Part shown: one piece after another, positions 1 through 64,000 of the stretch
How positions within the stretch are numbered: the stretch's first letter is position 1
How the letters are laid out: the number at the start of each line of letters is the position of its first letter
Assembly: GCA_040902205.1 (NCBI GenBank)
Contig: JBBDXR010000033.1
Coordinates: forward strand, 69,673-133,672
Direction of reading: 5' to 3'
Length of the DNA stretch: 64,000 nt
Source: Anaerolineales bacterium
GTDB lineage: Bacteria; Chloroflexota; Anaerolineae; Anaerolineales; UBA11579
Notes under the pieces: generated by a model
Databases searched by the model: none
What the model was told of the DNA's origin: nothing
The model's input: only the letters and a program-made list of their open reading frames with translations
Position numbers and translations under genes: made by a program

Positions 1-261
1 CAACAGGGAATCATCGGGGAATTGGAGGAACTGCGGCCAGACTAGCATGTTGTCGCGCGGGTTATCCAGCATGGCGGGGAACTTGACCGCCGCGGTCAGG
101 ATGTCTTGCATCCCCATGCGTTCGGCCAGCATGCCGCCGGGGACGATGCCGCCGCGGGTGATGACCAACATGGCGTGGAACTCGTGCTCGAATTGCACGA
201 TGAGATGATCGACCAGTTGAGTAACCTCGCCCCAGGTCACCAATTCGCGGCGTACGGCCAT
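1..261 (-). CDS. phosphoribosyltransferase (Gpt/XPRT-like), C-terminus outside window
   Basis: Minus-strand ORF running off the left edge, so absent from the ORF track. The ATG is the complement of 259-261. Translation MAVRRELVTWGEVTQLVDHLIV..AMLVITRGGIVPGGMLAERMG resembles the Gpt N-terminus (VSRGGLVPGALLAREL, from memory). Confidence 0.7.
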   Translation of the reverse strand, partial: MAVRRELVTWGEVTQLVDHLIVQFEHEFHAMLVITRGGIVPGGMLAERMGMQDILTAAVKFPAMLDNPRDNMLVWPQFLQFPDDSLL

Positions 262-336
262 GGTACTCCTTGAACTCTCATTGTATAAGATTTGTCCTTC
301 CGAGCCAACGCGTGGGGAAGCACTTTTGCAGAATGC

Positions 337-2850
337 CTACAGTACGCTCGGCGGGTCCACCTCAATCCGCCAACCGCTAAGCTTGACGCCGCGAATCAGC
401 GAAGTGGGCTCCGGGCCGCGCAGCAGGATCTGCCAGCGATATTCCCGCCTCAGGCGGGGATAGAAGCACGGCACCGGGCCGACCATCTCGGTGCCGCGGC
501 GCTCGCCTCTTTCCAATAGGCGTCCGATGGTTTCACCCATTTGAAAGGCATCCTGTTCCGCTTTGGCTGCGTCCGGGTGGCGGTACTCCAGGCGCAACAA
601 CTGCGCAAACGGCGGCCAGCGTAAAGCCCGCCGCTGGCTGCTTTCCTGCTCGAAGAACGAAGCGTAGTTATGCCCGGCGGCCGCCTGGATGGCGTAATGT
701 TCTGGTTGGAAGGTCTGCAGGACCACGCGGCCGCCCAGCGGGCTGCGCCCGGCGCGGCCCGCCACCTGGGTAAGCACCTGGAAGACGCGCTCGGCGGCGC
801 GGTAATCGGGCAGGTTCAGGCCCACCTCGGCCAGCACCACGCCCACCAGCGTGACCAAGGGCAGGTCCAGGCCCTTGGCCAGCATCTGTGTGCCGATCAG
901 GATGTCCGCCTGGCCCTGGCTGAATGTGCGCAAGATGCGCTGGTGGGCGCCCTTGGTGCGCGTGCTGCTGCGGTCCCAACGCAAGGTGCGCGCCTTGGGG
1001 AAAAGCTTGTGCACCTCGGCTTCCACCGTTTCGGTGCCGGTGCCGTAATGGCGCAGCTGGGGGCTGGCGCAGTTGGGGCAGCGCGGCGGCATCTGGCGTG
1101 TGTAGCCGCAATGGTGGCAGACCAGGCGGCCGGAACGCTCATCCAGGTGTTGGGTCAGCGGGTTGTCGCAATTGGGGCAGCGCAGCACGTAGCCACAGGC
1201 GCGGCAGAACACATACGTGGCCGACCCGCGGCGGTTCAGAAAAAGGATGGCCTGCTGGCCTTCCGCCAATACTTGCTTGATCCCGGCCTGCAGTGAACTG
1301 CTGAAGATCGAGCGGTTGCCGCTTTTCAATTCACGGCGCATGTCAATAACTTCCACGGGCGGCAGTTCCAGCGCTCGGGCGTCTTCGCCCACTTCTTTAT
1401 AGAGCCCGGCTCGGCCCAGGCGTTGGCGGTGGGCGCGGGCTGCTTCGCGGTGCGCTAGGATGCGATCGGGCAGGTGGATAAGCTGCCAGTCGCCGCGCGT
1501 CGCCTGGGAATAGCTGCCCACATCCGGTGTGGCCGAGCCGAGCAGGCAGACCGCGCCGGCCAGGCGGGCATAGGCGACGGCGGCTTCGCGGGCGTGGTAA
1601 TGCGGATCCTGGCCCGCCTCGTAATAGCTGTCATCGTGTTCCTCATCCACGACGATCAGGCCGAGGTCCGCCAGCGGCGCGAACAGCGCCGAGCGCGGGC
1701 CGATGATGACCTTCAAATCTCCGGAGCGCGCCCGCCGCCAGGTGTCGTAGCGCTCGCCCTCCGAAAGTTCGGAGTGCAGTAACCCGACCTGTCCGGGGAA
1801 ACGCCCCAGGAAACGCTGCACGGCTTGCGGCGTCAGCGCTATTTCGGGGACCAGTACGATGGCTTGCCGTCCGCGGGCCAGCGTATCGGCCACGGCGCGT
1901 AAATATATTTCCGTCTTGCCGGAACCGGTAACGCCGTGCAGCAACATGGGCGCCTGGACTTCGCCCTTCTGTGCGGAGGTCAGCGCTTCCTCCACGGTCT
2001 GCCAGGCGCGCGCCTGGTCGGCGGTTAATTGCGGCGGCTGGCTGGGGTCGTAAGGCAATTCGGCCAGCGGGTCGCGCACGCTTTCGCGTTCGCTTAACCG
2101 CACCAGGCCGAGCTCGGCCAGCGCATAAAGGTCTTGCAGTTTCCCGCGGCTTTCCGCGTACAACCATTCGGCATCCATGGGACCCGGTTGGCGCTGCAGG
2201 GCGCCCAGCATGCGCGCGCGGCGCGCCCGCGTCGCCGCCTGGCGGCCAAGTTTGTTTTCCTCGCTCGGCGCGGCAACAAAGGCCACGGTGCGCACGGTTT
2301 TGGGTTTCGCCGCGGGAAGCGGCGGCAGCGCCTTGCTGGTGACCAGGCCCAGGTGCATGAGGCTGCGCGCCGAAACGCGCCAATTGCGGCGCGGCAGGGC
2401 GCGGTTCAATTGTCCGCCGCGCAGCGCGCCGCGTTCATTCAGCAGTTTCAACAGGCGCGCCTGGGTCGGTTTCAACTTGCCATCGAACGTCGCCGCCGCA
2501 GGCGTCAGTGAATATTCCACGTCGGCCAGTTTGCCGATGCCGGCAGGCAGCATCAGGCTGACGCAGGCGGCCAGCGGCGCCAGACAAGTTTCGGAAAGAT
2601 GGGCGGCCAACTGCAATTGCAGCGCGGTGAGCACCGGCTCGGGATCAAGCAGCAGGCTGACCGGCTTGGTCTCGGGCACCTCCGCTTGGGCTACATCGCC
2701 GAGCACCACGCCTTGCACCGTGCGCGGGCCGAACGGCACCAGGACCAAGTGGCCGGGTCGCAGGCGCTCTTCCAGTTCGGGCGGGCAGTGATAATGAAAA
2801 ACCCCGGACACGCGGGGGACGTTGACGGCGATCTGCACGAACCGCGGCAT
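337..2850 (-). CDS. priA: primosomal protein N' (replication restart helicase PriA)
   Basis: 837-aa ORF with Walker A HGVTGSGKTEIY, a VVDEEHD box, and a Cys-rich zinc insert CRACGYVLRCPNCD..CHHCGY..CPNCAS. Confidence 0.95.
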   Translation of the reverse strand: MPRFVQIAVNVPRVSGVFHYHCPPELEERLRPGHLVLVPFGPRTVQGVVLGDVAQAEVPETKPVSLLLDPEPVLTALQLQLAAHLSETCLAPLAACVSLMLPAGIGKLADVEYSLTPAAATFDGKLKPTQARLLKLLNERGALRGGQLNRALPRRNWRVSARSLMHLGLVTSKALPPLPAAKPKTVRTVAFVAAPSEENKLGRQAATRARRARMLGALQRQPGPMDAEWLYAESRGKLQDLYALAELGLVRLSERESVRDPLAELPYDPSQPPQLTADQARAWQTVEEALTSAQKGEVQAPMLLHGVTGSGKTEIYLRAVADTLARGRQAIVLVPEIALTPQAVQRFLGRFPGQVGLLHSELSEGERYDTWRRARSGDLKVIIGPRSALFAPLADLGLIVVDEEHDDSYYEAGQDPHYHAREAAVAYARLAGAVCLLGSATPDVGSYSQATRGDWQLIHLPDRILAHREAARAHRQRLGRAGLYKEVGEDARALELPPVEVIDMRRELKSGNRSIFSSSLQAGIKQVLAEGQQAILFLNRRGSATYVFCRACGYVLRCPNCDNPLTQHLDERSGRLVCHHCGYTRQMPPRCPNCASPQLRHYGTGTETVEAEVHKLFPKARTLRWDRSSTRTKGAHQRILRTFSQGQADILIGTQMLAKGLDLPLVTLVGVVLAEVGLNLPDYRAAERVFQVLTQVAGRAGRSPLGGRVVLQTFQPEHYAIQAAAGHNYASFFEQESSQRRALRWPPFAQLLRLEYRHPDAAKAEQDAFQMGETIGRLLERGERRGTEMVGPVPCFYPRLRREYRWQILLRGPEPTSLIRGVKLSGWRIEVDPPSVL

Positions 2851-2856
2851 GGGCGC

Positions 2857-5079
2857 CTATTCGGAGGGCAGGAAGCCGATGTAAATCTCGTTGTTGATGG
2901 CGAGCAGGATGGCGCGGTTGGGAGTGACGGCATAGGCGGTGGCCAGGCCATCGACCAAGGGCGTGGACGATTGGAACTGCGTATCGAGACTTAAGGTGAG
3001 GCTAAAGCGATACACGGCGCGGGCCACCGGGTCCAACATGAAAAGCGCTGGCTGCGGCGGCTCACTGATCTGCACTTGGGCGAAGATCACGCCTTCGAGG
3101 GTTTCGCCGCTCTGGCGCCCAAGGCGGGTGTCGGTGATCAGCGCAGGGTTGTCGCAGGTGGTGGGATCCTCCAGATCATCATTGAAATGGCACAGGTCCA
3201 TGTGGCCGTCATTGTGGATCAGGTACAGGTCTTCCTGCTCAACGGCCAGGCCCAAGGCGCCGCGCAGGTTGGGCACCTCGGCGCCGAAGAAGAAGCGCGG
3301 CTCCTCCGCATACGAATAGTCTTCGCCGGAATATATCCACACCGCGTTGGTGACCGGATCGAGGATATAGAGATTGCCGTTCTCGATGACCATGGCCAGG
3401 GGTTGACCCCAGTTGCTATCCGGTGGCACCAGCGTACGCGCCGCCGGGCGTTCCCCGCTGGCGCAGTAAATGACATTGCCGTTGGCGTCCATGGCCAGCA
3501 GTTCGGCCTCCAGGGCGTTGCCGCGCGGCAGCAGGGCCAGGTCCACCAATTTATCGACGATGAAATCGCCGTAGGGCCCGGGCTCGCAGGCGAAATTCTC
3601 GTCCAACTGGTAGCTGCCGGGGCCGCTGTCGCCGCCCAGGAAGAAACGCATGATCTTGCCGTCGGTGGCGTTGAGCATGTAGATCTCATTGTTGGTGGCT
3701 ACCATGCGGGTGATGTGCGCGTTTTGCGCCAAAGGCGCAAAAAGCGCGGGGGTGAACTCCACGCGGCGAATGGCGTCCAACCCATCCAGCGCGGTTTGCG
3801 CCTGGGCCAGCAGGCTGGCCGCGGTCTGCTGGTCTTGTTCATAAAAGGCAGCCCGCTCGGCGTAATAGATGACCCCTTCCCAGGCCACGCGGATCTCGGC
3901 GGGATCCTGGCTGGCTGCCGCAATGGCCGCGGCGCTCTGGGCTCGCTCGAGGTAATTGACGTACAGTTGGCCGCGGCCGAAGAACAGATAGACGGCCGCC
4001 ACCAGGATGACCACGGCCACCGGCACGAGGATGGCGATAAGGCCCATCACGCGCGGCGGCAGGTTGAAGATCGGCTCCTCGGGCAGCACGCGCTGTAAGA
4101 AATTCGAGACGCGCGGGGTGAGCTTTTGCCAAAAGGCGGCGACGCCAGCGGAGAATTCGCCCCACAAGTTCCCTTTCTTAGCAGCAGGTGCGGGAGGGGC
4201 CGGCTCTGTTTCAACCGATGGCAGATCAGCCGATGGAGCAGGGGCTGCTTCAGCCTGCGCATCCGGCACTTGCACAGCCTCCCAGGAGCGCGAAGGTCTG
4301 GGCGCCCGTGCCATGGGGGCGACGGGTGCGGGGGCGGTTTCCGGGGCTTCGGCTTCCGAGCCCGACAGAATATGTATGGAGCCTTTCCCGGATTGGGCGG
4401 CAAGCAACGCGGCGCGTAAGTTGGGTCCGGCTTCGCTGGTGAGGCGGCGCCGCAAGGTAGACAGTTTCTGCCCGGCGGCCACCTGCAGGGTCTTCTCGTT
4501 CCAGCCCGAGGGCAATTCGGCGAGGAGCAGTACATATTGCTCAGGCGCCAGCTCGAATTGGGAAAAGTGGATATCTACGCTTTGGCTTAGCCCCAAACCG
4601 CGCCCGGCGGCCTGAGGATCATAGAAGTGCTGGATGTCGTCCGCGCCCAATAAGAAGGCCTGCACGGGGCCGCATTGGGCTAATGTGACGCGCTGTTCAC
4701 GAACGGAAAGCAGACTGAGCCACGCGGCGGTCGGAGCTCCTGCAGGCGCAGCCTGGCGGTTGCGCTGCACGAAGTACGTGTTCAGGCGCTCGATCTGCTC
4801 GCGCACCGTCGAGGTGACTGACCCCGGGGTGCGGAAATACCCGTCGGCCATATCCTGCAGCAGGCTTTTCTGCGCTTCCGGGCTAAGGCCGATCTCGAGG
4901 GGTAAGGTAAGCTGCAGCAGCAGGCGCTCTTCGCTGCGGCTGCGCGCATGGCGGCGCGGCGGCTCGGCGGCCAGCAGCCCGGGCAGGTAAGATTGATCCT
5001 GCGCGTCGCGTCGATGAAGGGGTATGACGGTCAGATCGAGATGGGCTGGCATGGGGAGCAGACGGTTTCGGCCGCGCAA
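2857..5079 (-). CDS. hypothetical membrane protein: cytoplasmic N-domain, Pro/Ala linker, one TM, C-terminal beta-propeller-like repeats
   Basis: 740-aa ORF ending 7 nt upstream of priA. TM helix GLIAILVPVAVVILVAAVYLFF. Recurrent LYILD/IYMLN/LYLIH/LFMLD strands in the C-terminal half. The codon at 5079 is TTG; the ATG at 5052 is an alternative start. Confidence 0.7.
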   Translation of the reverse strand: MRGRNRLLPMPAHLDLTVIPLHRRDAQDQSYLPGLLAAEPPRRHARSRSEERLLLQLTLPLEIGLSPEAQKSLLQDMADGYFRTPGSVTSTVREQIERLNTYFVQRNRQAAPAGAPTAAWLSLLSVREQRVTLAQCGPVQAFLLGADDIQHFYDPQAAGRGLGLSQSVDIHFSQFELAPEQYVLLLAELPSGWNEKTLQVAAGQKLSTLRRRLTSEAGPNLRAALLAAQSGKGSIHILSGSEAEAPETAPAPVAPMARAPRPSRSWEAVQVPDAQAEAAPAPSADLPSVETEPAPPAPAAKKGNLWGEFSAGVAAFWQKLTPRVSNFLQRVLPEEPIFNLPPRVMGLIAILVPVAVVILVAAVYLFFGRGQLYVNYLERAQSAAAIAAASQDPAEIRVAWEGVIYYAERAAFYEQDQQTAASLLAQAQTALDGLDAIRRVEFTPALFAPLAQNAHITRMVATNNEIYMLNATDGKIMRFFLGGDSGPGSYQLDENFACEPGPYGDFIVDKLVDLALLPRGNALEAELLAMDANGNVIYCASGERPAARTLVPPDSNWGQPLAMVIENGNLYILDPVTNAVWIYSGEDYSYAEEPRFFFGAEVPNLRGALGLAVEQEDLYLIHNDGHMDLCHFNDDLEDPTTCDNPALITDTRLGRQSGETLEGVIFAQVQISEPPQPALFMLDPVARAVYRFSLTLSLDTQFQSSTPLVDGLATAYAVTPNRAILLAINNEIYIGFLPSE

Positions 5080-5157
5080 AAAATTATACTGGTAAAATCA
5101 TCGAGGCCTTTTTTGAACCAAGCCCCGCAGCCGACCTCACAATTGCATAGGAGCCGC

Positions 5158-6183
5158 ATGCGCATCGAAGTCATTGACAGCGCAGACCAATGGTCCGCGC
5201 TGGCCGGTGAATGGCGGGAACTGCTAACTCACACTCACCAGCATACTCCCTTTCTGACCTACGAATTCCAGCGCGCCTGGTGGCAGCACCTGGGCGGGGG
5301 TGAATGGAAGGATGCGCAGCTGCACATCCTGGCGGGACGCGGCAAGGATGGCCGCCTGCTGGGCATCGCCCCGCTTTTCCGCGCGCAGGATGCCGAAGGC
5401 GCGGCTGCGTTTCAATTCATCGGCAGCCACGAGATCGCCGACTTCCTGGATTTCATCGCCCGCCCCGAGGATCTCGTCGATTTCATTCAAGCAGCTGTGT
5501 CTCACCTGGCCGACCTGCCTGAAGATCAGTGGCAGGTGCTTGATCTCTACAATCTACTGGACAGTTCCAGGTCGCAATCCGCATTGCGCATCGCGGCGCA
5601 GGAGTTGGACTACTCGTTCGACCTAGCCGTATTGCAGCCCAGCCCTTACCTGACCGTGCCTGAAAGCCTGGATGCCTATGAGACGATGCTGGGCGCCAAG
5701 CAAGGGCACGAACTGCGCCGCAAGCTGCGCCGCGCGGCGCGCAATCCGGAACCAGTGAGCCTGGAACTCATCTCGGACGCGGCGGAATTGCCGCGTGCCC
5801 TGGACGACTTCTTCGCCTTGATGACGCAGGAAGCCGACAAGGCGCGCTTCCTGACTCCTACGATGCGCGCTCAAATGGAAACCATCGCCCGCACCAGCTT
5901 CGATGCCGGTTGGCTGCAGCTCTTGTTCTTGAAGGTTGGGGAAACGCGGGCCGCAGGCTACATGAACTTCGATTACGACAACAGCATCTGGGCCTACAAC
6001 GCCGGCTTCAACAACAATTTCGCCAGCCTGTCACCGGGTTGGCTGATCATGGCCGAGATGGTGCGCTGGTGCACCGAGCACGGGCGCAAGATCTTCGATT
6101 TCATGCGCGGCAACGAGGAATACAAGTATCGCTTCGGCGCCGTGGATCGCTTCGTAGAGCGCGTGACGATCCGCCGCGCCTAG
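5158..6183 (+). CDS. GNAT-fold acyltransferase, CelD/BcsL (FemAB-like) family
   Basis: The in-frame ATG at 5158 is preceded by AGGAG (5149-5153). The C-terminal block FLKVGETRAAGYMNFDY..WAYNAGFN..SPG..FDFMRGNEEYKYRFG is typical of CelD-like GNATs. The upstream part of the 411-aa track ORF overlaps the divergent gene. Confidence 0.7.
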   Translation: MRIEVIDSADQWSALAGEWRELLTHTHQHTPFLTYEFQRAWWQHLGGGEWKDAQLHILAGRGKDGRLLGIAPLFRAQDAEGAAAFQFIGSHEIADFLDFIARPEDLVDFIQAAVSHLADLPEDQWQVLDLYNLLDSSRSQSALRIAAQELDYSFDLAVLQPSPYLTVPESLDAYETMLGAKQGHELRRKLRRAARNPEPVSLELISDAAELPRALDDFFALMTQEADKARFLTPTMRAQMETIARTSFDAGWLQLLFLKVGETRAAGYMNFDYDNSIWAYNAGFNNNFASLSPGWLIMAEMVRWCTEHGRKIFDFMRGNEEYKYRFGAVDRFVERVTIRRA

Positions 6184-7130
6184 TTTCTTCCCTCCCACCA
6201 GTTCAGCACACGCAAGGCCCGCAGTGTGTTCCAGCGGCCCGGCTTGCCGGCCGCTTCCATCGTGAACCAGCGCTGGCCGCTGGCAGGCCGGTTCTCGTCC
6301 CAGCGGCCATCGGCGCCGCGCTTGCTCAACAAGAGATCGATAGGCTCCTGCAGACGTTTGTCCTTTGGCGCTCCCACCGCCCGGAAATGATCCAGGGCGC
6401 GTAGGAAATCATATTGCCAACTGGGTTGGGAGGGCGCTACCAGGTAATTGCTCCTCACGATAGTCCCTTTGCGATGGGACCGGTAGAGCCGGTGGCGCAG
6501 CAGGAACTCGCGCCCATTGGCCAAGGCTTCGTTGATGGGTAATTTGCTTTTCGGGCGGAACTGTTGATACTGGCGCAGGCCATCCAGCACTAATAGAGTC
6601 GTATTGAAGGAGGCGTGCGTGTCGCCGCGGCGATAGCGGCAGTTCCAACCAGCGTCGCTCATTTGCTCTCCCAGTAGGTGCTGGGCGATGAGGTCGACGC
6701 GCCCATCCTCTATTTGAAAGTATGACAGAATGGCCAGCGCCATGCCGGTGATGCAGGTTTCACCGTGCGGATATTTGGCGTCCGCCGGGTTGACGTAACG
6801 GATGCCCCGGTCTTCCCGGAATCCATTATCCAGCAATACCTTGGCGGCCTTAAGCGCCCGAGGATGCCCGGGGGCAAGACCCAGGAAGCGAAGGGCCAGC
6901 ATCGTGTAATGGGTCGAGGTCCATTTGGGCGAATACAGCGCCTTGGCCCAGGTACCTGCCTTGTCCTGATGAGACAGGTAGCGCGCTCCCCAGCCTTCCG
7001 TGGCCACCCTGGCGCGTTCTTTTTCGTACAGGGACGGTTTCGCGCCAAGCAGGTCGCGCTGCACCTGCCAGCGGATGGCCGGGTCGCCGGCCATCAGCCA
7101 ATCGGTGATCTTCGCATCCATTTTTGCCAT
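6180..7130 (-). CDS. prenyltransferase/terpene-cyclase-like alpha-alpha toroid repeat protein (function unknown)
   Basis: 316-aa ORF with an ATG start. It shows repeated aromatic/Gly-Trp helical-hairpin signatures (GWGARY, DAGWNCRY, DGRWDE). The family assignment is from memory only. Confidence 0.55.
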   Translation of the reverse strand: MAKMDAKITDWLMAGDPAIRWQVQRDLLGAKPSLYEKERARVATEGWGARYLSHQDKAGTWAKALYSPKWTSTHYTMLALRFLGLAPGHPRALKAAKVLLDNGFREDRGIRYVNPADAKYPHGETCITGMALAILSYFQIEDGRVDLIAQHLLGEQMSDAGWNCRYRRGDTHASFNTTLLVLDGLRQYQQFRPKSKLPINEALANGREFLLRHRLYRSHRKGTIVRSNYLVAPSQPSWQYDFLRALDHFRAVGAPKDKRLQEPIDLLLSKRGADGRWDENRPASGQRWFTMEAAGKPGRWNTLRALRVLNWWEGRN

Positions 7131-7208
7131 GCGGCGATTATATTCCGGGGTCCGATAAATCCTGATAGAGTGAGCCGGGGCGCGACTGTATAATTGCTCC
7201 TTGCCCCC

Positions 7209-8009
7209 ATGGTCAAAAAAAGTAAAGCCGCCCCCTTATTGCCACCCGAGCCGCCGCTGACGCGCCGCCCGCGCGCTGTGGTGGTCGGCGCCTCTTCAGG
7301 TATCGGCGCCGCTATAGCCCGACGGCTGGCAGCCGAGGGCCATGTGGTGGCCGCCCTGGCGCGCAGCAAAGGCGAGCTGGATAAGCTATGCGGCGCGATC
7401 AATGCGCAAATGGGGGAGACGCGCGCTCTTGCCTATCAGCATGACGTAACCGACCTTCAGACGATCTCGGTCTTGTTTCAGCGCCTGCTCAAAGACTTGG
7501 GCGGGATCGACGTGCTGGTGTATTGTGCCGGGGTGATGCCCGCTGTCGCCATCGACGAATTCGATCTGGAAAAAGACAAGCTCATGATCGAGACCAACCT
7601 GATGGGCGGCCTGGCCTGGCTAGGGTTGGGTGCGGCGCTGTTCCAGCGCATGGGCGCCGGCCACCTGGTGGGCATCTCTTCGGTGGCGGGCGACCGCGGC
7701 CGGGTGCTGAACCCCGCCTACAATGCCTCCAAGGCCGGGCTGGATGCGTACCTGGAAGCGCTGCGCAACCGGCTCACGCGCCGCGGCGTGCACGTGCTGA
7801 CAGTGAAGCCCGGCTTCGTGGACACCGAGATGCTCAAGGCCAGCCGCTCGCCCAAGTTCGGCGTGGTCAGTCCCGAGACGGTGGCTGGCGGAGTTTGGAA
7901 AGCTATGCGAACGCGCAAGCAGCTGGTGTACATCCCCTGGATCTGGCGCTGGATCATGCTGGCGGTGCGCAATGTTCCCTCCTTCATCTTCCGGAGACTG
8001 TCCTTTTGA
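7209..8009 (+). CDS. SDR-family reductase, DprE2-like (decaprenylphospho-2'-keto-ribose reductase homologue)
   Basis: Rossmann motif VVGASSGIGAAIARRL and catalytic YNASKAG. The C-terminal tail LVYIPWIWRWIMLAVRNVPSFIFRRLSF matches the Mtb DprE2 tail [28 protein letters not shown] (from memory). The ATG at 7209 is preferred over the TTG at 7194. Confidence 0.85.
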   Translation: MVKKSKAAPLLPPEPPLTRRPRAVVVGASSGIGAAIARRLAAEGHVVAALARSKGELDKLCGAINAQMGETRALAYQHDVTDLQTISVLFQRLLKDLGGIDVLVYCAGVMPAVAIDEFDLEKDKLMIETNLMGGLAWLGLGAALFQRMGAGHLVGISSVAGDRGRVLNPAYNASKAGLDAYLEALRNRLTRRGVHVLTVKPGFVDTEMLKASRSPKFGVVSPETVAGGVWKAMRTRKQLVYIPWIWRWIMLAVRNVPSFIFRRLSF

Positions 8010-9433
8010 GCAAACAAACTGAACGCGCCCTGCCACAAACGCGACTGGCGCGACTGGAGAACTTCGGTCATTCCCTGAAACGCAGCGCCTATCTGTTCCA
8101 GCCTAACCGCATCGAGCAGCTTCGCGACATCTTCGCCCTGGCGCGGCAGCAAGGCGTCAGCATTGCGCTGCGCGGCGCGGGACGCAGCTACGGGGATGCG
8201 GCACTCAATAGCGGGCAGATCGTGCTCGATCTGCGCTTATTGAATCGCATTAAAAAATGGGACGCGCAGCATGGCCGCATCACCGTGGAGCCGGGCGTCA
8301 CCATTGAGCAATTGTGGAAACATGTGCTGGCGGATGGCTGGTGGCCGCCCGTAGTGCCCGGCACCATGTTCCCTACCATCGGCGGCTGCCTGGCGGCCAA
8401 CATCCACGGCAAGAACAACTGGGTGGCCGGCCCCCTGGGCGAGCATGTGGTCGAGTTCAAGGCTTTGCTTCCCAACGGGAAGCAAAGCACATGCAGCCCA
8501 AGCAAGAACAAGGACCTGTTCTACGCCATGATCGGCGGCATGGGCTTGCTGGGCGTGTTCACATCTATCACGCTGCAGCTCAAGCACATCCATTCCGGCA
8601 ATATTGAGGTAAGCGCTTGGGCCGAGCCGACATTGGCCGGCATGCTGGCCGCGGTCGACGAGCACAAGGCCAGCGATTACGTGGTGGGCTGGGTGGATTG
8701 CACCGCGCTGGGCGCGCGCCTGGGCCGCGGCCAGATCCATGCGGCGCGCTATCTGCCATCCGATGAGGACCCCGATGCGGAGCGCAGCCTGCGCGTGGAT
8801 GCCCAGGTCCTGCCGGACCGTATGTTCGGCGTCGTCCCCAAACGGCTGCTGCCGCCACTGATGGCGCCCTTCGTGAACAATCTCGGCACCTGGGGAGTGA
8901 ACCTGGCCAAATATCTAAGCAGCCGCACCATCGGCAATCACAAGAAATACCGGCAGTCCTTGGTGGCCTTCAACTTCCTGCTGGATTACATTCCCGATTG
9001 GGAGCGCAGCTATGGCCGCGGCGGCCTCATCCAATACCAGAGCTTCTTGCCCAAGGCCGCGGCCGCCGACGTGTATCTGGCCATGCTGCGCGTTTGCAAG
9101 CGCGCCGGCTTGCCCTCCTATCTCGGCGTGCTCAAGCGCCATCGCCCCGACAAGTTCTTGCTGTCCCATGCTGTGGATGGCTACTCGCTGGCGCTGGACT
9201 TCAAAGTGACGGGCGGCAACCGCGCCCGGCTAACGGCTTTGGCCGGAGAGCTGGATAAACTGGTGCTGGCGGCCGGCGGCCGTTTCTACTTCGCCAAAGA
9301 CAGCACGCTGCACGCCGACGAGGTACGCAGCTACTTGGGGACCGCTGCGCTCCAGAAATTCAGAACGCTGAAGCGCAAAGCCGACCCTGGCAATTTGCTG
9401 CAAACGGACCTGTATCGAAGATGTTTTGAGTAG
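8006..9433 (+). CDS. FAD-linked oxidase, DprE1-like (decaprenylphosphoryl-beta-D-ribose 2'-oxidase homologue)
   Basis: The TTG at 8006 overlaps the upstream TGA by 4 nt. Motifs RGAGRSYGD, ANIHGKNN, GGLIQYQSFLP and GGRFYFAKDS parallel Mtb DprE1 RGLGRSYGD, IHGKNHH, GFLQYQFVIP and GGRLYTAKDS. The N-terminal 160 aa of the track ORF overlaps the SDR gene and is rejected. Confidence 0.85.
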   Translation: MSKQTERALPQTRLARLENFGHSLKRSAYLFQPNRIEQLRDIFALARQQGVSIALRGAGRSYGDAALNSGQIVLDLRLLNRIKKWDAQHGRITVEPGVTIEQLWKHVLADGWWPPVVPGTMFPTIGGCLAANIHGKNNWVAGPLGEHVVEFKALLPNGKQSTCSPSKNKDLFYAMIGGMGLLGVFTSITLQLKHIHSGNIEVSAWAEPTLAGMLAAVDEHKASDYVVGWVDCTALGARLGRGQIHAARYLPSDEDPDAERSLRVDAQVLPDRMFGVVPKRLLPPLMAPFVNNLGTWGVNLAKYLSSRTIGNHKKYRQSLVAFNFLLDYIPDWERSYGRGGLIQYQSFLPKAAAADVYLAMLRVCKRAGLPSYLGVLKRHRPDKFLLSHAVDGYSLALDFKVTGGNRARLTALAGELDKLVLAAGGRFYFAKDSTLHADEVRSYLGTAALQKFRTLKRKADPGNLLQTDLYRRCFE

Positions 9434-9454
9434 GTGGCATAGCGCCACCCTGGT

Positions 9455-9580
9455 GTCACTCTGAGCGAAGCGAAGAGCTATCAGAACCTTGATCTGATCA
9501 GGTTGGTAGTTATTGAGCGGCTAGAGATTTCTTCGCTTCGTCACGGCAACCTTCGGCTGCCTTACTTGCTCAGAATGACA
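9455..9580. repeat. repeat family A: short forward copy (9455-9479) and long reverse copy (9524-9580)
   Basis: Forward copy: GTCACTCTGAGCGAAGCGAAGAGCT. The reverse complement of 9524-9580 reads TGTCATTCTGAGCAAGTAAGGCAGCCGAAGGTTGCCGTGACGAAGCGAAGAAATCTC. Confidence 0.75.
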
Positions 9581-9600
9581 CCAAAAGAGAAACGGATAAA

Positions 9601-10359
<759 letters not shown>

Positions 10360-10421
10360 CTCGGCCTCGACTTCGTTTGACAGCGCCTTGGGGACTCTGT
10401 AGACTTCACCCTGTTCCGAAT

Positions 10422-11048
10422 ATGGCTACTACATTCGTACTCACCATGCAAAATGGCCCAACTCCGGGCCAGCGCACTGAATTGGCGCGCCGCAATCTTC
10501 TGCTAGGCCGCGATCCGGCTAGCGACCTGCCCATCGACGACGTGGAGGTCTCTCGCCGCCACGCGCGCCTCATCGCCCAGAGCGGCGGCTACGCCATCGA
10601 AGACCTGGGGTCCATGAACGGGACCTTCGTCAACGATGAGCGCATCAGTACGGTGATCACTTTGAAACCCGGGGACCGAGTCAGGTTTGGCGACGAGGTT
10701 ACCTTTATTTACGAAGCCCTGGCTGCCGACGAAGCCGAGACCAATGCATTCCCGGTCGAGCCATCCGCGCCGCGGCCAGCCGTTGCTCGCCCGGCTTCGA
10801 AGGTGCCCGCGGCCCCCGAAGTAGTAGTGCCTGCCCCGACCGACCTGTCCGCCGAAGATTCTTTGCCTTCTCGGCGCCGCGCCCGCCGCGCCGGGTTGCG
10901 GCTGCCCTTGTTTACACAACCCTGGATGATGGTGGTGGGCGTGGTGGTGCTGCTGGGCCTGTGCGCTACGATCTTCCTCTTGTGGTACATCGACGCTAAT
11001 TTACTGTGGTGCGATGTGTTCGGCGGCCTGATCCCTGCCTGCCCGTAA
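10422..11048 (+). CDS. FHA domain protein with C-terminal TM anchor
   Basis: ATG at 10422. FHA core LLLGRDP..DLPIDDVEVSRRHARL..YAIEDLGSMNGTFVN. Pro/Ala linker, then TM helix WMMVVGVVVLLGLCATIFLLWYI. Confidence 0.8.
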   Translation: MATTFVLTMQNGPTPGQRTELARRNLLLGRDPASDLPIDDVEVSRRHARLIAQSGGYAIEDLGSMNGTFVNDERISTVITLKPGDRVRFGDEVTFIYEALAADEAETNAFPVEPSAPRPAVARPASKVPAAPEVVVPAPTDLSAEDSLPSRRRARRAGLRLPLFTQPWMMVVGVVVLLGLCATIFLLWYIDANLLWCDVFGGLIPACP

Positions 11049-11081
11049 CGCTACACAGAGATATAACAGTAATAAGGAAAG

Positions 11082-11107
11082 AAGCCCCGAATGATTCGGG
11101 GCTTTTG
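11082..11107 (+). terminator. rho-independent terminator after the FHA gene
   Basis: Hairpin AAGCCCCGAA-TGA-TTCGGGGCTT followed by TTTG. Confidence 0.7.
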
Positions 11108-11186
11108 TCTACAGCCGGGGAAGTCAAACTGGTTACAATTTGCAGGCTTAGCTATTTCCTGCTTTCACTGCCTGCTGGAGGCCTGA

Positions 11187-12260
11187 ATGGGTCATCTTTT
11201 TATTCCCGGTCCTGTGGATGTCAACGAAGAAATCGCTGCGGCGCAGACGCGGCCCATGTTGGCGCATCGCAGCGCCCAGTTCGAAGAGATCTTCCGCCGC
11301 TGTGGCGATAACGCCCGCCAGCTCTTCTACACCCAGCACCGCGTGTTCATCAGCGCCTCCTCGGGCACCGGCTTCCACGAGGCCGCCGTGCGCTGCCTGG
11401 TACAGCAGCGCGTGCTGGCCTGCGTGAACGGCGCCTTCGCCGCTCGCTGGCAGCAGGTGGCCGAGACCAACGGCAAAGAGACCGACGTCCTGGAAACCGA
11501 ATGGAAGCAGCCCATCACCCCTGAATTGGTGCGCGACGCGCTTAAGAAAAAGGACTATGAAGCCATTCTGGTCGTGCACAACGAAACGTCCACCGGGCTG
11601 GTGAATCCGATCCAGGACATCGCCGCGGTCGTTCACGAAGTGAGCCCGGCGACTTTGATCTGCGTGGACGCGGTCTCCTCGCTGGCCGGTGACAAGATCG
11701 AGATGGACGCCTGGGGCCTCGATTTCGTGCTCACCTCTTCGCAGAAGGCCATTGCCCTGCCGCCGGGCCTCTCGCTGGCCGCGGTCAACGACCGCGCCAT
11801 GCAGAAGGCGGAGACCGTGAAGGCGCGCGGCTGGTACTTCGATCTGGTCCGCATGGAAAAACACCGCATCAAGGATTCCACCCCCGCCACGCCGGCCATC
11901 AGCCTGGTATATGCGCTGGATATGCAGTTGCAGCGCATCCTGCAAGAGGGCCTGCCGGCGCGCTTTGCGCGCCACGCCGCCATGGCGGACCTGGCACAGA
12001 AGTGGGCGCTCGAACGCGGCCTGCAGCTCTACGCCCCCGAAGGCTACCGCTCCAAGACGGTGACCACGATCGACAATACGCGCGGCATCGATGTGGGCAA
12101 GCTGAACGCCTTCCTTGGCGAACGCGGCATGCGCATCGCCAACGGCTACGGTCCGCTGAAAGGCAAAACGTTCCGCATCGGCCACATGGGGGAATTGGGC
12201 TTGAGCGATGTGGAAGAACTGCTTAGCGTCATGGACGAATTCCTGGAGGCAACGAAATAG
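11187..12260 (+). CDS. class V aminotransferase (serine-glyoxylate/alanine-glyoxylate or phosphoserine type)
   Basis: 357-aa ORF. N-terminus LFIPGPVDV; SSQKAIALPPG (PLP-Lys region); C-terminal TFRIGHMG. Confidence 0.85.
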   Translation: MGHLFIPGPVDVNEEIAAAQTRPMLAHRSAQFEEIFRRCGDNARQLFYTQHRVFISASSGTGFHEAAVRCLVQQRVLACVNGAFAARWQQVAETNGKETDVLETEWKQPITPELVRDALKKKDYEAILVVHNETSTGLVNPIQDIAAVVHEVSPATLICVDAVSSLAGDKIEMDAWGLDFVLTSSQKAIALPPGLSLAAVNDRAMQKAETVKARGWYFDLVRMEKHRIKDSTPATPAISLVYALDMQLQRILQEGLPARFARHAAMADLAQKWALERGLQLYAPEGYRSKTVTTIDNTRGIDVGKLNAFLGERGMRIANGYGPLKGKTFRIGHMGELGLSDVEELLSVMDEFLEATK

Positions 12261-12324
12261 GGTTCTGCAGCTAGAAAGGGGCAGCTTTCCGACCTCTGTC
12301 CCTGGTTAAGGTGACAGAATCCCA

Positions 12325-12349
12325 TTGTGAAAAGTGGGACAATGGACAA
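12325..12349 (+). promoter_or_regulatory. Rex-box-like operator TTGTGAA-AAGT-GGGACAA followed by a second TGGACAA
   Basis: Read directly from the sequence, 71-95 nt upstream of the ATG at 12420. It lies inside the perfect inverted repeat CCATTGT(12322-12328)/ACAATGG(12339-12345). The Rex consensus TTGTGAA-N4-TTCACAA is from the literature. Confidence 0.4.
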
Positions 12350-12419
12350 AAGACAGGCAAATGAGGGGGCAAGCGACCAATGCACATCTAAGGTTTGGCA
12401 GGGATAATCGACCAAAGGC

Positions 12420-13715
12420 ATGAATACCAAGTTGCAAACCTTATACGACGACAAGCTGGTCACGGCCGAAGAGGCCGTCCAGGTTATCCAGTCCAATTCC
12501 CGCGTCTACCTGGGGGGTGGGGCCGGCGTGCCACAGGTGCTGGAGCGCGCCATGGCCGCCCGCGGCCCGCAGCTCGAAAACGTCGAAGTAGTCCATGTCC
12601 TCACCTTCGCCGGCGGCGAGTATCTGGATGCCAAGTACGCCAGGAGCTTCCGCCACCGGGCCTTGTTCACGGGGGCCAACGCCCGCGAGGCCATAAATTC
12701 CGGCCGTGCCGATTACGTGCCGGTCTTTCTCTCCGAAGTCCCCGGGCTGTTCAAAAGCCGTGTCCTTTCCATCGATGTCGCTCTGATCCAGGTCTCGCCT
12801 CCCGACGGCCACGGCTTCTGCTCCTATGGCATCGAGGTAGGCGTCACCAAGCCCGCCGCCGAGAGCGCCAAACATCTCATCGCCGAGATCAATCCCCAGA
12901 TGCCGCGCGTCCTGGGAGATTCCTTCATTCACCTTAGCCGCATCGATCAAGTGGTCGAAGTTGATTACCTGCTGCCCGAAACAGGCTCCAATTCCATCAC
13001 CGCCGAGCACGAACAGATCGCCGAGCTGGTTGCGGAACTAGTGCCAGACGAAGCCACGCTGCAATTAGGCATCGGCGCGCTGCCCAATGCGGTGCTCTGC
13101 AAGCTGGATCATTTACGCGATCTGGGCATCCATAGCGAGCTGTTCTCCGACGGGGTCATCGAGATGGTCGAGCGGGGCGTGATCACCAACGCCGCCAAGA
13201 CCCTGCACCCCGGCAAGATCATCGCCGGCTTTGCCTTTGGCTCGCAACGTTTCTACCAGTTCATGCACGACAATGCCATGATCGAGATGCACCCCACGGA
13301 TTACGTGAACGACCCGTTCGTCATTGCGCAGAACGACAAAATGGTGGCGGTCAATTCGGCCATCGAGATCGATCTAAGCGGGCAGGTGTGCGCCGACTCG
13401 ATCGGCGGAAGCATTTACAGCGGCATCGGCGGACAGGTCGACTTCATGCGCGGCGCGGCCCATTCCAAGGGAGGCAAGCCGATCATTGCCCTGCCCTCGA
13501 CGGCCAAAGGCGGGATCTCGCGCATCGTGCCACGCCTCAAAGATAATGCCGGCGTGGTCACCTCCCGCGGCGATATTCACTTTGTAGTCACTGAATATGG
13601 CATCGCCTCGCTGCACGGCAAGAGCCTGCGTGAGCGCGCCAATGAATTGATCCGCATTGCCCACCCGGACCATCGCGAGGAATTGCGTTATTTCGCCCGT
13701 CAACAGGGCTGGTAG
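12420..13715 (+). CDS. acetyl-CoA hydrolase/transferase family protein (4-hydroxybutyrate/succinyl-CoA:acetate CoA-transferase-like)
   Basis: 431-aa ORF. Motifs: GGGAGVPQ, LQLGIGALPNAV, SGIGGQVDFMRGA, HFVVTEYG. Confidence 0.85.
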   Translation: MNTKLQTLYDDKLVTAEEAVQVIQSNSRVYLGGGAGVPQVLERAMAARGPQLENVEVVHVLTFAGGEYLDAKYARSFRHRALFTGANAREAINSGRADYVPVFLSEVPGLFKSRVLSIDVALIQVSPPDGHGFCSYGIEVGVTKPAAESAKHLIAEINPQMPRVLGDSFIHLSRIDQVVEVDYLLPETGSNSITAEHEQIAELVAELVPDEATLQLGIGALPNAVLCKLDHLRDLGIHSELFSDGVIEMVERGVITNAAKTLHPGKIIAGFAFGSQRFYQFMHDNAMIEMHPTDYVNDPFVIAQNDKMVAVNSAIEIDLSGQVCADSIGGSIYSGIGGQVDFMRGAAHSKGGKPIIALPSTAKGGISRIVPRLKDNAGVVTSRGDIHFVVTEYGIASLHGKSLRERANELIRIAHPDHREELRYFARQQGW

Positions 13716-15095
13716 TTAAACCTGGGGAACCGCTTCCTTTTCCGCGATCGGGACGCCGAAATCGATGTGCGTCCCTTTTCCTTTCTGTGACCAGATCCTG
13801 ATCTGAGCGCCCAGAGCTTGGGCGCGTTCGCGCATATTGCGCAAGCCGTTGCCACCGGCATCCGCGCGGTCCTGCATATCGAAACCCACCCCGTCGTCGT
13901 CGATGGTCAAGTGCACTTGATCCTCCACCCGTTTCAAAGCAATATCGACATTGCGCGCATAGGCATGCTTGCGGATGTTGTTCAGGGCTTCCTGCACGAC
14001 GTAGACCATCTCGTCAGTTTGCTCAGCCGATAGACCCAACACGGTAACTTTAGGCGGAGGCGAAAAGCGCACATTCAATAAGGTGTTGGCGTGCAATTCA
14101 CGCGCCATTTGCGCCAGACTGCTGGCCAGATCCTGGCCGTGGTAGCGGCCGGTGCGCAAGCCCAGGATGTAGTTGCGCAGATCGCGCAGCACCTGGCTGA
14201 GGTCCTGGATCGAGCGGTTGATGCGCAGCTCGGCATCCTCCGGTTTTTCCTGCGTGAGGCGGCTGGCTTCCTGCAGAGAGAGTCCGGTGGCGTACACCTG
14301 CTGCATGATGCCGTCGTGCAGGGCCATGCCGAACCGCTCGCGCTCCTGCATCACCGCCAGCTCCTGAGTCTTCCGGTAAAGTTGAGCGTTCTCGATAGCG
14401 ATAGCCGCCTGGGTGGCGAACTTCTCCAGCAGCAGACAATCGGTCATATCAAAATTGAGCAGCTGCTCCCCTTCGTCGGTCGGTTCATACTTATCTGCCA
14501 CGTACAGGTTACCGAAGATGGCGCCCTTGGATTTGATCGGCACGCCTAGCAGGGATTTCATCGGGGGGTGGTTGGGCGGAAAACCCGCTGAGCGCGGGTC
14601 CTTCTGAATATCGTTGACGATCAGCGTTTTTCCGCCAGGGCTAAGTACCCCGAGCAGACCGTGTCCCTGCGGCGGGGCGCCGATGCGCGCCCGCTCCTCC
14701 TCCGTGACCCCGGAAGCGATGAATTGCCGGATGCGATTCGTTTCCGGATCTGCCACACCCAGGGCACCATATTTGGCATTCAGCAACTCGCGGCTGATAT
14801 TCACCACTTTCTGCAGCACGGCCTGCAGGTCCAGTTCGGTGGTCAGGGCCAGGGCCGCCTGGTGTAACGCTTCCAGGTGCAGGTTGAGCTGCCGGGTCTC
14901 CTCCTCGCGTTTCTCGATAATGGCAAAGAAGGCAATGGAAAAGACGATGGCGCCCAGCGCCACAGCCAGGGCCGCATACAGGTTGCCTTCAAGTTCGCGG
15001 CCTGCAGGGACGAGGTTGAAGCGCGCGTAAAGGACGCCGGCCATATACAGCACGGGTAGGACGACGGACATCCACTTGAGCCGGCGCGTCGTCAT
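13716..15095 (-). CDS. GAF-domain sensor histidine kinase (HisKA_3/NarL-partner type)
   Basis: Two N-terminal TM helices and a GAF region. H-box [15 protein letters not shown]. ATPase N and G boxes EALNNIRKH and [18 protein letters not shown]. Confidence 0.85.
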
Positions 15096-15163
15096 GGCGA
15101 ATACGCCCCCATGCTATAATCTTCCACAGCCAAAATTATACTTGCGCTCATTCGGCCAAACTA

Positions 15164-15823
15164 ATGCTAAAAATACTGCTCGTTGACGATCATGAAGTGG
15201 TGCGCCTGGGGCTCAAATCGCTCTTGTCGCATTACCCGAAATTCGAAGTGGTGGCCGAGGCGGGCAATGCCGATGAGGCCATTCGCCTGGCCGATGAATA
15301 CAAGCCCGACGTGGTGGTGATGGATATCCGCCTGCCGGGCAAAAGCGGCATCGAAGCCACCCGCGAGATCACCGGCAAGCACTCCAAGACCAAGGTGATC
15401 ATGCTCACCACCTTCGCCGATGACGAACTCCTGTTCGATGCCATTTCCGCCGGGGCTTCCGGATACGTGCTGAAGCAGATCGACAGCGGCGAGTTGATCA
15501 ATGCCCTGGAGCGCATCGGGCGCGGTGAGTCCCTGTTGGACCCCGCGGTGACCCAGCAGGTGTTCAAGCGCATGCGCGAAAGCACGCGGCGCGCCGAGAC
15601 CGAAGCCTTCTCTCCACTTACCGAGCAGGAGTTGAAAGTGCTGGCCTTGGTGGCGCAAGGCAAACGCAACAAAGAGATCGCCGCCGAGGTGTTCTTGAGT
15701 GAAAAGACGGTGCGCAACTATGTGAGCTCGATCTTGAGCAAGCTGGGGCTGGCCACGCGCTCGGAAGCCGCGGCTTACGCTGTCAAGCATCACATCGAGA
15801 ATTTCACCGCAGAAGAGAAATAG
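15164..15823 (+). CDS. NarL/LuxR-family response regulator
   Basis: Receiver domain [21 protein letters not shown] plus a C-terminal [38 protein letters not shown]. Divergent from the kinase gene. Confidence 0.9.
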
Positions 15824-15831
15824 GAGAATCG

Positions 15832-16233
15832 ATGGAAAGCATGTGGATCGTTCGGTTGGCCGTCAACGCCGTGGCCCTGTGGGCCGCCATTACCATTGTG
15901 CCCGGGCTGCAAGGCGCTGTCGTTGAAGGAAATTGGGTCACCTACGTTCTGCTGGGTCTGATCTTTGGCGTCATCAACGTGTTCATCCGCCCCATTCTGA
16001 AGCTCATCACCTGCCCGTTCTATATCCTCACCCTGGGCCTGTTCAGCCTGATCGTCAACGCCATCTTGTTTGCGCTCACCTTCTATATCGGGGCGAGTCT
16101 CAATCTAACCACTTACACCGGCGCTTTCTGGGATTACTTCCTGGGCGCGCTGGTTGTCAGCCTCGTGAGCGTTCTGCTCTACGCCGTCATTCCGGATGAC
16201 CGTCCGCCTTCTTCGGTTAAACGGCCGTCATAG
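15832..16233 (+). CDS. 4-TM membrane protein, 'phage holin family IV'-type (PF04020-like), function unknown
   Basis: 133-aa ORF starting 8 nt after the regulator stop. Motif LAVNAVALWAAITIVPG and four hydrophobic helices. Confidence 0.7.
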   Translation: MESMWIVRLAVNAVALWAAITIVPGLQGAVVEGNWVTYVLLGLIFGVINVFIRPILKLITCPFYILTLGLFSLIVNAILFALTFYIGASLNLTTYTGAFWDYFLGALVVSLVSVLLYAVIPDDRPPSSVKRPS

Positions 16234-16250
16234 CCATCGGTTGCATAATA

Positions 16251-16277
16251 AAGAGCGCCCGTGGGCGCTCTTTTGTT
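16251..16277. terminator. bidirectional rho-independent terminator
   Basis: AGAGCGCC-CGTG-GGCGCTCT flanked by AATAAA and TTTGTTT, between convergent genes. Confidence 0.7.
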
Positions 16278-16312
16278 TGGCGTCGTGCTCGCAGCGCGGC
16301 GCTTTCAATCAG

Positions 16313-16723
16313 TTACCCCAACAGCCTTTCGTGGTCCACCATGATGCAGCGGTCCATGATCATCTGCAGGCCGGCGGCCTCGGCTTTCTCGGCCGCAGCC
16401 TGGTCAAAGACGCCCAGCTGCGTCCAGATGGCTTTTGCCCGCGCGGCAATGGCTTGGTCCACCACTTCGGCCAAATATTCCGAGCGGCGGAAGACGTCGA
16501 CGATGTCGATCGGCTCCGGCACAGCGGCCAGGTCCGCATAGCAAGGCTGCCCATCGATCTCCTGGACGGTGGGATTGACCGCGTAGACCGTGTAGCCCGC
16601 GCGGCGCAGGTAATTCGCAATTCGATAACTGGTGCGCTGTGGCTTATCGGAATGGCCCACCACGGCGATCACGCGCGCTTCTTTCAACAAGGCGCGAAGA
16701 TCCTCAGGCTTGTTTAGTGTCAT
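16313..16723 (-). CDS. CoA-binding domain protein (YccU/YneT-like)
   Basis: 136-aa ORF. Motifs: IAVVGHSDKPQRTSY, GYTVYAVNP, VDVFRRSE, WTQLG. Confidence 0.8.
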   Translation of the reverse strand: MTLNKPEDLRALLKEARVIAVVGHSDKPQRTSYRIANYLRRAGYTVYAVNPTVQEIDGQPCYADLAAVPEPIDIVDVFRRSEYLAEVVDQAIAARAKAIWTQLGVFDQAAAEKAEAAGLQMIMDRCIMVDHERLLG

Positions 16724-16729
16724 AGGCTC

Positions 16730-17701
16730 CTAACGATCGACCCACGGATACGACATCCAGATCAGCGTGCGGGCGGCGCGGTAACCGGCGCCTTCGAAGG
16801 CGGCTTGCGCCTGCCCGCCCGGGTAGTTCAACGCCAGGGTGCGGCCCGGCCGCAGGCGGGCGTAAGCGGTCAAGGCCGGGATCACCGCGGCTTCCTGCTG
16901 CGGGTCGGCGGCCAACCACAAGCGGTCGGTTTCAAGGGATGAGGACTGCCAGGAAAGAACGCCCAGTAGTTCGCCATCGCGCCGCGCGCTCCACTGCTGC
17001 ACCCGGCGTTCACCGAAGGCGCGCTCCAGCGCCCCGCGCCAGCCGGGCTGCAAAAGGTTCAGGTTCAAGGGAAGTTGCCAGCGCACGTCTGCTGGGTAGC
17101 TGGCTTGCAGCCAGCGCTTCTGCGCCGGCCAATCCGCGGGACGGCGCAAGCGGACGTCGAGATCCGCGGGAACGGGAAGTTCCGCCTCGCGCCTGGCGTA
17201 CAACCGCCAAGAGGTGCGGCGCATCCTTTCGGTGAAACCCATGCCGCGATACAGATCCACCGCCGCGAGATTCTTCTCGTCCACTTGCAGCCAGGTTTCC
17301 GGCCTGCCGCGTCGTTCGGCCTCCTGCAGGGCAGCCAGGGTCAGTTCTCGGGCGATGCCGCGCCTCCGGTGATCGGGGTGCACCGCCACATTGGCGATGA
17401 GGTAAAGACGCCGACCCTCGTAACGATGAGGCACCAGGCTAAGGTTGCCCACCAGCTTTTCGTTCTCCACCCACACGTAGCCGCCCAGGGAGGCTTCGCT
17501 CTGCGCGCCGTACGCATCCAGGGTGGGGATGCCGCGAGCGGCGTTGCGCATTTGGCGAATGTAGAGCCGGCCGTCGGCGTCCAGCGTGTCGGCAAAGCAC
17601 AACTCGACCAGGTCGGCCACCGCCAGCAGATCCCCGCGCAGGTCGAACGGGCGCAATTTGCGCGGAGCTGAACCCGGTAGCACTACAGCTTGTGCGTTCA
17701 T
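16730..17701 (-). CDS. GNAT-family N-acetyltransferase (two GNAT-like halves)
   Basis: ATG at 17701; the track start at 17716 is TTG. Acetyl-CoA motif VHPDHRRRGIARELT. Confidence 0.7.
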   Translation of the reverse strand: MNAQAVVLPGSAPRKLRPFDLRGDLLAVADLVELCFADTLDADGRLYIRQMRNAARGIPTLDAYGAQSEASLGGYVWVENEKLVGNLSLVPHRYEGRRLYLIANVAVHPDHRRRGIARELTLAALQEAERRGRPETWLQVDEKNLAAVDLYRGMGFTERMRRTSWRLYARREAELPVPADLDVRLRRPADWPAQKRWLQASYPADVRWQLPLNLNLLQPGWRGALERAFGERRVQQWSARRDGELLGVLSWQSSSLETDRLWLAADPQQEAAVIPALTAYARLRPGRTLALNYPGGQAQAAFEGAGYRAARTLIWMSYPWVDR

Positions 17702-17748
17702 CTTATTGGCAATCAATTATAGTTCGCCGCTGATATAATTTTTTCTAC

Positions 17749-18564
17749 ATGAAGACCACCCTGCCTCGCGTACTAGGCGCCGTCCTGCTCGCCATCTTTC
17801 TGGCTGGCTTCCTCTTGCTGGCCAACAGCGGCACAGCGCTAGCCCTGCAGGCTACACCGGAGGCTATGCCGCCTGCGGGTGCGGATGGCCGCATCCTTTA
17901 CACGGTGCTGGCGGGAGATTCACAGTGGAGCATTGCCGCCAAGTTCGGCATCGACTTGGTCACCCTGCAAAATCTGAATAATTGGACCGGGAATGAGGTC
18001 CTGGTGGAGAACCAGGTCATTTTGCTGGGGCTGGCCACCCAGCAGGAGGCCACGCCTACTCCCACTTCGGAAGTTGTGGCCACCAACACCCCGGAGGCCA
18101 CCGGCACGGGCAGCATCTGCGTGCTGCTGTTTGACGATGTGAACGGCGACGCGCTGCGCGCTGAGACCGAGGTCGGCATCGCCGACGGCCAGGCCAGCGT
18201 CAACGAACGAAGCGGCAAAGCCTCGCGCACCTCGGCCACGGTTTCGGCACTGGATGAAGACGGCGAACCGGTGCGCACCTGCTTCGATGAGCTCCCCTTG
18301 GGAGACTACACCGTAAGCATCGCGCTCCCCGCGGGGTACAACCCCACCACCGCTCGCGATCGCCAACTGCAGATCACGCGCGGCGGCGAGGTCCAGACCG
18401 TGAATTTCGGCGCCCAGGCCGGGGGTGACTCGGCGGGCGGTTCCGGCTTCCTCTCCCTGGAGCAAGGCGGCCGTTCCCCACTGGCCGGTCTGCTGGGGAT
18501 CGTCTTGCTGTTGGGCGGCGCGGGGCTGGGTTTCTATACTCTGCAGCTTTCCCGCCGCCGGTAG
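17749..18564 (+). CDS. secreted LysM-domain protein with C-terminal TM anchor
   Basis: Signal/TM helix AVLLAIFLAGFLLLA. LysM block YTVLAGDSQWSIAAKFGIDLVTLQNLNNW. C-terminal helix LLGIVLLLGGAGLGFYTL. Confidence 0.75.
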   Translation: MKTTLPRVLGAVLLAIFLAGFLLLANSGTALALQATPEAMPPAGADGRILYTVLAGDSQWSIAAKFGIDLVTLQNLNNWTGNEVLVENQVILLGLATQQEATPTPTSEVVATNTPEATGTGSICVLLFDDVNGDALRAETEVGIADGQASVNERSGKASRTSATVSALDEDGEPVRTCFDELPLGDYTVSIALPAGYNPTTARDRQLQITRGGEVQTVNFGAQAGGDSAGGSGFLSLEQGGRSPLAGLLGIVLLLGGAGLGFYTLQLSRRR

Positions 18565-18583
18565 GTTCCACGTCATCACATAG

Positions 18584-18609
18584 TGTACGGGCAGGTCTCA
18601 AACCTGCCC
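18584..18609 (+). repeat. repeat family B variant (TGTACGGGCAGGTCTCAAACCTGCCC), doubles as terminator hairpin
   Basis: Stem GGGCAGGT/ACCTGCCC followed by CTTTGTGTTTG. Confidence 0.6.
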
Positions 18610-18652
18610 CTTTGTGTTTGATGCAATAGGCGCACGTATATAATGGGCGGCA

Positions 18653-21600
18653 ATGGCAAAGAAGAAGTCAGCTCCATCCACAGCGACCCCTAAGAAGACC
18701 CGGAAGCCAGCCGCTAAGCCTGCGGCGTTTTCCACGGATTTCCAATCCATCATCGTCCACCTGCAACAATACTGGGCGGATTGGGGCTGCGTGCTCTGGC
18801 AGCCCTACAACGAGAAGGTGGGCGCTGGCACTATGAACCCGGCCACCTTCCTGCGCGTGCTGGGTCCCGAACCGTGGAACGTGGCCTACGTGGAGCCTTC
18901 CGTGCGCCCGGATGACGGCCGCTATGGTGAGAACCCCAATCGCATGCAGCAGCACACCCAGTTCCAGGTGATCCTCAAGCCGGATCCCGGCGATCCGCAG
19001 GAGATCTACCTGCGCTCGCTGCAGGCCATCGGCATTGACATCCGCAAGCACGATATCCGTTTTGTCGAAGACAACTGGGCCTCGCCTGCTCTAGGCGCCT
19101 GGGGCCTGGGCTGGGAAGTGTGGCTAGACGGTTTGGAGATCACCCAATTCACCTACTTCCAGCAGGCCGGCGGCATCACGCTCGACCCCGTTTCCGTAGA
19201 GATCACCTATGGCCTTGACCGCATTGCCATGGCGCTGCAGGGCGTCCAATACGTAGGCGAGCTGCGCTGGGATAAGCAGCGGAACTGGGGTGACCTGCTC
19301 ATCCAAGGCGAGCGCGAACATAGCAAATACTATTTCGAGGTGGCCGACACGGGCCGCCTGCGCCAGATGGCCGAGCTCTACGAGGCCGAGGCCAAGGCCG
19401 CCCTGGAAGCCGGGCTCTTGCTGCCCGCCTACGATTACGTGCTCAAGACCTCGCATGCCTTCAACGTGCTGGATGCGCGCGGCGCAATCGGCGTTACCGA
19501 GCGCCAGGCCTATTTCCGGCGCATGCGCGGCCTCTCGGCCAAAGTCGCCGAAGCCTACGTGGCTGACCGTCAGCGCCAGGAATTCCCCTGGCTGGAGAGC
19601 GCGCCACCTTCCGTCAGTGTAGGGGCGGCTCTAAGACCCGCCCAGTCTTCCTCGAAGAAGATCCAAGGCCCCAAACAAGCGGCCGATTTCCTGCTGGAGA
19701 TCGGCACCGAGGAGCTGCCGCCCAGCGATTTGGAGTCAGCCCGCCAGCAGCTTTCGGCTGCCCTCGGCAGCTTGCTGGCCGATGAACATGTGGACCACGG
19801 CGAGCTCAATGTTACAGGTACGCCGCGCCGTTTAGTAGCGCACATCGCCAAGCTGGCGCCGCGCCAACCCGACCGCGACGAGGTGGTGAAAGGCCCGCCG
19901 GCCGCCCGCGCTTTTGGCGCCGACGGCTCGCCGACCCCGGCGGCCGAAGGCTTTGCCCGCGGCCAAGGGGTGGCGGTCTCCACTCTCAAGGTCGAGGAGA
20001 TCGATGGCGGCAAGTACGTTGTGGCACATAAGCACCAGAAGGGCCGCAGCGCCGGCGAGGTGCTGGCCGCCGAACTGCCCGGCCTGATCGCTTCCATTAA
20101 GTTTGACCAATCCATGCGCTGGAATGCCAGCGGGGAGGCCTTCTCGCGGCCCGTGCGCTGGCTGCTGGCCTTATATGGTGAGTATCTCGTACCCTTCGGC
20201 TATGCCAGCCTGCAAAGCGGCAACGCCAGCCGCGGCCTGCGTTTGTCCAAGGGCGAGTATTTCAAGGTCACATCGCCCAAAGATTACTTTGCCCAGATAA
20301 AGAAGCAAGGCATCCAGCTGGATGTGGATGCGCGCCGTGAGGCCATTCGCCGCCAGGTGGAAAAACTGGCGGCAGCCGCGGGCGGCCGCGTGCCGGACGA
20401 TGCCGACCTGCTGAACGAGGTCACTAATCTTGTCGAGGCTCCTACCGCCCTAATTGGCGAATTCGACGCTTCCTTCCTCGAACTACCCCGCGAGGTGCTG
20501 ATCGCGGTGATGAAAAAGCACCAGCGCTATTTCGCCGTGGAAAAGGACGGCATCTTACTCAACAAGTTCATCGCCGTGGGCAACGGCGACTTCGACGCCA
20601 GGGCGGTCACCGCCGGCAATGCCGATGTGATCCGCGCCCGCTTTGCCGACGCGGCCTACTTCATCAAGCGCGATCGCGAAAGCAAGCTGGCAGATCTTGT
20701 GGATAAGCTGCGCCAGTTGACCTTCCAGAAGGATCTTGGCTCGATGTGGGACAAGACCCAGCGCGTCGCTGCGCTCACCAAAGAGCTGGCCGGCAAACTG
20801 AATTTGAGCGCCCAGGAGCAGCAGATCGCCGAGCGCGCCGCGCAGTTGTGTAAGGCCGACCTGGTTAGCAAAATGGTGGTCGAAATGACCTCGCTGCAGG
20901 GCGTGATGGGCAAGTATTACGCCCTCGATTCCGGGGAGCCGCCCGCAGTGGCCGAGGCCATCTACGAGCATTACCTGCCGCGCTTTGCCGGCGATACAGC
21001 GCCAAAAGGCAAGGCTGGCTTGGTTGTGGGCTTGGCCGATCGCCTGGATACCCTGACCGGCCTGTTCGCCATGGGCCTCGAGCCCACCGGCGCCAAGGAT
21101 CCTTTCGCCCAACGCCGCGCCGCCATCGGCCTGGTGCAGAGCTTGATAGCGGCCGATCTCGATTGCGACCTGCGCACCTGGATCGCAGAAGCCGCCGCGC
21201 TGCACACGGTGCTGGTTAACGATGAAGCCAAGGCAAAAGTGCTGGACTTCATCGTGCAGCGCCAGCGCGCCCTCTTGTTGGAGGGCGGTGCGCGCCATGA
21301 TGTCGCCGATGCGGTGCTGGCGGCTCAAGGCCATAATCCGGCCGCGGCCAAACGGAGGGTAAATGAGCTTTCCAAAACAATCCACGGAACTCTCGCGGTT
21401 ACGCTGGGCCCTGCTACGTTAAAAGCCACGGGAAAGGTGACAGATAAGGCGATTAATAAGCCTCGGCCAACCGATGAACGATGGCAAAAAACTCTTGACG
21501 CCTTCTCCCGCTGCGTGCGCATTACGCGCGACCTGAAAGAAACGTACACAGTGACCGAGGCGGCGTTTGTGGACGAGGGCGAGAAGGCTTTGTTCTCTGC

Positions 21601-21817
21601 CCTGCGGCAAGCGGAGCAGACAACCAGGCAACCAGGTTCCGTCGACGATTTCCTAAATGCATTCACGCCCATGATCCCGGCCATCGCGCGCTTCTTCGAT
21701 GAGGTGTTGGTGATGGCCGAGGACGAGCAACTCAAGCGCAATCGCCTGGGTCTGCTGCAGCGCGTGGCCGCCTTGGCCGATGGTGTGGCGGATTTCTCTA
21801 AGCTCGAAGGATTTTAG
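18653..21817 (+). CDS. glyQS: fused glycine--tRNA ligase alpha+beta subunits
   Basis: 1054-aa ORF. The alpha module ([31 protein letters not shown]..) is joined to the beta module ([12 protein letters not shown]..) by a ~30-aa linker. The N-terminus is Lys-rich ([25 protein letters not shown]). TATAAT at 18638-18643 lies only 9 nt before the ATG. Confidence 0.9.
19618..19643 (+). repeat. repeat family B copy inside the glyQ-glyS linker
   Basis: TGTAGGGGCGGCTCTAAGACCCGCCC, translated in-frame as (S)VGAALRPAQ. Confidence 0.85.
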
Positions 21818-21837
21818 ATAAGGGTAGCGTTGCTGTT

Positions 21838-21899
21838 TGTCATTCCGATGAAGCCCCATTCGCCTCGCTCAAGGCTAGTTCTGGCCGAAGAGCGATCCC
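21838..21899 (+). repeat. repeat family A copy (TGTCATTCCGATGAAGCC...CGAAGAGCGATCCC)
   Basis: Intergenic, after glyQS. It has the shared head GTCATTCCGA and tail CGAAG..GATCCC. Confidence 0.6.
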
Positions 21900-21917
21900 T
21901 TTGGGGAATAACTATTA

Positions 21918-22305
21918 CTAGCCCCTCAACGGAGCGTTGATCTCGATGAGGTTGCCTTCCGGATCGCGCAGATGCGCCACGCGCAGTACCCAGGCCTCCT
22001 GGTCGTGCGGCTCGGTCGTGAAGATCACTCCCTTGCCGCTCAGCTCACGGAAACTTGCGTCCACATCCGCCACCTCGAAGGTCAACGCGACTTTGTCCAC
22101 GGGTTCGTCGGCTGCCAGGGCTACGCTGGCCACGCTTTCCATCAGCTCGCGTTTGTAGAGGGACAGAATGCAGTCGCCCGCGTCGAATTCGTAAATAGAT
22201 GCCTTCGACGATCGCCAGCGTTTCTATCAACCCCAGCTTGTCTTTGTAAAAAGCACGGCAGGCGTCAATATCATTCACGAGCAAGCGGAGGTGGGTTAGT
22301 TTCAT
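21918..22305 (-). pseudogene. glyoxalase/VOC-family protein interrupted by a +1 frameshift (or a sequencing error)
   Basis: Track ORFs 22045..22305 and 21918..22142 are the two halves. Removing one base from the AAA run at 22193-22195 restores ..VEGIY-YEFDAGDCILSLYKRELMESVA.. and a ~128-aa VOC protein. Confidence 0.7.
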
Positions 22306-22307
22306 CC

Positions 22308-23081
22308 TTATCCTTTGTCAGGCGTCTGGCGCACGCGCCTTAGAAAGCGCGGCGAATTCAAGCTTCGTTCCAATAGATACGTAACGTACGCGTTCATCAG
22401 CGCTTCCAGTTCGCGTTGCACACCCTCGTTCGGCTTCGCCCGCCGCGCTTCCTCGTAGTCGCTGCGCTGCAGGTGGCGCAGCACTTTGAGCGCCGCCAGC
22501 GAAATAGGCTGCGCCTCACGATTGCGCGGTCCGCAATCCGGGCACAATACGCCGCCCTGCTCGAGCGAAAAGTACTGGTTCTGCGGCTGGATCGGCTTGC
22601 GGCAATTCAAACAATTCTGCAGCTCGGGGCGGAAGCCCACCTGGTCCAGCAAACGCACTTCGTAATAGCGCACCGCCAGCTGCAAATCATCGCCGGCAGC
22701 CAGCCGCGCCAGGGTATCGCGCAGCAAGCGGTAGACGCCGCGGTTCTCGTCATGATCAGCGCTGAAGCGATCCAGGATTTCCACCACATAGGAGGCGTAG
22801 CCCAGCGCTTCCAGGTTCTCGGTAAGCGCCGAGTTCGTCACCACAGCTTCGGCCTGGTCCACTACCGCCAAGTCGCGGCCCTTGCCCAGTTGCAAGCGGA
22901 CCACACTGAACGGCTCCAGGTGGCCGCCCTTGCGCGAGCCCGGCTTGCGGGCGCCTTTGGCCAGGGCGTGGAGCTTGCCTTGCTCACGGCTGTACAGCGT
23001 CAACAGGCGATCGGCTTCGCCGAAATCGCTGTGCTTGAGCACCACAGCTTCCACCCGTTGGCTGCGAGGTTCGCGCGGCAT
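22308..23081 (-). CDS. recO: DNA repair protein RecO
   Basis: ATG at 23081. N-terminus MPREPRSQRVEAVVLKHSDFGEADRLLTLYSREQGKLHALAKGARK and Cys motif CLNC..CPDC. The 136-aa N-terminal extension of the track ORF is rejected. Confidence 0.9.
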   Translation of the reverse strand: MPREPRSQRVEAVVLKHSDFGEADRLLTLYSREQGKLHALAKGARKPGSRKGGHLEPFSVVRLQLGKGRDLAVVDQAEAVVTNSALTENLEALGYASYVVEILDRFSADHDENRGVYRLLRDTLARLAAGDDLQLAVRYYEVRLLDQVGFRPELQNCLNCRKPIQPQNQYFSLEQGGVLCPDCGPRNREAQPISLAALKVLRHLQRSDYEEARRAKPNEGVQRELEALMNAYVTYLLERSLNSPRFLRRVRQTPDKG

Positions 23082-23181
23082 GAGGAGAGTATACAAGGAT
23101 GAAGGATGAGGGCGGAAGAGTGAAGAGAAAGCCAAAGGGCGCTCGGCGCTGTGCCCGGCAATTGACAAAATCGGCCAACTG

Positions 23182-23205
23182 TAATATCCTAGCACTAGGA
23201 TATTA
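23182..23205. promoter_or_regulatory. perfect 11-bp inverted repeat TAATATCCTAG-CA-CTAGGATATTA (candidate PadR operator)
   Basis: Read directly from the sequence. It ends on the first base of the padR ATG (23205). TTGACA at 23162-23167 lies upstream. Confidence 0.6.
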
Positions 23206-23756
23206 TGACGAACGCGGAACTTGCCATTCTCGGCCTGGTTGCCGAGGCGCCCCGCCATGGCTACGAGATGGAGCAGCTCATCGAGCAGCGCGGCATGCGC
23301 AATTGGACCGAGGTGGGCTTCTCCTCGATCTACTACATCCTCGCCAAGCTGGAGCAGCGCGGCTGGATTAGCAGCCACCGCGAACCCGCTGTGGGCCGCG
23401 GCCCCGCCCGCAAGGTCTACACCATCCAGCCCAAAGGGCAAGCCGCCTGGCGGCAGGCCGCGTTGGATTTGCTTTCGGCGCCCAGCCAAGCTTCCCCGTT
23501 CCTGCTGGGGCTGGCCGGTTACCCCGGCCTAAGCCCGCAGGAAGCCGTCACCGCACTGCGCGAGTACCGCCGCGCGGTGATCAAGCGCCGCGACGTAGTG
23601 CAGGAGACCTGGCAGCGCGGCCAGCAGCTGCCGGTGTTCCTGGAAGGCATGTTCGAATACGGCTACAACCTGGCCCAGGCCGAGATCGAATGGCTGGACC
23701 GCTACATCCCGCGACTGGAGAGTCAGATAACGGAGGATCATAGTGAAGTTGATTAA
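23205..23756 (+). CDS. PadR-family transcriptional regulator
   Basis: N-terminal winged helix ELAILGLVAEAPRHGYEMEQLIEQRGMRNWTEVGFSSIYYILAKLEQRGWI. Confidence 0.85.
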   Translation: MTNAELAILGLVAEAPRHGYEMEQLIEQRGMRNWTEVGFSSIYYILAKLEQRGWISSHREPAVGRGPARKVYTIQPKGQAAWRQAALDLLSAPSQASPFLLGLAGYPGLSPQEAVTALREYRRAVIKRRDVVQETWQRGQQLPVFLEGMFEYGYNLAQAEIEWLDRYIPRLESQITEDHSEVD

Positions 23757-23760
23757 CGGA

Positions 23761-23787
23761 TTAACCGATTATCAATTAATCGGTTAA
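23761..23787. promoter_or_regulatory. 11-bp inverted repeat TTAACCGATTA-TCAAT-TAATCGGTTAA
   Basis: Read directly from the sequence, between the padR stop and the GTG at 23817. It is preceded by a related half-site GATTAACGGA. Confidence 0.45.
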
Positions 23788-23816
23788 TCAAATCCCTTCA
23801 TAGCGCAGGAGTTGAC

Positions 23817-24452
23817 GTGAAAAAGCTCGACCTCAAGAGGCAATACAAGCATCTCTACAACCCAACCCCCAAGGAGGTCAGCGTCGTGGAGGTGCCCCGG
23901 TTCAACTTCATCATGGTCGATGGCACCATCCCGGCCAACACGCCGGTGGGCGAGGCGCCGGATTACTTGGGCGCCCTAGAGACCCTGTATGGCCTCTCCT
24001 ACACACTGAAGTTCATGATCAAAAAGCGCAAGGTGAACCCGATCGATTATCCGGTAATGCCGCTGGAAGGCTTGTGGTGGACCAAAGACAGCCACCTGAA
24101 ATTCACCGTGAGCCATTCGGACCCTTGGTTCTTCACCGCCCTGATCACGCAGCCGGAACCGGTTACCGTGGCCCTGTTCGCCGAAGCCCGCGAACAACTG
24201 CGCGCCAAGAAAAATCCGGCACTGTTGGATCGGGCGCGCTTTGAAGCCTACGAGGAAGGCCTATCGATGCAGGTCATGCACCTCGGCCCCTATTCCGAAG
24301 AGCCGGCCACCATTCAGCGCATGGTGGCCTTCGCAGCCGAGAACGGCTACCGCACCCACGGCAAACACCACGAGATCTACCTGAGCGACCCGCGGCGTGC
24401 AAAACCAGAGAAACTAAAGACAGTATTGAGGCATCCGATTAAAAAGAGCTAG
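23817..24452 (+). CDS. GyrI-like small-molecule-binding domain protein
   Basis: 211-aa ORF with a GTG start. Motifs: LKRQYKHLY.P, EVPRFNFIMVDG, PLEGLWW, MQVMHLGPYSEE, HHEIYLSDPRR. Confidence 0.75.
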   Translation: MKKLDLKRQYKHLYNPTPKEVSVVEVPRFNFIMVDGTIPANTPVGEAPDYLGALETLYGLSYTLKFMIKKRKVNPIDYPVMPLEGLWWTKDSHLKFTVSHSDPWFFTALITQPEPVTVALFAEAREQLRAKKNPALLDRARFEAYEEGLSMQVMHLGPYSEEPATIQRMVAFAAENGYRTHGKHHEIYLSDPRRAKPEKLKTVLRHPIKKS

Positions 24453-24486
24453 CTCGCAATCGGTAATGGGGCGTCGCTCAGACTGG

Positions 24487-25305
24487 CTAGCTGGCAAGCC
24501 ACGTTTGATACAAGGCCAGGTTGCCCAGCTTGCCGTCCGAGAAGAAGCTGTCCACTTGCTGGAAGCCGGCCTTCTGCGCAAGTTCCGCCATCTCCCCTTC
24601 GCTGAAATGGTGCACGTAGCGCAGGCCGCTTCCGCCGCTGCGCCAGTCCAGCAGGAAGTCCCCCTCATCCATAACCGTGGCGCTCAAGCCCACGGTTTCC
24701 CAGGGTTGGATGCGGGTGCGCAGCCGCGGACTGTTCAGGAATTGCCAATTGGAGAGAACGAATCTTCCGCCTGTGTAGGGGCGGGACTCAGACCCGCCCG
24801 TCTTTGCGGTAGCCAGCAGCCCTCGCATTTGGGTAAGGAACTGCAGGCGCAGCGCTCGGCTGGGAATGTGGTGCAGGACGGCAAAGGCAAGCACATAATC
24901 GAAGCGGAGACTGGAGATTGGAGATTGGAGATGCCAATCTGGGCTGATCAGATCCGCTTGGACCCAATGGGCTTCCATATTCCCTGACCTATTGATGTCG
25001 GAAGTTGAACGTTGGACCTTGGACTTGGCTGCTTCCATCAACTCCTCGCTGGAATCTAGGCCCACATACCGCCCGCGGTGACCGCGGCGCTGCAGTTCGG
25101 CGGCCACGCCTCCGTTGCCGCAGCCGAGGTCCAGGATCTCAGCCTGCGCTGGCACCTCCTCCAGCACGCGCAACACCCCCGGCTGCAAGCGCCCGCGGCT
25201 GGCCGAGAACGGCGCGGCCAGGCTTTGATAGAATTGTCTATTCAGGTCGACGAGTCGCTGAGCGATGACGGCATCCACGGCCTGATTATAGGACTTGACC
25301 GTCAT
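24487..25305 (-). CDS. class I SAM-dependent methyltransferase, Trm9-like
   Basis: ATG at 25305. FYQSLAAPFSASRGRLQPGV..ILDLGCGNG, FDYVLAFAVLHHIP and LRYVHHFSEGEMAELAQKAGF parallel yeast Trm9 VYNEIAPHFSQTRYKPWPIV..IDVGCGNGKY, FDFAISIAVVHHW and YRYYHLYREGELAEDCRQAG (from memory). Confidence 0.7.
   Translation of the reverse strand: MTVKSYNQAVDAVIAQRLVDLNRQFYQSLAAPFSASRGRLQPGVLRVLEEVPAQAEILDLGCGNGGVAAELQRRGHRGRYVGLDSSEELMEAAKSKVQRSTSDINRSGNMEAHWVQADLISPDWHLQSPISSLRFDYVLAFAVLHHIPSRALRLQFLTQMRGLLATAKTGGSESRPYTGGRFVLSNWQFLNSPRLRTRIQPWETVGLSATVMDEGDFLLDWRSGGSGLRYVHHFSEGEMAELAQKAGFQQVDSFFSDGKLGNLALYQTWLAS
24774..24799 (+). repeat. repeat family B copy inside the methyltransferase CDS
   Basis: TGTAGGGGCGGGACTCAGACCCGCCC, read on the minus strand as ..KTGGSESRPYT.. 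within the protein. Confidence 0.8.
24913..24932. repeat. heptamer tandem repeat GGAGATT x3 (last copy 6 nt) inside the methyltransferase CDS
   Basis: Read directly from the sequence. It encodes ..LQSPISS.. on the minus strand. Confidence 0.8.
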
Positions 25306-25337
25306 TGCGAGCGAGTTTGGCAAGCGAAGCAATCTCA
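25301..25337 (+). repeat. repeat family A copy (GTCATTGCGAGCGAGTTTGGCAAGCGAAGCAATCTC)
   Basis: It lies in the 49-nt Trm9-like/elp3 divergent spacer. Its GTCAT head supplies the minus-strand ATG at 25305. Confidence 0.75.
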
Positions 25338-25354
25338 CGGCCGGTTCTGCGAAG

Positions 25355-26974
25355 ATGACCTTACTCAAAGACTCAGCCCCGCGCATTCACGCCTGGGAAG
25401 AGGCCAAGCAGGCCACTCCAGAACGCATGCTGCGCGCCCGCGCCGCCCTCCTGGATATCCGCGCCGGCGCCCCGGTCTTCGAAGCCATCAGCCGCCATCC
25501 TCTGTCGGACGGCGGCTTCGTGGGCAAGCAGATCCTGGTGGCAGCCTATCGGGAGCTGGTCGAGAGCGGCGCCTGGATCGAGGATGCGGCCCTCCTGGCC
25601 CGCATCCGTCTCAAGCCCATGCGCACCCTCTCCGGGGTCAGTGTGGTCACCGTGCTCACCAAGCCATACCCGTGCCCGGGCAAATGCGTATTCTGCCCCA
25701 CCGATGTACGCATGCCCAAGAGCTACCTGCCCGACGAACCCGGGGCCATGCGCGCTCTGCAGCACGATTTCGACCCCTACGCCCAGGTGCGCAGCCGCCT
25801 GGATACCCTGGAGGCCCTGGGCCATCCCACCGACAAGATCGAGTTGCTTATCCTGGGCGGCACCTGGTCCTCGTACAAGCGGGACTACCAGGAAGAATTC
25901 ATCCTGCGCATGTTCGAGGCGCTGAATGGAGTACCCAGCGGCAGCCTTGCCGAAGCCCAGCGCTTCAACGAGACCACCCTGCACCGCGCCGTGGGCCTGG
26001 CGGTCGAGACCCGCCCGGACCACGTCAACCCTGATGAATTGGCCTGGCTGCGCTATTTAGGCGTGACCAAAGTGCAGATCGGCGCACAAAGCTTCGACGA
26101 GCATATCCTGGAGCTTAACAAGCGCGGTCACACGCCGGCCGAGACCCGCCAGGCCGCCGACCTGCTGCGCGCCGCCGGCTTCAAGATCGTCCTGCATTGG
26201 ATGCCCAATCTACTGGGCGCCACGCCCGCATCCGACCGCGCCGACTTTGCCAAATTGTGGGACGGCTATTGCCCCGACGAATTAAAGATCTACCCCACGC
26301 AACTTTTGGAGAATGCCGAACTGTATCTTTATTGGCAGCGCGGCGAATACCAGCCTTATTCCACCGAAGAACTCGTAGAGCTGTTGGCCGATATCAAGCC
26401 GACCATCCCCGAATATTGCCGCGTCAACCGCGTCATCCGTGATATTCCCTCCACGAATGTCGTGGAGGGAAATCGGCGCAGCAGCCTGCGCATGGATGTG
26501 CATGAGGTCATGAAGTCCAGGGGTCAGGTTTGCCGTTGCGTTAGGTGCCGGGAGGTCAAAGGGCGAGACATTGATGCGGCGCAATTGGGATTGCGCGATT
26601 TCCCGTACGCAACCCATCATGCCGAGGAACACTTCCTCACCTTCGTCACTCCCGAGGACCAGCTGGCGGGCTTCCTGCGTCTCTCGTTACCTAAGATCGA
26701 CTCCCCGGCCACCGGTCTCCCAGACCTCACCAGGGCGGCCTTGGTGCGCGAAGTTCACGTGTATGGCCAATCACTCGAAGTCGGCGAGGAACAAAGCGGG
26801 GCAGCCCAGCACATCGGCCTGGGCACGCGCCTGTTACTGCGCGCCGAAGAGACCGCCCGCAAGGCGGGCTTTGCGCGCATGGCGGTTATCGCCGCGGTGG
26901 GCACGCGCGGTTACTACGCCGGCCGCGGCTACCAACTGGGGGAGACGTATATGGTGAAAAACCTCAGTGATTAG
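25355..26974 (+). CDS. elp3: Elp3-type radical SAM/GNAT enzyme (tRNA U34 carboxymethylation family)
   Basis: ATG at 25355. Radical-SAM cluster motif CPGKCVFCP (CX3CX2C). C-terminal GNAT QHIGLGTRLLLRAEETARKAGFARMAVIAAVGTRGYYAGRGY. Confidence 0.85.
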   Translation: MTLLKDSAPRIHAWEEAKQATPERMLRARAALLDIRAGAPVFEAISRHPLSDGGFVGKQILVAAYRELVESGAWIEDAALLARIRLKPMRTLSGVSVVTVLTKPYPCPGKCVFCPTDVRMPKSYLPDEPGAMRALQHDFDPYAQVRSRLDTLEALGHPTDKIELLILGGTWSSYKRDYQEEFILRMFEALNGVPSGSLAEAQRFNETTLHRAVGLAVETRPDHVNPDELAWLRYLGVTKVQIGAQSFDEHILELNKRGHTPAETRQAADLLRAAGFKIVLHWMPNLLGATPASDRADFAKLWDGYCPDELKIYPTQLLENAELYLYWQRGEYQPYSTEELVELLADIKPTIPEYCRVNRVIRDIPSTNVVEGNRRSSLRMDVHEVMKSRGQVCRCVRCREVKGRDIDAAQLGLRDFPYATHHAEEHFLTFVTPEDQLAGFLRLSLPKIDSPATGLPDLTRAALVREVHVYGQSLEVGEEQSGAAQHIGLGTRLLLRAEETARKAGFARMAVIAAVGTRGYYAGRGYQLGETYMVKNLSD

Positions 26975-27003
26975 TGAATAGTGAGCCGTGAACAGGAAAA
27001 CCA

Positions 27004-27072
27004 TTGTCACTCCGAGCGGGTTTTATCTTTATGTGTCATCCTGAGGCGAACTCGGCGAGCCGAAGGACCTCT
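27004..27072 (+). repeat. repeat family A: head-only copy (27004-27018) plus full copy (27033-27072)
   Basis: TGTCACTCCGAGCGG and TGTCATCCTGAGGCGAACTCGGCGAGCCGAAGGACCTCTC. Confidence 0.7.
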
Positions 27073-27124
27073 CATAACCTCGTCTTCCGCGTAACCATGG
27101 TCGCCGTGAGCGTCGCATCTGCTT

Positions 27125-27601
27125 TTGATCTCGCAATTCATTGGAAGCAGAGTGCCTAAACGCGATTTCTACTCTCGTCTCGTCTATGCCCGCCGCGGCC
27201 CATTCGGCCGCCTGGCCTACTTGCTGCTGAAAGCGCTCGGCGCCGAAGTGCCGCGCCAGGTGGAGATCGGCGAAGGCTTCACGCTGGTGCATGGCGGCTT
27301 TGGCGTTGTCATCCATCCCAATACGAAAGTCGGCAAGAACGTGAAGATCTACCCCGGCGTTACCTTGGGCCGCGCTGACATCCACCTACCCATCGAGCGA
27401 TCCAAGTTCCAGGGTATTGAGATCGGTGACGAGGTGATCCTATCGCCCGGTTCCAAGGTGTTGTGCAAAGAAGGCGTATTGCGCGTGGGCCGCGGCACCG
27501 TATTGGGCGCTAACGCCGTGCTGCTCGAGTCCACCGGCGAAGGCGAGATCTGGGCCGGCCTGCCCGCGAAGAAGGTGGGATCGCGCCAGGGCTGGCAATG
27601 A
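27125..27601 (+). CDS. hexapeptide-repeat (LbH) acyltransferase, short serine O-acetyltransferase-like
   Basis: 158-aa ORF; the TTG start is uncertain. Left-handed beta-helix repeats IGEGFTLVHGGFGVVIHPNTKVGKNVKIYPGVTLG..IGDEVILSPGSKV. Confidence 0.65.
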   Translation: MISQFIGSRVPKRDFYSRLVYARRGPFGRLAYLLLKALGAEVPRQVEIGEGFTLVHGGFGVVIHPNTKVGKNVKIYPGVTLGRADIHLPIERSKFQGIEIGDEVILSPGSKVLCKEGVLRVGRGTVLGANAVLLESTGEGEIWAGLPAKKVGSRQGWQ

Positions 27602-27613
27602 GGGCCCTTTTCT

Positions 27614-27642
27614 TGACAGCCCTTGTGCACGCTTGTACAATG
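27614..27642 (+). promoter_or_regulatory. sigma70-type promoter for tRNA-Phe
   Basis: TTGACA (27614-27619), a 17-nt spacer, then TACAAT (27637-27642). The tRNA begins at 27654. Confidence 0.7.
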
Positions 27643-27653
27643 ACAACCCCTTC

Positions 27654-27726
27654 GCCGAGGTAGCTCAGTTGGTAGAGCACGCGACTGAAAATCGCGGTGT
27701 CGCCGGTTCAATTCCGGCCCTCGGCA
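27654..27726 (+). tRNA. tRNA-Phe (GAA)
   Basis: Manual cloverleaf: acceptor GCCGAGG/CCTCGGC, anticodon stem-loop CGCGA-CTGAAAA-TCGCG, T arm GCCGG-TTCAATT-CCGGC. No encoded CCA. Confidence 0.95.
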
Positions 27727-27824
27727 CTTACGCAGCGCCTTCGGCGCCTGCGTTTAGGAGTTGCTCCGGCTTCGCCGGGTAATGCAACCTCCAACTTAGC
27801 TTTAGGTTATAATTTTTGGTACTA

Positions 27825-27896
27825 GCGGGCGTGGCTCAGCGGTAGAGCGTCTCCTTGCCAAGGAGAAGGCCACGGGTTCAAATCCCGTCGCCCGCT
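27825..27896 (+). tRNA. tRNA-Gly (GCC)
   Basis: Acceptor GCGGGCG/CGCCCGC, anticodon stem-loop TCTCC-TTGCCAA-GGAGA, T arm ACGGG-TTCAAAT-CCCGT, discriminator U. Confidence 0.95.
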
Positions 27897-27901
27897 CAAT
27901 A

Positions 27902-27930
27902 AGAACAGGCTCATTGCCTGTTCTTTGTTT
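27902..27930 (+). terminator. hairpin plus T-tract after tRNA-Gly
   Basis: AGAACAGGC-TCATT-GCCTGTTCT followed by TTGTTT. Confidence 0.6.
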
Positions 27931-27986
27931 AAAGCAAAGGGGGTTAATTACCATAACTTTAAGCTCGGTATAATCCCCCTTTGCTA

Positions 27987-28057
27987 GGCGACGTGGCCAA
28001 GTGGTAAGGCAAGGGTCTGCAAAACCCTCACCACGGGTTCGAATCCCGTCGTCGCCT
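27987..28057 (+). tRNA. tRNA-Cys (GCA)
   Basis: Acceptor GGCGACG/CGTCGCC, anticodon stem-loop AGGGT-CTGCAAA-ACCCT, T arm ACGGG-TTCGAAT-CCCGT, discriminator U. Confidence 0.95.
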
Positions 28058-28099
28058 CTCGTAACAGCCCCAAACTCAACGTCGTTCTGTGAATTAGAA

Positions 28100-28127
28100 A
28101 AGGCCAGTCGCAAGACCGGCCTTTTCG
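28100..28127. terminator. bidirectional terminator between the tRNA cluster and rnhA
   Basis: AAGGCCAGTC-GCAA-GACCGGCCTT (one mismatch) with flanking A and T runs. Confidence 0.6.
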
Positions 28128-28136
28128 ATTCTTACG

Positions 28137-28571
28137 CTAAGAGTCGCCCAGCATGGCCTGCTTGGCTAGCCGATCCACTCTCTGGTTGTCTCTATTGGTC
28201 GAATGCCCCTTCACCCAATGCCAATGGATCTCGTGGCGCTCGATCGCCTTCTCTAAAGCCTGCCATAGTTCCACGTTAGCCAGCTTGCCGCCCTTGCGCT
28301 TCCAGCCGCGGGTTTGCCAGCCCGGCAGCCACTCTGTGATCCCCCGACGCAAGTACTGCGAATCCGTGTAGAAATCCACAAGGCTGGGTGCCCTGAGCGC
28401 CTCCAGGGCCTTCAGGGCGGCGGTCAGCTCCATGCGGTTGTTGGTGCTGTGCGCTTCGCGGCCGCAAAGCTCTCGCTCGTGGCTGCCTTCTCGGATCAAG
28501 GCCGCCCAGCCGCCCGGTCCCGGGTTGCCCAGGCAGGACCCGTCGGAGTAAATTGTCGCGTGCGCCAGCAT
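28137..28571 (-). CDS. rnhA: ribonuclease HI
   Basis: 144-aa ORF. Motifs: IYSDGSCLGNPGPGGWAA, TNNRMELTAALKALEAL, TDSQYL, W.WVKGH. Confidence 0.9.
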   Translation of the reverse strand: MLAHATIYSDGSCLGNPGPGGWAALIREGSHERELCGREAHSTNNRMELTAALKALEALRAPSLVDFYTDSQYLRRGITEWLPGWQTRGWKRKGGKLANVELWQALEKAIERHEIHWHWVKGHSTNRDNQRVDRLAKQAMLGDS

Positions 28572-28618
28572 GCGGGCATTTTATCAGCGGCGCGGGTGCG
28601 AGCTTATAATTCACCACC

Positions 28619-29902
28619 ATGCCAGACCTAAGTCCCGAACTGCTACCAAAACTGAAAGCCCATCGCATACCTGATCTTGACCTGGGCTCCAACTTCCAAT
28701 ATCCGGATTACTTGGGGGGTTCGATACTCAATTTGCCCGGCAGCGTGTGCAGTTTACTCGGCGTGCCCCGCTTCGGGGCGCCGCCGCTGCGTGATGAGAT
28801 TCTCACAAAGCTTGGCGGCCCTTACCAACGAGTGGTCTTCCTGCTGGTGGATGCTTTGGCTTTCCATCGCATGCAAGCCTGGATGCAGGAACCCGAATTT
28901 GCCGTCTGGCGCCAATTGGCGGGAGATGGCCTGCTGGCGCCGCTGACTTCAGTTTCACCCAGCACCACCTCGGCCGCGTTGACCAGCCTGTGGACGGGGC
29001 GCGCGCCGGGCGAACACGGCATTGCCGGCTATGAGCTGTGGCTCAAAGAATACGGCCTGGTGGCGAACATGATCGCCCATGCGCCGTTCAGCTTCGAACG
29101 GCAGGCCGGCTCGCTGTCGCATGCCGGCTTTGTGCCCAGGGATTTCCTTGGCCTCCCAACTCTGGGGCCGCACCTGACGGCTCATGGCGTTAACGCCTAT
29201 GCCTTCCAGCATTATGGCATCCTGGGGTCCGGGCTCTCTGACCTATTCTTTCCCGAGGTCAAGCGAAACGGCTATCTATCCCACAGCGACCTATGGATCG
29301 GTTTGCGGCAGCTGATGGAACTCCAATCGGCGCAACGCGCTTTCTATTGGGTGTACTACGCCGATGTGGATACCCTGTCGCACAAATACGGGCCGGATGA
29401 CGAGCGTGTGCATGCCGAATTTGCCGCCTTCAGCCAGGCCTTCGAGCGCCACTTCCTCTTCCGGCTGACGCCGGATGTGCGCAAGGATACGTTGTTCATT
29501 CTGGCCGCCGACCATGGCCAGATCCACACGGAAAAGGATCCGCATTACGAGTTACGCAATCATCCCAACCTGACGCGCCGCTTGCACATGCAGCCCACAG
29601 GAGAAAACCGCCTCATCTACCTCTTCGTCAAACCGGGACAGACCGAGGCGGTGAGAGAGTACATCGAACGCACCTGGCCCAACCAGTTCGCCATCCTGGA
29701 GTCAGCTTTCGCCCAGGAGGCCGGCTTGTTTGGTCCCGGACCCTCTTCGCCGCGGCTGGCCGAAAGGCTGGGAGACCTGATCCTGGTGGCTAAGGGGAAC
29801 GCTTATCTGTGGTGGAACCTGAAGGAAAATCCGTTGATCGGCCGGCATGGCGGCCTGGCCCTTGAAGAGATGTTGGTGCCGCTGGTGGCGGCGAGGCTTT
29901 AG
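28619..29902 (+). CDS. alkaline-phosphatase-superfamily protein (nucleotide pyrophosphatase/phosphodiesterase type)
   Basis: 427-aa ORF. Metal-site motifs FLLVDALAFH, SPSTTSAALTSLWTG, YYADVDTLSHKYGP, ILAADHGQ. Confidence 0.8.
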   Translation: MPDLSPELLPKLKAHRIPDLDLGSNFQYPDYLGGSILNLPGSVCSLLGVPRFGAPPLRDEILTKLGGPYQRVVFLLVDALAFHRMQAWMQEPEFAVWRQLAGDGLLAPLTSVSPSTTSAALTSLWTGRAPGEHGIAGYELWLKEYGLVANMIAHAPFSFERQAGSLSHAGFVPRDFLGLPTLGPHLTAHGVNAYAFQHYGILGSGLSDLFFPEVKRNGYLSHSDLWIGLRQLMELQSAQRAFYWVYYADVDTLSHKYGPDDERVHAEFAAFSQAFERHFLFRLTPDVRKDTLFILAADHGQIHTEKDPHYELRNHPNLTRRLHMQPTGENRLIYLFVKPGQTEAVREYIERTWPNQFAILESAFAQEAGLFGPGPSSPRLAERLGDLILVAKGNAYLWWNLKENPLIGRHGGLALEEMLVPLVAARL

Positions 29903-29924
29903 GCGTGTCTTTCTGGTTTTCTAG

Positions 29925-31292
29925 TTATCGAACCAAAACACGTTCGCCGTAGAATTGCTCGCGTAAGCTCGAGACCTGGCGGCGCAGTGTCTCATCCCGC
30001 TCCAGCATTTCACCCACTTTTTGGCAGCCATGCATGACCGTAGTGTGATCGCGGCCGCCCAGAATCTCGCCAATCTGGGGAAGGGATAGCTGGGCTTCTT
30101 CGCGCAACAGGTACATAGCCACCTGGCGGGCCAAAGCCACCTCAGCCGAGCGGTCCCGGGAAAGCAGGCGCTCACGGGAGATACCAAAAGCCTGGCCCAC
30201 GGCTTCGGCCAGCTTTTCGGGTTCCAGGGCTTGCGGCTCGGGGATCAGGTCGGCCAGAGCGCTATCCACCAGGTCCGGGGTGAGCGGCAGGCCGCGCAGG
30301 TAGGCGTAGGCCAGGATGCGGTTGAGGGCCCCTTCCAATTCGCGGATATTGGATTGCATGCGCCGGGCGATCGTTTCCAGCACAGCCGGTTCCACGTCTT
30401 TGCCGAGGCGCTCGGCGTTGCTGCGCAGGATGGCCAGGCGCGTCTCGTAATCGGGGGACTGGATGTCGGCGATGAGGCCCCATTCGAAACGCGAGCGCAG
30501 CCGCTCCTCGAGGGTGACCAGGCCCTTGGGCGAGCGATCCGAGGTGATCACGATCTGCTTGTTCTGCCCGTGCAAGGTATTGAAGGTGTGGAAGAACTCC
30601 TCCTGGGTGGATTCCTTACCGGCAATGAACTGGATGTCGTCGATCAGCAAGACGTCCGTCCGGCGGTATTTGTCGCGGAAGGCCTGGGTGGAATGCGAGC
30701 GGATCGCCTGAATGAGGTCGTTGGTGAATTCCTCGGAGGAAACATAAAGCACGTGCAAGCCGCTTTGCACCGCGGCATTGCCGATGGCGCGCAGCAGGTG
30801 GGTCTTGCCCAGCCCCACGCGCCCATACAGGAAGAGCGGGTTGTAGGCCTTGGCGGGGTTCTCCGCCACGGCCAGCGAAGCGGCGTGTGCCAGCCGGTTG
30901 CTATTGCCAACCAGGAACGTCTCGAAGGTGTAGCGCGGGTTGAGGGAGAAGTTGCTCGTGCCGGCCGCTTGCGAGCCCTCGCCGGGTGTCTCGACTGACT
31001 GGCGTTCGGCCGGGATCTCGGTCAATATTTCGACGGGCTGGGCGGCTTGCCAGACAACAAAACGGACTTCAACGGTGCGATTCATCATGCCGGTAAGCAA
31101 ACGGGTTACCGTGCTCTTCAGCCGGCTATCCAGCCAATCGCGGGCATACGCATTGTTGGCGCCGATGACGAAAGAACCGTCTTCATAAGCGACCAACTCG
31201 GCCTCGCGTACCCAGGTGTCATAGGTGCCTTTGGGCATCTCCACCTGCAGCTGGCCTTGGGCAGCTTCCCAGGCCTGGCTGGCATTCATCAT
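29925..31292 (-). CDS. dnaA: chromosomal replication initiator protein DnaA
   Basis: ATG at 31292 preceded by GGAGGAGG. AAA+ Walker A YGRVGLGKTHLL, LLIDDIQF, and the C-terminal DnaA-box-binding helix SLPQIGEILGGRDHTTVMHG. Confidence 0.95.
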   Translation of the reverse strand: MMNASQAWEAAQGQLQVEMPKGTYDTWVREAELVAYEDGSFVIGANNAYARDWLDSRLKSTVTRLLTGMMNRTVEVRFVVWQAAQPVEILTEIPAERQSVETPGEGSQAAGTSNFSLNPRYTFETFLVGNSNRLAHAASLAVAENPAKAYNPLFLYGRVGLGKTHLLRAIGNAAVQSGLHVLYVSSEEFTNDLIQAIRSHSTQAFRDKYRRTDVLLIDDIQFIAGKESTQEEFFHTFNTLHGQNKQIVITSDRSPKGLVTLEERLRSRFEWGLIADIQSPDYETRLAILRSNAERLGKDVEPAVLETIARRMQSNIRELEGALNRILAYAYLRGLPLTPDLVDSALADLIPEPQALEPEKLAEAVGQAFGISRERLLSRDRSAEVALARQVAMYLLREEAQLSLPQIGEILGGRDHTTVMHGCQKVGEMLERDETLRRQVSSLREQFYGERVLVR

Positions 31293-32095
31293 CGGACCTC
31301 CTCCAATGTTCAGTGTGTGCTCGGACGCTAGATAGGACAGGAGGACGGACCGTCGCCCCTGGCCGACAACCCGGCGTCCTGGGCTATTCAACTAATTCAG
31401 TTTTCGCGTGAGGCGATTGCGATCTGCGCACACCTGCGCTAAGGTCGGGGATTCTAACAGAAGACTCGCTGTGGACCATGCTTTTCCCCTACGCGCACCT
31501 AAAAAAAAGCGATTCTTTAAGCTGCATGTTTGTTAAAGATTTACGCGCAGAATTCTGCGTCAAAGCGGTTATCACTTTCCACCAGGCCTCCCGCCACAGG
31601 TGGGGTGAACCTGATGCGCAAGCCCCAGAAGCATCGATTGGATCATGTCATCGGGGGATTCTGCAGGTCCCGACGGAGGAATCTTAAAAGTCTTTAAGGC
31701 GAATGGAATGCCTTGCACATCACGCGGAGTTGGCGCGATGGGTATCTCGGCTGGATTTTCGATTCGCGTTGCAAAAATGTAAAGATCGCGAAATAAAAGC
31801 AGCTCGCGCGGCTCCAGAAAAGAATTTTTGCGTGGATGCGCGAGACCTTGATGGCCCATTCAGCTTGTCGCTCAATGATTTGGCCGAAACGGACTTCGAG
31901 GGGACGACAAAAGTGCGATTTGGCAAGAAACGAGTGTCGCCGGTCCGTCGAACGCGTGCGGGAGGGGCGAAAGGTTCACCCGTGTTGCATTTCAGGCGCA
32001 CCTGCCGCCAAGTATGTTTTCCCATCTAGGCCTAGATTGCTGGCTGCGCGGGATGAAAATAGGTGGTACAAACGCCTTTGCAAGAGAGGAAGATT
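31293..32095. other. candidate oriC / long regulatory spacer upstream of dnaA
   Basis: 803-nt non-coding stretch, visibly AT-richer (for example AAAAAAAAGCGATTCTTTAAGCTGCATGTTTGTTAAAGATTTAC at 31501-31544). Only degenerate DnaA-box matches: TGTGGACCA at 31470-31478 (7/9) and CGTGGATGC at 31831-31839 (6/9). Confidence 0.4.
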
Positions 32096-32674
32096 ATGAA
32101 GAATAAGCCCACCGCAGCATGGAGCACGCGTGACCTGCTGATCACCATCGTGATCGGCTTGGCTTTCGGTGTGCTCTTGGTCCCTGTCACCTATGTCTAT
32201 GGTCTCATGTTGGCTGCCGGCATCCTGGCCCGCGCCGTGCTCAGCGGCGTCTATTTCCTGCCGGCCGCTTTTGCCGCCTACGTGGTGCGCAAACCGGGTG
32301 CCATCCTGCTGGTCAGCGTCACCAGCGCGCTGGTCGTGCTGCCTTTCGGCTACGGTTTTATCGTCCTCGTGATCGGTGCGCTGACCGGGTTGGTAGGCGA
32401 GCTGGTCACCTGGCTGTTCACCCGCTACGTCAATTTCGGTCTGGGCCGCTTTGTGCTGGCCGGCGCCGTCGGCGGGGTTATTGAGTTCCTGCTCATCCTC
32501 GCTTCGCTGCGCACCTCGCAATTCGACCTGGGTCTGGTAACCTTGGCCGTTCTCGTAAGCGCCCTTACCTTTGCGATCTGCACCGCGGTGGCCAAGTATC
32601 TGGCCGACGCCGTGGCTCGCACAGGGGTGCTGGCCAATACGGCACTAGGAAAGGCCAATGCTGACGAAATCTGA
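32096..32674 (+). CDS. ECF transporter S component, YkoE family
   Basis: ATG at 32096 with GAGGAAG upstream. FAAYVVRKPGAILLVSV and AVAKYLADAVARTGVLANTALGKA parallel B. subtilis YkoE IAAYMIRKPGAALVSEI and LLGKAVSDSLAYTGVLNGMALGKE (from memory). Confidence 0.8.
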   Translation: MKNKPTAAWSTRDLLITIVIGLAFGVLLVPVTYVYGLMLAAGILARAVLSGVYFLPAAFAAYVVRKPGAILLVSVTSALVVLPFGYGFIVLVIGALTGLVGELVTWLFTRYVNFGLGRFVLAGAVGGVIEFLLILASLRTSQFDLGLVTLAVLVSALTFAICTAVAKYLADAVARTGVLANTALGKANADEI

Positions 32675-32990
32675 GCTCGCCGCTCCCAGCCCGGCAACCA
32701 GGACCCGCAGCGACCGGCTGACTGGCGGCTATCTGGTCTTTGTCGCCATCCGCTGTACGCTGCAATATGTGGTGCTGCCCTTCCTGCTCCCCTTCTTAGG
32801 GTTGAGCGGCTCGCTTTCAGTAGGCATCGCCACCGCCATCGATCTCCTCGCCCTGGGGCTGATCGCCTATAACATCGTCAATCTATGGAACACGTCCTGG
32901 CGCTGGCGTTACCTGGCGCTAAGCGTGCCCATGGTCGCCATTTTGCTGATCTTCCTTTTTCAGGATTACAAATTCTTCTTCCCTAGCTAG
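32658..32990 (+). CDS. small 3-TM membrane protein, unknown function
   Basis: 110-aa ORF. Its ATG overlaps the S-component end by 17 nt. Hydrophobic helices YLVFVAIRCTLQYVVLPFLLPFL, VGIATAIDLLALGLIAY and ALSVPMVAILLIFLF. Confidence 0.5.
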   Translation: MLTKSELAAPSPATRTRSDRLTGGYLVFVAIRCTLQYVVLPFLLPFLGLSGSLSVGIATAIDLLALGLIAYNIVNLWNTSWRWRYLALSVPMVAILLIFLFQDYKFFFPS

Positions 32991-32997
32991 CTCCTGC

Positions 32998-34740
32998 ATG
33001 ATCGAGATCAAAGCCCTGACCGTCAAATACACGGGGCGCAAGCGGCCCGTGTTGCGCGACCTTTCGCTGGAAGTGCGCAAAGGGGAGACGCTGCTCATCC
33101 TGGGCCCATCCGGCTCCGGCAAGAGCAGCCTGGCCCTGACGCTCAATGGGCTGATCCCCCACTCCATCGGCGAGGTGCTAGCCGGCAGCGTGCGCGTGGC
33201 CGGCCTGGATACGCAGCAGCATCCTGTTGCCGAATTGGCCCAGAAGGCCGGCATCCTCTTCCAGGACCCGGACGCCCAGTTTGCCACCCTGAAAGTCGAG
33301 GACGAGGTGGCTTTCGGGCTTGAGAACTTGGGTGTGGACCCGGCGGTGATGGATGCCCGCATCGAGCAGGCGCTCGCCCAGGTGGGCATGCCGGCCGCTC
33401 GCCGGCGCGCGGTGGCCGAGCTTTCCGGCGGCGAGAAACAGCGCGTGGCCCTGGCCGCGCTGCTGGCCATGCAGCCCGAGTTGCTGGTGTTCGATGAACC
33501 GACCGCCAACCTGGACTCGATGGGCACCCAGCAGGTGTTCGCCTTATTGGCGCAGTTCAAGGCGCGCGGGCAGCATACGCTGGTGCTTATCGAGCACAAG
33601 CTGGATGAGCTTATGCACTTGGTGGACCGCGTCGTAGTACTGGACGATGAAGGGCGCATCTTTGCTGATGGCGGCCCGCGCGAGCTGTTCGACGAGCATG
33701 GCGAGAAACTGCAGCGCCTGGGGGTGTGGATGCCGCAGGTGTGCGTGCTGGCTCACGCGCTGCGCGCCCGCGGCGTGCACATGCGCCCTTTCCCCATCAC
33801 CCTAGGGGAGACGGTAAAGGCGCTGGAGCCCGCCCTGACCGGCGCTTCAAGCAGGAACGGCCAACATCCGAACCGGAGCGGGCCTGCCGAGCGCGGCCTG
33901 GAACCCCCCGTCTTCGAAGTGCGAGATCTCTCGTTTAACTATGGGAGCCTGCCCGCCTTGCATGGCGCAGCGTTGCGCGTGGAGGCAGGCGACTTCCTGG
34001 CTATCGTGGGGCCGAATGGCGCCGGCAAGAGCACGCTGGCCAAGCACCTGATCGGGCTGATCAAGCCGCCCGCCGGCACCGTTTTTTTTGAAGGCCGCGA
34101 TCTAAATCAGATCCCGCCCAAGCTACTGGCAAGCCGCGCCGCTTACGTGTTCCAAAATCCCGAGCACCAGTTCGTTACCGAGAAGGTAGCCGATGAGGTG
34201 GCCTATGGCTTGCGCGTGACGGGGATGGCGGAAGAGGAAGCGAGCTCGCGTAGCGCCGACTTGCTGGAAATGTTCGGGCTGGCGCGCTATGCCAAAGCCA
34301 ACCCGTTCACCTTGAGCCATGGCGAAAAACGCCGCTTGAGCGTGGCGGCCATGCTGGCCATGGACCAGGGCGTGCTCATCCTGGATGAGCCCACCTTCGG
34401 ACAGGATGAGCGCAATGCCGCCACGCTGATGTCGCTGCTGCAGGCTTTGCGCGCCAAGGGCAAGACCATCGTGATGATCACGCACGACATGCGCCTGGTG
34501 GCGGAGTACGCCACCCGGGTGGCGGTGATGCTTAATGGCCGCGTGGTCTTCCACGGCGAGCCCGCCACCATGTTCGCCCAGACAGAGCTGATGGCCAGCG
34601 CACGTCTCAACCTGCCGCCGCTGGCGCGGCTGGCGGCCTTGCTTTCCACGCGCCGCCCCGAGTTAAGCGGCTGCGCCAAGTTGGAAGATTTCCTGCATCT
34701 TGAGTACCGCGTAGCCGGCCGGCAGGGTGTGGAGATCTAG
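32998..34740 (+). CDS. ECF transporter ATPase, fused tandem ABC domains (YkoD-like)
   Basis: 580-aa ORF with two Walker A motifs (GPSGSGKSS, GPNGAGKST), two signatures (LSGGEKQRV, LSHGEKRRL) and two Walker B motifs (LLVFDEPT, VLILDEPT). Confidence 0.9.
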   Translation: MIEIKALTVKYTGRKRPVLRDLSLEVRKGETLLILGPSGSGKSSLALTLNGLIPHSIGEVLAGSVRVAGLDTQQHPVAELAQKAGILFQDPDAQFATLKVEDEVAFGLENLGVDPAVMDARIEQALAQVGMPAARRRAVAELSGGEKQRVALAALLAMQPELLVFDEPTANLDSMGTQQVFALLAQFKARGQHTLVLIEHKLDELMHLVDRVVVLDDEGRIFADGGPRELFDEHGEKLQRLGVWMPQVCVLAHALRARGVHMRPFPITLGETVKALEPALTGASSRNGQHPNRSGPAERGLEPPVFEVRDLSFNYGSLPALHGAALRVEAGDFLAIVGPNGAGKSTLAKHLIGLIKPPAGTVFFEGRDLNQIPPKLLASRAAYVFQNPEHQFVTEKVADEVAYGLRVTGMAEEEASSRSADLLEMFGLARYAKANPFTLSHGEKRRLSVAAMLAMDQGVLILDEPTFGQDERNAATLMSLLQALRAKGKTIVMITHDMRLVAEYATRVAVMLNGRVVFHGEPATMFAQTELMASARLNLPPLARLAALLSTRRPELSGCAKLEDFLHLEYRVAGRQGVEI

Positions 34741-34743
34741 CCC

Positions 34744-35562
34744 ATGCGCACCATTTATTTCGAAGGTCACTCCTTCCTGCACCGTCTGAACCCGCTAAGC
34801 AAATTCTCCGTCAGCTTATTACTGTTTGGTTTCATGCTGTTGACCACCGATCCGTGGACGCCATTGGCTTTTTGCGTGCTCATCTTGGCGCTTATGGTAT
34901 CGCTGGGCGGCTTCAGCCTTAGGCGCTTGCTGGCCGTCCTGTGGCCCATGCTGCTGTTTGCGCTCGTGTTTTTCCTGCTGTATCCGTTTTTGGTACGCCA
35001 AAGCCTGGTGCAGGATACGCCGCTGCTTCTTGAGCTGGGACCCCTAAGGATGTACCAGGGCGGCCTGGCATACGGATTGGCCACTTCACTGCGCGTCCTG
35101 GCGCTGCTCATCCTTTCACTGCCGTTTTCGCTCACCACCGATTCGGCGGATTTCATCCGCTCCCTGGTGCAGCAATGGCGGCTGCCCTACCGCCTCGGCT
35201 ACAGCACCCTGGCCGCCTTCCGCTTCGTGCCCATGCTGCGCACGGAGCTCTCCGTGATCGGCGCGGCGCACCGCGTGCGCGGCGTGAACGGCGCCCATGG
35301 TCTGCGCGGCGCCGCCGAACGCATGCGGCGCTACGCCGTCCCCCTGCTGGCTAACGCCATTCGCCAGGCGGAACGCACCGCCCTGGCCATGGATGGGCGC
35401 GCCTTCGGCGCCTCTCCCCAGCGCACCTATTTCCAACGTATGCGTTTTTCTGCGGCCGACTGGGTTTTCATTTTTGGCATGCTGGGGCTTTCTGCCCTGC
35501 TCCTCTTAGGCCTTAATGCCCTTGGCCTCCTGGGGCCGCTGGCTTTCCTGCAAATCCTCTAA
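34744..35562 (+). CDS. ECF transporter T component (EcfT/CbiQ family)
   Basis: 272-aa polytopic ORF starting 3 nt after the ATPase stop. It carries the conserved coupling-helix region RSLVQQWRLPYRLGY..FRFVP...AHRVRG. Confidence 0.85.
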   Translation: MRTIYFEGHSFLHRLNPLSKFSVSLLLFGFMLLTTDPWTPLAFCVLILALMVSLGGFSLRRLLAVLWPMLLFALVFFLLYPFLVRQSLVQDTPLLLELGPLRMYQGGLAYGLATSLRVLALLILSLPFSLTTDSADFIRSLVQQWRLPYRLGYSTLAAFRFVPMLRTELSVIGAAHRVRGVNGAHGLRGAAERMRRYAVPLLANAIRQAERTALAMDGRAFGASPQRTYFQRMRFSAADWVFIFGMLGLSALLLLGLNALGLLGPLAFLQIL

Positions 35563-35642
35563 GCAGGTGAAAATAGGGTTCACCGGTTATCTTGTGGAAC
35601 CCTGCGAGTCCCCCTAAAATTGCACCTTGAGGTATTCGTCCT

Positions 35643-36188
35643 ATGGTATTTGAACAGACCTTGCCGGTTTTAACCGGACTCACGGACATGGAACGCGCTG
35701 CGGCCATTCGCGAGGCTTTCGATCGCGACCGCAAACAGATGGTATTGCTCTTGGCGCGGCAGCTCGGCGTGCCCGAAGTAGATGTGGTGCGCGCCATGCC
35801 CGACGAGATGCTGGACGAGCTCGACTTCCCTCGCTGGCAAGAGATCGTTCGGGCCTTCGAGACCCTCGGAGACGTGCACGTGATCGTCTCCAATGGGGCG
35901 ACCACCTTGGAATGCGTGGGCCAGTTCGGAAAATTCAGCACCTCGCAAGGGTTCTTCAATGTGCAGACCAAATCGTTGGATATGCACATCCGCGCCCAGG
36001 CCCTGGCCTCCGTGTTTGCGGTGCGCAAGCCCAGCCACACCGATGGCAAGGAAGCGCTAAGCTTCCAATTCTTCGACGCTCAAGGCAACGCAGCCTTCAA
36101 GGTGTTCCTGACCTTTGGCGGCAAGGACCCTTCATCGGAACGCCAGGCGCAATACAGCGCCATCATCGAACAGTTCCGCGTGAACTAA
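35643..36188 (+). CDS. ChuX/HutX-like heme-utilisation-family protein
   Basis: 181-aa ORF. GDVHVIVSNGATTLECVG, GFFNVQ..LDMHIRA and SFQFFDAQGNAAFKVFL parallel E. coli ChuX GNVTTLVHTADVILEFSG, GYFNLR..MSGHIKA and SILFFNKEGSAMLKIFL (from memory). Confidence 0.8.
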   Translation: MVFEQTLPVLTGLTDMERAAAIREAFDRDRKQMVLLLARQLGVPEVDVVRAMPDEMLDELDFPRWQEIVRAFETLGDVHVIVSNGATTLECVGQFGKFSTSQGFFNVQTKSLDMHIRAQALASVFAVRKPSHTDGKEALSFQFFDAQGNAAFKVFLTFGGKDPSSERQAQYSAIIEQFRVN

Positions 36189-36196
36189 TCATAAAA

Positions 36197-36224
36197 AGAG
36201 CGGCTGGCGCCGCTCTTTTCTTTT
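36197..36224 (+). terminator. rho-independent terminator after the chuX-like gene
   Basis: AGAGCGGC-TGGC-GCCGCTCT followed by TTTCTTTT. Confidence 0.75.
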
Positions 36225-36286
36225 ATCCACTACGCAGGGTTGGTTCGGTTTTCTGTCTTCTGTCAACTGTCTACTGGCAACTGATT

Positions 36287-36961
36287 TTATGGGCTGACCG
36301 TAGGCAGCTCGTCGCAGGTGCCGCCGTTCACGTTAAGGTCGGCTTCCTGCATCCAGCCGATGCCGGAGAGCCCAGTATTGCCGGCGCCAAGATCCACCTG
36401 CGCCCAACCGTTATTGGTCAGGCCGCTCACCGCCGCGAAGTCCTCGACGTTAAGCGTGGCGATCACATTGGACGTGGTGTTGGCGCCCGAGTAAACACTC
36501 ACGCTTTCCTGCGGCATGACGTAGCACAGGTCAGGCTCCGGTACCCAGGAAAGCTGCGGCGCATCCAGGCAGCTGCCGCTCAAGGAGACTTCGTCGAAGT
36601 GCACCCAGCGCAAACGGAAGACGCCGCTGTTGGCCGCCTGGGCGATGCCGGGGTCGAAGCCCACCCAGCCATCAAAGGTGCGCCCGGTGACCACAGCCGT
36701 AAAGCCCGATTCGACCTCAGAGAAGACCTGGGCTTCCGTGCTGGGCCGGTCGTACAGCACAGTCACATCGTCTGTCGTCAGTGTGCAGGTGCCGGCTTCA
36801 TCCGGCCAGGCAAAGGGGCTGGCCGCTGTCGCCGTGACCGAAGGCGTTGCAGTGGGCGCGGCCCCCGGGGTGCTGGTGGGTAGGTTGACATTGAAATTGA
36901 GATTGCAGGCCGTCAGGAAAGTCATCAGGCCTGCCAGAGCAAGATACAGGATTGTTTTCAT
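36287..36961 (-). CDS. secreted lipoprotein, unknown function
   Basis: Signal peptide with lipobox MKTILYLALAGLMTFLTAC. Duplicated ~90-aa module (two similar halves ending GW.QVD/GWVGFD), possibly SH3b-like. Confidence 0.65.
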   Translation of the reverse strand: MKTILYLALAGLMTFLTACNLNFNVNLPTSTPGAAPTATPSVTATAASPFAWPDEAGTCTLTTDDVTVLYDRPSTEAQVFSEVESGFTAVVTGRTFDGWVGFDPGIAQAANSGVFRLRWVHFDEVSLSGSCLDAPQLSWVPEPDLCYVMPQESVSVYSGANTTSNVIATLNVEDFAAVSGLTNNGWAQVDLGAGNTGLSGIGWMQEADLNVNGGTCDELPTVSP

Positions 36962-37019
36962 AGTTTCCTCGCTTAATAGCAGAATTGCTATGGCAAAGAA
37001 CGATTCGCCGCGAGGTTAG

Positions 37020-39056
37020 TTACTGCCTAATTAGCAGCCAGGCGAACAGATATTCGCCATCTGCCTCCTGGTAATAGATGCGAATCGGCGCCACGCGGAT
37101 GGCGGCCAGGCCGCTTGAGGCGATTTGCGCGGGGACCTGCACACGGTGGGTCTCGATACCGGCGGCTTGCCGGCTGGTTAATGTTTGCGAACCCAACTCA
37201 TTCCCATCGGCATCCAGGAAGGACAGCACGAAGGAGTCTCCGGCGCTTAGGCCCAGTTCCATGGCGCTGGCATGCATGGCGGCAGGGAAGGCCACTTGAA
37301 CAGCGCTTCCCCTTCCAGCGAAGGACACGCTGATTTCGACTCTCTCATTGATTGGGAGGGTGTCCAGTATTACGGTTTGCAGGCGCGGAAAACGTAAGCT
37401 GTCCGCAGCGCCCGGCGCCAACTCCTCGAAGCTGCGCGTATTCAGTTCCCAGATCGCCTGCCAGCGCTCGGCGGAAAACAACGGCCCTTGCGTCACCACC
37501 CGGATCTTCTGGTAATACGCGTCCAGCGCGGCATCATCCATGTGCGCCTGCGCCCCCGCTTCGAGCGCCAGGTAATCGGCCGGGATGATGCGCATGAAGT
37601 GCCCGCTGCGCCAATTGGGATCGTAGATGGGTGGCAGGCGCGCCAGCAAAGGGTCCGTGAGCGCCAGGCCGTGCGCTAGGTACACATCCGGCCCGGCGTA
37701 ATAGCCGGTGAAGCCATTGGCGCCCTGCGGCAGATACAGCTTGCCCTCGGCGTCTGCCTGGGCGCGCAGTTCGCGGCCCAGGTCGATCCAGTCGTGCTCG
37801 GCTTCCCAGCGAAAGGCCGTGCCGCGCAACAGCGAACGCACCAAGAAGGCCGCCTGGTTCAGCACGTTGTGCGACGCGTCGGCGTTGAAGGCGTGAAGGT
37901 CCTCGATGCGGATGAAGTTCGTAGTGTAGTACACCATGCGCTCATCCACCACGCCGTTCCAGCGCGCCACGTTGAAGCCCCTGGCATAGAGGAAATAGGG
38001 CGGCGAGCTTGCCAGCAGGCTGACCAGCAGGAGAGCGGGAACGAGCGCCCAGTGTTTCTTGAAGTTCAGCCTTGGCGCCAGGTAGACCATCAGCATGAGG
38101 GCCGCGGCTAAATAGGCTGTGGAAAGGAAACGGCCGCCCATAAAATCCCCGCCGATCTGCAGGGTGTAAAGCAGATACAGCAGGATGCCCGCCGCGATGG
38201 CCAGACCCTTGGCCTGCCGCTGCCAGGCCACCACGCCAATGGCCACGAGGATCACCAACCAGGTGATCGGGTCGTACAACAGGGTGAACCAGAAATAGTT
38301 AAGCCCCGCCCAAATCTCTTCCCCCAGCGGCACATAGTTGTAGATCTTGGCGTAGTACGTGTTCGGAAAGGGGAATCCGTAATAAATAATGGAAAATAGC
38401 TCCCAGGCGACCAGCGGCGCGAACCCAAGGGCGATCTGGCCGGCGGCGCGCCACCTGTCCTTATGCTGCCACCAGACCCAGGCCAGCGCCGGCAGATAAA
38501 ACAGAATCGTGTCCAGGCGGTTCACCGCCGCCAGCGCGGCCACCAGTGAGAGCCACACGAGCTTATTAGGCTGCTCATCCTCACGCAGGAAGAGCAGCAA
38601 GAAAAGGCCCAGCAGCAGATGGCTTAGCGGGTTCTCCAGGCCCGAGGTGGTGTAGTCGATGAAAGATGTTGAAATGCACAGCAGCAGCACCGTGCCTGTG
38701 CCAAGCCAGCGCGAGGCCGCCATCTTGTAGATGATCAGCCAGGCCAGCACCAGCGTCAGGCCGAGGCTGACCAAGATGGTGGTGAGATAGATCTCGCGGG
38801 TGAAGAAATAGAACGCGCTGAGCAGAAAGAGCCACAGCGGATGCGTGTAGCCCTGCACGCGCTCCTGCACATTCCACGTGAGGCCGTAGCCGTTGATGAA
38901 GTTATCGACGGTGCGGAAGGAAAAGTAGGCGTCGTCCGAGAACCAGGCGTGAGAGAGGACCAGCCACGCCACCCAGAGCAACGTGAAACCAATGGCGACA
39001 GCCAGCCAGAACCTGCGCTGGCGGAACCAAGGCTGAGCGCGTTTCGATCTTGCCAT
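37020..39056 (-). CDS. GT-C-fold polytopic membrane glycosyltransferase (arabinofuranosyl/ArnT-like)
   Basis: 678-aa ORF with ~12 N-terminal TM helices. First-loop acidic motif WFSDDAYFSFRTVDNF..G.TWNVQERVQGYTHPLW. Soluble C-terminal ~220 aa. Confidence 0.7.
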   Translation of the reverse strand: MARSKRAQPWFRQRRFWLAVAIGFTLLWVAWLVLSHAWFSDDAYFSFRTVDNFINGYGLTWNVQERVQGYTHPLWLFLLSAFYFFTREIYLTTILVSLGLTLVLAWLIIYKMAASRWLGTGTVLLLCISTSFIDYTTSGLENPLSHLLLGLFLLLFLREDEQPNKLVWLSLVAALAAVNRLDTILFYLPALAWVWWQHKDRWRAAGQIALGFAPLVAWELFSIIYYGFPFPNTYYAKIYNYVPLGEEIWAGLNYFWFTLLYDPITWLVILVAIGVVAWQRQAKGLAIAAGILLYLLYTLQIGGDFMGGRFLSTAYLAAALMLMVYLAPRLNFKKHWALVPALLLVSLLASSPPYFLYARGFNVARWNGVVDERMVYYTTNFIRIEDLHAFNADASHNVLNQAAFLVRSLLRGTAFRWEAEHDWIDLGRELRAQADAEGKLYLPQGANGFTGYYAGPDVYLAHGLALTDPLLARLPPIYDPNWRSGHFMRIIPADYLALEAGAQAHMDDAALDAYYQKIRVVTQGPLFSAERWQAIWELNTRSFEELAPGAADSLRFPRLQTVILDTLPINERVEISVSFAGRGSAVQVAFPAAMHASAMELGLSAGDSFVLSFLDADGNELGSQTLTSRQAAGIETHRVQVPAQIASSGLAAIRVAPIRIYYQEADGEYLFAWLLIRQ

Positions 39057-39070
39057 GCTTGAGGGTTAGT

Positions 39071-41125
39071 TTACTGCGAGTCACAATTGGCGAAGGCGCT
39101 TACCTGCGCGTAGGCTTCCTGTCCCGCGGCTGCGTCAGCCGCGTTGTTGGCAATCGATTGCCATACAGCGCACAGCAGGCCTTCATTGCGGGCGTGCATG
39201 GCGTGGATGCGCTGGCTGGTCTCCACCGCCAGCGGCCAGTCGCCAGTGAAGGCCTGCGCCTCCACCAACGGGAGCCATTCAATGCCGTAGTTGGGGCGCA
39301 GGCCCTGCTGTTCAGCTGCCGCCATCAGGTCCAGCACCTGCGCCCAATCTCCCTGCCAGCGCGCCAGGTCCGCCTTTTCGTAGTAATAGCACCAGCTGTG
39401 TTGCGGCTCCGCGCCGAAAATGTGGGCGGGCGGGTAGCCGTCGCCCTCGGGCACCGCCAGGGCATTGCCTGGATTGGAGTGCGCCACCAGCTCGCGGTTC
39501 TCCACAGGCAGGTAGTCATTATGTACGTCCAGCGGACTAAGCAACCACAGGCAGCCGCCCTCTGGCAGGAAATAAAAGACCAGATCTTCGGGCGAGCCCG
39601 TACTGAAGGTCAGGCCGCGGTAATCAGACTCCAATGGTTCGCCGTTTTGAATGCGGTTCACCGTTTGCGTGCGCGTCAGCTCGAAATTCCACAATCCAAC
39701 GGACAGTTCTTTTCCGGCCGTTGGGTACAAGACATTCAGCGCATTGCCCGTCATGGGGTCGCCCAGATAGGTGGACACCCGGTCGAAGGAGACCAGCGCG
39801 GTGTTCGGCTGCAAAGCCGGCGCCCGCCAGGAAAGCTGCCAGTAGAAATTGCGTTGCGCCTGCCAATCCAGGCGATACTCGTTGGCCGCATGGATGTGGC
39901 TCCCCAGGGCAAACGCCACCAGCAGGCTGACCAGCAGGATGCGCTGTGGCCGGCGCGGCACAAAAAGCACCAGCAGTGAGCCGACCACCAGCGAGGCGCC
40001 CAGCATGCCCACCAGGATGTAACGCAGGTTGTAGTCCCCTTGCGAAATGGTTTCGCCGATCGCCCACACCGGAAACATGCCCAGCAGGAAAGCTGCGAGG
40101 CCCAACGCGATCCCCTGCCGGGCGAACTTCCCGTCATCTGGCCCGGCTCCGGCTCGGGCTCGGCCCCTTGGCCGAGCCCAGGGCATAGCCCACAGGACCA
40201 CGAAGACCAGGCCGCCCGCGGCCAGCGAAATGGCCACGTCGATCAGCCCGAAGCCCGTGGACAGACTGGCGAACATCGGCTGGATCAATTCCGTCCACGC
40301 CTGGAAGAACGTGTATTGCATGTCGTTCAGCATGGTCAGTAGCAACTCGCTCACCGCCGCCAGAGGATCGGCGCGCAGCTCCGAGAGCAGCACCAGCGGA
40401 TACGGTTCCGCCGGCAGCTTGAGCAGGAACAGCCGCCAGATGAGCCAGGCGGCGAAGACCGTTAAATAGGGCGCCCAGATCTTGAGGATCTCTTGGAGCT
40501 CCGGTCGTTTGCGTCGCGCCTGGTTGGCCAGCAGGATCCATAAGTAGACCGGGCGCAGCAATTCCAGGCCGACGAAATATTCCACAGTGAACATGTGGAT
40601 GGCCGCGGTAGCGAGGGCCAGAATGGTGTAAGGGCGCCAGCGTCCCTTTTCCGTGACCGCCCGGCCCATGGCGCCCAGCGAAACCAGATACAAAACCAAC
40701 GCAGCCACGTGCGGGATGAAGATCACCGACGAGCTCTGCACGTAATAGCCCGGATAGATGGCGAACAACAGGCCGATGTACAGGATCTTCTTGGCGTGGT
40801 CCTTCCACAGCGGCTTTAGCGCCCAGGCCGCGGCCACCGCGCTGGCCCAGTAGAGCAGCAGGCTCGCTACTTGCCAGATCCAGGGCGCTGTGCCCAGGCG
40901 GCCCACCAGCCAGTAAGTCCACACCGAGAAGGGACGGTCGTAGGAAAAGTGATTGATCAGTTGGCCGACGCGATTGTTGAACGTGTAGAAGATGGTCGGC
41001 CAGTCATCCCAATAGAAGCCCAGAAAAGGGATAAACAGCCCAAACGCCATGATGCAGATAAATAGGAAGAGACCCGGCCCGACTCGGTTAGCGTTGGCCG
41101 CGGCGAACTTCCGTAGCGATAGCAT
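39071..41125 (-). CDS. GT-C-like polytopic membrane protein (putative glycosyltransferase)
   Basis: 684-aa ORF 14 nt upstream of the previous gene. First-loop motif FYWDDWP, many TM helices, soluble C-terminal ~270 aa. Confidence 0.6.
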   Translation of the reverse strand: MLSLRKFAAANANRVGPGLFLFICIMAFGLFIPFLGFYWDDWPTIFYTFNNRVGQLINHFSYDRPFSVWTYWLVGRLGTAPWIWQVASLLLYWASAVAAAWALKPLWKDHAKKILYIGLLFAIYPGYYVQSSSVIFIPHVAALVLYLVSLGAMGRAVTEKGRWRPYTILALATAAIHMFTVEYFVGLELLRPVYLWILLANQARRKRPELQEILKIWAPYLTVFAAWLIWRLFLLKLPAEPYPLVLLSELRADPLAAVSELLLTMLNDMQYTFFQAWTELIQPMFASLSTGFGLIDVAISLAAGGLVFVVLWAMPWARPRGRARAGAGPDDGKFARQGIALGLAAFLLGMFPVWAIGETISQGDYNLRYILVGMLGASLVVGSLLVLFVPRRPQRILLVSLLVAFALGSHIHAANEYRLDWQAQRNFYWQLSWRAPALQPNTALVSFDRVSTYLGDPMTGNALNVLYPTAGKELSVGLWNFELTRTQTVNRIQNGEPLESDYRGLTFSTGSPEDLVFYFLPEGGCLWLLSPLDVHNDYLPVENRELVAHSNPGNALAVPEGDGYPPAHIFGAEPQHSWCYYYEKADLARWQGDWAQVLDLMAAAEQQGLRPNYGIEWLPLVEAQAFTGDWPLAVETSQRIHAMHARNEGLLCAVWQSIANNAADAAAGQEAYAQVSAFANCDSQ

Positions 41126-41137
41126 TAAATATCCCTT

Positions 41138-41207
41138 ATGTCATTTCGAGCGAGGCGGTCGCCTTCCCTGTCATTTCGAGTGAGCCCGAAGGGCGACGAG
41201 AAATTCC
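41138..41207 (+). repeat. two tandem repeat family A copies
   Basis: TGTCATTTCGAGCGAGGCGGTCGCCTTCCC (41138-41167) and TGTCATTTCGAGTGAGCCCGAAGGGCGACGAGAAATTCC (41168-41206). Confidence 0.75.
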
Positions 41208-41279
41208 TGTAACGACCCTTTCTCTCGTGAATTGACTGGGAAAGCAGGTGATTATGAAGCAGCGCCATTGCGGAACGCC

Positions 41280-41993
41280 TTAGGACTCACCTTCCTTGAT
41301 CCAATCCAGGTGCGCGGCGATCAGATCGGCGAAGAACTGGTACTGGTCAACGTCACCCTCGGCCGGGCCAGTGAGGAAGATGTACAGATTGCGATACACG
41401 ATCTCCACGCCCACGGCGCCATCCGCCGTCTGCCACACCAGCTGCTCCGCATCCAGGCCGGCGATCTCCGGCAGCCGCGTCAGCTGGCCGCTATCGATTG
41501 CCGCCCATACGTCCTGGTGCCATTCGCGGCTCAACACCAACTGGGCCCCTTCGGCCGTCTGGTAAATATTGACCACGTTCACGATGTAGGGCGGCGATTC
41601 GCCTTCGGCTTCGCGGTTGAACTGGATGCGCCAGCCGGTCAGCCGGCCGGTGGCCGCAATGTAGGCGTCGCCGTCCGCCCGCGCCTGCAGCAGGTCCATA
41701 TTCGTCGAGGCACTCCCGTCATCGGCGGCCGCATACTGGCCCGCCAGTTCCTCTTCCGTCAGCAGGAAATCGTCAGGCTGGCCGGTGAAGACGCCATTCT
41801 CCATAGGGAACGGCGTGGGCGAAGGTTCTGCGGTCGCCGCGGGCAGCTCGGTGGCCGTGGGAGCTGCCGTAACTGCGGGCGCCTGGGTGTCGGCCGGCTC
41901 CACGTCAAGCGGCGCCGCGGCCGGGGGTTGCTTTGGCGCAGCGCAGGCATTTAGCAGAAGCAAGGCCGCGATGAAAATGAAAGGCGATTTCAT
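41280..41993 (-). CDS. secreted lipoprotein, unknown function
   Basis: ATG at 41993 with AAGGAG 5 nt upstream. Lipobox FIAALLLLNAC and a Pro/Ala/Thr-rich linker. Confidence 0.65.
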   Translation of the reverse strand: MKSPFIFIAALLLLNACAAPKQPPAAAPLDVEPADTQAPAVTAAPTATELPAATAEPSPTPFPMENGVFTGQPDDFLLTEEELAGQYAAADDGSASTNMDLLQARADGDAYIAATGRLTGWRIQFNREAEGESPPYIVNVVNIYQTAEGAQLVLSREWHQDVWAAIDSGQLTRLPEIAGLDAEQLVWQTADGAVGVEIVYRNLYIFLTGPAEGDVDQYQFFADLIAAHLDWIKEGES

Positions 41994-42093
41994 AACCACT
42001 CCTTGAGATAGGGAGGAGACGGTTTTATTATCCCCCGTTTTACCTGAATGGCAGGCCTTTCCAAGTGCGAGATTCGGTCCTTTGTAGGTTTTC

Positions 42094-42111
42094 AGTCGGG
42101 GCGAGAATTTG
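42094..42111 (-). repeat. partial direct copy of the tRNA-Pro 3' end (att-like)
   Basis: AGTCGGGGCGAGA (42094-42106) is identical to 47153-47165. The next ATTTG equals 47168-47172, so 18 of 20 positions match with a 2-nt deletion. Confidence 0.55.
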
Positions 42112-42317
42112 GCAGCTGTTCACGGGTTATGGACTTCTGCCCACCGTGTTGCCCCAATTCCAACGAGCCCGCGGCACAAGCCGGATCGTCTTCGGCGTTG
42201 TCTTCCTTTTTTTTTTGCTTGACTATGACGGCTTTGTTCTATAAAACGTAAGCCCTTCTGTGGCCAACCGCTAACCCGGAGTTCAAGCGGCCAACGCCGA
42301 AGGATACACAATGAAAC

Positions 42318-42761
42318 TTACTTCACGATCTGCCGGTAAGCCACATATAGATTGGCCAATCGCACCCCTGATGCAGGATCACGGCGGGCAAGCAGCGTAA
42401 TTAGATCATCCTGCTCTGCAAATAAAGCTTGCACCTCTTGCTTTTCTGCCTCTGAGAGAACTGAAGTTTGCTGGTTGTCGATCTCCGCTCGCAGAACCAT
42501 GAAAAAGTCGCTGGTCTCCTGGCGAGCAGACTCGTAATCGCCTCGTTGCGCGTCAATAGCTGCCGAAGCCAGATAACCCTTCATCTCGGCCAGCCTTAAT
42601 TGCTGCCCCAGCTCAGTCAGGCTGCGTGAGGATTCGCGGGCGCTGAGCCACATGGGAACGAAGCCGATCAGGAAGAAAACAGCCGACAGAGTAACGTAAA
42701 GGGTAATGCGTCGCGTGAATGCGCTTGACTTGATTGATTCTATTTGTTCAGTTTGACTCAT
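42318..42761 (-). CDS. hypothetical N-terminally anchored coiled-coil protein
   Basis: 147-aa ORF with TM helix ITLYVTLSAVFFLIGFVPMWL and a helical remainder. Composition is lower in GC. Confidence 0.6.
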   Translation of the reverse strand: MSQTEQIESIKSSAFTRRITLYVTLSAVFFLIGFVPMWLSARESSRSLTELGQQLRLAEMKGYLASAAIDAQRGDYESARQETSDFFMVLRAEIDNQQTSVLSEAEKQEVQALFAEQDDLITLLARRDPASGVRLANLYVAYRQIVK

Positions 42762-43020
42762 ATCTCTCCTTTGAATGGCAAGAACCGTTTGCCAAACTTA
42801 TCAGCCTAATCGATCTGTAATGCGGCGGCACACCGATACTTGGGCTGATCCCCAGGTCCCCAGACATGTGGTCGGCCCCGTATTCACCACGATCGAGCCG
42901 GCCAGGATTGAGTGGCCATCAGCTGCCCCAAGGGAAGGTGAGGTTGCACCTAGCGGGGCGGCCTTAGCCTTCCGGCCCATGCCTAATACGGTTGTCGCCT
43001 CGGCCTATCGCTCCCCGGAC

Positions 43021-43359
43021 TTACCTTTTTTCCGGTTTCAATGCAGCCGATACTCGGTCAAGTTGCTCAACCAGCGCGTCCTGTCCTTGCTGTTTTAGCT
43101 CCATTGCTTGGCCGCTTATGTCGGCCTTGATCTTCCCGGCCCTGGTCCGCACTTGTGCTAGGGCGTCTTCCACCGAGGCACTTGTTTGATCGCGAAGTTC
43201 GATCGCATTCCGTCGGATTTGCTGGCGGGTCTTTTCGCCAGATTGCGGTGCGAAGAACAGCATGGTTACAGCTCCGGCCAGACTCCCCAGCAACAGCCCA
43301 GCTAGAAAGCTAGCTGGATTTCTTGTTTCTATTTCCTCTTCACGGCTGTGTTTTTCCAT
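43021..43359 (-). CDS. YtxH-domain general stress protein
   Basis: ATG at 43359. FLAGLLLGSLAGAVTMLFFAPQSGEKTRQQIR followed by a helical repeat. The 202-aa track ORF upstream part overlaps csbD in another frame and is rejected. Confidence 0.75.
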   Translation of the reverse strand: MEKHSREEEIETRNPASFLAGLLLGSLAGAVTMLFFAPQSGEKTRQQIRRNAIELRDQTSASVEDALAQVRTRAGKIKADISGQAMELKQQGQDALVEQLDRVSAALKPEKR

Positions 43360-43423
43360 TAGTTTTCCTTTACCTAATTGGCGACTTTGTATTGATCGTT
43401 GGCCGTTTTGCCTGAGTCTGACT

Positions 43424-43624
43424 TCACTTTGCCAGCCATTTGTTGATTTCGATTTCGGCCTGAGCCTTGCTGTAACCATAGCGTTGCTGCAGAACCCCCG
43501 CGAGCTCTTCGATCTTTCCGCTAAGTTGGCCGAGGTCATCTTCTGTGATCTTGCCCCACTGCTGGCGTACTCGCCCCTTGAGTTCGTGCCACTTGCCTTG
43601 CATGACGTCTTTATTTGGTTCCAT
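43424..43624 (-). CDS. CsbD-family stress protein
   Basis: 66-aa ORF: QGKWHELKGRVRQQWGKITEDDL..GKIEELAGVLQQRYGYSK. Confidence 0.85.
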   Translation of the reverse strand: MEPNKDVMQGKWHELKGRVRQQWGKITEDDLGQLSGKIEELAGVLQQRYGYSKAQAEIEINKWLAK

Positions 43625-43721
43625 GTCATTCTCTCCTTTGTTCCACCTCGTTTGCGAATTGTGTGGGGCGGAGCGGTTTGGGAGGGACCAAACCGCTCCA
43701 GTATTGATGCATCCGCTCCGA

Positions 43722-43868
43722 TTAGACGATCTTGCGGCCCCGCAGCAGGTTAACTACAACTAGGATCAGCGCCAGCACCAACAGTAGGTGCACCAAACTC
43801 CCGCCAATGCTTCCAACCAGTCCCAACAGCCACAGCACTACGAGTATTACAACAATGGTCCACAACAT
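43722..43868 (-). CDS. lmo0937-family small membrane protein (48 aa)
   Basis: Below the track cutoff; found by hand. Translation: MLWTIVVILVVLWLLGLVGSIGGSLVHLLLVLALILVVVNLLRGRKIV. Confidence 0.6.
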   Translation of the reverse strand: MLWTIVVILVVLWLLGLVGSIGGSLVHLLLVLALILVVVNLLRGRKIV

Positions 43869-43954
43869 ACAGTCTCTCCTTACCAAAAACTTCACGCGGG
43901 TTTCTTTTATTGTCGGGGCGACATAAATTTGACTGATCGTCCCGGTTTATCTGT

Positions 43955-44362
43955 TCAGGGGGTGCGGTTTTCTTGGCTCGAGGTCTTGGTGACGGAAACC
44001 GAGTTGCCTCTAGGCCGGTAGAAGATCACCCAGATGATCCTTTCAACGGCCCAACCGATCAATGCATAGATCGCCATGGCGAAAAAGGATGAAATTTCCA
44101 GGACCATCCCGTTTGCGGCCGGAGTGGCCGTCATCCCTTCGAAGGGGAACAGAAATAGGTTGGTGAAGCCGTAGATGAAGGAGACAATGGGGCTGTCCGG
44201 ATTGGCCGCGATCAACTTGAGCAGGATGCGCAACGCGATCATCGTTTCCAGGATGCCCAAAGCAACCCAGACCAACTGAGTGATTTTGAAGCTGAAGATC
44301 CGTCGTTCCTGATCCGGTTCTCGCTGCGTAGTCTTTACTTCCGAGATTTTATTGTTAGTCAT
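43955..44362 (-). CDS. YggT-family membrane protein
   Basis: 135-aa ORF: LGILETMIALRILLKLIAANPDSPIVSFIYGFTNLFLFPFEG plus a second TM helix. Confidence 0.7.
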   Translation of the reverse strand: MTNNKISEVKTTQREPDQERRIFSFKITQLVWVALGILETMIALRILLKLIAANPDSPIVSFIYGFTNLFLFPFEGMTATPAANGMVLEISSFFAMAIYALIGWAVERIIWVIFYRPRGNSVSVTKTSSQENRTP

Positions 44363-44604
44363 TTGGCCTCTCTTCTGGTTGGCGCGGCAATTTGATCAAC
44401 ACCGCTGTTCGGGATGATGATAGGTCGTTGGCCCTTCGCTGACCATCGGCCTGTAGCTGATTTTTTAGTAGGCCGATAGAGTGATTATTTGTCAGGCTTT
44501 GTCCTACACGCAGGCTGAAGAAGGCCGCTTGAGAGTTCTTTCGCGGCAACCGGACTATATAATGTGAGTGAGGACTTAACCACGCATCACTTAGATTTCC
44601 GGAT

Positions 44605-46437
44605 ATGAAGATGAAGTTGGATCGCTCGACGCAGGTTCAGCCGACGGCCTTATCGCCGGGAAGGCCGGCTGAGGCCGGGGAGCTGCTCTTGGATGCAGTG
44701 GAATACGCCGTCCCTCTATCCACTCTTGCGCAACTGGCCGTACCCAAGTTGGCCGACTGGTGCGTTGTTCATCTGCTACAGGCTGATGGTTCGATCGTGC
44801 AAGTAGCGTTGGCTCAGGCGGCCGAGCCCACGCCGCCGGAAGCGCACAACTGGCTGCAGCATTTTCTGCCCAACGATGATGCCGATGGTTTGCCCGCCGT
44901 GCTGCGCACCGGTGAACCCAAGCTGATCACGGTTGTTCCATCGGAACTTAACGCTGCTATCGCTGCCATCAAATCCTATATGATCGTGCCGCTCATTGCC
45001 AAGCCGCAAACATTTGGCACCATCACCTTCGTGGCGGCGGAATCCGGCCGCCGCTTTGATGAGAAAGCCTTGTCTCTGGCTGAAGGCCTCGCCAACCACA
45101 TAGCCATATACCTGGATAAGGCCCGCTTGTACCGCCAAAGCCAGCAATTAAATTCAGAACTCGAAAAGCGTGTCGGCGAACGCACCGCGGAACTGCTCGA
45201 GGCCGCCGCCCAAGGAAAAAAGTCCGAAGAGCTGATCCAAACTCTATTCCGCATTAGTAAGAAGCTGAACGCCGCACTTGATGTAGAGACCATCCTCGAC
45301 GAGTTAGCCCAGGCAGCCATCCGTATTGTCAATGGAGAAAGTGGTTTTGCGGGACTGCGCACCTCCGGCGGCATGACGGTCAGCAAGTATTTCCATCGAG
45401 GTGCCGCCGTCCCCTTTGAGCATACCTGGCCGTTGGGGGAAGGCATCCCCGGGTGGGTATTGGCGTATAAGGTTCCCTACGGCACCAGCGATGCGGCTCA
45501 CGATCCCGTAATGCAGCATGAACTTGCCATCAATGCAGACGTTCGATCGATCATCTGCACGCCTATCCTGGATTCAGCCGGTGAGGTACTAGGCTATTTT
45601 GATATTCGCAATAAACAAGGTGGCGAAGGCTTCACCATTAGCGATCAGGATATGCTCATGGCCTTAGCCCCGGTCGCTTCCATCGCCATCCAAAATGCCT
45701 TGGCCTTTCAGCGCCGCCTGGTGACTGTCGCCGAACTTATGGAGTCCTCCAAGAAATTGCAGGGATTGGCCGCCAACTTGGAATTAGCGCGCGAAGAGGA
45801 GCGGATGCAAATTTCGCGCGAACTGCACGACCAGCTCGGGCAAGCCTTGACGGCGATGAAATTCGACTTGGCGCGGTTGACCGATCGACTCGCGCAAAAG
45901 GACGCAGCTCTGGCCCAAACGGCCAAGGCTATCGCCGTGCAGATGGACACCATGATCAAAACCGTGCGGCGCATCTCGACCGAATTGAGACCGGGTATGT
46001 TAGACGACCTGGGATTGGCCGCTTCAATTGAATGGCAAGCCCGCGATTTCGAGAAACGCACCGGCATTGTCTGCGCAGTGACCGTGCCGCCTGTGGATCT
46101 TCCCCTGGAGCGTAACCGCTCCGTGGCGCTTTTCCGTATCTTCCAGGAAGCGCTGACCAACGTGGTGCGCCACGCCGGCGCTCGGCATATTCGGGTTCGA
46201 TTGATCGCCCAGCCCGAAGGGTTGACGCTCCAGATTCGTGATGATGGGCGCGGCATTCAATCGCACGAGATCTCGGGGCTGCGCTCCCTGGGCTTGGTCG
46301 GCATGCGAGAACGCGCCAAGCGCATCGGCGCCGCCTTTGACATTCATGGCGTTCCGGGCGAAGGAACCACCCTCACTGTTTCGTTGCCCGTCGATCAAAC
46401 GAAGGACGCGGACCGATGGGAACAGAGTGATGCTTAG
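44605..46437 (+). CDS. tandem-GAF sensor histidine kinase (HisKA_3 type)
   Basis: 610-aa ORF, cytoplasmic. Two GAF regions. H-box EEERMQISRELHDQLGQ. ATPase boxes EALTNVVRHA and DDGRGI..LGLVGMRERA. Confidence 0.85.
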   Translation: MKMKLDRSTQVQPTALSPGRPAEAGELLLDAVEYAVPLSTLAQLAVPKLADWCVVHLLQADGSIVQVALAQAAEPTPPEAHNWLQHFLPNDDADGLPAVLRTGEPKLITVVPSELNAAIAAIKSYMIVPLIAKPQTFGTITFVAAESGRRFDEKALSLAEGLANHIAIYLDKARLYRQSQQLNSELEKRVGERTAELLEAAAQGKKSEELIQTLFRISKKLNAALDVETILDELAQAAIRIVNGESGFAGLRTSGGMTVSKYFHRGAAVPFEHTWPLGEGIPGWVLAYKVPYGTSDAAHDPVMQHELAINADVRSIICTPILDSAGEVLGYFDIRNKQGGEGFTISDQDMLMALAPVASIAIQNALAFQRRLVTVAELMESSKKLQGLAANLELAREEERMQISRELHDQLGQALTAMKFDLARLTDRLAQKDAALAQTAKAIAVQMDTMIKTVRRISTELRPGMLDDLGLAASIEWQARDFEKRTGIVCAVTVPPVDLPLERNRSVALFRIFQEALTNVVRHAGARHIRVRLIAQPEGLTLQIRDDGRGIQSHEISGLRSLGLVGMRERAKRIGAAFDIHGVPGEGTTLTVSLPVDQTKDADRWEQSDA

Positions 46438-47059
46438 AATTCTTCTGGCCGATGATCATGCGGTTGTGCGCCAGGGTGTAAAACAGATCCTGGCGGAAGC
46501 CTTTACCCAGGGCGAATTTGGCGAGGCACAAAATGCGCGCGAGCTGCTGGAGCTGGTGGGCAATGAGCACTGGGATATCATTGTTTTGGATCTGGCCATG
46601 CCGGAGGGCAACGGCTTGGAGGCATTGAAACAGATCAAGGTTCGCTATCCGCAATTGCCTGTGATGATTCTCAGTATGTTCCCAGAAGATCAATATGCTA
46701 TCCGCTGCCTGAGGGCGGGAGCCGCGGGCTATTTAAACAAGGAAAGTGCCCCCGAGGAATTGGTACAGGCTATCCGCAAGGTCCTGCAGGGCGGGCAGTA
46801 TATTAGTTCGGCGGTCGCTGATGAGCTGTTATCCCACGCCCGCCAGGAGGATGACCAGCCCCTCCACAAACACCTTTCCGATCGCGAATACCAGGTGCTG
46901 TGCCTGATCGCTTCAGGCAAAGAAGTCAAGGAGATTTCAACGGAACTGGCCCTAAGCCCCAAAACGGTCAGCACCTACCGCACCCGCTTGATGGCCAAGA
47001 TGGGTATGCGGACCAATGCCGAACTGACTCACTACGCGTTCCAGAACGGTTTGGTCTAG
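46430..47059 (+). CDS. NarL/LuxR-family response regulator
   Basis: The ATG at 46430 overlaps the kinase end by 8 nt. Motifs: ILLADDHAVVRQG, IIVLDLAMPEG, HTH LSDREYQVLCLIASGKEVKEISTELALSPKTVSTY. Confidence 0.9.
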   Translation: MLRILLADDHAVVRQGVKQILAEAFTQGEFGEAQNARELLELVGNEHWDIIVLDLAMPEGNGLEALKQIKVRYPQLPVMILSMFPEDQYAIRCLRAGAAGYLNKESAPEELVQAIRKVLQGGQYISSAVADELLSHARQEDDQPLHKHLSDREYQVLCLIASGKEVKEISTELALSPKTVSTYRTRLMAKMGMRTNAELTHYAFQNGLV

Positions 47060-47151
47060 TTGGATTCCGACGCGAGTTGCGCCGGCGAGGAGAAATAAAA
47101 GGCCCCGTTGGTGGACTTTATTCCACTGAGAAGGCTTTTTCCAGTACTTAT

Positions 47152-47229
<78 letters not shown>

Positions 47230-47391
47230 AATTGCGTGGATTGGGATTATAACGGCTTACGAGTGAGGAGTGAGCAGCGAACAGTGCGCAGGGTCCCGAT
47301 TCCTGTTAACCGCTCAGCGGATCCTTCTCCACATCCCAATACCCCGAAGCATGTTCTGTAATTTCAGCTGGTTTGGTACCGACTTAAGGAT

Positions 47392-47420
47392 GGATGCTTC
47401 GCTTTAGCTCAGCATGACAA
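47392..47420 (-). repeat. repeat family A copy (reverse orientation)
   Basis: The reverse complement reads TTGTCATGCTGAGCTAAAGCGAAGCATCCA. Confidence 0.7.
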
Positions 47421-47427
47421 CTGTAAT

Positions 47428-47490
47428 TGTAGGGGCGGGTCTAAGACCCGCCCTAAGAGACAGTGGGTGGGTCTTAGACCCACCCCTACA
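47428..47490. repeat. two repeat family B copies in inverted orientation
   Basis: TGTAGGGGCGGGTCTAAGACCCGCCC (47428-47453) and GGGTGGGTCTTAGACCCACCCCTACA (47465-47490). Confidence 0.85.
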
Positions 47491-47639
47491 GTTACCTCTG
47501 TGGAATTAACAGGGCAAGTGGGTTTTCCCTGATTACGGTTCACTGATCACTGTTCACCGCCGGGTTGGTGCGCGTTCCTAGCCTCAAATAACGTCCGGGC
47601 CCTGCGTTATAATTTTCGCCCGCAGAAAAGCAGGTGCTT

Positions 47640-48395
47640 ATGTCCGGTCACAGCAAATGGTCCACCATCAAGCGCAAGAAGGGCGCCACCGACGCCAAGC
47701 GAGGCCAGGCCTTCACGCGGCTGGCGCGCGAGATCACCATCGCCGCCAGTGAGGGCGGCGGCAACATCGACACCAACTTTGCGCTGCGCGTGGCCGTCGA
47801 GAAGGCCAAAGGCGAGAGCATGCCCGCCGCCAACATCGAGCGCGCCATCAAACGCGGCACCGGCGAGGATAAAGAAGGCGCCGCCCTGGAGCAGATAACC
47901 TACGAAGGGTTCGCCCCCCACGGCGTGGCCGTCATAATCGAATGCGCCACCGACAACCGCAACCGCACCGTCTCGGACGTGCGTCATGCCCTCACCCGCC
48001 TGGGCGGCAACCTGGGCGAGGGCGGCTCGGTCTCCTGGCAGTTCACCCGCGTGGCCTTCTTTGCCTTCCCGGCCGGCAGCCGCAGCGAGGACCAGGTCTT
48101 CGAACTGGCCATCGAGGCCGGCGCCGATGACGTTTGGTATGAAGATGGCCAGGTGGAGATCACCGGGCCTGTGGAAGCCTACAAACGCATCGGCGACGCT
48201 CTAAAGAAAGCCGGCATCCAGGTGGAAGACGCCGGCCTGCGCATGCAGCCCAAGCAGGAATTGGACCTGGCCCCCGATGAGACCCTGCAGGTGATGCGCA
48301 CCATCGAAGCCCTCGAAGAAGTGGACGGCGTGCAAGCCGTCGCCTCCAACCTCAAGATCAGCGACGCGGCCCTGGAAAAGATCGCCGCGGCCTAG
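47640..48395 (+). CDS. yebC: YebC/PmpR-family transcriptional regulator
   Basis: ATG at 47640. N-terminus MSGHSKWSTIKRKKGATDAKRGQAFTRLAREI. Confidence 0.9.
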   Translation: MSGHSKWSTIKRKKGATDAKRGQAFTRLAREITIAASEGGGNIDTNFALRVAVEKAKGESMPAANIERAIKRGTGEDKEGAALEQITYEGFAPHGVAVIIECATDNRNRTVSDVRHALTRLGGNLGEGGSVSWQFTRVAFFAFPAGSRSEDQVFELAIEAGADDVWYEDGQVEITGPVEAYKRIGDALKKAGIQVEDAGLRMQPKQELDLAPDETLQVMRTIEALEEVDGVQAVASNLKISDAALEKIAAA

Positions 48396-48398
48396 GCC

Positions 48399-48893
48399 AT
48401 GCTGGCGATCGGCATCGACCCCGGCACGGCCATCACCGGCTACGGCCTGGTGCAACGCACCCCAGCCGGGGATCTGCTCGCGGTCGATTGGGGCGTGATC
48501 CTGACGCCCTCCGAAATGCCCGCCGCCGAACGCCTCGACAGCATTTACCGCTCCCTCACGGCGCTGCTGCAAACGAAGAAGCCGGACACCGCCGCCGTGG
48601 AATCCCTCTATTTCCAGCGCAACGTGCGCACCGCCATGAGCGTGGGCCAGGCGCGCGGCGTGGTCCTGCTGGCCCTGCAGCAGGCCGGCATCCCCAGCAC
48701 GGATTACAATCCTAATGAAGTGAAGCTGGCCGTAAGCGGCTACGGGGCGGCCGATAAAGCCCAGATGCAGAGCATGGTGCGCACTTTACTGAACCTGCCT
48801 GAGCTGCCCACACCCGATGATGCCGCCGATGCGCTGGCCATTGCCATTTGCCACTTGAACACGCAGCGCACGCGGCAAATGATGGAGCCCTAA
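48399..48893 (+). CDS. ruvC: crossover junction endodeoxyribonuclease RuvC
   Basis: 164-aa ORF. Motifs: IGIDPGTAITGYG, AVESLYFQRN, PDDAADALAIAICH. Confidence 0.9.
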   Translation: MLAIGIDPGTAITGYGLVQRTPAGDLLAVDWGVILTPSEMPAAERLDSIYRSLTALLQTKKPDTAAVESLYFQRNVRTAMSVGQARGVVLLALQQAGIPSTDYNPNEVKLAVSGYGAADKAQMQSMVRTLLNLPELPTPDDAADALAIAICHLNTQRTRQMMEP

Positions 48894-48900
48894 TCGTCTC

Positions 48901-50154
48901 ATGGACGAACTAGACCTGTTTATCCGTTTCGGCGTCGCCTTGGCCATTGGCTTTTTCATTGGCCTGCAGCGCGAATTCTCACACGGCGGCGAAGGCCGCA
49001 CCATCCCGGCTGGCGAACGTACCTTCGCCTTGCTTTCGCTTAGCGGCGCCCTGGCCGCTATGGGCTCGGACCAGTTCAAGCAGCCTATTATTTTCGTCGG
49101 CTTGCTGCTGGCGGTAGGCCTGCTGATCGTGGTGGGTTATGTGTTCAAGGCCCGCAGAGAACATTTCGGTATGACCACCGAGGCGGCCATCCTGGTGACC
49201 GTGCTGTTGGGCGGCCTCTGCTATTGGAACTACGTGGGCCTGGCCGTCGCTTTGGCCGTGGCCACCACCCTGTTGCTTTCGCTCAAATTGGAAACCGACA
49301 AACTGGTGGAAGCGCTCACTCGGCAGGACATCAACGCCGCGCTGCAGTTCGCTGTGGTCAGCGCCATTGTGCTGCCCGTGTTGCCCAACCAGGCCCTGCT
49401 GCCCCCGCCCTTCGACGTGCTCAATCCCTTCAAGATCTGGCTGATGGTCGTGTTCATTTCCGGCATCAGCTTCCTCGGCTATGTGCTGATCAAGCTGATG
49501 AAGACCGAGAGCGGCATCGGGGTGACTGGCTTTCTCGGCGGTCTCGTCTCCAGCACCGCGGTCACGTTGAGCCTTTCCCGCCGCGCCGGCAAGACCGATC
49601 GCTTCGTGCGCGCCCTGGCCGTGGCTATTATCGTTGCCTGGTCTGTGATGTTCATCCGCATCGCCTTCCAGGTCGGCGTGCTCAATATGAGATTGCTCGA
49701 ATATGCCTGGCTGCCGCTGGCGGTCAGCGCGCTGTCGGGCTTTGCCTTTGCCGTCTTTCTCTTGTTTACTAAGCGCAGCGCCGGCCAGGGCAACGTTCAG
49801 TTCAGCAACCCCTTCGATATTCGCGAGGCGCTTCGCTTCGGGCTCTTGTATGCCACCATCCTGCTGGTCTCGCGTAGCGCCCAGCTTTATTTGGGCGACC
49901 AGGGCGTGCTGGTGTCCAGCTTCCTTTCGGGCCTCACCGATGTGAATGCCATCACCTTGAGCCTTGCGGAACTTTCGCGGGATGGCTTGAGTCTGCAGGT
50001 GGCCACCCAGGGTCTGGTGATCGCCGCAGTGACCAACACGGTGTTCAAGAGTCTTATCGTCTTCCGCCTGGGTTCGCCCGGCTTGCGCCGCGCCATCCTG
50101 CCCGGCGCGTTGGTGATGCTGGCCGCCGGCATCACCGCCGTGCTAATGATCTAG
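48901..50154 (+). CDS. MgtC/SapB-family N-domain plus DUF4010-type polytopic membrane protein
   Basis: 417-aa ORF. N-terminus FGVALAIGFFIGLQREFSH..AGERTFALLSLSGAL and ~10 TM helices. Confidence 0.7.
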   Translation: MDELDLFIRFGVALAIGFFIGLQREFSHGGEGRTIPAGERTFALLSLSGALAAMGSDQFKQPIIFVGLLLAVGLLIVVGYVFKARREHFGMTTEAAILVTVLLGGLCYWNYVGLAVALAVATTLLLSLKLETDKLVEALTRQDINAALQFAVVSAIVLPVLPNQALLPPPFDVLNPFKIWLMVVFISGISFLGYVLIKLMKTESGIGVTGFLGGLVSSTAVTLSLSRRAGKTDRFVRALAVAIIVAWSVMFIRIAFQVGVLNMRLLEYAWLPLAVSALSGFAFAVFLLFTKRSAGQGNVQFSNPFDIREALRFGLLYATILLVSRSAQLYLGDQGVLVSSFLSGLTDVNAITLSLAELSRDGLSLQVATQGLVIAAVTNTVFKSLIVFRLGSPGLRRAILPGALVMLAAGITAVLMI

Positions 50155-50165
50155 CCGCATCGCCA

Positions 50166-50741
50166 ATGATCTCCAGCTTAAGCGGCCGCGTAGCCCACGT
50201 CGACGAGACCAGCCTGACGCTGGAGCTCTCCGGCGTGGGCTTCAAAGTGAGCGTGCCGCGCCCCATGCTGCAGGAAGCGCATGCCGGCCAGATCCTTTCC
50301 CTGCATACCTATTTGGTGGTGCGCGAGAACGAGCTAAGCCTGTATGGCTTCGCCACCATGGAAGCCCGCAACCTGTTCGTCTTGTTGCTGGGCGTTGATC
50401 GCGTGGGGCCGAAGCTGGCCCTGAATATCTTGTCCAACCTGGCGCCGGCCGCCCTGCGCGCCGCCGTATCCGGCGGCCAGAGCTCCGTGATCAGCAAAGT
50501 GCCCGGCGTGGGCAGTAAGACGGCTCAGAAGATCCTCCTGCACCTGGCCGACCGCGTACTGCCCGCCGAAGGCGACGAGGCGGCCCTGCGCAGACAAACC
50601 AGCGACGGGGATCTGTTGGAGGCGTTGACCGGCTTGGGCTACAGCGTGGTGGAGGCGCAGGCCGCCTTGCAGTCCCTGCCCAAGGACGCGCCTGCAGATC
50701 TTGAACAACGGCTGAAACTGGCCCTGCAATATTTCAAATGA
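50166..50741 (+). CDS. ruvA: Holliday junction DNA helicase subunit RuvA
   Basis: 191-aa ORF. Motifs: MISSLSGRV, VGFKVSVP, LYGF, HhH VPGVGSKTAQKILL, C-terminal LGYSVVEAQAAL. Confidence 0.9.
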   Translation: MISSLSGRVAHVDETSLTLELSGVGFKVSVPRPMLQEAHAGQILSLHTYLVVRENELSLYGFATMEARNLFVLLLGVDRVGPKLALNILSNLAPAALRAAVSGGQSSVISKVPGVGSKTAQKILLHLADRVLPAEGDEAALRRQTSDGDLLEALTGLGYSVVEAQAALQSLPKDAPADLEQRLKLALQYFK

Positions 50742-50781
50742 ACTGCTTGCGATCCATCCTCCTGGATCGCTTATTCCCCCA

Positions 50782-51564
50782 TTACAAATCCAGCTTTTCC
50801 AGCTCCACCCCCAGGTCGATCAATTGCTCGCGCAGGTCGCCGATGCGCGCCCGGTAATCCGCCTCCATATCGGCCAGCACGTCGCGGCGTCCGGGGCGGT
50901 CGCCGCGGCTCTCGCTTTGCAATTGCATCGCCGGCGAAAGATCCAGCTCGCGGATGGTTTGTTCGACCTCGAAGATCATGGCATCCAATTGGCGCAGTTC
51001 CAGCTTGAGTCGTGCAAGTTCTGCTTCCGGGGCATTCGAAGAGCGATTACCCGCAGCCCGGCTATTGGCCAACGCTTCCAGGGCTTCCAGATCCTTGGCC
51101 TGGTAAGCCCGGTTGATCTCTGCCATCAGTTCTTCGCATTCTTCCTTGGCCTTGGCGTCCTGCGCCAAGTCGGGATGGTATTGCTTGGCTAGGCGGCGGA
51201 ACAGCTCGCGCACCTTGCGTTCGTATTGCGCATCCTTGGCTGCTGTCTTCTTCTTCTGGCGTGGGGTGTCTGGCCCCTCGGCCGCGGTTTCCGGGTGGCC
51301 TCGCCGGCCGCGGCCCCGCCAATCGCTGACCGGAGGCTTCAGGTCGGCGGTCAGTTCCTCCAGCATGCTGTGCAGGCGTTTCTGTTCATTCTCCAAGGGG
51401 CGGATGCGTTTTTCGTATAGGCTGGCGAATTCCCGGATGATAGCCTGCGTGTTGGAGAGTTCGGTCTCCAGCAGATCGAGATACTCCCGGCGGCGCGTGA
51501 CTCGGTTGCGCAGGGCGCCGAGGTCCCCATTGGCCGGAAAAGCGAGGCTCTTCTTCGTTTTCAT
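50782..51564 (-). CDS. J-domain protein flanked by coiled coils
   Basis: 260-aa ORF. Central J-domain LFRRLAKQYHPDLAQD..EELMAEINRAYQAKD with an HPD motif. Heptad-rich N- and C-terminal regions. Confidence 0.7.
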   Translation of the reverse strand: MKTKKSLAFPANGDLGALRNRVTRRREYLDLLETELSNTQAIIREFASLYEKRIRPLENEQKRLHSMLEELTADLKPPVSDWRGRGRRGHPETAAEGPDTPRQKKKTAAKDAQYERKVRELFRRLAKQYHPDLAQDAKAKEECEELMAEINRAYQAKDLEALEALANSRAAGNRSSNAPEAELARLKLELRQLDAMIFEVEQTIRELDLSPAMQLQSESRGDRPGRRDVLADMEADYRARIGDLREQLIDLGVELEKLDL

Positions 51565-51657
51565 CGATAAGAACGAACTAAAAATTATACCAATCTGCCC
51601 CCTTCAACTCCAAGCACCGAGGCTGATATGATTAAGGTTTAACCCTAAGGAGCAAAA

Positions 51658-52506
51658 ATGGTAAACCATCTTCCCCCCATAGCCTTCATTGGCCCAGGCG
51701 TGATGGCCGAGGCTATGATCGCCGGGCTGATTCGTACCGGCGTATCCAAAGGCGAGGACCTTTTGGTCGCTGGCCCGCGGCCAGAGCGCGGCAACCAGTT
51801 GGTCGCCGCTTATGGCGTGGCTTACACAGCCAGCAATCTCGAAGCGGCCAGGAAGGCCGAAGTGCTTGTCCTGGCGATCAAGCCACAGCATTTGGACAAA
51901 GTGTTGGCGGGGATATCGGGAAACATACCAGAAAGCGCCCTGGTTCTCTCCATCGTGGCCGGAGCGCCGATGGCCCACATTGGCCGGCTCCTGGGGCACC
52001 CCGCCATGGTGCGTGCTATGCCAAACACGCCGGCTCGCATCGGCGCCGGCATCACAGTATGGAGCGCCACGCCGGAAACCAGCGCCGACCAACGCAAGCA
52101 GGCCGAAGCCATTTTGGCCGCCCTGGGGCAAACGGTCTACGTTGAGGAAGAGAGCTTCCTCGACAAGGCCACGGCCCTTTCCGGCACCGGCCCGGCCTAT
52201 GTTTATTTGTTCATGGAAGCTATGGTGGATGCCGGTGTGCATTTAGGTTTCCCGCGGCGGGTGGCTGAACAGCTCGTGGTGCAGACCCTACGCGGTTCAG
52301 TGGATTTCTACAATCAGATCGAAGAAGGCCCGCGCCACTTGGCGCGTTTGCGCAATCAGGTCACTTCGCCCGGCGGTACTTCTGCCGAGGCCCTCTACTA
52401 CTTGGAGAAGGCCGGCTTTCGCACAGCCATTTCCCGAGCGATCTGGGCGGCCTATGAGCGCTCCCGCCAACTTGGGAGCGGTGACCATCAGAAGTCGCCA
52501 GATTAG
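51658..52506 (+). CDS. proC: pyrroline-5-carboxylate reductase
   Basis: 282-aa ORF. Motifs: IAFIGPGVMAEAMIAGL, VLAIKPQ, MPNTPA, SGTGPAYVYLFMEAM, VTSPGGTS. Confidence 0.9.
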   Translation: MVNHLPPIAFIGPGVMAEAMIAGLIRTGVSKGEDLLVAGPRPERGNQLVAAYGVAYTASNLEAARKAEVLVLAIKPQHLDKVLAGISGNIPESALVLSIVAGAPMAHIGRLLGHPAMVRAMPNTPARIGAGITVWSATPETSADQRKQAEAILAALGQTVYVEEESFLDKATALSGTGPAYVYLFMEAMVDAGVHLGFPRRVAEQLVVQTLRGSVDFYNQIEEGPRHLARLRNQVTSPGGTSAEALYYLEKAGFRTAISRAIWAAYERSRQLGSGDHQKSPD

Positions 52507-52513
52507 GTACGAC

Positions 52514-52531
52514 TTTGTGAATTACTGGACA
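52514..52531 (+). promoter_or_regulatory. Rex-box-like operator TTGTGAA-TTAC-TGGACAA overlapping a candidate atpA promoter
   Basis: Read directly from the sequence. TGGACA (52525-52530), a 16-nt spacer, then TATTAT (52547-52552). The atpA ATG is at 52599. Confidence 0.45.
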
Positions 52532-52598
52532 AACAAAGGCCTTTCAGTTATTATGAGCCAAATCCGTTCGCCGATCTTTTTCACACGGAGTCATCTTC

Positions 52599-54245
52599 AT
52601 GTCTGACCTGATCAAAGATATTTCATCCAGCCTGCAGAAGCAGATCGAAGGCTTTAAGCCTGAATTCGAGGTGCGCGACGTCGGCACCGTCACCGAAGCC
52701 GGCGACGGCATCGCCCGCGCCTCCGGCCTGGCGCAGGTGCAGGCGCAGGAACTCGTGCAGTTTGAGAACGGCGTGATGGGCATTGCCTTCAACCTGGAGC
52801 AGCACAGCGTCGGCATCATCATCATGGGCGAATTCTCCGGCATCGAAGAAGGCATGACCGTGCGTTCCACCGGCCGCATTGCCTCCGTCCCTGTCGGCGA
52901 CGGCATGGTCGGCCGCGTGGTCAATGCCCTCGGTGAACCCATCGACGGCAAAGGACCCATCCCCTCTGACCATTTCCGCCCCATCGAGCGCATCGCCCCC
53001 GGTGTGATCCAGCGCAAAGACGTAGACACCCCCGTGCAGACGGGCATCAAGGCCATTGATGCGCTGACCCCGGTGGGCCGCGGCCAGCGCGAGCTGATCA
53101 TCGGTGATCGTCAGACCGGCAAGACCGCCCTGGCCATCGACACCATCATCAACCAAAAGGGGCAGGACCTGCTGTGCATTTATGTGGCCATCGGCCAGAA
53201 GAAGGCCGGCATTGCCCGCACCGTGGCCATCCTGGAAGAAGCCGGCGCCATGGACCACACCGTGGTCGTGGTGGCCTCGGCTGAAGAACCCGCCGCCCTG
53301 CAATATATTGCGCCTTACGCGGGCTGCGCCATCGGCGAAGAGTTCATGGAGACCGGGCGCGACGCGCTGATCGTATACGATGACCTCTCCAAGCATGCCT
53401 GGGCTTATCGCCAGGTGTCGCTGCTGCTGCGCCGCCCGCCGGGCCGCGAAGCCTATCCCGGCGATCTGTTCTACCTGCACTCTCGTTTACTGGAGCGCGC
53501 CGCGCGCTTGGCAAACAAGTACGTGGTCGTACCCCAAGGCTTCAAGGAGACCGTAGCCACCGAGAAAGACAGCGTTGACAAAAAAGTCTACGGCGGCCCC
53601 CTGGCCAAGCACAACGCCGAGCAAGCGGCCGGTAAAGAGAACAAGGCCGTCAAGCTGCAAGGCTCCGGCGGCTCGCTGACCGCGCTGCCCATCATTGAAA
53701 CTCTGCTCGGCGACGTGTCCGCTTATGTGCCCACCAACGTGATCTCCATCACCGATGGGCAGATCTATTTGGAAGCCAACCTGTTCTACGCAGGCATCCG
53801 CCCGGCGATCAACGCCGGCCTCTCGGTATCCCGCGTAGGCGGCGACGCCCAGACCAAAGCCATGAAGCAAGTGGCGGGCGGCCTGCGCCTCGACATGGCC
53901 TCCTTCCGCGAGTTGGCCGCCTTTGCCCAGTTCGGTTCGAGCCTGGACAAGGCTACGCAAGATCAGCTTAGCCGCGGTCAGCGCTTACAGGAAATTCTTA
54001 AACAGCCGCAGTTTGCGCCGGTCTCTTTGGAGCACGAGGTTCTGGCCATTTACGCCGGCACCAACCGCCTGGCCGACAAGATCGAAATCGAACGCGTGAC
54101 GGAATGGGAACGCGCCCTGCTGCGTTACATGGACGCCTCACACCCGGACCTGCTCAAAGAGATCCGCACCAAGAAGGCGCTCAGCGATGAATTGAAGACG
54201 AAGCTAAAAAGCGCCATCGAATCCTTCAACTCCACGTGGTCGTAA
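52599..54245 (+). CDS. atpA: F1 ATP synthase alpha subunit (with an enlarged loop insert)
   Basis: 548-aa ORF. Motifs: [31 protein letters not shown]. Confidence 0.95.
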
Positions 54246-54357
54246 CTACGTCTTTGCTTGGCCATGACACTCACCATTGAGAGAACCTACATCATCGACC
54301 CTCTCCAGCTTGCGGGAGAGGGTGGCTTCGCAAAGCGAAGCCGGGTGAGGGGCTTGC

Positions 54358-54456
54358 ATGGCTAACACCCGCGAAATTCGTCGGAGCAAGGAAAGCGCAG
54401 CTTTCCGCGGTTGCGAGGAGGCCAAAGGCCGACGAAGCAACCTCCTTGCTGGCTAA
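54358..54456 (+). other. 32-codon uORF whose first 8 codons re-encode the AtpG N-terminus (MANTREIR)
   Basis: ATG GCT AAC ACC CGC GAA ATT CGT at 54358, versus atpG ATG GCA AAC ACC AGA GAG ATC AGG at 54474. All five differing codons are synonymous. Confidence 0.4.
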
Positions 54457-54473
54457 AGAGTAGCCACCAGATA

Positions 54474-56815
<2,342 letters not shown>

Positions 56816-56835
56816 CAACCAAACAGGGACTTAGC

Positions 56836-57285
56836 ATGCCTATCCACTGCGATATCGTTTCCCAGGACCGCACAGTGTTCGCCGGCGACGTGGACATCGT
56901 CGTGATTCCCGGTGCGGAAGGGGAAATGGGTATCCTGCCTAACCATGCACCGTTGCTTTCCACGATGCGCTTAGGCGTGATTAAGGTACGCACGGGGAAG
57001 GAAGAGCAACTCTTCACCATCACCGGTGGCCTGGTCGAAGTGCAGCCGACCATCGTCACCATCCTGGCGGATGCTGCCGAGAACATCGAAGAGATCGATA
57101 TCGCCCGCGCCGAGGAAGCCAGGCGGCGAGCCGAGCAGCGTCTGGCGGAAGGCATTCCGGCCGATGCACAGGCGTACCTTGCCGCCGAAGCCGCCTTGCG
57201 CCGCTCCACGTTGCGGCTGGAAATGGCGCGGCGATACGGCCGCAGCCGTAAGACCCAGCTGCCAACTCATCCTTCCGGCGAGTAG
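56836..57285 (+). CDS. atpC: F1 ATP synthase epsilon subunit
   Basis: 149-aa ORF. Motifs: IVSQDRTVF, PGAEGEMGILPNHAPL, helical C-terminus. Confidence 0.9.
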   Translation: MPIHCDIVSQDRTVFAGDVDIVVIPGAEGEMGILPNHAPLLSTMRLGVIKVRTGKEEQLFTITGGLVEVQPTIVTILADAAENIEEIDIARAEEARRRAEQRLAEGIPADAQAYLAAEAALRRSTLRLEMARRYGRSRKTQLPTHPSGE

Positions 57286-57297
57286 AATACCCCTCCT

Positions 57298-58299
57298 ATG
57301 GCCGTCTTTTCCCGTGAGCTAGGTATCGACCTAGGCACGATGTTCATCCGCATTGTCGAAGGCGGGCAGATCGTGCTGCAGGAACCCACCATTGTCGCCG
57401 TGGACATCAATGAACAGAAGATCGTGGCCGTGGGCGGAGAAGCCCTGGGCATGGTGGGCCGCGTGGCAGAAGAATCCATTGAGGTCATCCGCCCGCTTCA
57501 AAAAGGCGTGGTGGCCTATTACGAACTCACCGAACTATTGCTCGACCATTTGGTGCGCAAGATCGGCGGCTCGATGCGCTTCTTCAAGCCGCGCGTCATG
57601 ATCACCCACCCCTATGGCATTACCAGCGTGGAGCGCCGTGCCGTGCACGAGGCCGCGCTCCAACTTGGCGATGCCCACCTGGTGCCGCAGCCGGTGGCCG
57701 CCGCCCTGGGCATTGACCTGCCCGTCGGCACGCCCACCGGCAACATGGTGGTGTGCATGGGCGGCGGCTGCACCCAGGCGGCCGTGATCGCCATGAATGA
57801 CGTAGTCTCCGGTGAAACTTTGCGCGTGGGCGGCTTTGACCTGGACGAGGCCATAGCCGGCTATGTGCGCCGCAAATACGGTTTGCATATCGGCCAACGC
57901 ACAGCAGAGATGGTGAAGCTGCGCGTGGGCGCCGCCGTGCCGCAGGATGAGGACCAGAGCGTGGAGTTGCAGGGCCAGGACCAGGTGAGCGGCTTGCCGC
58001 GCCCCCTGACCCTGACGACCTCCGAAGTCGTGGAAGCCGTGCAGCCCACGCTGGACGAGGTATTCGAAATGATCCGCCGCGTGCTGGAGAAGACCCCTCC
58101 CGAGCTGGCCTCCGATATTATCGATCGCGGTGTGGCGTTGTGCGGCGGCACTGCACTGCTGCGCGGCATGGACCGCCTGATGACGCAGAAGCTGGGCGTG
58201 CCCACCTATCTGGTGGACGATCCTGTGAATGTGGTGGCCCTGGGAGCCTTGCAAGGGCTGGACCTGGCCCAGGTATTGCAAAGGGTCAGCAGACAATAG
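57298..58299 (+). CDS. mreB: rod-shape-determining actin homologue MreB
   Basis: 333-aa ORF. Motifs: LGIDLGT, EPTIVAV, MVVCMGGGCTQ, GVALCGGTALLRGMD. Confidence 0.9.
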   Translation: MAVFSRELGIDLGTMFIRIVEGGQIVLQEPTIVAVDINEQKIVAVGGEALGMVGRVAEESIEVIRPLQKGVVAYYELTELLLDHLVRKIGGSMRFFKPRVMITHPYGITSVERRAVHEAALQLGDAHLVPQPVAAALGIDLPVGTPTGNMVVCMGGGCTQAAVIAMNDVVSGETLRVGGFDLDEAIAGYVRRKYGLHIGQRTAEMVKLRVGAAVPQDEDQSVELQGQDQVSGLPRPLTLTTSEVVEAVQPTLDEVFEMIRRVLEKTPPELASDIIDRGVALCGGTALLRGMDRLMTQKLGVPTYLVDDPVNVVALGALQGLDLAQVLQRVSRQ

Positions 58300-58370
58300 G
58301 GGTTCACCAGTACAATCATCTAGGGGGCAAGTACGCGTATCTATCCAGTTTCGTGGTAATTATATAGTCT

Positions 58371-59693
58371 ATGAAGAACAAATCTCTTCGACGTGGATTA
58401 ATTCCATTCACGATCCTAGTGCTCATTTTTGTCAGTCTTGTGGTGGTTCAGGCGGTTCAGGCCCGTGAGACGCACCGGATACTGTCCACCTCTTTAACTA
58501 GGATTCAGGTTCCACAACCCGGAGATCTCGTTCACTATTCATACAAGTTGTACCAGCGAACCCCGCCGGGGACTTTGGAACCAACCGATCCTTATCACTT
58601 ACCCTACTCCAAAATATGGCGTGAAGTCAGTTTTGAAAATACCTGGCTGGAAATCGCTAATGATGGGAAAACGCAGAGGTGGAGAACCATTTTACGCGAC
58701 GCAGATGGGGATCTGCTCCAAGATCTGATGTTTGATGGCGAGTCAGAAACAGACTATTTCCCGATGGAATATTTTGCGGAAAAGTACACCGCGGATATGT
58801 ATCCTTTCACGGATGAAAGAGTCGCGTTGATTGAGGGATTTCTTAACGACACTCAGCTGGAACGCCGGGATGGTAGCAGCCTTGACGGAACGGCGGTTGT
58901 AAGCGTGTACGCGCGCGAACAGAGCCTTGACGGAATGAGTTGGGCAACGCAGAGCGTGGAGGAAGCGCTGCTCAATCAGTCCCAACCGTTTGTTGCTGAT
59001 TTGCACCCTGTGAAGCGGGCTATTCGTATTGATTTTTCACTAACCACATTTGAGCCTGTAGGTCAGGCGGTCGTCGTTTGGGATAAAGAAGGCCTGGAAA
59101 CGGTTGTTTCTTATCGGTCCTATTCGTATCCGGAAATTATTGTATTTGACAGCACTGGATCCGGCGAGTTTTTTAGCCAGGAAATCCCTCCCGAGGCTTT
59201 TGCTGATGCACGTCAGATACCGATAGATACTGCAGTGGCTGGTTTGGAGCAGATTCACACTCTCGTTGAGTTTCAAATCTACGTTATTCCTGAATCGGTT
59301 GAAAATTGGAATCTAGTTGCTTCGAGCTTTTCCAGGCAGGAAACATCGCCATTTGTGCCTAAAGTCCTTCAAAATGTTGATTACGCAGACTCATTGGGCA
59401 AGGGCGTGCGGCTGACATATTCGAGTGGAGATAGTGTTGTAGTGTTGGTAGAGGGAAACGCGGCGGAGCTCGGCAGCCTCTTGCGGCTAACTCCGCCAAG
59501 TTGGACGCACTCCGAGTATTCGACGATCAGCATTGGTGACGCACAAGCCTCCGTGTGGCAGTTATTTGGCGCTGATCCAGATCAGATTCGTCTTGTGATC
59601 GCACTAGGGGAAATGTTGATCTATGTAGATAGTCGAAGCGTATCTTTTGATGAACTCCAGGCTCTTCTGAAGGCCTTGCAGCCCTTTGATTAA
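58371..59693 (+). CDS. hypothetical N-terminally anchored exported protein (C-terminus DUF4367-like)
   Basis: 440-aa ORF in an AT-shifted segment. TM helix LIPFTILVLIFVSLVVV. The C-terminal pattern ..LIYVDSRSVSFDELQALLKALQPF recalls anti-sigma/LolA-like DUF4367 tails (from memory). Confidence 0.6.
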   Translation: MKNKSLRRGLIPFTILVLIFVSLVVVQAVQARETHRILSTSLTRIQVPQPGDLVHYSYKLYQRTPPGTLEPTDPYHLPYSKIWREVSFENTWLEIANDGKTQRWRTILRDADGDLLQDLMFDGESETDYFPMEYFAEKYTADMYPFTDERVALIEGFLNDTQLERRDGSSLDGTAVVSVYAREQSLDGMSWATQSVEEALLNQSQPFVADLHPVKRAIRIDFSLTTFEPVGQAVVVWDKEGLETVVSYRSYSYPEIIVFDSTGSGEFFSQEIPPEAFADARQIPIDTAVAGLEQIHTLVEFQIYVIPESVENWNLVASSFSRQETSPFVPKVLQNVDYADSLGKGVRLTYSSGDSVVVLVEGNAAELGSLLRLTPPSWTHSEYSTISIGDAQASVWQLFGADPDQIRLVIALGEMLIYVDSRSVSFDELQALLKALQPFD

Positions 59694-59717
59694 GCTTTGG
59701 ATGCATGTTGGAGATGA

Positions 59718-60164
59718 ATGATTTATAAAAGAGAAGTTTTATTATTGTCATTGTTTGTGCTTATTGTGAATATTGCAGGGGTTGAATCCGTGTCAGGCTC
59801 GTGGTCAAAAAATGGCGTGAGTATGTCGGGGAATCACTCCGCTTCCTATATCCAGCCACTAGATAAGCGAATACAAGGATCCTCTGCAGCACACACCCCT
59901 CCTAATGGCCCGATTGATTATATTTTTGTGGAGGTAAGGCTGGAAGATCGTTGCCAAAATGCCAATGGCACCTGGCCAGCTTGGCATCAATTTGCGTATA
60001 ACGTCAAAGCCGCCAACAACGCAGTCGGATCAGGCCTTTCAGTTGCCCGAGGAACAATTCAAGATTGCATCTGGGGTCATGAGTACCGGAATACATCAAG
60101 ACATATTTTTCGTGAGCAATCTTTTTCAGTTAACGAAACACACACGTTGACGTCAACGAACTAG
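59718..60164 (+). CDS. hypothetical small secreted protein
   Basis: 148-aa ORF 24 nt downstream of the previous gene, with the same AT-shifted composition. Signal-like LLLSLFVLIVNIAGV and two Cys residues. Confidence 0.55.
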   Translation: MIYKREVLLLSLFVLIVNIAGVESVSGSWSKNGVSMSGNHSASYIQPLDKRIQGSSAAHTPPNGPIDYIFVEVRLEDRCQNANGTWPAWHQFAYNVKAANNAVGSGLSVARGTIQDCIWGHEYRNTSRHIFREQSFSVNETHTLTSTN

Positions 60165-60267
60165 CATTATGTTAGAGAAGGCTATTTGCCTATCTAACGA
60201 ATAATTCCTGCGAAAAGGCCCCCTGGGACATCGTATTCCACAAGTCGTGTGCTGTTGTCCCATAAAA

Positions 60268-60292
60268 AAACCCGCCTATAGGCGGGTTTCTC
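60268..60292. terminator. bidirectional rho-independent terminator
   Basis: AAACCCGCC-TATA-GGCGGGTTT flanked by an A7 run and TCTCTG, between convergent genes. Confidence 0.8.
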
Positions 60293-60302
60293 TGTCAACT
60301 AT

Positions 60303-60920
60303 CTACTCCAAATAATACGTCATTCGCTGCAAATGGATCGAGGGGTCAATGTTTTGCACGTGTACGCCGCTGGGAACGGTCAGGTTCACCGGCGCGTAAC
60401 TAAGGATGGCGCGCACGCCCGCCTCCACCAGCTGGTCAGCCACGGCCTGGGCTTGCGCTGCCGGCACAGCGATCATGGCCATCTTGATCCCGGCCGCCTG
60501 AATCTCATCCTTTAGGCCCTTGCTGTCCTTAACCACGAAGTCGCCGGCCTTCATGCCGATCAGTTCCGCTTTGTTGTCGAACATCATGACGATGCGGAAT
60601 CCGCGCTCGCTGAAGCCGTTGTAGCCCGCCAGGGCGCGGCCGATGTCGCCAGCGCCCACAATGGCCACGTCCCACACGCGGTTCACCTTGAGGATCTCGC
60701 GCACCTGCTTGGCCAGGAATTCGATGTTGTAGCCCGTGCCCTGTTTGCCGAACTCCCCGAATTGAGACAGGTCCTTGCGGATCTGCGCTGCCGAGATCCC
60801 CAGGCGTTCACCCAGTTCCTGCGAACTGGTGACCTGGCGGCCTTCCTGGCTCATCTGCAACAGGGCGCGCAGATAAACGGGCAGCCGCCCGATGACGATG
60901 TCGGGAATTTGCTTGACCAT
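60303..60920 (-). CDS. rex: redox-sensing transcriptional repressor Rex
   Basis: 205-aa ORF. RLPVYLRAL, SSQELGERLGISAAQIRKDLSQFGEFGKQGTGYN and VAIVGAGDIGRAL parallel B. subtilis Rex. Confidence 0.9.
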   Translation of the reverse strand: MVKQIPDIVIGRLPVYLRALLQMSQEGRQVTSSQELGERLGISAAQIRKDLSQFGEFGKQGTGYNIEFLAKQVREILKVNRVWDVAIVGAGDIGRALAGYNGFSERGFRIVMMFDNKAELIGMKAGDFVVKDSKGLKDEIQAAGIKMAMIAVPAAQAQAVADQLVEAGVRAILSYAPVNLTVPSGVHVQNIDPSIHLQRMTYYLE

Positions 60921-60952
60921 ATAGGCGAAACCTCCTCCGAAGGTGAATCCTC

Positions 60953-61007
60953 TGATAATTTATCACTTTCCCGCCCTTTGTGCAAACGCGTACAATGCTT
61001 TCACAAA
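60953..61007. promoter_or_regulatory. palindromes in the rex/obg divergent region: TGATAA-T-TTATCA and TTTGTG..CACAAA with Rex-like half-sites
   Basis: 60953-60965 is TGATAATTTATCA. On the minus strand, 60977-61007 reads TTTGTGAAAGCATTGTACGCGTTTGCACAAA (half-sites TTGTGAA and TGCACAA, non-canonical spacing). Confidence 0.35.
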
Positions 61008-61229
61008 CTGGGTGCAATTACCCATGTCCATTACCTTGACCCTTTGTGGCCGGATTTTTCCTAACCTCCCTTCTGTGTTTTAACTGATGATCATGGAGGA
61101 TTTTCTACCGGATCGGTCTGGACCCCAGCATGGTCAAGTTGTATCGAGGGCTGTGTATCTGTGGCGCAGTTCAACTTGACGAGAAACACGAAAAGGAAGA
61201 GCCAGCCCGTATAATCTCTCGGGAACCGA

Positions 61230-62501
61230 ATGCCTGAATCCCAGTTCCTGGATGAAGTAGAGGTCACCGTGCGCTCCGGCAAGGGCGGCGACGGCATGGT
61301 GCACTTCAACCGCGAGCTCTTCAGGCCGCGCGGCGGCCCGGATGGCGGCGACGGCGGCCGGGGTGGGTCGGTGATCTTGGAAGTCGACTCCTCCATGCGC
61401 ACCCTGCACACCTTCCGCTTTAAAAAACACTTTGCGGCCGATGATGGCCGCCCCGGCGGCCCCAACCAGCGCAGCGGGCGTGGCGCAGAGAACCTGCTGC
61501 TGCGCGTTCCCGAAGGTACCCTGGTCACCGCCGCCGATACTGGCACGCTGATCGGCGATCTAACCGAACCCGGCCAGCAGCTCGAGGTGGCCAAGGGCGG
61601 CCGGGGTGGGCGCGGCAACCAGCATTTCGCTAACTCGCGCAACCAGGCGCCGCGTATCGCCGAAAAGGGAGCGCCGGGCCAGGAGAAAGCCTTGCGCCTC
61701 GAACTCAAACTGATTGCCGATATCGGCATCGTGGGCGTGCCCAATGCGGGCAAGTCCACCTTGCTGGCCGCGCTGACCAATGCCAGGCCCAAGATCGCCA
61801 ATTACCCGTTCACTACCCTGGAACCCAATCTGGGCGTGGCCGCGCTGGACGATGAGACCAGCGTGGTGTTGGCCGACATCCCGGGTCTGATCGCAGGCGC
61901 TCACACCGGCAAAGGTCTCGGCCACGATTTCCTGCGCCACATCCAACGCACCCGCGTTCTCATTCACATCCTGGATGGCCTGGCCGAAGACCCCCTGGCA
62001 GATTTCTCCCAGATCAACAGCGAGCTGGCCCTCTTCGATCCTGAACTGGGGGCAAAACCCCAGGTCGTGGCCTTCAACAAAATGGATTTGCCCGATGTGC
62101 AAGCGCGCTGGCCCCAGACCGAGGACGCCTTGAAGAAACAAGGTGTTGCGCCCATGGCTATATCCGCCGCGACGCACAAGGACGTTCGCACCCTGCTGGG
62201 CCGCGCCATGCAGGAGTTGGCTGCCCTGCCCGCCGCCATGCCGTCCGCCGAGGTCCCGGTCTACCGTCCGCAGGTCGACCCGCGCCAGTTTCACGTGGAG
62301 CGCGAGGATGCCGCCTGGCGCCTGCACGGCGCCTCGTTGGAGCGCGCCGCGGCTATGACCTATTGGGAGCACGATCAATCGGTGCGCCGCTTCCAGCGCA
62401 TGCTGCAGAACCTGGGCGTGGACGTGGCCTTGCGCAAGGCCGGCGTTCAGCATGGGGATACCGTGCGCATCGGCGAGTATGAGTTGGAGTGGCAGGAATG
62501 A
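61230..62501 (+). CDS. obg: GTPase Obg/CgtA
   Basis: 423-aa ORF. Gly-rich Obg fold GGDGGRGGSV..GGRGGRGN. G motifs GVPNAGKST, DIPGLI, NKMD. C-terminal OCT domain. Confidence 0.95.
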   Translation: MPESQFLDEVEVTVRSGKGGDGMVHFNRELFRPRGGPDGGDGGRGGSVILEVDSSMRTLHTFRFKKHFAADDGRPGGPNQRSGRGAENLLLRVPEGTLVTAADTGTLIGDLTEPGQQLEVAKGGRGGRGNQHFANSRNQAPRIAEKGAPGQEKALRLELKLIADIGIVGVPNAGKSTLLAALTNARPKIANYPFTTLEPNLGVAALDDETSVVLADIPGLIAGAHTGKGLGHDFLRHIQRTRVLIHILDGLAEDPLADFSQINSELALFDPELGAKPQVVAFNKMDLPDVQARWPQTEDALKKQGVAPMAISAATHKDVRTLLGRAMQELAALPAAMPSAEVPVYRPQVDPRQFHVEREDAAWRLHGASLERAAAMTYWEHDQSVRRFQRMLQNLGVDVALRKAGVQHGDTVRIGEYELEWQE

Positions 62502-63100
62502 ACGCACGCTTAGGCGTCTTCGGGGGCACCTTCGACCCGCCGCACCTCGGCCATCTGATCCTGGCCGCCGAGGCTCAGGCGCAGCTTAAGCTGGAGAAAG
62601 TGCTCTTCGTGCTCACCGCTGACCCACCGCACAAACGCGGCCGCCAGCTTTCGCCGGTCGAAGACCGCTTGGCCATGCTGCAAGCCGCCATCCAGGGCCA
62701 ATCCATATTTGACCTCTCCCGCGTTGAACTCGACCGGCCCGGGCCGCATTACTCAGTGGACACGCTGCGGATACTAGCTGCAGAGCATCCAGGGATGGAC
62801 CTGGTCTATTTGATCGGCGGCGACTCGCTGCGCGATCTGCACAAATGGGACCGGCCCCGCGAATTCCTGGCGGCCTGCAGCGGCCTGGGGATCATGCGCC
62901 GCCCCGGCACGCGCCTCGACCTTGGCGACCTGGAGCGCGCCCTGCCGGGCTTAAGCGCCAAACTGGAATTCGTGGACGCGCCTTTGCTCGAGATCTCGTC
63001 GAGCGAGATCCGCGAGCGGGTGCGCGACGGCGGCCACTATCGCTTCTACCTTCCCGGCGCCGTCTTCGAACTTATTCGCCAACGAGGATTGTATAAGTAG
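62498..63100 (+). CDS. nadD: nicotinate-nucleotide adenylyltransferase
   Basis: The ATG at 62498 overlaps the obg TGA (ATGA). Motifs: GVFGGTFDPPHLGH, SSSEIRERV. Confidence 0.9.
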   Translation: MNARLGVFGGTFDPPHLGHLILAAEAQAQLKLEKVLFVLTADPPHKRGRQLSPVEDRLAMLQAAIQGQSIFDLSRVELDRPGPHYSVDTLRILAAEHPGMDLVYLIGGDSLRDLHKWDRPREFLAACSGLGIMRRPGTRLDLGDLERALPGLSAKLEFVDAPLLEISSSEIRERVRDGGHYRFYLPGAVFELIRQRGLYK

Positions 63101-63151
63101 GGGCGAGGTCTCCTCGCCCCTCCTCTGTAGGGGCGGGTCTAAGACCCGCCC
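63097..63151 (+). repeat. repeat family B: variant (63097-63120) plus canonical copy (63126-63151)
   Basis: GTAGGGGCGAGGTCTCCTCGCCCC overlaps the nadD stop codon, followed by TGTAGGGGCGGGTCTAAGACCCGCCC. Confidence 0.8.
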
Positions 63152-63155
63152 GATG

Positions 63156-64000
63156 TCAATTAGGGGGAACAAAATACTCGCCAATGATCGGGTCTAGCTC
63201 TGCATCGCCATACTGCCTAAGCAGCGTGAAAAAATCCTCCGCAGTGACGATCTTCCCTGCGCCTTCTTCCGCCCAGGCGCGCAGGAACGCGAAAAAGGCC
63301 TCGTCGCCCAGTGCGCCGCGCACTGCGTGCAGGAACTGCGCCCCGCGCATGTACACTGCGTGCACATATGGCGAGAACTGGGTGAACTCATAGATCGTGC
63401 TATTCACCCAGCCCACGGGTCGGAAGCGGTCAATGCGGAACTCCCACCACCATTCCACCAATTCCGGGTATGCCTTCTCGTAATAGAGCAGTTCGCTGTA
63501 AATGCACAGCGCCTCGTCCAGCCACGGCTCCAGCGCCTGGTCGTTGCCCACCTGGCCGAACCACCAGTTGTGCGCGATCTCGTGCGCCGTGAGCGCCGTT
63601 AGATAATTGCGCCGGTCATAGCTGTAGCTTTGGAAATAGAATTGATCGAGGAAGAACAGACCATCGGATTCCATACCGTCCGCAAACTCCGCCTCCACGA
63701 TGGCCAGGCTTTCATACGAATAAGGCCCGTACAACTCCCCGTAAATGCCCAGCGCCTGCTTGGCAACCTCCAGCGAAGCTTCGGCTGCATCGCGCTGCTC
63801 CTCGAAGAAATAGATCGAGATGGGTACTCCATCTTGTTGGCTATGCAATTGCTGGTACTGGCCGCCGGCCGACCACACAAAACGCCGCGCGTTATGCAGG
63901 CGATAATCCCAGCCTTCCCCATTGGCGATCCCAAGCGCCGGCGTCGCCAGGCTCAAACTGGCCGGCGCATTCACCACTTTGATATGCACATCGAAATCCG
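63156..64000 (-). CDS. M1-family zinc metallopeptidase, N-terminus outside window
   Basis: HEIAHNWWFGQVGNDQALEPWLDEAL (HExxH-X18-E). The reading frame stays open to the window edge beyond the GTG at 63989. Confidence 0.8.
   Translation of the reverse strand, partial: DFDVHIKVVNAPASLSLATPALGIANGEGWDYRLHNARRFVWSAGGQYQQLHSQQDGVPISIYFFEEQRDAAEASLEVAKQALGIYGELYGPYSYESLAIVEAEFADGMESDGLFFLDQFYFQSYSYDRRNYLTALTAHEIAHNWWFGQVGNDQALEPWLDEALCIYSELLYYEKAYPELVEWWWEFRIDRFRPVGWVNSTIYEFTQFSPYVHAVYMRGAQFLHAVRGALGDEAFFAFLRAWAEEGAGKIVTAEDFFTLLRQYGDAELDPIIGEYFVPPN

Follow-up and report, generated by a model that had tools for sequence, protein, structure and literature searches.

A head-to-head Elp3 and Trm9-like gene pair in Anaerolineales as a probable two-step xm5U34 module in Bacteria

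In eukaryotes, Elongator (Elp3) modifies the wobble uridine to cm5U, which is then converted to mcm5U by Trm9-Trm112 in yeast, or by the methyltransferase domain of ALKBH8; eukaryotic and archaeal Trm9 both need Trm112. Elp3 itself was once put forward as an acetyltransferase of histones or proteins. Bacteria build C5 side chains on U34 by routes of their own, MnmE/MnmG and, in Gram-positives, MnmL (YtqA) with MnmM (YtqB), the latter two being an Elp3-related radical-SAM protein and a SAM methyltransferase, as in the gene pair discussed here. Another bacterial class I enzyme, CmoM (SmtA), methyl-esterifies a U34 side-chain carboxylate in converting cmo5U to mcmo5U, with CmoA and CmoB rather than Elp3 as its partners. 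To our knowledge, mcm5U has not been reported from Bacteria.

In Archaea, the genes for Elp3 and Trm9 cluster in Sulfolobus solfataricus (PMC2584109), HvoTrm9-Trm112 makes mcm5U in Haloferax volcanii (PMC6144793), and Trm9 has been reported in Sulfolobales and Halobacteriales only (PMC5372719). The literature searched describes archaeal clustering alone and holds no bacterial Elp3-Trm9 pair, in agreement with the sequence-only reading of this locus. It likewise offers no treatment of the purpose of bacterial Elp3 or of its final nucleoside: the Dehalococcoides mccartyi enzyme (DmcElp3) serves as a structural model for Elongator, and the gene beside it goes undiscussed under a database label that is generic or UbiE.

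The window (the whole stretch of DNA analysed, 64 kb from an Anaerolineales bacterium) carries the same two catalytic families, acting in the same predicted order as in eukaryotes. The features of the locus are as follows.

24487..25305, minus strand: Trm9-like class I SAM methyltransferase gene, 272 aa from ATG 25305, more likely 263 aa from GTG 25278
25195..25233, minus strand: N-terminal Trm9-type motif FYQSLAAPFSASR, aa 25-37, in which Y26, F33, S34 and R37 correspond to ScTrm9 Y18, F25, S26 and R29
25111..25134, minus strand: SAM-binding motif I, LDLGCGNG, aa 58-65
24862..24888, minus strand: AFAVLHHIP, aa 140-148, containing the catalytic histidine pair H145 and H146 (ScTrm9 H115 and H116)
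24604..24624, minus strand: LRYVHHF, aa 228-234, in which R229, Y230 and H232 correspond to ScTrm9 R241, Y242 and H244, with V231 in place of the essential Y243
25279..25354, no strand: divergent intergenic region, 76 nt with GTG 25278, or 49 nt (25306-25354) with ATG 25305
25355..26974, plus strand: Elp3 gene, 539 aa, with radical-SAM, Radical_SAM_C and C-terminal KAT/GNAT domains
25673..25696, plus strand: radical-SAM Fe-S cysteine motif CPGKCVFC, aa 107-114, read from the sequence and aligning with DmcElp3 CPGKCIYC
26531..26554, plus strand: CRCVRCRE, a cysteine cluster in the interdomain linker, the Zn site of bacterial and archaeal Elp3 (role of the linker cysteines described in PMC6367351), aligning with DmcElp3 CRCIRCRE
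26807..26932, plus strand: acetyl-CoA-binding block of the KAT domain, QHIGLGTRLL ... GTRGYYAGRGY, aligning with DmcElp3 QHRGLGRKLL ... GAREYYRSLGY

Judged by its sequence, the product of 25355..26974 is a bona fide Elp3. The full architecture that had been claimed for it is present: the open reading frame has the expected coordinates and strand, every quoted motif was found (QHIGLGTRLL at aa 485-494, GTRGYYAGRGY at aa 516-526), and the full-length family model NCBIfam TIGR01211 reaches 461.7 bits (cut-off 350) over aa 76-537. Pfam adds the radical-SAM and Radical_SAM_C domains (PF04055, 53.7 bits; PF16199, 69.7 bits), and tblastn alignments in two other loci (L001, L002) begin at residue 1 of the frame opened by ATG 25355. 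The best solved relative is DmcElp3 (PDB 5l7j at 398 bits and E 3.4e-118 over aa 87-537; also 5l7l and 6ia6), with which the Fe-S, Zn and acetyl-CoA motifs all align and the KAT domain aligns over its full length, QHxGLG and the closing GxRxYY...GY included; the window protein differs in having about 85 additional N-terminal residues. An identity as MnmL/YtqA was rejected (TIGR01212, 50.9 bits; cut-off 180), and MnmL has no KAT domain. Elp3 homologues had also been called rare in Bacteria; a metagenome scan gave 549 relatives of DmcElp3, making them less rare than that.

It is conceivable that Elp3 here is no tRNA enzyme at all, acting instead as a protein acetyltransferase or in some other radical-SAM role, so that the pair would have nothing to do with U34. 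The past acetyltransferase proposal speaks for this, and no Pfam GNAT model reaches E 0.01 on the window protein. We consider it very improbable in view of the match to DmcElp3 with all motifs aligned, and because acetyl-CoA hydrolysis by bacterial, archaeal and eukaryotic Elp3 occurs only when triggered by tRNA (PMC6367351); in addition, an archaeal enzyme makes cm5U in vitro, as cited in PMC5372719.

The neighbouring methyltransferase is less readily named. Pfam returns generic methyltransferase families only, and many homologues carry the JGI label 'tRNA (uracil-5-)-methyltransferase TRM9'. GTG 25278 is its likelier start because it is favoured by the N-termini of homologues and by the gene call in the database (P0001, 263 aa) alike; were ATG 25305 used, 25279-25305 would be the first codons of the gene. 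The open reading frames, their strands and their divergence thus stand as first read, and the 49-nt spacing then given holds with the ATG, widening to 76 nt with the preferred GTG. Both promoters presumably lie within this short region. Scans of the locus for sigma-70 promoter and terminator consensus sequences gave no match; by eye, a TATAAT can be read on the minus strand at 25285-25290, 6 nt upstream of the GTG.

How the two genes travel together can be seen from either side. A profile search with the methyltransferase family gave 80 loci, 74 of them evaluable and from other species; Elp3 adjoins in 69, and in 68 of those 69 it lies directly upstream on the other strand. The hosts span Chloroflexota, Patescibacteria (to which many of the paired loci belong), Fermentibacteria, Myxococcota and Acidobacteriota, with one DPANN archaeon (L078) carrying the same pair. 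Starting instead from DmcElp3, a methyltransferase was found upstream in 46 of 59 evaluable Dehalococcoidia-type Elp3 loci, D. mccartyi included, and the other 13 had none within 5 kb. One locus (L081) encodes an Elp3 100% identical to the crystallised DmcElp3 and, divergent from it across a 43-nt gap, a 224-aa Trm9-like neighbour; short divergent gaps like that of the window recur in other loci too.

Neighbour clustering showed Elp3 and the methyltransferase to be the only conserved families, every other neighbour varying, and found no conserved third gene (Trm112, thiolase or amidase). Since 69 of 74 loci are paired and no other neighbour is kept, the pairing is far above chance. The sequence-only reading had named, in advance, a failure of conservation as counting against it; adjacency held in both searches. 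Distance matrices for the two proteins are also closely correlated (Mantel r = 0.969, reached by 0 of 999 permutations), and the data support two genes held head to head and inherited as a unit. The arrangement resembles the archaeal systems, which likewise combine a stand-alone Elp3 with a Trm9 homologue in clustered genes; it differs in having a bacterial host and in setting the genes head to head across a gap of tens of nucleotides.

Whether the methyltransferase belongs with Trm9 is a question of remote homology. Direct similarity is about 28% over 150 residues. A yeast Trm9 HMM gives the window protein 33.5 bits; across the whole PDB, the highest score it gives to anything but Trm9 is 35 bits (the generic ceiling). 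Searches for solved relatives placed other enzymes nearer. Trm9 appeared at no better than E 0.54 in a phmmer search of the PDB, which was uninformative, and about 19th (5cm2, 38 bits) in an hmmsearch of the PDB with the family profile. Foldseek with an AF2 model (pLDDT 90.8) put an uncharacterised Methanosarcina methyltransferase (3sm3) first and METTL6 next, with 5cm2 absent from the top 50 PDB hits, in a search that could not tell class I methyltransferases apart. The nearest solved structure was accordingly something other than Trm9 by both hmmsearch and Foldseek, and the top matches by sequence and by fold were assorted small-molecule methyltransferases. CmoM (PDB 8joz) scored 30 bits in the hmmsearch, below Trm9. 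The family comprises 1218 clusters at E <= 1e-30 among 1.84 billion representatives; in the profile search of that set, the top 150 matches were all in-family (at least 200 bits) and the next family out was not reached.

By hhalign, the family profile aligns with that of yeast Trm9 across 199 columns (98.9% probability, E 2.6e-17), and the N- and C-terminal motifs peculiar to Trm9 fall within this alignment. On the yeast Trm9 HMM, Elp3-adjacent partners score 62-107 bits when of Patescibacteria type and 48-77 bits when of Dehalococcoidia type; on the window-family HMM, the Patescibacteria-type partners reach 100-173 bits and all Elp3-linked intermediates 38-173, with a generic ceiling of about 50. 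In reverse, a Patescibacteria-type HMM gives the window methyltransferase 180.8 bits. The D. mccartyi protein falls in another subclade, with 52 bits from the window-family HMM and 50 bits from that of Trm9. These scores support the view that the patescibacterial and Dehalococcoidia relatives beside Elp3 bridge the window family and Trm9. From a direct score within the generic range, the hhalign match and these intermediates, we take putative membership in Trm9 to rest on transitive homology rather than direct similarity, a remote but controlled assignment.

An unrelated methyltransferase acting on small molecules or proteins, UbiE-like for instance and kept beside Elp3 by inherited synteny only, would account for the exclusively generic Pfam matches, for the small-molecule enzymes heading the PDB searches and for the name 'ubiquinone/menaquinone biosynthesis C-methylase UbiE' that some sources give the D. 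mccartyi copy (databases otherwise calling it generic). Such an origin is improbable: the pairing persists across phyla while all other neighbours change, the divergent orientation holds in 68 of 69 loci, and the Trm9-specific terminal motifs and catalytic residues are kept. No NCBIfam model comes near its cut-off, including those for BioC and Tam and those for UbiE/MenG (NF001244, 33.3 bits against 216; TIGR01934, 28.8 against 158). CmoM was rejected similarly (NF008264, 20.5 bits against 366), and neither Pfam nor NCBIfam gave any MnmM or MnmC signal. The grouping with Trm9 rather than with small-molecule enzymes gains support from model scores, hhalign, bridging relatives and residues alike.

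The N-terminal, middle and C-terminal blocks first noticed in the methyltransferase are all in the sequence, and the yeast Trm9 fragments quoted beside them agree with the real ScTrm9 (P0121). Eight ScTrm9 residues are experimentally required: R29, D72, H116, W145, W168, R241, Y243 and N271 (PMC4678810). Six of the eight are invariant in the window clade (R37, D84, H146, W187, W202 and R229, in the order of the first six), and equivalents of Y18, R29, D72, H115, H116, W145, W168, R241 and H244 occur in 39-40 of 40 clade members. The N-terminal FSxTR motif, the HH and RYxH motifs, W145 and W168 of Trm9 are shared. The remaining two have changed, Y243 to V/A/C/I and N271 to G/S/A, and W33 has become Q. 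Patescibacteria-type partners retain N271 in 30 of 31 cases, and W33 as well. The Anaerolineales clade has an invariant block of its own, DxGDYLLDWR, together with SNWQF and SDG motifs; in place of the DxGDYLLDWR region, yeast Trm9 has a long non-homologous insertion that the window protein lacks.

These differences allow for a methyltransferase that is coupled to Elp3 and yet catalyses a reaction other than that of Trm9, on another Elp3-derived side chain, on a thiolated or otherwise pre-modified U34, or on another atom or nucleotide, yielding an undescribed nucleoside. N271 is the proposed reader of the uracil ring at O2/N3, and its loss along with that of the Y243 and W33 equivalents, the clade's private motifs, the weak direct similarity and a fold search that does not favour Trm9 all fit such a change. 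We nevertheless regard it as unlikely. R29, H116, R241 and Y18, the proposed contacts of the cm5U carboxylate, and W145, proposed to stack on U34 (PMC4678810), are invariant. A continuous gradation also leads from the clade to Patescibacteria-type proteins, in which both N271 and W33 are kept and scores on the Trm9 HMM rise to as much as 107 bits.

No Trm112 gene adjoins the pair in any locus, and a phmmer search for Trm112 with E. coli YcaR as query found no Trm112-like frame in the window or in 160 loci, at low sensitivity; the absence first remarked on persists under both phmmer and neighbour clustering. Long members of the methyltransferase family contain no fused Trm112. Among these, one subclade has an unassigned domain of roughly 70 aa at the N-terminus, while a GNAT fusion occurs in one protein and a DUF559 insertion in one. 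Compared with the eukaryotic pathway, the locus is without the Elongator subunits Elp1, Elp2, Elp4, Elp5 and Elp6 and without a Trm112 neighbour, and its two genes are physically paired; HvoTrm9, too, depends on Trm112 in vivo. Neither MnmE nor MnmG was seen among the large open reading frames of the window, a 64-kb span that is uninformative about the genome at large, and a literature search gave no account of their absence in Chloroflexi. DnaA boxes were not enriched in a scan of the region near dnaA.

We think it probable that Elp3 and the Trm9-type methyltransferase form a self-contained two-step xm5U34 module in this Anaerolineales bacterium, Elp3 making cm5U and its partner mcm5U. Elp3, working without other Elongator subunits, would use its radical-SAM and acetyl-CoA-binding domains to place a carboxymethyl group on C5 of U34. 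The divergently encoded enzyme, a diverged bacterial branch of Trm9, would then esterify the carboxylate with a methyl group from SAM, probably without an adjacent Trm112 partner, and a very short control region would be common to the head-to-head genes. The predicted product is an ester, in contrast to the aminomethyl derivatives of MnmL/MnmM and MnmE/MnmG. The chemistry (cm5U to mcm5U), the tRNA targets, co-regulation and Trm112 independence are what we infer; in silico, the possible xm5U34 pathway that the sequence-only reading proposed finds support in conserved pairing, Trm9 homology and kept active-site residues.

Because a genuine Elp3 and a Trm9-type partner recur in more than 100 bacterial loci, including beside the crystallised DmcElp3, the mcm5U wobble-uridine pathway regarded as "eukaryotic/archaeal" is probably at work in bacteria too, and the pair adds a bacterial member to an established pathway. 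A broader picture can be offered tentatively, and we put it at somewhat under an even chance: a portable, Trm112-free xm5U34 pathway making mcm5U-type nucleosides in Bacteria, possibly standing in for MnmE/MnmG in Anaerolineae, Dehalococcoidia and much of Patescibacteria. In that picture, the Anaerolineales subclade might yield an uncatalogued derivative because its uracil-reading residue is altered and it has a DYLLDWR block of its own. If these proposals are true, Trm9-type enzymes would work without Trm112, and thousands of entries named 'class I SAM-dependent methyltransferase' in Chloroflexota and Patescibacteria would be open to re-annotation. The pair would also show wobble-uridine modification at work in reduced genomes such as those of Patescibacteria.

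Two divergent open reading frames lie at the coordinates and on the strands that the sequence-only reading had given them, and every motif quoted there is found in the sequence. The features of the region that matter here, the first two read from the sequence, are these:

24487..25305, minus strand: methyltransferase ORF, 272 aa
25355..26974, plus strand: Elp3 ORF, 539 aa
27125-27601: hexapeptide acetyltransferase gene, just before a tRNA cluster
29925-31391, minus strand: dnaA

The 49-nt gap claimed between the pair holds with the start codons first chosen and fails with the likelier methyltransferase start, a GTG at 25278 favored by the N-termini of 32 homologues and by the 263-aa gene model in the database (P0001), which makes the intergenic gap 76 nt. 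The Elp3 ATG at 25355 is backed by alignments of the closest relatives, which begin at residue 1. The setting is ordinary chromosome: the closest homologues of the pair come from Anaerolineales MAGs, base composition along the window shows uniform G+C across the locus, and one flank carries fused GlyQS and RecO together with a PadR regulator and a GyrI-like protein, while the other has the hexapeptide acetyltransferase followed by tRNA-Phe/Gly/Cys, RNase H and DnaA.

Several neighboring features can be recorded in their own right. The fused glycyl-tRNA synthetase is a single 1054-aa ORF (18653-21817, plus strand) joining alpha and beta subunits (PF02091 and PF02092). The cluster of tRNA-Phe(GAA), tRNA-Gly(GCC) and tRNA-Cys(GCA) at 27654-28058 (plus strand) begins about 700 nt 3' of Elp3, and U34 is absent from all three. 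DnaA boxes (TTATCCACA, at most one mismatch) are neither enriched nor clustered near dnaA, the window holding 8 against 5.8 expected. Adjacent minus-strand ORFs at 37020-39056 and 39071-41125 (678 and 684 aa) match no Pfam family at E <= 1e-5; G+C falls to 0.53-0.55 at 42001-46000 and to 0.50 at 58001-60000, against about 0.61 in the rest of the window, and the latter patch contains a 440-aa ORF (58371-59693) with no Pfam match.

Judged by its sequence, 25355..26974 is Elp3 beyond doubt, as had been claimed. It scores 461.7 bits on NCBIfam TIGR01211 (cut-off 350), Pfam finds radical-SAM and Radical_SAM_C domains, and the best solved relative is the Dehalococcoides mccartyi enzyme, DmcElp3 (5l7j, E 3.4e-118), whose Fe-S cysteines, CRCxRC zinc cluster and acetyl-CoA motif each have an aligned counterpart in the window protein. 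DmcElp3 lacks about 85 N-terminal residues present in the window protein; archaeal Elp3 also has an N-terminal extension, important for tRNA binding (PMC6367351). An MnmL/YtqA identity was rejected (TIGR01212, 50.9 bits, well short of the cut-off of 180).

The methyltransferase, taken alone, looks generic. Pfam returns catch-all methyltransferase families only, and no NCBIfam model comes close to its cut-off; identities as UbiE (33 bits, cut-off 216) and CmoM (20.5 bits, cut-off 366) were rejected. A single-sequence search of the PDB places Trm9 (5cm2) at an insignificant E of 0.54. The AF2 model (pLDDT 90.8) retrieves many class I methyltransferases from the PDB with Foldseek, led by an uncharacterized Methanosarcina protein (3sm3), and Trm9 is not among the top 50 matches. 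The Trm9 fragments quoted in the sequence-only reading are indeed those of the real yeast protein (ScTrm9, P0121). On a yeast Trm9 HMM the window protein reaches 33.5 bits, where the highest score of any PDB protein other than Trm9 is 35 bits, and with the weak PDB and Foldseek ranks this makes direct similarity insufficient to establish Trm9.

Family-level comparisons reach further. A profile of the Anaerolineae methyltransferase family (alignment A1) finds 5cm2 in the PDB at about 19th place (38 bits, E 1e-8), aligned over nearly the entire chain. Profile-profile comparison of A1 with 28 yeast Trm9 proteins gives 98.9% probability (E 2.6e-17, 199 columns), and the alignment includes the Trm9-distinguishing N-terminal Y..IA..FS.TR block, the VHH motif,.PW, CW.. 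(opposite SNWQF in the window family) and the C-terminal RY.H....EL block. A scan with A1 of one genome per GTDB species yielded 80 loci, whose more distant members, predominantly from Patescibacteria, reach 100-173 bits on the A1 HMM (generic PDB ceiling about 50 bits); on the yeast Trm9 HMM, Patescibacteria-type members score 62-107 bits (ceiling 35) and Dehalococcoidia-type members 48-77 bits. Many homologues are annotated by JGI as 'tRNA (uracil-5-)-methyltransferase TRM9'.

The adjacency recurs, as seen from both sides. Elp3 is present in 69 of the 80 methyltransferase loci (tblastn with the window Elp3); in six of the 11 others the methyltransferase abuts the end of its contig, which leaves 74 evaluable loci and a pair in 69 of them. 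Elp3 stands immediately upstream on the opposite strand in 68 of the 69; at locus L071 it is 5.5 kb off on the same strand. The loci span Chloroflexota, many Patescibacteria lineages, Fermentibacteria, Myxococcota, Acidobacteriota and one Pacearchaeota MAG. All-vs-all clustering of every ORF leaves the methyltransferase and Elp3 as the only families common across loci: no third real gene was found in more than about 10 of them, and the larger leftover clusters are shadow ORFs overlapping Elp3. From the Elp3 side, JGI metagenomes were scanned with DmcElp3 rebuilt from its alignment with the window Elp3; 59 loci were evaluable, each with 900 nt or more of sequence upstream of Elp3, and in 46 of these a Trm9-like methyltransferase lies upstream, encoded on the opposite strand, 34 of them within about 400 nt. 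The scan returned 549 DmcElp3 relatives, so bacterial Elp3 is not as rare as had been asserted. One locus, L081, encodes an Elp3 100% identical to the crystallized DmcElp3, beside this gene:

4277-4951 of L081, minus strand: Trm9-like methyltransferase, 224 aa; divergent Elp3 from 4995 (plus strand), gap 43 nt

The identical protein belongs to a cluster of D. mccartyi database records, which bear the name 'class I SAM-dependent methyltransferase' or else 'ubiquinone/menaquinone biosynthesis C-methylase UbiE'. Across 105 loci, pairwise distances of Elp3 and methyltransferase correlate (Mantel r = 0.969, reached by 0 of 999 permutations), a correlation that arises partly from shared species phylogeny and thus establishes co-inheritance without thereby proving co-transfer. 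Four pair loci (L017, L060, L071, L074) come from MAGs labeled Nitrosomonadaceae, Pseudomonadales or Gammaproteobacteria, which could reflect mis-binning or real transfer; the sequence of L017 is Anaerolineae-like, its Elp3 62% identical to that of the window.

The strict head-to-head layout and the short gaps, tens of nucleotides long, suggest that the two genes share a control region. A consensus scan found no recognizable sigma-70 promoter at the locus. A perfect TATAAT (25285-25290, minus strand) lies 6 nt 5' of the probable GTG start, with no -35 partner at normal spacing, and would fit a leaderless methyltransferase mRNA.

The methyltransferase family is large (1218 clusters at 50% identity, E <= 1e-30) and includes unusual architectures. 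An Elp3-linked subclade (P0347, P0351, P0380, P0388, P0403) carries at its N-terminus an additional domain, about 65-75 aa long, with the conserved pattern VEIRF..W..A.V....G.WV.T..GR.WFVTN..IR; it matched no Pfam family and might be an added small beta-barrel that binds RNA. P0273 has a C-terminal GNAT acetyltransferase domain, and in P0260 a DUF559 endonuclease-like domain interrupts the methyltransferase.

In the pathway that the pair probably performs, Elp3 alone would carboxymethylate U34 to cm5U, and the neighboring Trm9-type enzyme would methyl-esterify cm5U to mcm5U. The main rival, which we consider improbable, is that the methyltransferase of the window subclade is coupled to Elp3 but carries out a chemically different methylation. 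ScTrm9 activity requires R29, D72, H116, W145, W168, R241, Y243 and N271, of which R29, H116 and R241, with Y18, are proposed to hold the cm5U carboxylate (Létoquart et al., PMC4678810). In a joint alignment, equivalents of Y18, R29, D72, H116, W145, W168, R241 and H244 occur in 40/40 Anaerolineae-clade members and that of H115 in 39/40; the same clade has V/A/C/I at the Y243 position and G/S/A at that of N271, a residue retained in 30 of 31 Patescibacteria-type proteins. The window copy sits in the most Trm9-divergent subclade of the Elp3-linked methyltransferases. As far as sequence comparison goes, profiles, bridging sequences and functional residues do connect it to Trm9, and the earlier reading of the pair as an xm5U34 module is supported in silico.

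The Elp3/Trm9 route to mcm5U is well established in eukaryotes. Among archaea, Trm9-Trm112 makes mcm5U in Haloferax volcanii (PMC6144793), Elp3 and Trm9 genes are clustered in Sulfolobus solfataricus (PMC2584109), and archaeal Elp3 has been shown to form cm5U (PMC5372719); for bacterial Elp3, acetyl-CoA hydrolysis triggered by tRNA is reported (PMC6367351). In the accessible papers DmcElp3 is viewed as a rare stand-alone Elp3, or 'numerous bacteria' are said to have only Elp3. Targeted searches of the accessible literature found no described bacterial Elp3-Trm9 pair, and the sequence-only reading knew of none; the pair would thus be new for Bacteria, the pathway itself being known. Nor did neighbor clustering and a low-sensitivity phmmer search find a Trm112-like gene linked to the pair, as first noted, and solely from this lack of a linked gene we infer that the methyltransferase may work independently of Trm112; of bacterial Trm112 the accessible papers state that nothing is known. 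With the pair in hand, two genes suffice for a simple experiment on what bacterial Elp3 makes, and many methyltransferases that were anonymous, a large family, gain a new label.
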